A model generated the notes under the pieces. It was not told the origin of the DNA, did not search any database, and worked only from the letters and a program-made list of their open reading frames with translations. This document shows, one piece after another, positions 1-31,257 of a stretch of DNA of 31,257 bases. The DNA is from a virus. Taxonomy: Duplodnaviria; Caudoviricetes. The position numbers were made by a program, and so were the translations under genes. Every line of letters starts with the position of its first letter. Within the stretch, counting starts at the first letter, position 1. The stretch covers positions 1 to 31,257 of the IMG/VR virus record IMGVR_UViG_3300017721_000436; one strand, 5' to 3'.

Positions 1-1041
1 ACTTATCCATTTTCAACAGATGGAACAAACTCTTTATATTCAGGATTTGTTCCAACTGGAACTTTAACAGGAGTTAACAACACTATATTAGGTATTGATG
101 CAGGTTCTTCAATTACGTCCAATGATAACAATACTCTTATAGGTTATGGTGCGGGTAGATTAGTTACAGCAAATCAAAACACCATAGTTGGATCTGAAGC
201 TGCGTTTAATGCAACTGGCTCAGGTTTTCGCGATAATGTTATAATTGGAGAAAGAGCTGCATATAGTAGCGCCTCAAACGGTGATAATGCAGTTGTTATT
301 GGCAAAGAAGCTTGTTATACTATAGCTAACGATGATATGGTTGCTATAGGCTCTAGAGCAGGTTACTCAGGAAATACTAATTTTACAGTTAGTATAGGTG
401 CGCAAGCTGGTTACAATGGTTTAGGTTCATTTTCAAGTGCTATTGGTTATCAAGCTGGCTATACTGGCGATGCGGGATATGGAAACTTTCTTGGTCATCA
501 GGCAGGGCGCAGCTCCACCGGGTTTAAAAACACGCTTATTGGCCATCAAGCTGGCTATTATGGTACAAACCCTTTAACTACTGGAAGTAACAATACTATT
601 CTAGGTGCTGAAGCAGCGGTTGCGGCTGGCTCTGCTGCAAATACGATTATAATTGGATATAGAGCCACGTCATACGCTAGTAACAGTATAACGCTTGGAA
701 ATAGTAGTATTACGAATTTTTATTGCGCTACACAAACAATAAGCTCTTTATCTGATTCAAGAGATAAAACAAATATACAAAAATCTTCTTATGGTTTAGA
801 TATAATTGAAAAACTAAACCCTGTTACGTTTGAATGGGATCAAAGAGATGGTGGCAAGAAAGGGTTAAAAGATTTAGGTTTTATTGCTCAAGAGCTACAA
901 GAGTCAGATGATGAATATTTAAAATTAGTAGATAGTAACGATCCTGAAAGATTACAGGCAAGTTACGGTAGATTAATACCTGTAATGGTTAAAGCTATAC
1001 AAGAATTACAAGAGGAAGTAAAAAATTTAAAAAATAAATAA
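1..1041 (+). CDS. Tail fibre/spike with YadA/Hep-Hag-like beta-roll repeats and C-terminal intramolecular chaperone (peptidase S74); 5'-truncated by the window
   Basis: Frame 1 is open from base 1, so the ATG at 337 is internal. Many NxxIGxxAG-type repeats (NNTILGIDAG, NNTLIGYGAG, KNTLIGHQAG). Autocleavage motif SDSRDKTNI at 751-777, then GFIAQEL and a terminal coiled coil (VKAIQELQEEVKNLK). Confidence 0.9.
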   Translation, partial: TYPFSTDGTNSLYSGFVPTGTLTGVNNTILGIDAGSSITSNDNNTLIGYGAGRLVTANQNTIVGSEAAFNATGSGFRDNVIIGERAAYSSASNGDNAVVIGKEACYTIANDDMVAIGSRAGYSGNTNFTVSIGAQAGYNGLGSFSSAIGYQAGYTGDAGYGNFLGHQAGRSSTGFKNTLIGHQAGYYGTNPLTTGSNNTILGAEAAVAAGSAANTIIIGYRATSYASNSITLGNSSITNFYCATQTISSLSDSRDKTNIQKSSYGLDIIEKLNPVTFEWDQRDGGKKGLKDLGFIAQELQESDDEYLKLVDSNDPERLQASYGRLIPVMVKAIQELQEEVKNLKNK

Positions 1042-1367
1042 TGGAAAGTTTTTGGAAAGTATCAAATATGAAACATATTGTTGACAACGGTTTTGTTAAC
1101 GTTATAAGTTTACTTTATACTGTTGAAAGTGAAATATGTAAAGATTTTGGCACTTATAGTCTTAACATACCTTACAACGGTATTGAGCCCGGCTTTATTC
1201 CTTATGAAGATTTAACTGAACAAGAGGTTATGGACTGGTGTTTTCAAAGTATGCAACCTGGCGAAAAAGAAACTATAGAAGCTGAAACATTAGAAGGATA
1301 TGAAAAGCTAAAAGAAATAACTGAAAATACATTAAACACAATAGGTGGAATTCCTTGGCAAAGTTAA
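1041..1367 (+). CDS. Conserved phage hypothetical protein, tail-fibre associated
   Basis: Overlaps the fibre stop (TAATG coupling). W-x-(V/I) start, FIPYEDLTEQEVMDW core and G-x-PW end resemble small proteins common next to marine phage fibre genes. Confidence 0.7.
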   Translation: MESFWKVSNMKHIVDNGFVNVISLLYTVESEICKDFGTYSLNIPYNGIEPGFIPYEDLTEQEVMDWCFQSMQPGEKETIEAETLEGYEKLKEITENTLNTIGGIPWQS

Positions 1368-1387
1368 AAGTAGATTAAAAAATTATA

Positions 1388-1400
1388 GTGTAACTATATT
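1388..1400 (+). promoter_or_regulatory. Candidate phage late-promoter motif GTRAYWATA (copy 1)
   Basis: GTGTAACTATA in an intergenic gap; similar words at 10993 and 16961. Confidence 0.4.
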
Positions 1401-1430
1401 ATTATAAATTAATTAATTAAATTAAATCAA

Positions 1431-1697
1431 ATGGCAAAAATTACTGAAGATCAATTAGAAAAAGTAAAAGACTTAAACTCTAAACTAAACGAAACTGTTA
1501 CTAGAATAGGTTTGTTAGAATCAAACAAGCATGCGCTTTTACACGAAATAGCTGGTGTTAATAAAGATTTAGAAGAGTTTAAATCAGAGTTAGAGAAAGA
1601 ATACGGAAGTATTAATATTGATATGACTACAGGCGAGTACACTGAGATCGAAAAAGAAGATGAAGGTGAATCAGCTGTAGTAAAAGCAGAAGACTAA
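1431..1697 (+). CDS. Small acidic coiled-coil hypothetical protein
   Basis: 88 aa with heptad pattern followed by YGSINIDMTTGEY; AT-rich leader upstream. Confidence 0.75.
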   Translation: MAKITEDQLEKVKDLNSKLNETVTRIGLLESNKHALLHEIAGVNKDLEEFKSELEKEYGSINIDMTTGEYTEIEKEDEGESAVVKAED

Positions 1698-1698
1698 A

Positions 1699-1926
1699 AT
1701 GGATTCTGTTATAAGAAAGATCAGTATTGGTTCTGATTATAAAAATGATGCAATGCATTATTCCGTAGGTCAACAAGTTTATGGTGGCCACGAGATAGCA
1801 TATATCGTATTTGAAAATACAGATCGTTCTTATAATATTCACATAAAGAAAAACAACGAGGTATTGCCATGGAAAAAATTTAATTCTAACATGGCAGTAT
1901 CTGTTGAGTATGATTTAGAATATTAA
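1699..1926 (+). CDS. Conserved phage hypothetical protein
   Basis: 75 aa, predicted all-beta (IRKISIG..YKNDAMHYSVGQ); coupled to the next gene by TAATG. Confidence 0.75.
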   Translation: MDSVIRKISIGSDYKNDAMHYSVGQQVYGGHEIAYIVFENTDRSYNIHIKKNNEVLPWKKFNSNMAVSVEYDLEY

Positions 1927-2531
1927 TGAAAAGCGTATATGATTTTATCATAAAGCCTGTAGGTAAAGTTTATGATAATTCTATAGACGTAAATGGTAAA
2001 GAGCTTTTATTAAACACAAGCATAGATAAACATAAGTTTGTAAATAATAAAGCTATTGTAGTTTCTACACCACTTGCGTTTGAAACACCTATAGAAGAAG
2101 GAGATGAAATTATAGTTCATCATAATATCTTTAGAAGATATTACAACATGAAAGGTAAAGAAGTTAATAGTAGTAAGTTTTTTAAAAACGATCTTTACTT
2201 TTGTCAAATAGATCAAATATATTTATATAAAAAAATATACAAGTGGCACGCGTTTGCTGATAGATGCTTTGCTATACCACTTAAAAATAATAATGATCTA
2301 GAGCTCGATAAAGAGCAAAAGCTTATTGGTGTATTAAAATACGGTAATAAGTCCTTAGAAGCTAAAGGAATAAACGAGGGAGATACTATAGGGTTTACAC
2401 CTAACAGTGAGTTTGAGTTTATCGTGAATAATCAGCGGCTTTATTGTATGAAATCAAATGATATTGTAATTAAGTATGAGCACCAAGAAAACCAAGTTGA
2501 ATATAATCCAAGCTGGGCAAAAAGCAGTTGA
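1926..2531 (+). CDS. GroES/Cpn10-like co-chaperonin with two tandem GroES-like domains
   Basis: Repeat 1: FIIKP...KAIVVSTP...IEEGDEIIVHH. Repeat 2: DRCFAIP...GVLKYG...INEGDTIGF...EFIVNNQRLYCMKSNDIV, which parallels the GroES C-terminal pattern VKVGDxVxF...EVKIDGEEYLIxRESDIL. Confidence 0.65.
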   Translation: MKSVYDFIIKPVGKVYDNSIDVNGKELLLNTSIDKHKFVNNKAIVVSTPLAFETPIEEGDEIIVHHNIFRRYYNMKGKEVNSSKFFKNDLYFCQIDQIYLYKKIYKWHAFADRCFAIPLKNNNDLELDKEQKLIGVLKYGNKSLEAKGINEGDTIGFTPNSEFEFIVNNQRLYCMKSNDIVIKYEHQENQVEYNPSWAKSS

Positions 2532-2748
2532 GGAATTAATTAAGGTAGCTAAAGAACCTATTGTAGATTCAGATGATGACATCTCGGCTGATCGTTTAAA
2601 GAACGCGGCTGCAACAAAAAAGTTAGCTATATTCGATGCGTTCGAAATACTTAACCGTATTGAAGAAGAAAAAAATATGCTTGAAGATAAATCAGGTAAT
2701 AGCAAACAAAAATCTTTTCAAGGTTTTGCAGAAGGTAGATCTAAGTAA
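2476..2748 (+). CDS. Putative terminase small subunit / helical hypothetical protein
   Basis: 90-aa helical protein directly upstream of, and TAATG-coupled to, the large terminase. The functional call is positional. Confidence 0.5.
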   Translation: MSTKKTKLNIIQAGQKAVEELIKVAKEPIVDSDDDISADRLKNAAATKKLAIFDAFEILNRIEEEKNMLEDKSGNSKQKSFQGFAEGRSK

Positions 2749-4958
2749 TGTATAAGCAAAATTTACTTACTGTACTTACAGATCACATAAAACCTCATGT
2801 GCTTAAAAGAAATAACAAAAGCAAAAAATGGGAGTACGGTTATAACAAAGAACACGATATAATTGTTATAAGTAAAACCGGTCAAATAGGTGATGTATAT
2901 GAAATACAAAATCTTAAAATAGCTTTACCACCTTTTAAAGGTAAACTAAATAAGGATAAAGACAAGTGGTCTAGAGAAGAATATCCTAAAGAATTAAATA
3001 AAATAAAAAGTGTATTTGAGTGGAATAAATACCCAGAGCACTTTAAAGAAAGATGGTATGAATATATTGATGAAGAGTTCAAGCGTCGTGACGAAGGCTA
3101 TTGGTTCAATAACAAAGGTGTTGCTACTTATCTTACTGGCACTCACTACATGTACTTGCAGTGGAGTAAGATTGATGTTGGGGCAGCAGACTTTAGGGAG
3201 TCAAACAGATTATTCTTTATATTCTGGGAGGCTTGCAAAGCAGACCAAAGATGTTACGGTATGTGCTACCTCAAAAATAGACGTTCTGGTTTTTCATTCA
3301 TGGCATCGGGTGAAACAGTCAACCTCGCGACGATATCAAGCGATGCAAGATTTGGCATATTATCAAAGTCAGGGGCTGATGCTAAAAAAATGTTCACCGA
3401 CAAAGTCGTACCAATCTCTATCAACTACCCGTTCTTCTTTCGACCCATACAAGACGGTATGGACCGACCAAAAACGGAACTTGCTTATAGAGTCCCCGCG
3501 TCGAAGCTTACCAGACGTAAGCTTGATCAAGGTGAAACCCCAGAAGAAGTTGTAGGGCTTGATACAACTATTGACTGGAAAAATACAGGTGATAACAGTT
3601 ATGACGGTGAAAAACTAAAACTGTTAGTACACGATGAATCAGGTAAATGGGAAAGACCTGATAACATATTAAACAACTGGAGAGTTACAAAAACTACCCT
3701 TAGATTAGGTAGTAGAGTTGTAGGTAAATGTATGATGGGTTCAACATCAAACGCTTTAGATAAAGGCGGTGAGAATTTTAAAAAATTATACTATGCATCA
3801 GATGTTACACAGAGAAACCGCAATGGACAGACTAGCTCAGGATTATATTCTTTGTTTATACCTATGGAGTGGAACTACGAAGGATTCATTGATACTTATG
3901 GACACCCTGTCTTTGATACGCCAGCAAAACCAGTTGAAGGATCCGACGGGCTTAAAATTGAAGTAGGCGTTATAAACCACTGGGAAAATGAAGTTGAAGG
4001 TTTAAAAGGTGATCAAGATAGTTTAAATGAGTATTACCGCCAGTTTCCACGCACAGAGCAACATGCTTTTAGAGATGAAACAAAAGAATCTTTATTTAAT
4101 CTAACTAAAATATATGAGCAGATAGATTATAATGAAGATATAAAAACTGGAGGACTTATAACTAAAGGTTCTTTTCAATGGGCTAAAGGTCATAAAGATA
4201 CACTTGTAGAATTTGTACCACATAAAGATGGTAGATTTTTAATTTCATGGGTACCACCTGTTAATTTACAAAACCGTTTGATAATTAAAAATGGAATTAA
4301 ATATCCTGGTAATGAACATTGCGGTGCTTTTGGTTGTGACTCTTATGATATATCAGGAACAGTAGATAATAGAGGTTCTAAAGGTGCATTGCATGGTCTT
4401 ACTAAATTTAGTATGGAAGATGTGCCACCTAATAAATTTTTTTTAGAATACGTAGCACGTCCACAAACAGCTGAAATATTTTTTGAAGAAGTACTTATGG
4501 CTTGTGTTTTTTATGGAATGCCTATACTTTGTGAAAACAATAAACCAAGATTACTATACCATTTTAAACGTAGAGGTTATAGAGGATTTAGTATGAATCG
4601 CCCAGATAAAACATACAATAAATTATCTATAACTGAAAAAGAAATTGGAGGTATACCAAATTCCTCTGAAGATATTAAGCAAGCGCATGCTGCTGCTATT
4701 GAATCTTATATAGAAGATTTTATCGGATTAAAAGAAACTACATATGGTGATATGTATTTTCAGCGCACATTAGAAGACTGGGCAAAATTTAATATAAACA
4801 ATAGAACTAAGTTCGATGCAACTATTAGTTCTGGCCTGGCACTTATGGCTTGTAATAAAAATAGATACACACCAGTTTTCAAAGTTAAAAAAAATGTTGT
4901 ACCTTTAGGTTTCAAGAAATATGATAATAAAGGTGGTATTTCAAAAATAATAAAATAG
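2748..4958 (+). CDS. terL: Terminase large subunit
   Basis: Walker A-like LKNRRSGFS (~3270-3296), Walker B LLVHDESGK (~3621-3647), motif III MGSTSN, and RNase H-like nuclease motifs GCDSYD and FDATISSGLA. Lies upstream of the portal. Confidence 0.92.
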   Translation: MYKQNLLTVLTDHIKPHVLKRNNKSKKWEYGYNKEHDIIVISKTGQIGDVYEIQNLKIALPPFKGKLNKDKDKWSREEYPKELNKIKSVFEWNKYPEHFKERWYEYIDEEFKRRDEGYWFNNKGVATYLTGTHYMYLQWSKIDVGAADFRESNRLFFIFWEACKADQRCYGMCYLKNRRSGFSFMASGETVNLATISSDARFGILSKSGADAKKMFTDKVVPISINYPFFFRPIQDGMDRPKTELAYRVPASKLTRRKLDQGETPEEVVGLDTTIDWKNTGDNSYDGEKLKLLVHDESGKWERPDNILNNWRVTKTTLRLGSRVVGKCMMGSTSNALDKGGENFKKLYYASDVTQRNRNGQTSSGLYSLFIPMEWNYEGFIDTYGHPVFDTPAKPVEGSDGLKIEVGVINHWENEVEGLKGDQDSLNEYYRQFPRTEQHAFRDETKESLFNLTKIYEQIDYNEDIKTGGLITKGSFQWAKGHKDTLVEFVPHKDGRFLISWVPPVNLQNRLIIKNGIKYPGNEHCGAFGCDSYDISGTVDNRGSKGALHGLTKFSMEDVPPNKFFLEYVARPQTAEIFFEEVLMACVFYGMPILCENNKPRLLYHFKRRGYRGFSMNRPDKTYNKLSITEKEIGGIPNSSEDIKQAHAAAIESYIEDFIGLKETTYGDMYFQRTLEDWAKFNINNRTKFDATISSGLALMACNKNRYTPVFKVKKNVVPLGFKKYDNKGGISKIIK

Positions 4959-7376
4959 ATGATTTATACTAACGTTAATAGTTCTTTCCCAAGTCAGGTA
5001 GTACCAGATGCAGAGAAAAGTACTTTAGAATATGGCTTAGCTGTAGGAAGAGCTGTAGAAAACGAGTGGTTCAGAGGCGATAGAGGTCTTGGAGATGGCG
5101 GAAGGTTTGGAAATAACTGGAGGTATTTTAATAATCTTAAGCTTTATGCGCGTGGCGAACAAAGTGTACAAAAATATAAAGATGAATTATCTATAAACGG
5201 TGATTTATCTTATCTTAATTTAGACTGGAAACCAGTAGCTGTTTTATCTAAATTTGTAGATATTGTAGTTAATGGTATGACAGATAAAGGTTATGAAATA
5301 AAATCTTTTGCTTCAGATCCTTATGCTATAAAACAAAGAACTGATTTTGCTTTTAATGCTTTGCGTGATATTGAAAATAAAGAAATGATAGAGCAGTTAA
5401 ATGCTGCTACTGGTCAAAACTTTTACGCTTCACCAGATGCTCAAGAATTACCATCAAACAAAGAAGAGTTAGATTTATATCTTCAATTAAACTATAAACA
5501 AAGCATTGAAATAGCTGAAGAAGAAGTTATAAGTAATGTAATGAATTATAACAAGTACGATGAAATTAAAAAGCGTTTGGCTTATGATTTAACAGTGCTA
5601 GGTATATCAGCTGTAAAAACTAATTTTAATTTAGCTAATGGTGTTACAATAGATTATGTAGATCCTGCTAATTTAGTTTATTCATATACTGAAGATCCTA
5701 ATTTTGAAGACATATATTATGTTGGTGAAGTAAAAAGTGTTAGCCTTGAAGAAATTAAAAAACAATTTCCTTATTTAACACAAGACGAGTTAGAAGAAAT
5801 ACAAAAATATCCTGGAGATATAAGTTATACAAGAAATTATTATAATCAAAACGACGATAATAATACAATACAAGTTTTATATTTTGAATATAAGACTTAT
5901 CAAAATCAAGTATTTAAAATAAAACAAACAGATCAAGGTCTTGAAAAAGCTCTTGAAAAAGATGATACATTTGATCCTCCTGAAACTGATAATTTTAGCA
6001 AAGTACATAGAGCTATAGAAGTTTTATATAGCGGGGCTAAAATACTTGGGCATAAAAAAATGCTTAAATGGGAGCTAGCTAAAAATATGACTAGGCCTTT
6101 TAGCGATCAAACTAAAGTGGAAATGAATTACAGTATTTCTGCGCCTAGAATGTATAAAGGACGTATAGAATCTGTTGTAAGTAAATGTATTGGTTTTGCT
6201 GATATGATACAGCTTACGCATTTAAAATTACAGCAAGTACTATCACGTATGGTACCCGACGGTGTTTATGTCGACGTAGACGGATTAGCTGAAGTTGATC
6301 TTGGTAATGGTACAAACTATAATCCTCAAGAAGCTTTAAACATGTACTTCCAAACTGGTAGTATAGTTGGTAGAAGCTTAACACAGGATGGTGATCCTAA
6401 CAGAGGTAAAGTACCAATACAAGAATTACAAACATCAGCTGGTATGGCGAAGATACAAGCTTTAATACAAACGTATCAATATTATCTTCAAATGATACGC
6501 GATGTAACAGGTCTTAACGAAGCTAGAGATGGTAGTCAACCTAATAAAGATTCATTAGTAGGTTTACAAAAACTAGCTGCAGCGGCTTCTAACACGGCTA
6601 CGAAACACATATTGCAATCACTTATGTATTTAACAATAAGAACGGCTGAAAATATCAGTCTTCGCGTTGCTGATATGCTAGAGTTTCCATTGTTAAGACA
6701 AGCTTTAATGAGCTCTATAAATCAATTCAATGTATCTACATTATCTGAAATAGATAAATTAAATATGCATGAATTTGGTATATTCTTAGAATTAGAACCA
6801 GATGAAGAAGAAAAAGCAGGTTTAGAGCGCAACATACAGATAGCTTTGCAAGCTGGGCAGATTGGTTTAGAAGACGCTATAGATATAAGGGAAATTAAAA
6901 ATTTAAAACTAGCTAATCAGTTTTTAAAACATAGACAAAAAGTAAAAGCAGAAGAAACTCAACAAGCTCAACTAGCTAATATACAAGCTCAGGCAAATGC
7001 TAATGCTGAGTCTGCTGAGCGAGCAGCGATGGCTGAAACTCAAAAGCAACAAGTTATTAATGAACAGAAGGTTAAATTAGAACAAGCTAAATCTCAGTTT
7101 GAAATACAACGTATGCAAACAGAGGCACAAATTAAACGTGGTTTAATGAGTGAAGAATTTAACTTTAACATGCAGTTAGCAAAAGCTAGGGCTAGTGTAG
7201 AAAAAAGTAAAGAACAAGATATAGAAGATCGTAAAGACGAGCGTGCTAGAATTATAGGCACGCAACAATCAGAGATGATTTCACAACGTCAAAACGATGA
7301 ACTACCTAAAAACTTTGAGTCATCTGGATTTGACTCACTAGGAGGATTTGGACTAGAACAGTTTGAGCCTCGTTGA
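4959..7376 (+). CDS. Portal protein
   Basis: 805 aa, immediately after terL. LDWKPVAVLSKFVDIVVNG and IRDVTGLNEARDG motifs, plus a long Gln/Ala/Glu coiled-coil C-terminus like P22/crAss-type portals. Confidence 0.85.
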   Translation: MIYTNVNSSFPSQVVPDAEKSTLEYGLAVGRAVENEWFRGDRGLGDGGRFGNNWRYFNNLKLYARGEQSVQKYKDELSINGDLSYLNLDWKPVAVLSKFVDIVVNGMTDKGYEIKSFASDPYAIKQRTDFAFNALRDIENKEMIEQLNAATGQNFYASPDAQELPSNKEELDLYLQLNYKQSIEIAEEEVISNVMNYNKYDEIKKRLAYDLTVLGISAVKTNFNLANGVTIDYVDPANLVYSYTEDPNFEDIYYVGEVKSVSLEEIKKQFPYLTQDELEEIQKYPGDISYTRNYYNQNDDNNTIQVLYFEYKTYQNQVFKIKQTDQGLEKALEKDDTFDPPETDNFSKVHRAIEVLYSGAKILGHKKMLKWELAKNMTRPFSDQTKVEMNYSISAPRMYKGRIESVVSKCIGFADMIQLTHLKLQQVLSRMVPDGVYVDVDGLAEVDLGNGTNYNPQEALNMYFQTGSIVGRSLTQDGDPNRGKVPIQELQTSAGMAKIQALIQTYQYYLQMIRDVTGLNEARDGSQPNKDSLVGLQKLAAAASNTATKHILQSLMYLTIRTAENISLRVADMLEFPLLRQALMSSINQFNVSTLSEIDKLNMHEFGIFLELEPDEEEKAGLERNIQIALQAGQIGLEDAIDIREIKNLKLANQFLKHRQKVKAEETQQAQLANIQAQANANAESAERAAMAETQKQQVINEQKVKLEQAKSQFEIQRMQTEAQIKRGLMSEEFNFNMQLAKARASVEKSKEQDIEDRKDERARIIGTQQSEMISQRQNDELPKNFESSGFDSLGGFGLEQFEPR

Positions 7377-7409
7377 AAATAAAATCCTTTAATTTTATAT
7401 TATTATATT

Positions 7410-8600
7410 ATGTCAGAAGAAATAAAACAAGAAGGAGAGTTTAAAATAAAAACTCCTTCTAAGCCTAAAAATTTAGGTGATAATACAGGTGAACCTATTA
7501 AAGTAAATATGAAAGAACCTTTAATAGATATTGAGCCAGATGTTAAAAAAGTAGTAATAAAAAAAGAAGATACTGATGCCGTTCAAACACAAGAGACAAA
7601 TGATAGCGATGCTATTGTCGAAGAGTCCAAAGACAGTGGCAACAGCGAAGAAGTGGTTGAAGAAGTACGGACTTCCGACGAAGAAGTAGAATCTCCTTTA
7701 ACTGTTATTGAAGACACTGCTGAAGAAGAAAAAGAACCTGAAGCAAATACAGAAGTAGAGCAAGCTGTGCAAGAGCAAAAAGTTCTACCTGAAAATATTG
7801 AAAAGCTAGTTTCTTTTATGGAAGAGACTGGTGGAACTGTAGAAGACTATGTTAGACTTAATGCAGATTATACCAATGTTGACAACCAAACTTTAATACG
7901 TGAGTATTACAAACAAACTAAACCACATTTAGATTCTGAAGACATAAGTCTTCTGTTAGAAGATTTTAATTATGATGAAGATATCGACGAACCAAAAGAC
8001 ATACGCAAAAGAAAAATTGCGTTTAAAGAGGAGGTTGCCAAGGCTAAGAGCTTTCTTGAACAGCTTAAGGGGAAATACTACGACGAGATCAAGTTGAGAC
8101 CGGGCGTAACCCAAGAGCAAAAGAAAGCGACAGAGTTTTTCAACCGATACAACGAAGAGCAGCAAGCTATAAAACAAAAGCATGTTGATTTTATTGACCG
8201 CACTAAAAAATTATTAAATAATGATTTCGAAGGTTTCGATTTTAAAGTTAGTGATAAGAAATTTAGATACGGTATTAAAAATCCAACACAGGTAGCTGAA
8301 AATCAATCTGATATTACAAACTTCATTAAGACGTTCTTAAATGACAAAGGTGAAATAACAGACACTAAAGGTTACCACAAAGCTTTATACGCTGCGCGGA
8401 ATGCTGATACTATAGCACAACATTTTTATGAGCAAGGCAAGGCTGATGCTGTTAAAGATGTTATGGCTAAATCTAAAAATATAAGTAATGAACCAAGACA
8501 AACTGTTTCTGGTGATGTTTATATAGGTGGATTAAAAGTAAAAGCAATAAGCGGTGCTGATTCTTCAAAATTAAAAATCAAAACAAAAAAATTTAACTAA
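7410..8600 (+). CDS. Acidic scaffolding-like / capsid assembly protein
   Basis: Very Glu/Asp-rich disordered N-half and helical C-half; sits between portal and capsid genes. Confidence 0.6.
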   Translation: MSEEIKQEGEFKIKTPSKPKNLGDNTGEPIKVNMKEPLIDIEPDVKKVVIKKEDTDAVQTQETNDSDAIVEESKDSGNSEEVVEEVRTSDEEVESPLTVIEDTAEEEKEPEANTEVEQAVQEQKVLPENIEKLVSFMEETGGTVEDYVRLNADYTNVDNQTLIREYYKQTKPHLDSEDISLLLEDFNYDEDIDEPKDIRKRKIAFKEEVAKAKSFLEQLKGKYYDEIKLRPGVTQEQKKATEFFNRYNEEQQAIKQKHVDFIDRTKKLLNNDFEGFDFKVSDKKFRYGIKNPTQVAENQSDITNFIKTFLNDKGEITDTKGYHKALYAARNADTIAQHFYEQGKADAVKDVMAKSKNISNEPRQTVSGDVYIGGLKVKAISGADSSKLKIKTKKFN

Positions 8601-8614
8601 CTAAATAATAAATT

Positions 8615-10111
8615 ATGGCTTTAACCCCACAATTAGGTAGTTTAATACCGTCTTCAACTCAACAGTTGTTGCCAAGTAACTACCTACAATTTAACACGGC
8701 TGCTGCTGGTGCAAATGATTTTGCTCAACAGTATCTGCCTGAGATCTACGAACAAGAAGTAGAGCGTTACGGAAACCGTACACTTTCTGGATTCTTACGT
8801 ATGGTTGGTGCAGAAATGCCTATGACTTCTGATCAAGTAATTTGGTCTGAACAAAATAGACTACACATTAGTTATACTGGATTTGGTATTGGAGCAGATG
8901 CTGCAAATGCTAACCTTATAACATTGCCAAACACTGTAAGAAACGTTGTTTCTATTAATGATACAGTAGTGCTATTAAACCCTACAACTGGTGCTGAGCA
9001 AAAATGTATTGTAACAGCTTCTACTACTGTAGCTACTGGTGGTGCTCCTGCTAATGGTGGTACATTTACTGTAGCTCCTTTTGTTGGAACTGGTCTTGTT
9101 GCTGCTGGATTTGTAGCTGGTGCAATCGCTGTTGGCGCTCAAGCTGATCTTAAAGTGTTTGTATACGGTTCTGCTTATGTAAAAGGTAGTAACTTAGGTG
9201 GTGCTGCTGCTGGTACAGGTGTACAAGCTGCTAACACAAGAGTATCTGTAACTCCTCAGTTAACTCAGTTTTCTAACTCTCCAATTATCATAAGAGATCA
9301 ATACACTATTAGTGGATCCGATATGGCACAAATTGGTTGGGTAGAGGTTGCTACTGAAGATGGTACTTCTGGATATCTATGGTATTTAAAGGCTGAATCT
9401 GAAACACGCTTGCGTTTTGAAGATTACCTAGAAATGGCATTAGTAGAAGGTGAGTACAATCAAGGTGGTGCAGCTGGCGCTGTAGCTAGCTTGCCTGGTA
9501 CTGAAGGTTTATTTGCTGCTATTCAATCTCGTGGTAATGTAGAAGTAGGATTTACTGCTGCTAACGGACTAGACGAGTTTGATAATATTCTTAAAAACCT
9601 AGACACTCAAGGTGCTATTGAAGAAAACATGTTGTTTTTACAGCGTCAAACTTCATTAGACTTTGATGATATGCTATCTGCTATCTCTGCTGGAGGTTCA
9701 GGCGGTACTGCTTTTGGTCTTTTCGAAAACTCTGAAGAAATGGCATTGAACTTAGGATTCTCTGGATTCCGTAGAGGTTCTTACGATTTCTATAAGACTG
9801 ACTGGAAATATCTAAATGATGCGTCTACGCGTGGTGGTGTATCTGGAATTAGCTCAATAGAAGGTGTATTAGTTCCTGCTGGAACAAGTACAGTTTACGA
9901 TCAAATTCTAGGAACAAACATCCGTCGTCCGTTCTTACACGTACGATATAGAGCTTCTGAAAGCGATGATCGCCGTATGAAGTCTTGGTTGACTGGTTCA
10001 GCTGGTGGTGCTTTTACCTCAACTCTTGATGCAATGGAAGTAAACTTCCTATCTGAAAGATGTTTGGTAACTCAAGGTGCTAACAACTTTGTACTATTCA
10101 AAGGAATCTAA
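8615..10111 (+). CDS. Major capsid protein
   Basis: 498 aa with strong highly-expressed codon usage (GCT/GGT/CGT). Motifs FAQQYLPEIYEQEVERYGNR, WSEQNRLH, GTEGLFAAI, GFRRGSYDFYKTDWKYLND. Followed by a strong terminator. Confidence 0.88.
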   Translation: MALTPQLGSLIPSSTQQLLPSNYLQFNTAAAGANDFAQQYLPEIYEQEVERYGNRTLSGFLRMVGAEMPMTSDQVIWSEQNRLHISYTGFGIGADAANANLITLPNTVRNVVSINDTVVLLNPTTGAEQKCIVTASTTVATGGAPANGGTFTVAPFVGTGLVAAGFVAGAIAVGAQADLKVFVYGSAYVKGSNLGGAAAGTGVQAANTRVSVTPQLTQFSNSPIIIRDQYTISGSDMAQIGWVEVATEDGTSGYLWYLKAESETRLRFEDYLEMALVEGEYNQGGAAGAVASLPGTEGLFAAIQSRGNVEVGFTAANGLDEFDNILKNLDTQGAIEENMLFLQRQTSLDFDDMLSAISAGGSGGTAFGLFENSEEMALNLGFSGFRRGSYDFYKTDWKYLNDASTRGGVSGISSIEGVLVPAGTSTVYDQILGTNIRRPFLHVRYRASESDDRRMKSWLTGSAGGAFTSTLDAMEVNFLSERCLVTQGANNFVLFKGI

Positions 10112-10123
10112 TGATTCAATTTT

Positions 10124-10163
10124 AATAATAACCTCCGTCTTCGGGCGGGGGATATTATTTTTT
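10124..10163 (+). terminator. Rho-independent terminator after the capsid gene
   Basis: Stem CCTCCGTC-TTCG-GGCGGGGG with a cUUCGg tetraloop, extended by AATAATA/TATTATT and followed by a T run. Confidence 0.85.
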
Positions 10164-10185
10164 AACTATTTAATTTTATTATATC

Positions 10186-10991
10186 ATGGCTAAAGAAGCT
10201 AAACAAGCAGAAGAAACAATTGAGGTTGCACCTCAAAAAACAGTTAATGTTAAACCTGAATGGGAAATTAAAGATCGTGTTTATTTTTTAACAGGAAATA
10301 AATCTCCTTTAACACTTAAAATTCCAGGAAGACATACAAGAAAGCATGCATTACTATATTTTGATGAAGAAAGCGGTAAGCAAAGAGAAATTAGATATGC
10401 AACAAATCAAGATTCACCGCTTGTTGATGAACAAAAAGGTGAAGTAACTTTAGGTCACATAATGTTTAGAGACGGTACACTTACTGTTCCTAACATCAAC
10501 AAAACCTACAAAAACTACTTTCAATATATCACCCTTTGAAAGGTAAATTATATCAAGAATACAGCGCTGTTGAAGAAGCTACTGATGAACTTGACCAATT
10601 AGAACTACAAATTGATGCGTTAAACGCGGCTACATCTATGGATATAGATCAAATAGAAGCTATTATGCGTGTAGAAATAGGATCTAAGGTATCTAAGATG
10701 AGTTCTAAGGAGCTTAAACGCGACTTGTTGTTGTTTGCTAAAAAGAATCCTTCTTTATTTGTAGAACTTGCTAATGATGAAAACGTGCAGTTACGTAACG
10801 TAGCAATTGTAGCAACTGAAAATGGTGTAATTGTACTTTCACCAGATCAAAGAAGTTTTACTTGGGGTAGTAATGGAAGAAAACTAATGAACGTACCGTT
10901 TGATGAAAATCCATACTCAGCAATGGCTGCGTGGTTTAAAACCGACGAAGGCGTAGAAGTTTATAAATCAATAGAGAAAAAACTTCTCTAA
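10186..10991 (+). pseudogene. Conserved post-capsid structural gene interrupted by a 1-nt frameshift (ORFs 10186..10539 and 10536..10991 appear to be one gene)
   Basis: At CCT AA CAT (10489-10496) a -1 shift gives ...LTVP(K)HQQNLQKLLSIYHPLKGKLYQEY..., running continuously into the second ORF, whose called start is only a TTG. Could be a sequencing error rather than a true pseudogene. Confidence 0.7.
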
Positions 10992-10992
10992 C

Positions 10993-11005
10993 GTGTAATA
11001 ATATA
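10993..11005 (+). promoter_or_regulatory. Candidate phage late-promoter motif (copy 2)
   Basis: GTGTAATAATA directly before the hairpin, upstream of the tail genes. Confidence 0.4.
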
Positions 11006-11046
11006 TCAGGGCGTGTAATGCGCCCTGTATATAAATAAAAAAATAA
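11002..11046. terminator. Intergenic hairpin; terminator-like mainly on the minus strand
   Basis: CAGGGCGT-GTAAT-GCGCCCTG (11007-11027), flanked by TATAT and followed by an A-rich tract (a U tract on the - strand). Confidence 0.6.
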
Positions 11047-11799
11047 ATGGCAATAAACGTAAATACTGTTTACACAACGGTGTTGTCTATTCTTAACAAA
11101 GAGCAAAGAGGCTATATAACACCAGAAGAGTTCAACAAGTTAGGCACACAGGTACAGTTAGAAATTTTTGAAAACTATTTTGAAGATCTTAACCAGCAGT
11201 TACGCGTGCCACAAACTGATAGCGAATACGCTAACAGACAAAAAAATATTGATAACTGTATATCTATATTTAAAACTATAGGTAATACTACCTATAACGG
11301 AGCTGGTGGTTATTTTTTACCACCGTCTGATCTACACAGAATAGGTACAGTTATATATAAAGATGAAAAAGAATTACAACGCGTAGAGCGCAATGACTTC
11401 TTAAATATTAATCTTTCTCCACTTACAAAACCTACAACACAATTCCCCGTTTATTTATACGAGCAAACAGTTCAAGGAACTGGCGGTCAAGATACAGGTG
11501 AAACGCATATATTTGTAAAGCCACCAACAATTACATCGGCATCAGATATAACAGTTAGTTATATACGTAAGCCTAGCAATGTTGCCTGGGGTTATCAACA
11601 ATTAGGCGGTGGTACTTGGACATCTGGGCCATATATATACAACGAAGCAACTTCTACTCAATTTGAGTTAGACAACACGGAGCAAACAGAAGTTATACTT
11701 CGTATACTTGCTTACGCTGGTGTTGTAATTAGAGATCCACAAATAGTTCAAGCGGCTTCTCAAGCAGTTCAATCAGAAGAAGTAAACTCAAAAAGTTAA
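11047..11799 (+). CDS. Virion structural protein (head-tail ring/adaptor-like)
   Basis: 250 aa; VLSILNKEQRGYITPEEFN and SYIRKP motifs; located in the capsid-tail block. Confidence 0.65.
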   Translation: MAINVNTVYTTVLSILNKEQRGYITPEEFNKLGTQVQLEIFENYFEDLNQQLRVPQTDSEYANRQKNIDNCISIFKTIGNTTYNGAGGYFLPPSDLHRIGTVIYKDEKELQRVERNDFLNINLSPLTKPTTQFPVYLYEQTVQGTGGQDTGETHIFVKPPTITSASDITVSYIRKPSNVAWGYQQLGGGTWTSGPYIYNEATSTQFELDNTEQTEVILRILAYAGVVIRDPQIVQAASQAVQSEEVNSKS

Positions 11800-11802
11800 G
11801 AC

Positions 11803-13023
11803 ATGGCGATGATGCAAGAAAACAATAGACAATATTACGAAGGAGCTCAAAGCTTTGTCAGCGACGCGGGTGGTACTGCTGGTCAGGTGTTTACAACTAC
11901 ATTTAATACAGATCTAATATTTAACGCAGCGTCTTCTGCAACACCTAGTTATGCTTTAAACAATTTTAAGTTATATACAAGCCCTACAGGAGCTGCAGGT
12001 ACATACACTGAGTACACTAGCCCATATACAGTTTCTAGCAACGCTATCACAATAACAGGTGCTCTTGCTGCTAACACAGTTGTAGTTGTGCAGTTAAAAA
12101 AATTAGATGGTGGCAACTATGGTAACACTGTAGGTGAAAAAGCTTTTGGAAATGTAGTAGAAAAAAACTATGGTTCTTACGCTTACGCTAAATTAGGTGA
12201 TCTTGTTAATAACTTTTTAGTAGCTTACGTAGGTCCTGGCAAACTTGTACCTAGCGTAAAGCGTACAGATGTAATTTTTCACGTTAAAAGAGCTATACAA
12301 GAATTTAGCTATGACACTCTTAAAAGTGTTAACGCTCAAGAGCTTACAGTACCTAAAAACCTAAGTGTTTTAATACCACAAGATTACGTTAATTATGTAG
12401 AGCTTTCTTGGTCAGATAACCAAGGTGTTAAGCACATTATACAACCTACTAGACTTACCAGCAATCCATCTGAAATGCCTTTGCAAGATAATCAAGGTGT
12501 ACCTATGCAAGATGCTTTTGATGAAAATGTAGAAGTAACTTCTATTATAGAAAAAAGATGGAAAAACAACAAACTTTCAGAGCTCGATCAAATAGAGCAA
12601 AACAGCTTGATATCTTATGATTATTATTATGCTAATGGAGGTAACATGTATGGTTATGGTCAGTTGTATGGATTAGAACCAGAACTTGCTAATGTCAATG
12701 GATCGTTTACTATAAACGAAAGAGAAGGTAAATTTTCTTTTTCATCAAACTTAGTAGATAAAATTATTTTATTAGAATATATATCTGATGGTTTATCTAA
12801 TGACTTAGATACTAAAGTTCCTAAAATGGCTGAACAAGCTGTGTATGCTTATGTTATGCACGCTGTATTAGCTAGTCGCGTAAATCAACCAGAGTATATA
12901 ATACAGAGGCTTAAAAAAGAAGCTAGCGCAAAACTACGTAATGCAAAGATTAGATTATCAAATATTAAATCTAATGAAATAGTGCAAGTAATGCGTGGTA
13001 AATCTAAATGGATAAAACACTAG
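11803..13023 (+). CDS. Tail tubular/ring protein-like structural protein
   Basis: 406 aa; KRAIQEFSYD, IPQDYVNYV and LEYISDGL motifs, with an N-terminal Thr/Ala-rich beta insert; precedes the stabilisation gene. Confidence 0.6.
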   Translation: MAMMQENNRQYYEGAQSFVSDAGGTAGQVFTTTFNTDLIFNAASSATPSYALNNFKLYTSPTGAAGTYTEYTSPYTVSSNAITITGALAANTVVVVQLKKLDGGNYGNTVGEKAFGNVVEKNYGSYAYAKLGDLVNNFLVAYVGPGKLVPSVKRTDVIFHVKRAIQEFSYDTLKSVNAQELTVPKNLSVLIPQDYVNYVELSWSDNQGVKHIIQPTRLTSNPSEMPLQDNQGVPMQDAFDENVEVTSIIEKRWKNNKLSELDQIEQNSLISYDYYYANGGNMYGYGQLYGLEPELANVNGSFTINEREGKFSFSSNLVDKIILLEYISDGLSNDLDTKVPKMAEQAVYAYVMHAVLASRVNQPEYIIQRLKKEASAKLRNAKIRLSNIKSNEIVQVMRGKSKWIKH

Positions 13024-13029
13024 AATTAA

Positions 13030-16000
13030 ATGCCAGATATTCAAAATAACTTTGTACAGTCTAAAATGAATCAAGATCTTGACGATCGATTGATTCCACC
13101 AGGCGAGTACAGATCAGCACAAAACGTGGCTATTAGTAGATCACAGGGTGAAGATGTTGGGGCGTTAGAAAATATAGAAGGTAATAATCTTATACAAAAT
13201 TCTGATCTAGCATCAATACCTCATTTAGATGTTATAGGTTATTTTGTAGATCTTTCACAAAATAATATATATTTATTTTTAACAGATTATATAGATACTT
13301 CTAATAACGGTATTAATAATTTTGCGCCTAGCGGAGCTAATTGTTTTATATATAGATTTAATAACAAAGGTAACGGTACTTTTACAAAGTTAGTTGAAGG
13401 TAGTTTTTTAAATTTTTCTAAAAATAGTCCTATATATGGGATTAGTATGATAGAAAATTTGTTATTTTTTACTGATTATAGAAATCAACCTAGAAAAATA
13501 AATGTAACTACAGCCGCTGGTGATAACACATATTATCAAAACGAAGATCAAATATCTGTAGCTAAGTTTGCACCGGTAAATCCTGTTAGGTTTGTAGATA
13601 TGGCTTACAATAATAAGCTTAAATCTACTATATCAAATCCTTCGCAAGAATTTTTACCTGTAAATTTATCTTCTGAAGTAACCAGTAATGGGTCTGTAAC
13701 TAACGTACAATTTACAGCTATAAATGGAACTACTTTTATACCTCAAGTAGGATCTAAAATAGTTAGTCGAAGTAATGCTGATTTAAATGGTAAGATTGTA
13801 TTAGCTTCACCAGCCCCAACAAGCACGCAGGTGTCTGTTACCAACGCGGTAACAGTTAGTAATACAGATGATATTAGTTTTCAACAACCAAATCCTGATT
13901 ATAGTGAAACGTGGGCTGGTGATCCAGATTATGTAAAAGATAGATTTATACGTTTTAGTTATAGGTTTAAATTTGATGATGGTGAATATTCTATAATGGC
14001 ACCTTTTAGTCAATCTTGTTTTGTTCCTAAACAATCTGGTTATTTTATTTTAAACGATGATGACCAAACTTATAGAAGCACAGTGGTTTCATTCATGGAA
14101 AATAACGCTACTCAAGTAGATTTAAACATTGAAATGCCTTATGCTGATATTGAAACTAATTTAAAAGTTACAGAGGTAGAGATATTATACAAAGAATCAG
14201 ACCAAGTGGCTATTAAATCTGTAGAAAGTATACCTATAACAGCTGTTAATACTAACATGGAAGCTAACGCAAATAGTAGTGTATTTACATATAAGTATTT
14301 ATCTACAAAACCATACAAAGTATTACCTGAAGATCAAACAACTAGGGTGTATGACAAGGTTCCTGTTAGAGCTTTTTCTCAAGAAACAAGTAGCAATAGA
14401 ATAATATATGGTAATTACATTGACAAACATAGTTCTCCTGATTCTTTAACTTACGGTTTAGGTTTTGCAAATAAAACTGAAGTAAATACAGGATCTCCAG
14501 ATTCAAATACTATTTATAGTCAAATAGAATATCCTAACCATACACTTAAACAGAATAGAAACTATCAATTAGGTGTTGTATTAGCAGACAGGTATGGAAG
14601 ATCTTCTACTACTATATTGTCTTCTAAAGATGTTTCTGATACTGAATCTTCAACTCAATACGGTAATTCTACTATATACGTGCCTTATATTTCTTGGGGA
14701 GCGCCAAGTTCTTCTACTTCAAGTAATCAAATGTATAAATGGCCTGGGTATAGTTTATCTGTTTTGTTTGACAATAAAGATGGTTTTACATCTGCAATAC
14801 CAACTATTCCTAGTGATGGTTATCCTGGTACTTACGTACCTATTGGAGCTGTTGGTTCTATAGCTATTAACGCTGGCGGTACGGGGTATTCAGACGCTGC
14901 AAACGTAGCCACAACTGGTGGAAGCGGTACTGGTTTAACCGTAGATATTACAACAACAAATGGAGAAATAACTAGCATTTCAATAGCAAAAATGGGTGAA
15001 GGCTACACCGACGGAAATACAATAACTGTAACAGGAGGTAATAACGATGCTACAGTTATAATAACATTAGCAGAACCAAATTTACTTGGTTGGTATTCTT
15101 ACAAATTTGTAGTAAGACAAACAGAGCAAGATTATTATAATGTATATGTGCCTGGTATTTTAAATGGTTATCCTATTCACGGAGGAACATCTCCTTATCC
15201 TACTAATGAAGATGGTGAAACTTCTCATATAGTTTTGATTAATGATAATATAAATAAAGTTCCTAGAGATTTATCTGAAGTAGGGCCTGAACAAAAACAA
15301 TTTAGAAGCAGCGTAAGACTTTTTGGAAGAGTTGAAAACACACAGCCAGTTTCTAGCATAACAAGTTCAGTGCAATACAACATAAACACCACGGCAAGTC
15401 TAACTTCACAAACAATTAGAGAATCTTCTAAAGCGTTTATAGTTTCTACTATAGGTAATGCTGTAGATTTAAATATGGGTTATGCTGAGTTATCTTCAAA
15501 TGGTGTAAAAAACTTTTATCAATTAGATACAAATCCTTTAATTGGTAGAATTTCTACAGATAAAGCAATTGGTGCTTTAAGCACTAATAGCAACGCAACT
15601 ACTATGCTACCTCAACTTGCTGTTTTAGAAACAGAAGCAGTTGAATCAGCTTTAGATATATATTGGGAGACTACAACAGCTGGGCTTGTTGAAGACCTTA
15701 ATTTAGAAGTTAAACAAGCTAGTTCTAGCACAGCGCCTGTAGTGCTATCTTCTACGGTAGCGTCTCAAAACGAAGATTTTCCAATAAACGCAGATGTATT
15801 TGGAAGTGCATCAACTCCTATAAACGTTAAAGATTCATCTGGTACAACAGTTCTTGGTCAAAGTTTTGATATTATATCATCAACAAGAGGTAACGGTAAT
15901 ACTTTGTTAGCAAAAGATGTAAATAATAATAATGTTGCGCCGTTTATTATTATTAACGCGGCTGGGGGTGGATTTTATATACAAACAAATGGATTTTTTA

Positions 16001-16944
16001 ATGTATCTACAGTTGCTGTTGAAAACAATTTTAATATAACTATAAGAGTTACAGATAATACAAATTTAACTTTTGTTGATTTTGTTGTTAGCTGGACTTT
16101 AGGTAACACAATACCTGACTTTGGCACAACACCTGGGCCTTACATTATACAAGGCGCTGGTCCTATAGCTAATTCAGATTATAGCGCTAATGCTGTTAAT
16201 GGTGTAAATTCTTCAGCTTCTTTAACTCAAAGACAACAAGATTTAAGTTTTTCTATAGCAGCTAATACTGTTACTAAAGGTGGGGTAACAGATCCAGCTT
16301 TAAACAACTATGGTTTTAGCATAGCTTCGAGCGGAACTTCTTTATCGCAAAGCAATGCAACGTTGACAACTGCTGATAATGGTGATTATATAATACCTAT
16401 AATAGTAACAGACGCTGGAAGCTTAACAGCTACAACCAATGCAACAGTTACTGTTTCTGTAGGAGTACAAGCTAGTATTGATTTACAAATAAATAACAAT
16501 AGCACTACGTATAGTGGTAATATTGACATGCAGGCAGAATTTATATATAGCGTCAGCGGAACGCAACAAGCAACTCAAACGCTTCAAGCGTCAAGTACTT
16601 CTTCAAATCCTTTTGGTATAGCTATTGGCTTCCTCAATTTACAACCACAACCTACTGGTAGCATAAATGAAACTATAACAATAAATGTTAGAAGACAAAC
16701 AAATGGAGCTCCTACTCAAGTACCTAATCCTGATACTTTAACTATAAGTGTTTTTGCTAATGGCGTGTCAACAACAACACCTTTACTTAAAAATATAATT
16801 CAATCGCCACTGACTATTACAGACGTAGGTACTATTACATTACCTCATTTAGCTCCAAGCACTGGGACTAGTAATATATTAAAAGGAACAGACATAACAA
16901 CTAACAATACTTTAGGTTTTTCAGTTGTAATCGATCTTGCATAA
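13030..16944 (+). CDS. Tail stabilisation/nozzle-like protein, N-terminal part, with inserted and C-terminal Ig/cadherin-like domains
   Basis: Starts NNFVQSKMNQDLDDRLIPPGEYRSAQNV; contains LLFFTDYRNQPRKIN, RFSYRFKFDDGEYS, NRIIYGNY and LDIYWET. C-terminal ~400 aa are Thr/Ser/Asn-rich beta sandwiches (ITIRVTD, IPIIVTDAG). Confidence 0.7.
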   Translation: MPDIQNNFVQSKMNQDLDDRLIPPGEYRSAQNVAISRSQGEDVGALENIEGNNLIQNSDLASIPHLDVIGYFVDLSQNNIYLFLTDYIDTSNNGINNFAPSGANCFIYRFNNKGNGTFTKLVEGSFLNFSKNSPIYGISMIENLLFFTDYRNQPRKINVTTAAGDNTYYQNEDQISVAKFAPVNPVRFVDMAYNNKLKSTISNPSQEFLPVNLSSEVTSNGSVTNVQFTAINGTTFIPQVGSKIVSRSNADLNGKIVLASPAPTSTQVSVTNAVTVSNTDDISFQQPNPDYSETWAGDPDYVKDRFIRFSYRFKFDDGEYSIMAPFSQSCFVPKQSGYFILNDDDQTYRSTVVSFMENNATQVDLNIEMPYADIETNLKVTEVEILYKESDQVAIKSVESIPITAVNTNMEANANSSVFTYKYLSTKPYKVLPEDQTTRVYDKVPVRAFSQETSSNRIIYGNYIDKHSSPDSLTYGLGFANKTEVNTGSPDSNTIYSQIEYPNHTLKQNRNYQLGVVLADRYGRSSTTILSSKDVSDTESSTQYGNSTIYVPYISWGAPSSSTSSNQMYKWPGYSLSVLFDNKDGFTSAIPTIPSDGYPGTYVPIGAVGSIAINAGGTGYSDAANVATTGGSGTGLTVDITTTNGEITSISIAKMGEGYTDGNTITVTGGNNDATVIITLAEPNLLGWYSYKFVVRQTEQDYYNVYVPGILNGYPIHGGTSPYPTNEDGETSHIVLINDNINKVPRDLSEVGPEQKQFRSSVRLFGRVENTQPVSSITSSVQYNINTTASLTSQTIRESSKAFIVSTIGNAVDLNMGYAELSSNGVKNFYQLDTNPLIGRISTDKAIGALSTNSNATTMLPQLAVLETEAVESALDIYWETTTAGLVEDLNLEVKQASSSTAPVVLSSTVASQNEDFPINADVFGSASTPINVKDSSGTTVLGQSFDIISSTRGNGNTLLAKDVNNNNVAPFIIINAAGGGFYIQTNGFFNVSTVAVENNFNITIRVTDNTNLTFVDFVVSWTLGNTIPDFGTTPGPYIIQGAGPIANSDYSANAVNGVNSSASLTQRQQDLSFSIAANTVTKGGVTDPALNNYGFSIASSGTSLSQSNATLTTADNGDYIIPIIVTDAGSLTATTNATVTVSVGVQASIDLQINNNSTTYSGNIDMQAEFIYSVSGTQQATQTLQASSTSSNPFGIAIGFLNLQPQPTGSINETITINVRRQTNGAPTQVPNPDTLTISVFANGVSTTTPLLKNIIQSPLTITDVGTITLPHLAPSTGTSNILKGTDITTNNTLGFSVVIDLA

Positions 16945-16958
16945 AAATAATTAAAAAT

Positions 16959-16974
16959 AAGTGATAATAATATA
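16959..16974 (+). promoter_or_regulatory. Candidate phage late-promoter motif (copy 3)
   Basis: AAGTGATAATAATATA in the 30-nt gap before 16975. Confidence 0.35.
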
Positions 16975-19029
16975 ATGGCCGTAGTAAAAGAAGTATTATA
17001 CTATAATTCGTTCTGGTTAAAGCAGTTACAGCAAGATGATACAAATGTAAACGCAGTGGCTGTTTACCCGGGTGGTTATCCTTATAATGATCTAAATACA
17101 TTTGCTCAGCAAGTAATTGGTATATCTTCTTTTACAGCAGGTATAAATTATGGAAAAAAAAATAATTTAACAACAACATATGGAGGTACTGGAACAGGTT
17201 TAACTGTTGATATTATTTCTGTAAGTGGTGGAAATATAACTAAATTAAAAATAAGAAACAACGGTAGCGGTTATTCAAATGGAGAAACGTTAACAATTGT
17301 ACAAACTATAAATGGTGTAGCTGCTAGCGGCGGTACTATTACGCTTAGAGTATTAAACTCGTCTGGATCAACAGGAGTTTCTTATAATTTTCCTGGTGCT
17401 ATAAGTATAGACAGCAACAAAGGTAATTTTGTTGTTGAAGAGTCTAGAATACGAGGTGGCTACAACAATACACAAGTAGGTTTAGGTGCTAAGGCTTATT
17501 TAGTTGAAGAAGAGTCATTGCAACAAAATAGATTTAATTCACTTATATATTCTGGTATATTTAATTCTAGAACAGGTGTAAATGATACAAATCAGTTTTC
17601 TATAGGCGAAGATATTAGTAAGTCAGCACCGCCAGCGTATGGATCTATACAGAAATTACATGCTGATGACAATAATTTAATTGTACTTCAAGAAAATAAA
17701 ATTAATAGAGCTCTTATAGATAAAGACGCTATATATTCCGCTGAAGGAAATGCTACAATAACTTCTAGGTTTCAAGTTATTGGTGAGCTTGTACCTTACA
17801 ATGGTGACTTTGGAATTAGTAGAAACCCTGAGAGTTTTGCAAGTTATGGTTTTCAAAGATACTTTACAGACAAAGATCGTAATAGTGTTCTTAGATTATC
17901 ACGTGATGGCCTTACTGAAATATCTAGGTATGGTATGCTAGACTTTTTTAGAGATGAGCTTACTAATTTACCAGAAACAACAGATCTTGTAATAGGAGCT
18001 AGACAAAATCCTTATACTATAACATCTGCAATACCACCAGCGCCAGCGGCTAATATTACAACTAAAAATATAACAATAAATGAACCTGCAAGCGTACTTA
18101 GTGATGTTCAAAAAGGCATGCAGTTTCTTATAAACAATCTTGAGCAAACAATAAACAATAAAACTGTTTACGTTACTCAAGTTGTAGGTCAGGTAATAAC
18201 GCTTAGTCAAAGCGTAACAATAGCATTAGGCGATGGTATTACTCTTGTAGCGCCTACGCGTGGTCAAATAGTTGGTGGGTATGATATACATAATAAAAAT
18301 TATATAGTATCTATACAACAAAAACCAACATGGGCTGTACCTCTTGCAGATGATGTAGCTACAGGTGAAAATGCTAATTATAAAACTTTAGCTTTTGATG
18401 AGCTTATAAATGGCTGGACTAGTTTTTATACATACAAACCTACGTTTTCTTTAAGTTTAAAAAATAAATACTACACTGTAAAAGATCAAAATATATATGA
18501 GCATTACGCTGCTTTAACCGGTAATAATAGAGGTACTTTTTATGGTGATTATAAGAAATCTAATATAGAATTTGTATTTAATCAAAACTCTTCTATAGCT
18601 AAAAACTTTTTAACTGTAAATTACGAAGGTGATAACGGTTGGCAGGTAGATAGCTTTATATCAGACGCACAAAGATTTGATTATGGATCTCAAAATCCAT
18701 TAGCTAACTATCAAAGTACTAATGATACAGCTCCAATAGTGCGAAGTTATTACGGTGGTGCTTATGATTCACAAGGTAATACATATGCAACAGCTGTATT
18801 AGTACCACCTGTATTTAGATACGGTTTTGATAGAAAAGAAAACAAATACTATGCGGTATTAAAAAATAATAGCGCGGCTACAAATGGAGAAGTGTTATAC
18901 GGAAATCAAATATCAGGTATTAAAGGTAGATTCGCTACAGTAACAATATCTACAGATGATCTTACTGATATAGGTGGCGCGAAAGAATTATGGTCAGTAG
19001 GATCAAGATATGCAGTATCAAGTTATTAA
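16975..19029 (+). CDS. Tail stabilisation-like protein, C-terminal part
   Basis: VEESRIRGGYN, LIYSGIFNSRTGVNDTNQF, YGSIQKLH, FGISRNPESFA, GWTSFYTYKP and KENKYYA motifs, consistent with a beta-propeller tail nozzle. Confidence 0.7.
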   Translation: MAVVKEVLYYNSFWLKQLQQDDTNVNAVAVYPGGYPYNDLNTFAQQVIGISSFTAGINYGKKNNLTTTYGGTGTGLTVDIISVSGGNITKLKIRNNGSGYSNGETLTIVQTINGVAASGGTITLRVLNSSGSTGVSYNFPGAISIDSNKGNFVVEESRIRGGYNNTQVGLGAKAYLVEEESLQQNRFNSLIYSGIFNSRTGVNDTNQFSIGEDISKSAPPAYGSIQKLHADDNNLIVLQENKINRALIDKDAIYSAEGNATITSRFQVIGELVPYNGDFGISRNPESFASYGFQRYFTDKDRNSVLRLSRDGLTEISRYGMLDFFRDELTNLPETTDLVIGARQNPYTITSAIPPAPAANITTKNITINEPASVLSDVQKGMQFLINNLEQTINNKTVYVTQVVGQVITLSQSVTIALGDGITLVAPTRGQIVGGYDIHNKNYIVSIQQKPTWAVPLADDVATGENANYKTLAFDELINGWTSFYTYKPTFSLSLKNKYYTVKDQNIYEHYAALTGNNRGTFYGDYKKSNIEFVFNQNSSIAKNFLTVNYEGDNGWQVDSFISDAQRFDYGSQNPLANYQSTNDTAPIVRSYYGGAYDSQGNTYATAVLVPPVFRYGFDRKENKYYAVLKNNSAATNGEVLYGNQISGIKGRFATVTISTDDLTDIGGAKELWSVGSRYAVSSY

Positions 19030-19038
19030 ATTAAAAAC

Positions 19039-19833
19039 ATGGAACATTTATTAGAAATATTACATAATCTCTGGTACGGACCAGATGTTAAAGGTCTTAT
19101 AAAAGCTGAACCTATTAGTATGGCTACAGTAGGGCTTATTTCAGCTGGCGCTAGTTTACTTGGCAGTTTATTCGGTGGTGGTGGTAAAAAGAAAAGAGCT
19201 AGACGTGCTGCTCAAGAAAAAAGAAGACTACAAAATAAACTAGAAGGTTTAGAAAACTATAGACAGCCTATCATAAATCCTTATAGTAATGTTACTTCAT
19301 TAGAAGGAATGATAACAGACTTATCTGGTATTGCTTCAAATCCGTATGCTAATTTAAGTGTAGCTACACAAGCGGCTGAGTTCCAAGCCGAAGAAGCAGA
19401 TATAGCTTTAGCAAACACTCTTGATACTCTTATGGCTACTGGCGCTAGCGCTGGTGGCGCAACAGCTCTTGCTAACGCAGCTCTTAGAAGTAAAAGAGGT
19501 ATATCAGCAGATATTGAAAGGCAAGAAGCTCAAAACGAACAATTAAAAGCTCAAGGCCAACAACAGTTAGAAAGATTACAATTAGGCGAAGCACAGCGTG
19601 TTCAAGCAGGACAATTTGGCGAAGCTCAACGATTGCAACAAGCAGATGTTTTAGGTCGTGAGTTTGTTTACGGTCAAAAAGAACGTAGAGAAACAGAGAA
19701 AATGAACAGGATTCAAGCTCAAATAACTGGAGCCGCGCAGCAACAAGCTAATTTAGAATCACAATCAGCATCAATGTTTGGTGGGGCTATGAACACGTTA
19801 GGTGGTTTAGGAATGACAATGATGTCTCAATAA
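19039..19833 (+). CDS. Putative ejection (DNA pilot) protein 1
   Basis: Gly/Ala hydrophobic helix (VGLISAGASLLGSLFGGG), then a basic patch, a Gln/Ala coiled coil and a Gly/Met-rich end. First of three genes of rising size after the tail genes. Confidence 0.6.
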   Translation: MEHLLEILHNLWYGPDVKGLIKAEPISMATVGLISAGASLLGSLFGGGGKKKRARRAAQEKRRLQNKLEGLENYRQPIINPYSNVTSLEGMITDLSGIASNPYANLSVATQAAEFQAEEADIALANTLDTLMATGASAGGATALANAALRSKRGISADIERQEAQNEQLKAQGQQQLERLQLGEAQRVQAGQFGEAQRLQQADVLGREFVYGQKERRETEKMNRIQAQITGAAQQQANLESQSASMFGGAMNTLGGLGMTMMSQ

Positions 19834-19843
19834 GGATAATAAC

Positions 19844-21313
19844 ATGGCAAACTTACCAAAATTTTCAGGAAAATACACTACAGCCGGAGCTTACGAAAGA
19901 CCTCAAACTGTTTTAGATAAATCAGGTTTTATATATGCTAAAACTTTATCTGACTTAGGACAAGGTTTTAATAAAGCATTGCAAGGTGTTTTTGACAAAC
20001 GCAACGCTGAAGCTTTACAGGCTAGAAAAAACGAAGAAGAAAACTATAAGTTTCAAACACAACAGCAACAACAGTTGATTGGTCAGTTAGCTAAAGCTGG
20101 TATTAACAATGATTCGTTGTACAAACTTGGCTTTGATCTTATTAGCGCTAACTCTAAATTAAGTTTAGATATAAAGCAAGCACAAACACAAGAAGATCGT
20201 ACTAAGTATATGAATCAGCAAGCTAGAGTAATGCGTAAGCTTGGGGAATATCAAGGTCTTATAGCAGGTATACAAGACTCTGCAAGCACATACAGCTCTG
20301 ATGTTATTGAAAATCCTTCTAAAGTTGGTCAACAAGGTGGCGTGGCTACAGTAGGTACTGATCAAAATAAAGATTACAACTTAGGTATGCCGGCGCTTAC
20401 TGGCGCTACTAAAAATGCTAGTTCTGAATATTATCTTGATGAAGATATGAATTTTAGAATAAGACTTACTAGTGATCAAATATCTAAGCAAACAGAAAAA
20501 GGTTACATAGATCAAGACGCTGGTTTGTTTTTATCTTTTGATCCTCTTACAGTACCTAACATAGATAAAGAAATAAGTGACATGCTTTTAGGCGCTAAGA
20601 TTACAGATAAAAATGGTAACATATCTCAAGAATATGTAGATATAAACAATGCTAAATTCGTTACTAATGACCAAGGTACTATGCGTTACGCTGTAGAAGC
20701 AACTAACGTAGCTGGTGCTATGGCTACAACTCAAAACGCTAGAAACGCTATGATAGGTTCTTACTTACAAGATCCTCAGAAAGCTCAGATTATTTATCAG
20801 CAAGTATTTGGTAATAACGAAAAGCTAGAAATAGGTGGCGGTAGCGAGAGCAGTATGTTTACACCTGAATCAGAAAGAAAATTTGTTGCTGCGTTTGATC
20901 AATACTTCGAAGCTCTTATACCTCAAACTAAAATAGGTAAAGCTCAAGCTGTTACAAGAAAACCATCAGGAGGCAAAACAACTATAGATGTTTCTTTTAT
21001 AGATGATTTAAATATACCGGCAGCTGAAACTAAAATTAACGAAGAAGGCGAAGAAGAAAAAAACTTATATGAGCTAGAAAAAGTATTAAGAGGACAAGGT
21101 TTTGTAGTTAAGAAAAATATAGACGTAGGTGACGAAACAGTTATAGACGTAACCTCTTCTATTAAAGGGGCAGACAACACAGTTCAAATAGATAGTTCTA
21201 TGAGTCCTGATGAAGTAAAAGCGTTGTTAAAACAAATACTAACTGGTACACAACCCAGTAGACAAGAAAGAAAAATGACTCCTCAAGAATTAATAGCATT
21301 ATATTCAAATTAA
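19844..21313 (+). CDS. Putative ejection/internal virion protein 2
   Basis: 489 aa, helical Gln-rich N-half; lies between the pilot-like gene and the giant protein. The call is positional. Confidence 0.5.
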   Translation: MANLPKFSGKYTTAGAYERPQTVLDKSGFIYAKTLSDLGQGFNKALQGVFDKRNAEALQARKNEEENYKFQTQQQQQLIGQLAKAGINNDSLYKLGFDLISANSKLSLDIKQAQTQEDRTKYMNQQARVMRKLGEYQGLIAGIQDSASTYSSDVIENPSKVGQQGGVATVGTDQNKDYNLGMPALTGATKNASSEYYLDEDMNFRIRLTSDQISKQTEKGYIDQDAGLFLSFDPLTVPNIDKEISDMLLGAKITDKNGNISQEYVDINNAKFVTNDQGTMRYAVEATNVAGAMATTQNARNAMIGSYLQDPQKAQIIYQQVFGNNEKLEIGGGSESSMFTPESERKFVAAFDQYFEALIPQTKIGKAQAVTRKPSGGKTTIDVSFIDDLNIPAAETKINEEGEEEKNLYELEKVLRGQGFVVKKNIDVGDETVIDVTSSIKGADNTVQIDSSMSPDEVKALLKQILTGTQPSRQERKMTPQELIALYSN

Positions 21314-21315
21314 AT

Positions 21316-24300
21316 ATGGAAGAATTAGAAGTTATTGTTCAGCGCATGATTGACGCTGGTGAATCAGAGCAAAACATTAAAGCGGTTATACAAGAATATA
21401 ACGCGGGAAAGACAAACGGTGCTGCGGCGAAGGGTGCAACTGCAACACCGAAAACCGGGCAAGCACCCGAGAGTTCGGGCTTAGGTTTGGAAGATTCTTC
21501 TTCGGGATTAAATATTGAAGACTTTTTAGTTACAATAGATGATTTAAAAGACAGTGAAACAAACGTAGTTACGAACTTAAATGATAAATTATCTAGATTA
21601 GGTTTATCTTCTTACACAACAACAAATATAGGATCTACAGATGCTATTAAAATAAGAAAAAGCGGAGATAAAGTAGCTTCTGATTATATGTCTGAAGCTT
21701 TAGATGTTATAGGTTTAGGTGATTTTGTAATGCCTAGTGGTACTTTACTAGATGTTTTTGATTCTTCAAAAGTTGGATCTGATAAATCAGACGAAGAATT
21801 AAAAGAATCTGCAGATAAGCTTAATGAATATATACGCGAAAATGCTAATCTTAGTTACACTAAAGAAGCTAAAAATAAATTTGGTGAAAAATATAAAAAA
21901 GAATTTTTACCATACGTAGAACCTGAAGATTTAAGTAATCAAGAGTTACAATCTAATTATAAAAACAACTTGATTGATAAGTTTAAAAAATTAGAAAGTG
22001 ATACAACAAAAAAACTAGGTGTAAATAAAGAATTTAGAGGACAAGATTTAACTATAACTGAAAAAGATTTTGATAATAAAAAAGACTTTGATCAGTATAA
22101 AAAATACAAAGAAGGTAATCCTCTTGAAAATCTTTCTGAAGATGAACTAGCAATTTACGATGCTGAACGCAAGGCTGAGTATGTAAAACAAAGAGGAGCA
22201 AAATATGCTAGTAATTTAAATAAATCAGATAGACTTGCTTTACAAGCACTACAAGCTGATGATATTGAAAATATAAAACTAAGCGCAGAATCTTTTAAAA
22301 ATTTATCTACTAAGTATGATGGACAATTATCTTCTTATGAAAATTCTTTAGCGGCTTATGAAGCAAACCCTACTTTGTTAACTTTTAAAGCTGCTGAAAA
22401 TAATTTTCAAAACTTATTAGCAACTCAAAACAGTTTACAAGATTTACAAAACAAAGTTGAAAAAGAAAACTTAGAAGAAAAAGCGTCTATAATACCTATA
22501 ACTATACAGGAGTTTAATAAAAACTACAACAGAATGCTTCAGTTAAGAAGTAATTTTAAAAACTTAGGTACTAGTATTTCATATCCATTAGCGCAATTGT
22601 CTATGATGGGTGTTAAAAATTATGATGAAGCTATTGAAGAAACATTTGGTGTTGTTAGTACTTATCAAGAAATGCAAGAAGAATTAGCTTCTTATCAAAC
22701 TACTATAGGTGTAGATGAGATTAAAGATTTAGATGACGCCGGTAGATGGGTTGCTAGTTCTACAACAAACTTGATTCCATCTCTTGCTATGGCAACTACT
22801 GGATCTGCGGCACTTCCTTTGTTTTTTCTATCAGGTGCTGGTGGTTCAGGTTTGGATTTAGCTGTAAGAAAAAAAGATGCAGCAGAAAGAATTATAAGTA
22901 ATAGATCTAGATTAGAATCTGGAGAAGTAACAGATAGCTTTGAAATAAATGCTATTGAACAAGAGATAGCTGAAGATACTAAAACTTTAGGCATAAGTAC
23001 TTTAAGAGGCGTTACTAATCAAGCTCTTGCTGGTATAGCTGAAGTTGCTTTTGAAAGAATAGGTACAATAGCTATATTAAAAGGTATAAAACAAGGTATA
23101 AAAGGTTTACCAAAAGAAACTATAAAAGATGGTTTTAAATTTGCTGGTAAACAACTTTTAAAAGGATCTGCTCAAGAAGGAGCTTCAGAATTAGGTACAA
23201 CGCTGGTTCAAAACTGGGGAGATATATATATACTCGGTGAAGATAAAAATATTTTTGAAGGAGGTTTAGAATCTTTTGCTCAAGGAGCTTTAATGGGTGC
23301 TGGACTTGGTAGTGTAAACGGTTTTAAAGCTGTTAGCCAAGGTATTGCTAGTGAAGCTGCCACTAAAGAAGAAATAAGAAACAGTAAAGAAGTATTAGAC
23401 AAGTTAAGAAAACTTACTGGCCGTCCTGAAATTCAATCTCCTGATGATATAAAGCTAATGAATTTAGATTTATCTCCTGAGATAAAAAGCATGGTAGATC
23501 AATTAACTGGTGAAGCTAATAATGTAACTAATGGCATATTTGAAAGAATAAGCAGTGGTGATTTAAGCTTAGAGCAGTTGTATCAAGTGGGTGAAGTTAA
23601 TAGAAAAATGCGTAAGATAAATAATAGACTTATGAACGCATCTATGTCTAATGCTACGCCTGCACAACTTAAAGCTTTTAAAAGTCAACTTGAATCTGAA
23701 TACAATCAGTTAGCAAATGAAAGAGAAGCTATACTAACTAACGAATCTACATTAGCTAAAAACAGAAAACAAATAAACGAGACGGCTGTAGCTTTTGAAA
23801 GCCAGCAAGGTTACGCGATGTATGATGCTACAATGCGTATGCAAAACGCTACAAATATAGCTAAAGAGTATTCTAATCTTAGTGAAAAATCAAAACAAAT
23901 AGGCTACGATACAGCTCTTGAAGATTTAATAACAGAAGGTGTTGAAGCTCCAACTATAGAGCAAATAAAAGAAAAGGCTTTTGAAAATTACAATGTTGAA
24001 ATAAATACCGAGCTAATAAACAAAGGTGAGAAAAATGCTAAAGCTTTTGCAGAAGCAAATGGATTAAATTTAAATATACAAGTATTTGAAGGTAGTTTAG
24101 AAGAACGTAAAGCCGCTTTAGTAGAAGCTTATCTAGCCAATAGAGCTACTTCTGAATTTGATGGAACTCCTATTAGTCAAGAGCAATTAAATAGTGATTT
24201 AAAATCTTTTCAAAATAAAATAGACAGCGGAGAATTTGAAGCTGTAAACGTAGGTGGTACTATACTTGTTGATAAAACAAACTCTATTAAAAAAGGTAGA

Positions 24301-27300
24301 GTAGGTGTTTTCGCACATGAAGTATTACATAGTTACGCTGCTGAAAAATTTGGTTCTAAAAATGTAAATCAAGCAGGCGAAGCGCTTATAAACTATTTAA
24401 AAAGATATGACCCAGACTTTTCTGCATTGATAGAAGAGCGTATAGGTATATATGAAGGTCGTAGTGATTACTTTGAAGAAGCTATGAATGCTATGTCTGA
24501 TCTGCTAGCAGATGGCGTTGGCGTGACAGAAGCTACAACTGATAGGCTTAGAGGATTTGTAAATAATTTATTAAAACCTCTCGGCAGTAAGTTTCAATTT
24601 AAAACTAATCAAGGTGCTGATGTTCTTAGGTTTATTAAAAACTATAATGCACAAGCTCATTTTGGTAAAGAAGGTACAGCAGAAGATACAGTTGGTGGTG
24701 ATTTTACAGGTGAAAGTTTTTCAAGATCTAGATTAAATGAACTTGCTAGAGATTATAAAAAAGGTAAAATCCAAGCAGATAATGCTGAACTTATAAAACA
24801 ATATAAAAGACTTGCTCTTTCAGGTCCTGGTTTAAACTTTCAAGGATATAAATCAAGAGAGGCTTCGCAACAAGGTTTAAAGGCCATTAAAAAAGAAGAT
24901 GCTGAAAGTTTTGTAATGGAATATCTACCTGGTTTATTACAAAGATATAATCCTGAAAATGCTTTTTCAACTCTTGTTATAGCAAACATAAATCCTAAAC
25001 GTCAAAAGTTTTATCAAGAAGAAATTGGTGATGAAGATGTTACTACTAGAATGTCTGATGAACGCGTTGGTGAAATAGCAGATGAAGGACCAGCTCCTTT
25101 TGAAACTGTGGCTGAAGCTGATGCTGACTTTAAATTAGTTGATAGCATAAAAATAGATGGTCAACCATTATCTAAAGAAACAAAAGATAAAATAAGAGAG
25201 TTTGTTACAGAGCAAACACAAGGTAAAGATCCATTTAATGATAAGTTTAGAAAAGAAGTTTTAAAACCTGATACAGCTTTTGTAAATTTTATTAAGCAAG
25301 AGATATTAGGTGGTAGATCGCTACAAGATTACAGGCAATTTATAAGACAAAACCCTAAGTTTATAAAAGGTTTAGGTATAGGTTCTTTAGTTAGGTTTGA
25401 TACTGGTTTAACTAAGCAAGGTAAGCCTAAGTTGTTTACTGAATTTAATAGAAGACTTACAAAGCAAAAAGAAATAGAAAAGTTTATGATGCAAGGTAGA
25501 GTTGCTTATGTAACTCCACAGCAAATGAAAGCAGGCGCAGACTTATATAATAGACTAAAACCTACTGAAACTCAACTTGCTAATTTTCTTACAGGTGGTA
25601 CAGCTCAAACTGTTAGCAATAGAAAAACAGCTATAGCTAAAGCTATTGCAACTAAGTTTATTGCAGAGGCTACACCTAGCACTCAAGCATTTCAATCAAA
25701 ACCATTAGCTGAACAAGCTAAGATGGCCGAAAAGTTGCAAGTGTCACCTACTGCTAAGTTTGCTATAAGCAAGCGCGCTAAGTTTGACAAAGAAACTCTT
25801 GTAAAAGTTACAGAAGCAAGAGATATAAATAAGGTATTAAAAATATTAGGTTTAGAAAGTGCTAGTATAAATGACGAAAATAGAGCTATAGTTCAACAAG
25901 CTTTTAAAGAGGCCATTGAAAAATATAAATTAACACCAAGAGTGTTTTTAGCAGGAAGTTTTGGTTCTAGTGGAGCTCAAAACACTAGAAGATCTAATGG
26001 TGATGTTTATTATAAGCTTACCAACGGTCAAGAAATAAAAGGTGTGCCTCGTTTAGATTCTGAAGGTAATCAGAAAAGAAATATAAATGGTAAAAAATTA
26101 TTTAATCCACCTACAGCAAAACAAGTACAAGATAAATTTGTAGAAGAAGTTAGTTTAGTTGCCGCTAGAGGTAGATTATATTATGGCGTTAAAGATCCAG
26201 CTTATATAGCTGCTTTAAAATCTGCTGAAAATAATTTAGATAATAAAAAAGAAGATAAAGCTAAAAGAATTCCTATAAAATTAGTTGATACTGCTAAAGG
26301 TAGAGATCAAGCGAAAACAAACATGCTTGTTCTTGAAGATGTTATCAACCAATTAGATAAAGCTGTTAAGGCAGGCATGCCCGTAGAATTAGCCTCTATG
26401 GTTATAGCTCAAGGTTACCAAGCAACAACCGGTCTTATTAAAATAGCAGCGCCATTTAGATATTTTTCTAAAAATCTACAATATGGTACTAGCGCTAAAC
26501 AAAAAACAGGTGATAAATTTAGAGAAGAACACAACCCTCCAGCGTCTGTAGTTGGTGCTTCAATTATATATGGTTTTGCTACTAATAATACTAGCGAAAT
26601 AATAGCTGATATTAAAAAGAATTACTATCAAACTAAACTTTCTAAAGCTGACGATCAAAGATTAGACGATGCTAGGCTAGATGCAACATTACCCACTGGA
26701 ACAACTATAGCAGATAATTCTGCTATTAGATTTATAGAAGCTGGTATTGATCTTAACAGTATTGTTAATTACGAGACAGGTCAAACTATGGCTGAAGAGC
26801 TAGGCGTTGTTTTAAAACCTAGTGATGTTAATCCAGACACTATATTTGATCAAAACGAGATACTTAAAACAGTATTAGATGGTACTATAACTGCTAAAGC
26901 AGGTCAAGATTTATTAAACGAAATAGCTAAGTTAAAATCTGTACCACAAGCATCTAATAAAAATAACAAAGAAAATAGTGTTATTAGTTACAGTATATCA
27001 AAGCCTAATCCAGAGGTGTTAAATAATCTTGACAACGCTGATAAGGCTATGACTAATGCTAGAAATCCTGAGGCACCTGTTAAAAAGATACGTGTGTTTG
27101 ACTTTGATGATACATTAGCTAGATCTAATAGTAAAGTATTGTATGAAATGCCAGACGGTACAGAAGGCTCGTTAAGCGCTACACAGTTTGCTGAAAGAGC
27201 TGGAGAGCTAGAATCTCAAGGAGCTACATTCGATTTTGCAGAGTTTAGTAAAGTAGTTGATGGTAAAAAAGGTCCTGTGTTTAAAGCTATAGAAAACATA

Positions 27301-29604
27301 GTTGAAGCTAGAGGCGCTGAAGACGTATTCATACTTACAGCTCGCCCTGCAGACGCTGCTGGTCCTATTAAAGAATTTATGGATGCGCTTGGGGTTAACT
27401 TACCTATAGAAAATATTGTAGGTTTAGGCAACGGCACGCCGCAAGCTAAAGCTAGATGGATGACGAGTAAAGCTGCTGAAGGTTACAATGACTTTTTCTT
27501 TGTAGATGATGCGTATAAAAATGTTAAAGCAGTACAAGACGCGTTAGATGTATTTGATGTTAAATCTAAAACGCAACAAGCTAAAGTTAAATTTAGTATT
27601 AGTAAAGATTTAGATAAAGGTTTTAATGATATACTGGAAAACAAAACAGGTATAGCATCTGAAAAAGAATATGGTAGAGTAAAAGCTGAAGTAGCTGGAG
27701 CTGGTAAAGGTAGATTAAACTTTTTTATACCACCATCTGCTGAAGACTTTGTAGGTTTGCTATACGCTACGCTTGGCAAGGGTAAGTTAGGTGATCAACA
27801 AATGGCATGGTATAAAACTCATTTGTTAAACCCATACGCTAGAGCTATGAACGAATTATCGTCAGCTCGTATAGCCATGATGAATGATTACAAGCAGCTT
27901 AAAAAACAATTAGAAATAGTACCTAAGGATTTACGCAAGAAAGTTCCAGGCGAACCGTTTACCCGTGAGCAAGCTGTACGCGTGTATATATGGAATAAAC
28001 AAGGTATGTCTATACCTGGAATAAGTAAAAAAGATCAAGCTGATCTTAGCAAGTATGTAAGCGATAATGCTGAACTACAGGTGTTTGCTGATAGACTTAT
28101 TGCTATACAAAAAGGCGATCAGTACGCAGCGCCAAAAGAAGGTTGGCCAGCGGGTACAATAACTACTGATATGCTTGAAGGTTTAAACACTATCAAACGA
28201 GCTAAGTATTTAGAGCAGTGGCAGCAAAATGCAGATGTTATATTCTCTGAAAAGAACCTAAACAAACTTGAAGCTGCTTATGGTAAACCATATCGCTTAG
28301 CTATGGAGAATATGCTGCAGCGTATGAAGTCTGGTCGTAACAGAAACTTCCAAGGCGATACACTTACAGGTAGATTTACAGACTGGGTTACAGGTAGTAT
28401 AGGTACAATAATGTTCTTTAATACAAGATCAGCATTGCTTCAAACTATATCTAGTATTAACTTTGTTAACTTTACTGACAACAATGTGCTAGCAGCGGGT
28501 AAAGCTTTTGCAAACCAGAAACAATTTTGGTCTGACTTTATGACACTTATGAACTCTGACTTCTTGAAAGAACGTCGTGGTGGTTTACGTATTAACGTAA
28601 GTGAAGCTGATATTGCAGACATGGCTAAAAAAGGTGGTGCTAAAGGTGTTATAAATAAACTACTTGAGTTTGGTTTTACGCCAACACAAATAGCAGATAG
28701 CTTTGCTATAGCATCAGGTGGCTCAGCGTTTTACCGTAATCGTATTAAAACTTACAAAAAACAAGGTATGACAGATGCTGAAGCTGAAGCTCAAGCGTTT
28801 GTAGACTTTAGAGAGACAGCAGAAGAGTCGCAACAGTCGTCAAGACCTGATAGAATATCAATGCAACAAGCAGGTCCACTAGGACGTCTTGTATTAGCTT
28901 TTGCTAATACACCGGCTCAGTATGCTAGACTTATAAAGAAAGCTGCTAGCGATCTTAAGAATGGCCGAGGCGATGCTAAGACTAATATAAGTAAAATTAT
29001 ATACTACGGTGTAGCGCAGAACTTATTGTTTAATGCGCTGCAACAAGCTTTGTTTGCGTTTGCGTTTGATGATGATGAGGAAGATACAGAAGAGCAGCAG
29101 AAAAAATATGTTGGTATAGCCAATGGTATGATGGACTCACTGCTAAGAGGTATGGGATTAGGCGGCGCTGTAGTTTCAGTAGGTAAAAATGCTATCATAC
29201 GAATTATAAACGAGATGGAAAAGAAACAGCCTAAGCTTGAAAAAGTAGGTTATGAAATTACTAAACTATCTCCACCTATATCTGCTAAGCTATCGCGCGT
29301 AAATCAAGCTGCAAGATCTTATCAGTGGGATAAAAAAGAAATGAAAGAGAAAGGTTGGAGCTTAGATAATCCAGCTTACTTAGCAAGTGCTAATGTTATA
29401 GCAGCTCTTACTAATATACCACTCGATAGAGCTGTAAAGAAAACCAATAACGTGGTACAAGCTACATCACAAGACTTAGAAACTTGGGAACGCTTAGCAT
29501 TACTAGGTGGTTGGCAAGACTGGGAAATTGGTATTGAAGAAGAAAAACCTGCTAACAAACCTAGCACTAGAAAAACAAGACAAAGAAGAAAACAAAAAAG
29601 ATAA
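21316..29604 (+). CDS. Giant putative ejection / polyvalent protein: zincin peptidase, sigma-70-like segment, unknown domain, HAD phosphatase, helical C-terminal domain
   Basis: 2762 aa. HEVLH at 24316-24330 with downstream EE at 24475-24480. Sigma region-2-like stretch at 24781-25020 and HTH-like stretch at 25561-25650. HAD motifs FDFDDTL (27097-27117), ILTARP, K and FVDD (27499-27510). Gly/Ala-rich hydrophobic helices in the N-terminal third. Confidence 0.8.
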   Translation: MEELEVIVQRMIDAGESEQNIKAVIQEYNAGKTNGAAAKGATATPKTGQAPESSGLGLEDSSSGLNIEDFLVTIDDLKDSETNVVTNLNDKLSRLGLSSYTTTNIGSTDAIKIRKSGDKVASDYMSEALDVIGLGDFVMPSGTLLDVFDSSKVGSDKSDEELKESADKLNEYIRENANLSYTKEAKNKFGEKYKKEFLPYVEPEDLSNQELQSNYKNNLIDKFKKLESDTTKKLGVNKEFRGQDLTITEKDFDNKKDFDQYKKYKEGNPLENLSEDELAIYDAERKAEYVKQRGAKYASNLNKSDRLALQALQADDIENIKLSAESFKNLSTKYDGQLSSYENSLAAYEANPTLLTFKAAENNFQNLLATQNSLQDLQNKVEKENLEEKASIIPITIQEFNKNYNRMLQLRSNFKNLGTSISYPLAQLSMMGVKNYDEAIEETFGVVSTYQEMQEELASYQTTIGVDEIKDLDDAGRWVASSTTNLIPSLAMATTGSAALPLFFLSGAGGSGLDLAVRKKDAAERIISNRSRLESGEVTDSFEINAIEQEIAEDTKTLGISTLRGVTNQALAGIAEVAFERIGTIAILKGIKQGIKGLPKETIKDGFKFAGKQLLKGSAQEGASELGTTLVQNWGDIYILGEDKNIFEGGLESFAQGALMGAGLGSVNGFKAVSQGIASEAATKEEIRNSKEVLDKLRKLTGRPEIQSPDDIKLMNLDLSPEIKSMVDQLTGEANNVTNGIFERISSGDLSLEQLYQVGEVNRKMRKINNRLMNASMSNATPAQLKAFKSQLESEYNQLANEREAILTNESTLAKNRKQINETAVAFESQQGYAMYDATMRMQNATNIAKEYSNLSEKSKQIGYDTALEDLITEGVEAPTIEQIKEKAFENYNVEINTELINKGEKNAKAFAEANGLNLNIQVFEGSLEERKAALVEAYLANRATSEFDGTPISQEQLNSDLKSFQNKIDSGEFEAVNVGGTILVDKTNSIKKGRVGVFAHEVLHSYAAEKFGSKNVNQAGEALINYLKRYDPDFSALIEERIGIYEGRSDYFEEAMNAMSDLLADGVGVTEATTDRLRGFVNNLLKPLGSKFQFKTNQGADVLRFIKNYNAQAHFGKEGTAEDTVGGDFTGESFSRSRLNELARDYKKGKIQADNAELIKQYKRLALSGPGLNFQGYKSREASQQGLKAIKKEDAESFVMEYLPGLLQRYNPENAFSTLVIANINPKRQKFYQEEIGDEDVTTRMSDERVGEIADEGPAPFETVAEADADFKLVDSIKIDGQPLSKETKDKIREFVTEQTQGKDPFNDKFRKEVLKPDTAFVNFIKQEILGGRSLQDYRQFIRQNPKFIKGLGIGSLVRFDTGLTKQGKPKLFTEFNRRLTKQKEIEKFMMQGRVAYVTPQQMKAGADLYNRLKPTETQLANFLTGGTAQTVSNRKTAIAKAIATKFIAEATPSTQAFQSKPLAEQAKMAEKLQVSPTAKFAISKRAKFDKETLVKVTEARDINKVLKILGLESASINDENRAIVQQAFKEAIEKYKLTPRVFLAGSFGSSGAQNTRRSNGDVYYKLTNGQEIKGVPRLDSEGNQKRNINGKKLFNPPTAKQVQDKFVEEVSLVAARGRLYYGVKDPAYIAALKSAENNLDNKKEDKAKRIPIKLVDTAKGRDQAKTNMLVLEDVINQLDKAVKAGMPVELASMVIAQGYQATTGLIKIAAPFRYFSKNLQYGTSAKQKTGDKFREEHNPPASVVGASIIYGFATNNTSEIIADIKKNYYQTKLSKADDQRLDDARLDATLPTGTTIADNSAIRFIEAGIDLNSIVNYETGQTMAEELGVVLKPSDVNPDTIFDQNEILKTVLDGTITAKAGQDLLNEIAKLKSVPQASNKNNKENSVISYSISKPNPEVLNNLDNADKAMTNARNPEAPVKKIRVFDFDDTLARSNSKVLYEMPDGTEGSLSATQFAERAGELESQGATFDFAEFSKVVDGKKGPVFKAIENIVEARGAEDVFILTARPADAAGPIKEFMDALGVNLPIENIVGLGNGTPQAKARWMTSKAAEGYNDFFFVDDAYKNVKAVQDALDVFDVKSKTQQAKVKFSISKDLDKGFNDILENKTGIASEKEYGRVKAEVAGAGKGRLNFFIPPSAEDFVGLLYATLGKGKLGDQQMAWYKTHLLNPYARAMNELSSARIAMMNDYKQLKKQLEIVPKDLRKKVPGEPFTREQAVRVYIWNKQGMSIPGISKKDQADLSKYVSDNAELQVFADRLIAIQKGDQYAAPKEGWPAGTITTDMLEGLNTIKRAKYLEQWQQNADVIFSEKNLNKLEAAYGKPYRLAMENMLQRMKSGRNRNFQGDTLTGRFTDWVTGSIGTIMFFNTRSALLQTISSINFVNFTDNNVLAAGKAFANQKQFWSDFMTLMNSDFLKERRGGLRINVSEADIADMAKKGGAKGVINKLLEFGFTPTQIADSFAIASGGSAFYRNRIKTYKKQGMTDAEAEAQAFVDFRETAEESQQSSRPDRISMQQAGPLGRLVLAFANTPAQYARLIKKAASDLKNGRGDAKTNISKIIYYGVAQNLLFNALQQALFAFAFDDDEEDTEEQQKKYVGIANGMMDSLLRGMGLGGAVVSVGKNAIIRIINEMEKKQPKLEKVGYEITKLSPPISAKLSRVNQAARSYQWDKKEMKEKGWSLDNPAYLASANVIAALTNIPLDRAVKKTNNVVQATSQDLETWERLALLGGWQDWEIGIEEEKPANKPSTRKTRQRRKQKR

Positions 29605-29606
29605 TC

Positions 29607-29759
29607 ATGGGATCACCACTATACGGAAAAATAAGCGGACCTTGTAAGGCTGCGGCAAAAAAGAAATTTAAAGTATGGCCATCGGCTTACGCTTCAGGTT
29701 GGGGCGTGCGTTGTACTAAAGCTGGTGGACCTAGTAAATTTGGTAATAAGAAAAAGTAA
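29607..29759 (+). CDS. Small basic protein (50 aa), not in the ORF track
   Basis: MGSPLYGKISGPCKAAAKKKFKVWPSAYASGWGVRCTKAGGPSKFGNKKK. Starts 2 nt after the previous stop and is TAATG-coupled to the next ORF. KFKVWPSAYAS resembles a motif in marine phage hypotheticals. Confidence 0.75.
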   Translation: MGSPLYGKISGPCKAAAKKKFKVWPSAYASGWGVRCTKAGGPSKFGNKKK

Positions 29760-29935
29760 TGGCTAAAGCGTATAGAGGAGTTTTAAAAGCTCGTATAAAT
29801 AAACTATACGGAGGTGATGTTACTTGTAGTAAAGTTAAGAAACTAAAAACCAGACGTGAAGCTACTAGCAGAGATAAGCAGCTTGCTAATTGGTTTATAA
29901 ATATGCAAGATTGTAATGGCAAAAGAAAAGCTTGA
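29759..29935 (+). CDS. Small basic protein (58 aa), not in the ORF track
   Basis: MAKAYRGVLKARINKLYGGDVTCSKVKKLKTRREATSRDKQLANWFINMQDCNGKRKA. Coupled start; fills the gap between neighbours. Confidence 0.7.
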   Translation: MAKAYRGVLKARINKLYGGDVTCSKVKKLKTRREATSRDKQLANWFINMQDCNGKRKA

Positions 29936-30152
29936 GTGGAAAGACTCTGACGCGCCAGACGCTAATGGTAAGTTTAAAGATTTAAACTGTAGTGACTTAG
30001 CTAGCTGGTTAATTAAAAGTCGTAAAGGAAATAAAAAGAAAATTGTTGGTAGTTTAAATCAGCAAATAGCTTTTAATAAAAAGAAAAATCCTAGCTACGC
30101 TAAAAAAATGGCGTGTGCTAGAAACAAGGCAATGAAAAAACTAGACAAATGA
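29916..30152 (+). CDS. Small basic hypothetical protein
   Basis: 78 aa, Lys-rich, two Cys; ATGA overlap with the next gene. Confidence 0.7.
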   Translation: MAKEKLEWKDSDAPDANGKFKDLNCSDLASWLIKSRKGNKKKIVGSLNQQIAFNKKKNPSYAKKMACARNKAMKKLDK

Positions 30153-30556
30153 GAAAGTTAAACGAAAGTCCCTTAGCACATTGCTACGCTAGTGTGCTAC
30201 ACAACCCAGAGACTAATAAGATGAGGCAAAGAGTTTCAGCTTATGGTGTTGGTACTGGCAACGATAAAGCTTTATCTAATGCAGCTGAGCTTAGGTCACC
30301 GCTGAATAAAAAATCTAAAGTAAAAGGTGGAGGCACTAAGAAAGTTTGCTTGCCTGCTTCAAAGGTAAGATCAATGAGTAAAGCTGAAAAAGATAAAGTA
30401 GTTAGAGCTAAAAGATCTGCAGCTAAAAAAGGAGATTATAAACGCTCTAGTAAATCAAACGTAAAAGGTGCTCGTAAGAAAGGAGCTACATTACGTGATT
30501 GGTTTGAAAGTGAAAATTGGATTAACGTTGCAACAGGAAAGCCATGCGGAGATTAA
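30149..30556 (+). CDS. Basic hypothetical protein
   Basis: 135 aa, Lys/Arg-rich; motifs KVCLPASKVRSMSKAEK and LRDWFESENWINVATGKPCG. Confidence 0.75.
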   Translation: MRKLNESPLAHCYASVLHNPETNKMRQRVSAYGVGTGNDKALSNAAELRSPLNKKSKVKGGGTKKVCLPASKVRSMSKAEKDKVVRAKRSAAKKGDYKRSSKSNVKGARKKGATLRDWFESENWINVATGKPCGD

Positions 30557-30621
30557 TAGATAAATTACAAGCAGCTTGGAATAGTTTATTATACAGGCTT
30601 ATGTTTAAGAAATATAGATAA
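30544..30621 (+). CDS. Possible 25-aa amphipathic peptide
   Basis: MRRLIDKLQAAWNSLLYRLMFKKYR; overlaps the previous stop; last ORF before the terminator. Confidence 0.4.
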   Translation: MRRLIDKLQAAWNSLLYRLMFKKYR

Positions 30622-30660
30622 GGAACAAAAATAAACTGGGCGTACCATACCCAAAAGTTC

Positions 30661-30707
30661 CTGTAACCGAAGGGGATCTCATAGCGAGGTCCCCTTCTTT
30701 TTTACAG
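30661..30707 (+). terminator. Rho-independent terminator between convergent late and replication modules
   Basis: GAAGGGGATCTC-ATAGC-GAGGTCCCCTTC followed by TTTTTT; outer CTGTAA/TTACAG can also pair; abuts the nrdA stop at 30708. Confidence 0.88.
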
Positions 30708-31257
30708 TTATCCGTCGCAAGCAGCACAGTAAGGATCCATGGCTTGCTTAGCAATGTCACCACGTAGTACTGATTCAGTGCGCATATAGTACAAGGTCTT
30801 GATACCTTTCTTCCAAGCATCCATGTGAACCTGGTTGATCCACTTAGGTGTAGCCTCTGAAGGAAACGCTAGGTTTAAACTAACTGATTGATCTATATAC
30901 TGCTGGCGTATACCAGCTTGATTAACAAGCTCTAGTTGATTAATCTCTTTGAAAGTTTTAAACACGTTCTTAACTTTATCAAAGCCTGTAGTTTCTAAAT
31001 CATCTTGTTCAGATAATACTACTAGCTTTTTATTAACATAGCCATAGTCATCTAATGGTAGGTCTTGTATGCTACCACCATCAGCCATTATCTTATCCCA
31101 AGTTTCTTTAGTATTTAACCCGGCTTTTCTTAATACTTTTTCGAGCTCTTTGTTCTTCCTAATGAACGTACCCTTCGCGCTTTGTTCAGTGAAAACATTA
31201 GCGGCCCAAGGCTCAATACCAGGACTAACATTACCGGCAAGCTTACTATTAGACACA
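30708..31257 (-). CDS. nrdA: Ribonucleoside-diphosphate reductase class I alpha subunit, C-terminal part (runs off the window)
   Basis: VSNSKLAGNVSPGIEP, RQQYIDQSVSLN, KGIKTLYYMR (tandem Tyr radical relay) and the C-terminal CAACDG redox pair. Confidence 0.92.
   Translation of the reverse strand, partial: VSNSKLAGNVSPGIEPWAANVFTEQSAKGTFIRKNKELEKVLRKAGLNTKETWDKIMADGGSIQDLPLDDYGYVNKKLVVLSEQDDLETTGFDKVKNVFKTFKEINQLELVNQAGIRQQYIDQSVSLNLAFPSEATPKWINQVHMDAWKKGIKTLYYMRTESVLRGDIAKQAMDPYCAACDG

Follow-up and report, generated by a model that had tools for sequence, protein, structure and literature searches.

Conserved tags at the module joints of a giant podophage virion protein, likely sites for cutting by its own zincin

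The window, a stretch of 31,257 nucleotides from a Bacteroidetes-type podophage, contains one very long open reading frame surrounded by genes for terminase, portal, capsid-like and crAss muzzle-like proteins (Table 1). Its 2762-aa product, for which packing in the virion and ejection into the host are predicted, combines in one polypeptide the unrelated biochemistries of a zincin signature, a sigma-2-like fold and a HAD phosphatase, and its gene stands among the terminase-portal virion genes, both of which are marks of the polyvalent proteins. A Pfam search for named LPD domains returned none in this protein; one relative gave an LPD14 match (E 0.0011) below the curated cut-off. The N-terminal region, mildly hydrophobic at residues 486-504 and 570-588, is homologous to that of proteins encoded at the same gene position in elemoA (QLF85284.1, 3694 aa), phi38:1 (gp101) and phi13:2 (gp127), which the elemoA and phi38:1 records annotate as structural protein. 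The conserved C-terminal domain gave zero matches in Pfam and PHROG and zero in a search of cultured phages.

Table 1. Features of the giant protein, its joints and the adjacent upstream gene
Feature	Residues	Position	Strand	Basis or remark
K-F-S of the 489-aa protein just upstream; possible fifth, trans site	6-8 of that protein	19859..19867	+	optional N-terminal leader
Giant cysteine-free protein, last gene of the virion module; putative ejection/cargo (polyvalent) protein	2762 aa	21316..29604	+	sequence and gene order
N-terminal region; putative channel/packaging part	~1-900	21316..24015	+	homology to elemoA, phi38:1 and phi13:2 giant virion proteins
Zincin-like metallopeptidase domain	~906-1115	24031..24660	+	HEVLH 1001-1005 (24316-24330), third ligand E1055 (24478-24480)
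Junction tag 1, S-F-S-R (ESFSRSR)	F1135	24712..24732	+	translation, homologues; end of post-zincin linker
Sigma-70 region-2-like helical domain	1134-1237	24715..25026	+	fold match, weak Pfam; begins at tag 1
Flexible linker, internal negative control	1238-1263	25027..25104	+	pLDDT<50; also a swap point, HSP starts near 1240-1270
Alpha/beta domain, second half of module 2	~1264-1477	25105..25746	+	confident model
Junction tag 2, K-F-A-I-S-K (AKFAISK)	F1482	25753..25773	+	translation, homologues; sharpest swap point
Module 3	~1490-1877	25783..26946	+	first half hypervariable, second half conserved, EHxxP at 1738
Junction tag 3, S-Y-S-I-S-K (ISYSISK)	Y1892	26983..27003	+	translation, homologues; least regular of the four
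HAD phosphatase, T4 Pnkp type; optional cassette	1921-2078	27076..27549	+	DxDxT at 1929 (DFDDT)
Junction tag 4, K-F-S-I-S-K (VKFSISK)	F2093	27586..27606	+	translation, homologues
Conserved C-terminal domain; putative structural/ejection part	~2100-2762	27613..29601	+	79 loci, 45-95% identity

The modules between the zincin and the C-terminal domain are of different character. For the sigma-like domain all of the top 18 VIA rows (18/18) were sigma-factor or RNA-polymerase entries, the best match having Z 7.1, below the tool's caution level, with rmsd 3.2 over 91 aligned residues; Pfam Sigma70_r2 was weakly matched in 2 of 50 members (E 0.0066), and the ESM Atlas lead scored 0.93-0.94. As to a sigma region-4 helix-turn-helix, residues 1264-1477 model as alpha/beta and were barely covered by the fold comparison; family searches, and fold searches that covered it as part of a larger model, made zero assignments for this domain. 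Module 3, likewise searched within a larger model, had zero Pfam, PDB or named Atlas matches. The HAD domain matched phrog_415 (E 3.3e-5) and the T4 Pnkp phosphatase (5uj0; Z 11.1, rmsd 2.6, 120 aligned), uniting the DxDxT motif with the HAD Rossmannoid fold as in the T4 Pnkp type, and is absent from 13 of 55 relatives. Foldseek runs of both models against the PDB returned nothing at E<=0.001, the BFVD search gave one uncharacterised match, and profile searches of PDB sequences yielded nothing useful.

The earlier note had marked four recurring motifs at the domain boundaries, with F1135, F1482, Y1892 and F2093, as candidate cleavage sites. All four translate so, and the predicted pieces of 1135, 347, 410, 201 and 669 aa agree with their positions. 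The five-letter pattern proposed there, (F/Y)-(S/A)-(I/R)-S-(K/R), has exactly four matches in the protein, with 0.028 expected from composition and more than two in 0 of 5000 shuffles; since the pattern was drawn up post hoc, this count is weak proof by itself. Taken strictly as a family consensus the pattern failed, being found in 1, 0, 0 and 0 of 74 homologues at joints 1-4, and it is a lineage-specific form whose register is off. The conserved core, once re-registered, reads (K/M/R)-(F/Y/A/L/E)-S followed by K/R, typically K-F-S-K; the first Ser of (K/M/R)-x-S-(K/R) is near-invariant, and at site 2 of the present protein Ala occupies this slot (K-F-A).

In this form the tags were found to be conserved and enriched at the joints, as had been expected of cleavage sites. 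The patterns were chosen after viewing the training set, and a held-out set of 131 homologues was counted against a background of 3-8% overall. Tag 1, as (K/M/R)-x-S-(K/R), occurs in 33/74 homologues and 69/116 held-out windows (background 0.07). The core pattern of tag 2 occurs in 56/74, and (K/M/R)(F/Y)S in 22/41 held-out windows (0.03); for tags 3 and 4 the core pattern was counted in 36/74 and 49/74, with 17/34 (0.08) and 53/68 (0.06) held-out, so that the held-out counts exceed background at all four joints. Those for sites 1 and 3 come from second attempts, re-anchored on the zincin end and the DxD after a first result in which the windows were misplaced (site 1, 6/117, inside the sigma-like domain; site 3, 0/5, the anchor having matched elsewhere). 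Moreover, 119 of 198 (K/M/R)(F/Y)S matches lie <=25 aa from a joint, against 15.4 expected, and a profile trained solely on site 2 of the homologues ranked the four sites of the protein itself 1st, 7th, 11th and 13th of ~2750 positions. Many relatives lack the tag at one or more joints; several lineages, for instance, have none at site 4. Upstream of the zincin, 44 N-terminal (K/M/R)(F/Y)S matches are scattered at no fixed position, and a window at residue 905 gave 0/74 for two patterns and 6/74 for the loosest. In the control linker of module 2 each of three tag patterns was found in 0/74 homologues.

In the AlphaFold models all tags fall in linkers that are coil or of low confidence, and none inside a folded core (pLDDT<50 over 1117-1134, the tag 1 linker, and 2087-2099 at tag 4; coil around tag 3), which is the arrangement of a self-processing polyprotein, with a conserved short motif in the linkers at module junctions. 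The ends of motif-blind BLAST alignments cluster at site 2, with 14 HSP ends in the 1480-1499 bin, and also near sites 1, 3 and 4; across site 2 the identity drops from 97-99% to 34-36% in five of seven very close relatives. A 165-aa DUF6934-like module was met at joint 1 (P0033), joint 2 (L064, L071, P0034, P0103 and others) and joint 4 (P0206), and wherever placed it has a tag ahead and a further tag behind. The expectation that the motif would always flank swapped domains thus held only in part: swap breakpoints coincide with the four joints, but linkers at ~1240-1270 and ~1690-1740 are swap points without a tag, and inserts nested within the HAD domain are untagged. Similarly, sites 3 and 4 had been said to bracket the HAD domain, but site 3 is separated from the start of the HAD fold by 29 residues and precedes a helix that HAD-less relatives retain.

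The tags vary among relatives, their tails reading I-S-K in this protein, E-E in L004 and K-L/I-E in L044, and the residues at +1 to +3 after the Ser vary in step between sites 2 and 4: the match within one protein was better than between disjoint nearest pairs (12:0, 15:0 and 12:1). This test was devised after three-neighbour sign tests of in-step change, which were mostly not significant (1/10 under 0.05), and the pair tests of site 3 were weak (9:4 and 6:2). At the DNA level nothing comparable was found. Synonymous codons of sites 2 and 4 agreed within genes in 69/116 cases (0.59) against 0.59 between genes (p 0.41), the flanks of the two sites within one gene showed no extra similarity, TCN as well as AGY codons specify the tag Ser, and the junctions have no shared nucleotide site of the kind expected for cassettes at the DNA level. 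Copying of the tag as DNA was therefore rejected. The codon test also largely refutes the notion that the tags are left over from recombination, each insertion of a module having copied a site; together with chance occurrence in Lys/Ser-rich linkers, that is, with any account that denies the tags a role in the protein, it appears very improbable. Such an account draws on the coincidence of swap points with tags, the shortness and degeneracy of the motif and the choice of patterns after the training set had been seen, but the held-out enrichment and the empty control linker also speak against it.

That the residues following the Ser vary together and the synonymous codons do not points to a phage-encoded protein as the reader of the tag, for which role the embedded zincin is the best candidate. 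The link between zincin and tag is weak, with a partial Mantel r of 0.15-0.17 (p 0.003-0.008), and neighbouring domains equal or exceed it, the tails of sites 3 and 4 being not significant. Tail sharing was 0.99 when neighbours were chosen by zincin similarity, 0.67 by the C-terminal domain and 0.60 at random, the own value being 1.25.

The zincin signature is intact, with H1001, E1002 and H1005 forming HExxH and E1055 on the following helix, as in the polyvalent proteins, and in the structure model strands precede the HExxH helix. These four residues are the sole invariant columns of alignments A1 (31 rows) and A2 (50 rows), whose rows were picked for HExxH. Peptidase_M78 was matched in 5/50 members, and the zincin alone as a query against viral contigs gave zero confirmed loci. 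A complex prediction of zincin, Zn and the site-2 peptide scored 0.00 and speaks neither way. The first His of HExxH is lost in 8/85 homologues, being Glu in seven and Gln in one, and most of those shown still carry tags; if such zincins are dead, cutting in cis would not be needed for upkeep of the tag.

These substitutions bear on a different reading of the tag, which we consider unlikely, namely that it is bound and not cut, as a docking, unfolding or threading signal for the zincin-fold domain or for a portal or ejection protein that feeds the chain into the capsid or out of it one module at a time. In-step change requires a phage-encoded reader, not catalysis; the zincin model gave weak matches (Z 4.1-4.6) both to non-catalytic zincin-like binding domains and to an active protease, and tags persist where the first His is Glu or Gln. 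However, the general-base Glu, the second His and the third-ligand Glu are retained in 9/9 non-canonical zincins, and the Glu of seven of the eight changes can itself serve as metal ligand. The long flexible linker within module 2 is untagged, which fits release of whole units better than threading domain by domain.

A K-F-S resembling the tag is present in the N-terminal leader of the protein encoded just upstream, in this phage and in 7/55 relatives (background 0.007; the pattern was widened after looking). It agrees with a bound signal and also with the view, to us quite improbable, that the tags are cleaved by another protease, either an in-capsid head-maturation protease encoded elsewhere in the phage or a host peptidase. 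The optional leader that ends in K-F-S is reminiscent of the T4 capsid-targeting leaders, which are removed by the prohead protease, and the P22 ejection protein gp7, which the host oligopeptidase A processes, is a precedent. Since the 31-kb stretch is an incomplete genome, there is room for another phage protease; but a scan of the 16 other proteins of the stretch revealed no protease family except a tail-fibre chaperone domain, and the scaffold-position and capsid proteins have zero tag matches. The in-step changes seen among close phages agree better with a variable reader encoded by the phage than with an enzyme of the host, and the zincin-less homologues Cellulophaga phi38:1 gp101 and phi13:2 gp127, two proteins only, lack a tag series.

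A tag that is kept at the joints and changes in step among relatives is likely to be the cutting signal of the predicted zinc protease. We therefore regard the protein as a chain of exchangeable modules in which the (K/M/R)-x-S-(K/R) tags at the four joints are probably recognition sites for cutting by its own zincin. The tag would lie in the zincin as an extended strand and be cut beside the near-invariant Ser. Packaging and ejection would be the task of the N-terminal region together with the zincin and of the C-terminal domain; the three middle pieces, the sigma-2-like module, module 3 and the Pnkp-type phosphatase, would be released as individual proteins that act early. The weakest step is the timing; we favour a cut during ejection or later, because the sigma-like factor would have to get away from the membrane-associated part and the zincin-bearing protein of N4 is packaged whole. 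New cargo may be gained through recombination at a tagged joint, each added module thereby bringing its own site. Of the original interpretation, release of cargo by the cis-encoded zincin, the conserved sites, linkers, swaps and intact zincin residues stand; the register of the consensus and the presence of a tag at every swap do not, and none of the computational findings named beforehand as refuting it was obtained.

It is tempting to go further and to imagine programmable delivery in aquatic Bacteroidetes podophages, with a lineage-specific, co-evolving zincin code, every cassette, including the injected sigma-like factor, acquired with its matching tag, and the neighbouring ejection protein trimmed in trans; this is conceivable, though we lean against it.

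Self-cutting by zincins in the giant ejection proteins of phages has stood as a proposal since 2017, when autoproteolytic release was put forward for the phage polyvalent proteins (Iyer et al. 2017, PMC5512222). These resemble the present protein in being giant and multi-domain, in their terminase-portal module, in HExxH with a downstream Glu, and in unrelated enzymatic domains whose release is ascribed to the metallopeptidase; in contrast to them, the present protein lacks Pfam LPD domains and has located, co-varying candidate sites, a site motif being absent from the main text of that paper. The cases cited there fall on both sides. P1 DdrB is processed, before packaging, a point that also suits another protease. 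N4 vRNAP, an ejected protein that is likewise giant and contains an internal HExxH domain, is packaged unprocessed, with no junction tag reported in the accessible texts on it; it is a counter-example to assuming that a zincin cuts, and it lends itself to a tag that is only bound. The accessible text of the N4 structure paper (2026, PMC13434306) treats the RNAP together with the C-terminal domain as a single complex and mentions no cut. The phi24B authors interpreted the equivalent metallopeptidase as a peptidoglycan hydrolase.

Among Bacteroidetes podophages, the cargo genes for the ejection proteins gp65-gp67 of crAss-like phi14:2 are comparable, with a zincin in gp65 and fused forms called a polyprotein that is 'likely cleaved' (10.1101/2020.03.07.982082), and the present stretch has a crAss muzzle-like domain; in the accessible text of that paper no cleavage sites are named. 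The phi14:2 cargo is a virion RNA polymerase, whereas here it comprises a sigma-2-like module, an unknown domain and a phosphatase. The polyproteins encoded by eukaryotic RNA viruses, an analogy drawn in PMC5512222, share the embedded protease, the short junction sequence and several products per ORF; there is no homology, and cleavage is demonstrated there and predicted here. In print we found no site code for zincin self-processing, in the literature no cleavage products for this protein family and no virion proteomics of the cultured relatives (PMC7077304 is without elemo phages).

Located, conserved and co-varying sites make self-cutting testable with a few point mutants. If it is true, the tags delimit the cargo units, including the sigma-like module, that abundant phages inject, and would explain cassette swapping; if programmable delivery also holds, the 1745 zincin clusters at 50% identity would form a large natural library of proteases and sites, and cargo boundaries could be read from sequence. 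The zincin-less phi13:2 gp127 seems, by eye, to have a cargo-like insert, a point against self-cutting. The protein of elemoA differs from the present one in zincin clade, tag and cargo; together with five loci it belongs to a clade in which, as seen by eye, swap points bear a distinct R/K-x-Q tag, R-x-Q in elemoA, and this cultured relative (grown on Flavobacterium sp. BAL314) offers predicted sites near residues 1683, 2079 and 2302 for proteomics of virions and of early infection.

The four peptides of the 2762-aa giant protein (ORF 21316-29604, plus strand) that the earlier note had proposed as cleavage sites were recovered by translation and are the sole matches of its pattern, (F/Y)-(S/A)-(I/R)-S-(K/R), in that protein. 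Since the pattern had been fitted to the query's own peptides, it was tested in homologues, collected as 79 loci through the C-terminal domain and 66 proteins through residues 940-1480. Removal of partial and near-identical sequences left 85 of 136; a further 10 were set aside because their zincin or C-terminal anchor was weak, so that the alignment comprised 75 proteins, the query among them. The exact five-letter pattern failed as a consensus, occurring at sites 1-4 in 1, 0, 0 and 0 of 74 homologues, and the I-S-K ending is peculiar to the query's lineage. What is conserved is a looser core in a shifted register: (K/M/R/L)-(F/Y/A/L)-S was found in 22, 56, 36 and 49 of the 74 (background window rate 0.07) and (K/M/R)-x-S-(K/R) in 33, 38, 30 and 42 (background 0.037); 119 of 198 (K/M/R)(F/Y)S matches lay within 25 residues of a joint, against 15.4 expected. 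When a motif was trained on site 2 alone of 55 homologues (Ser in 49), the query's four sites ranked 1st, 7th, 11th and 13th. The register of the tag was settled by the closest distinct relative, which reads K-F-S-R, K-F-S-E, S-F-S-K and K-F-S-K at joints 1-4. Single joints are without a tag in many relatives.

A zincin profile search gave 1745 clusters at 50% identity, and the held-out set consisted of 131 of 149 new proteins, each with less than 30% of 5-mers in common with any training protein. The tag was present at site 2 in 22/41 (background 0.03) and at site 4 in 53/68 (background 0.06), both at the first attempt; after re-anchoring of windows at first misplaced (6/117 and 0/5), it was present at site 1 in 69/116 (background 0.07) and at site 3 in 17/34 (background 0.08). 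The denominators are the proteins that match the anchor and are long enough for that joint. Phenylalanine is not essential, because the usual form of site 1 is K-E-S-(K/R). HExxH occurred in 128 of the 131 proteins, a set itself found with an HExxH profile.

Sites and domains of the 2762-aa protein
Feature	Window positions	Residues	Remarks
Zincin		906-1115	H1001, E1002, H1005 and E1055 invariant in alignment rows chosen for HExxH
Site 1	24712-24732	F1135	
Sigma region-2-like fold		1134-1237	18 of the 18 top structure matches are sigma-factor or RNA-polymerase entries; best Z 7.1, a weak score
Alpha/beta domain		1264-1477	follows the sigma region-2-like domain
Site 2	25753-25773	F1482	
Module 3		1490-1877	
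Site 3	26983-27003	Y1892	
T4 Pnkp-type HAD phosphatase		1921-2078	Z 11.1
Site 4	27586-27606	F2093	
C-terminal domain		after site 4	

AlphaFold2 models agree with a placement of the sites in linkers: pLDDT fell below 50 at 1117-1134, 1238-1263 and 1478-1506 in one model and at 1467-1489, 1878-1880 and 2087-2099 in the other, and site 3 is coil. The low value at site 2 counts for less because in both models this site is close to a terminus. Linker 1238-1263, just as flexible, bears the tag in 0 of 74 homologues; the tag is therefore no mark of linkers in general.

The supposition that the motif flanks swapped domains stood in part. Among motif-blind BLAST alignments 14 end at 1480-1499, 16 start near 1880-1920 and 21 near 2060-2099. 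In five of seven very close relatives identity is 97-99% up to site 2 and drops to 34-36% beyond it, and in one homologue (P0016) it rises from 21% ahead of site 1 to 63% beyond. The HAD is missing from 13 of 55 loci, the helix after site 3 being still there. A 165-aa module (weak DUF6934), matched in 14 proteins, sits at joint 1, 2 or 4 depending on the relative, with one tag before it and another after. The supposition did not hold for alignments whose starts, near 1240-1270 and 1680-1740, bear no tag, nor for inserts in the HAD: the 165-aa module lies elsewhere, without evident flanking tag, in four proteins (L017, P0193, L066, L069), inside the HAD in the first two, and a kinase is nested in the HAD without a tag. 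This P-loop kinase (P0012, 1911-2066; P0132, 1735-1890) makes a kinase-phosphatase pair like polynucleotide kinase, which suggests that the cargo acts in the end repair of RNA or DNA.

The sigma region-2-like and alpha/beta halves (window 24715-25746) are exchanged independently among relatives; a sigma-like factor delivered by the virion would itself be of interest. Module 3 contains an EHxxP motif (window 26527-26541), present in about 39 of 55 listed loci, which resembles HNH-type nuclease motifs; the databases gave no support for that reading.

The tags at sites 2 and 4 of one protein change in step. When sites were chosen by the serine and its two preceding residues only, the three residues after it agreed between sites 2 and 4 at 1.25 of 3 positions versus 0.60 permuted (57 proteins). 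Disjoint nearest pairs, own versus swapped, gave 12:0 (13 ties), 15:0 (13 ties) and 12:1 (12 ties) for sites 2 and 4, and only 9:4 and 6:2 for site 3. That the tags are a DNA relic or chance is hardly credible, for synonymous codons at shared residues agreed in 69/116 cases within genes versus 0.59 between (p 0.41; 36 genes), and tag flanks are no more alike within a gene than between genes. A post-serine match without either of these is therefore selected at the protein level, and so needs a reader which varies among close phage relatives. In this known class of proteins the feature is genuine, with good support as a junction code at the protein level.

As to the reader, we lean towards the zincin domain, which is predicted to cut its own giant protein at the junction tags; less certainly, the pieces may be released during or after ejection. 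In permutation tests, with shared ancestry still in, zincin similarity was a predictor of both the tail of site 2 (partial r 0.17, p 0.003) and the match across sites (partial r 0.15, p 0.008), and was not significant for the site-3 and site-4 tails. Neighbouring domains did as well as the zincin or better. HExxH is absent from 9 of 85 proteins (7 EExxH, 1 QExxH, 1 HExxxH), all of which retain the second Glu, the later His and the third-ligand Glu, and tags are kept in most of those displayed, which counts against self-processing. EExxH is carried by L006, L013, L021, L033, L067, P0025 and P0033, apparently two separate lineages, QExxH by L054 and HExxxH by P0052. Also counting against self-processing, N4 vRNAP has an HExxH domain and is packaged whole, according to PMC5512222. 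A docking or threading tag that is never cut is somewhat unlikely. Cleavage by another protease appears quite improbable; parallels for it are the capsid-targeting leaders of T4, removed by the prohead protease, and gp7 of P22, processed by a host peptidase.

Self-processing by the zincin is already a published concept: the main-text passages and section 34 of PMC5512222 propose autoproteolysis by the MPTase and draw the polyprotein analogy, and no site motif was found in these parts. Full-text literature, mostly outside subscription journals and including passages of related papers (10.1101/2020.03.07.982082, PMC13434306, 10.64898/2026.04.10.717836, 10.1101/2022.12.01.518664, PMC7077304), yielded no account of a junction motif for proteins of this kind, and the sites, as located here and seen to co-vary, did not turn up in it.

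The elemoA clade has a different zincin and R/K-x-Q at the joints, with a BLAST breakpoint on it (5 loci, by eye), and phi38:1 gp101 and phi13:2 gp127 (2 proteins) lack both a zincin and a tag series. An equivalent 3859-aa protein of another locus (L081, MW202828.1, 741-12320) has two HExxH motifs.

The window, a whole contig of 31,257 bases, is an incomplete phage genome and contains a virion module with a GroES-like gene, terminase (phrog_6681), portal (phrog_6547), capsid-like and other structural genes, a crAss muzzle-like domain, two mid-sized genes and the giant ORF. Terminase and capsid matches in cultured phages (87 and 85 records) belong, bar one uncultured record, to Flavobacterium, Cellulophaga, Tenacibaculum or Maribacter phages, so the host is probably a Bacteroidetes bacterium. 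The giant gene occupies the place of the largest gene in elemoA, phi38:1 and phi13:2, whose giant proteins have its N-terminal region in common; the putative labels 'ejection protein' and 'polyvalent' are drawn from the place of the gene and from the literature cited here.

Overlapping ORFs of 117 and 151 aa (window 10186-10991) match one half each, first and second respectively, of PHROG families 34748 and 16922, the counterpart in cultured relatives being one gene of about 250-270 aa, and look like a frameshift or sequencing error. Two genes (1304 and 684 aa; window 13030-19029) divide phrog_14478 between them where elemoA has a single 1470-aa gene. A 264-aa protein (window 19039-19833), kept in relatives, has an Ala/Gly-rich hydrophobic N-terminal segment, preceded in some of them by a 20-25 aa extension, and then a basic stretch; it resembles a small ejection protein that enters the membrane. 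The 489-aa protein encoded upstream of the giant gene opens with a short leader whose last residues are K-F-S, ahead of a conserved G-A-Y-E motif (window 19844-19880). K-F-S occurs in this optional leader in 7 of 55 relatives (background 0.007), many others beginning directly at the conserved motif, and would agree equally well with zincin cutting in trans, with a head protease and with a tag at which nothing is cut.
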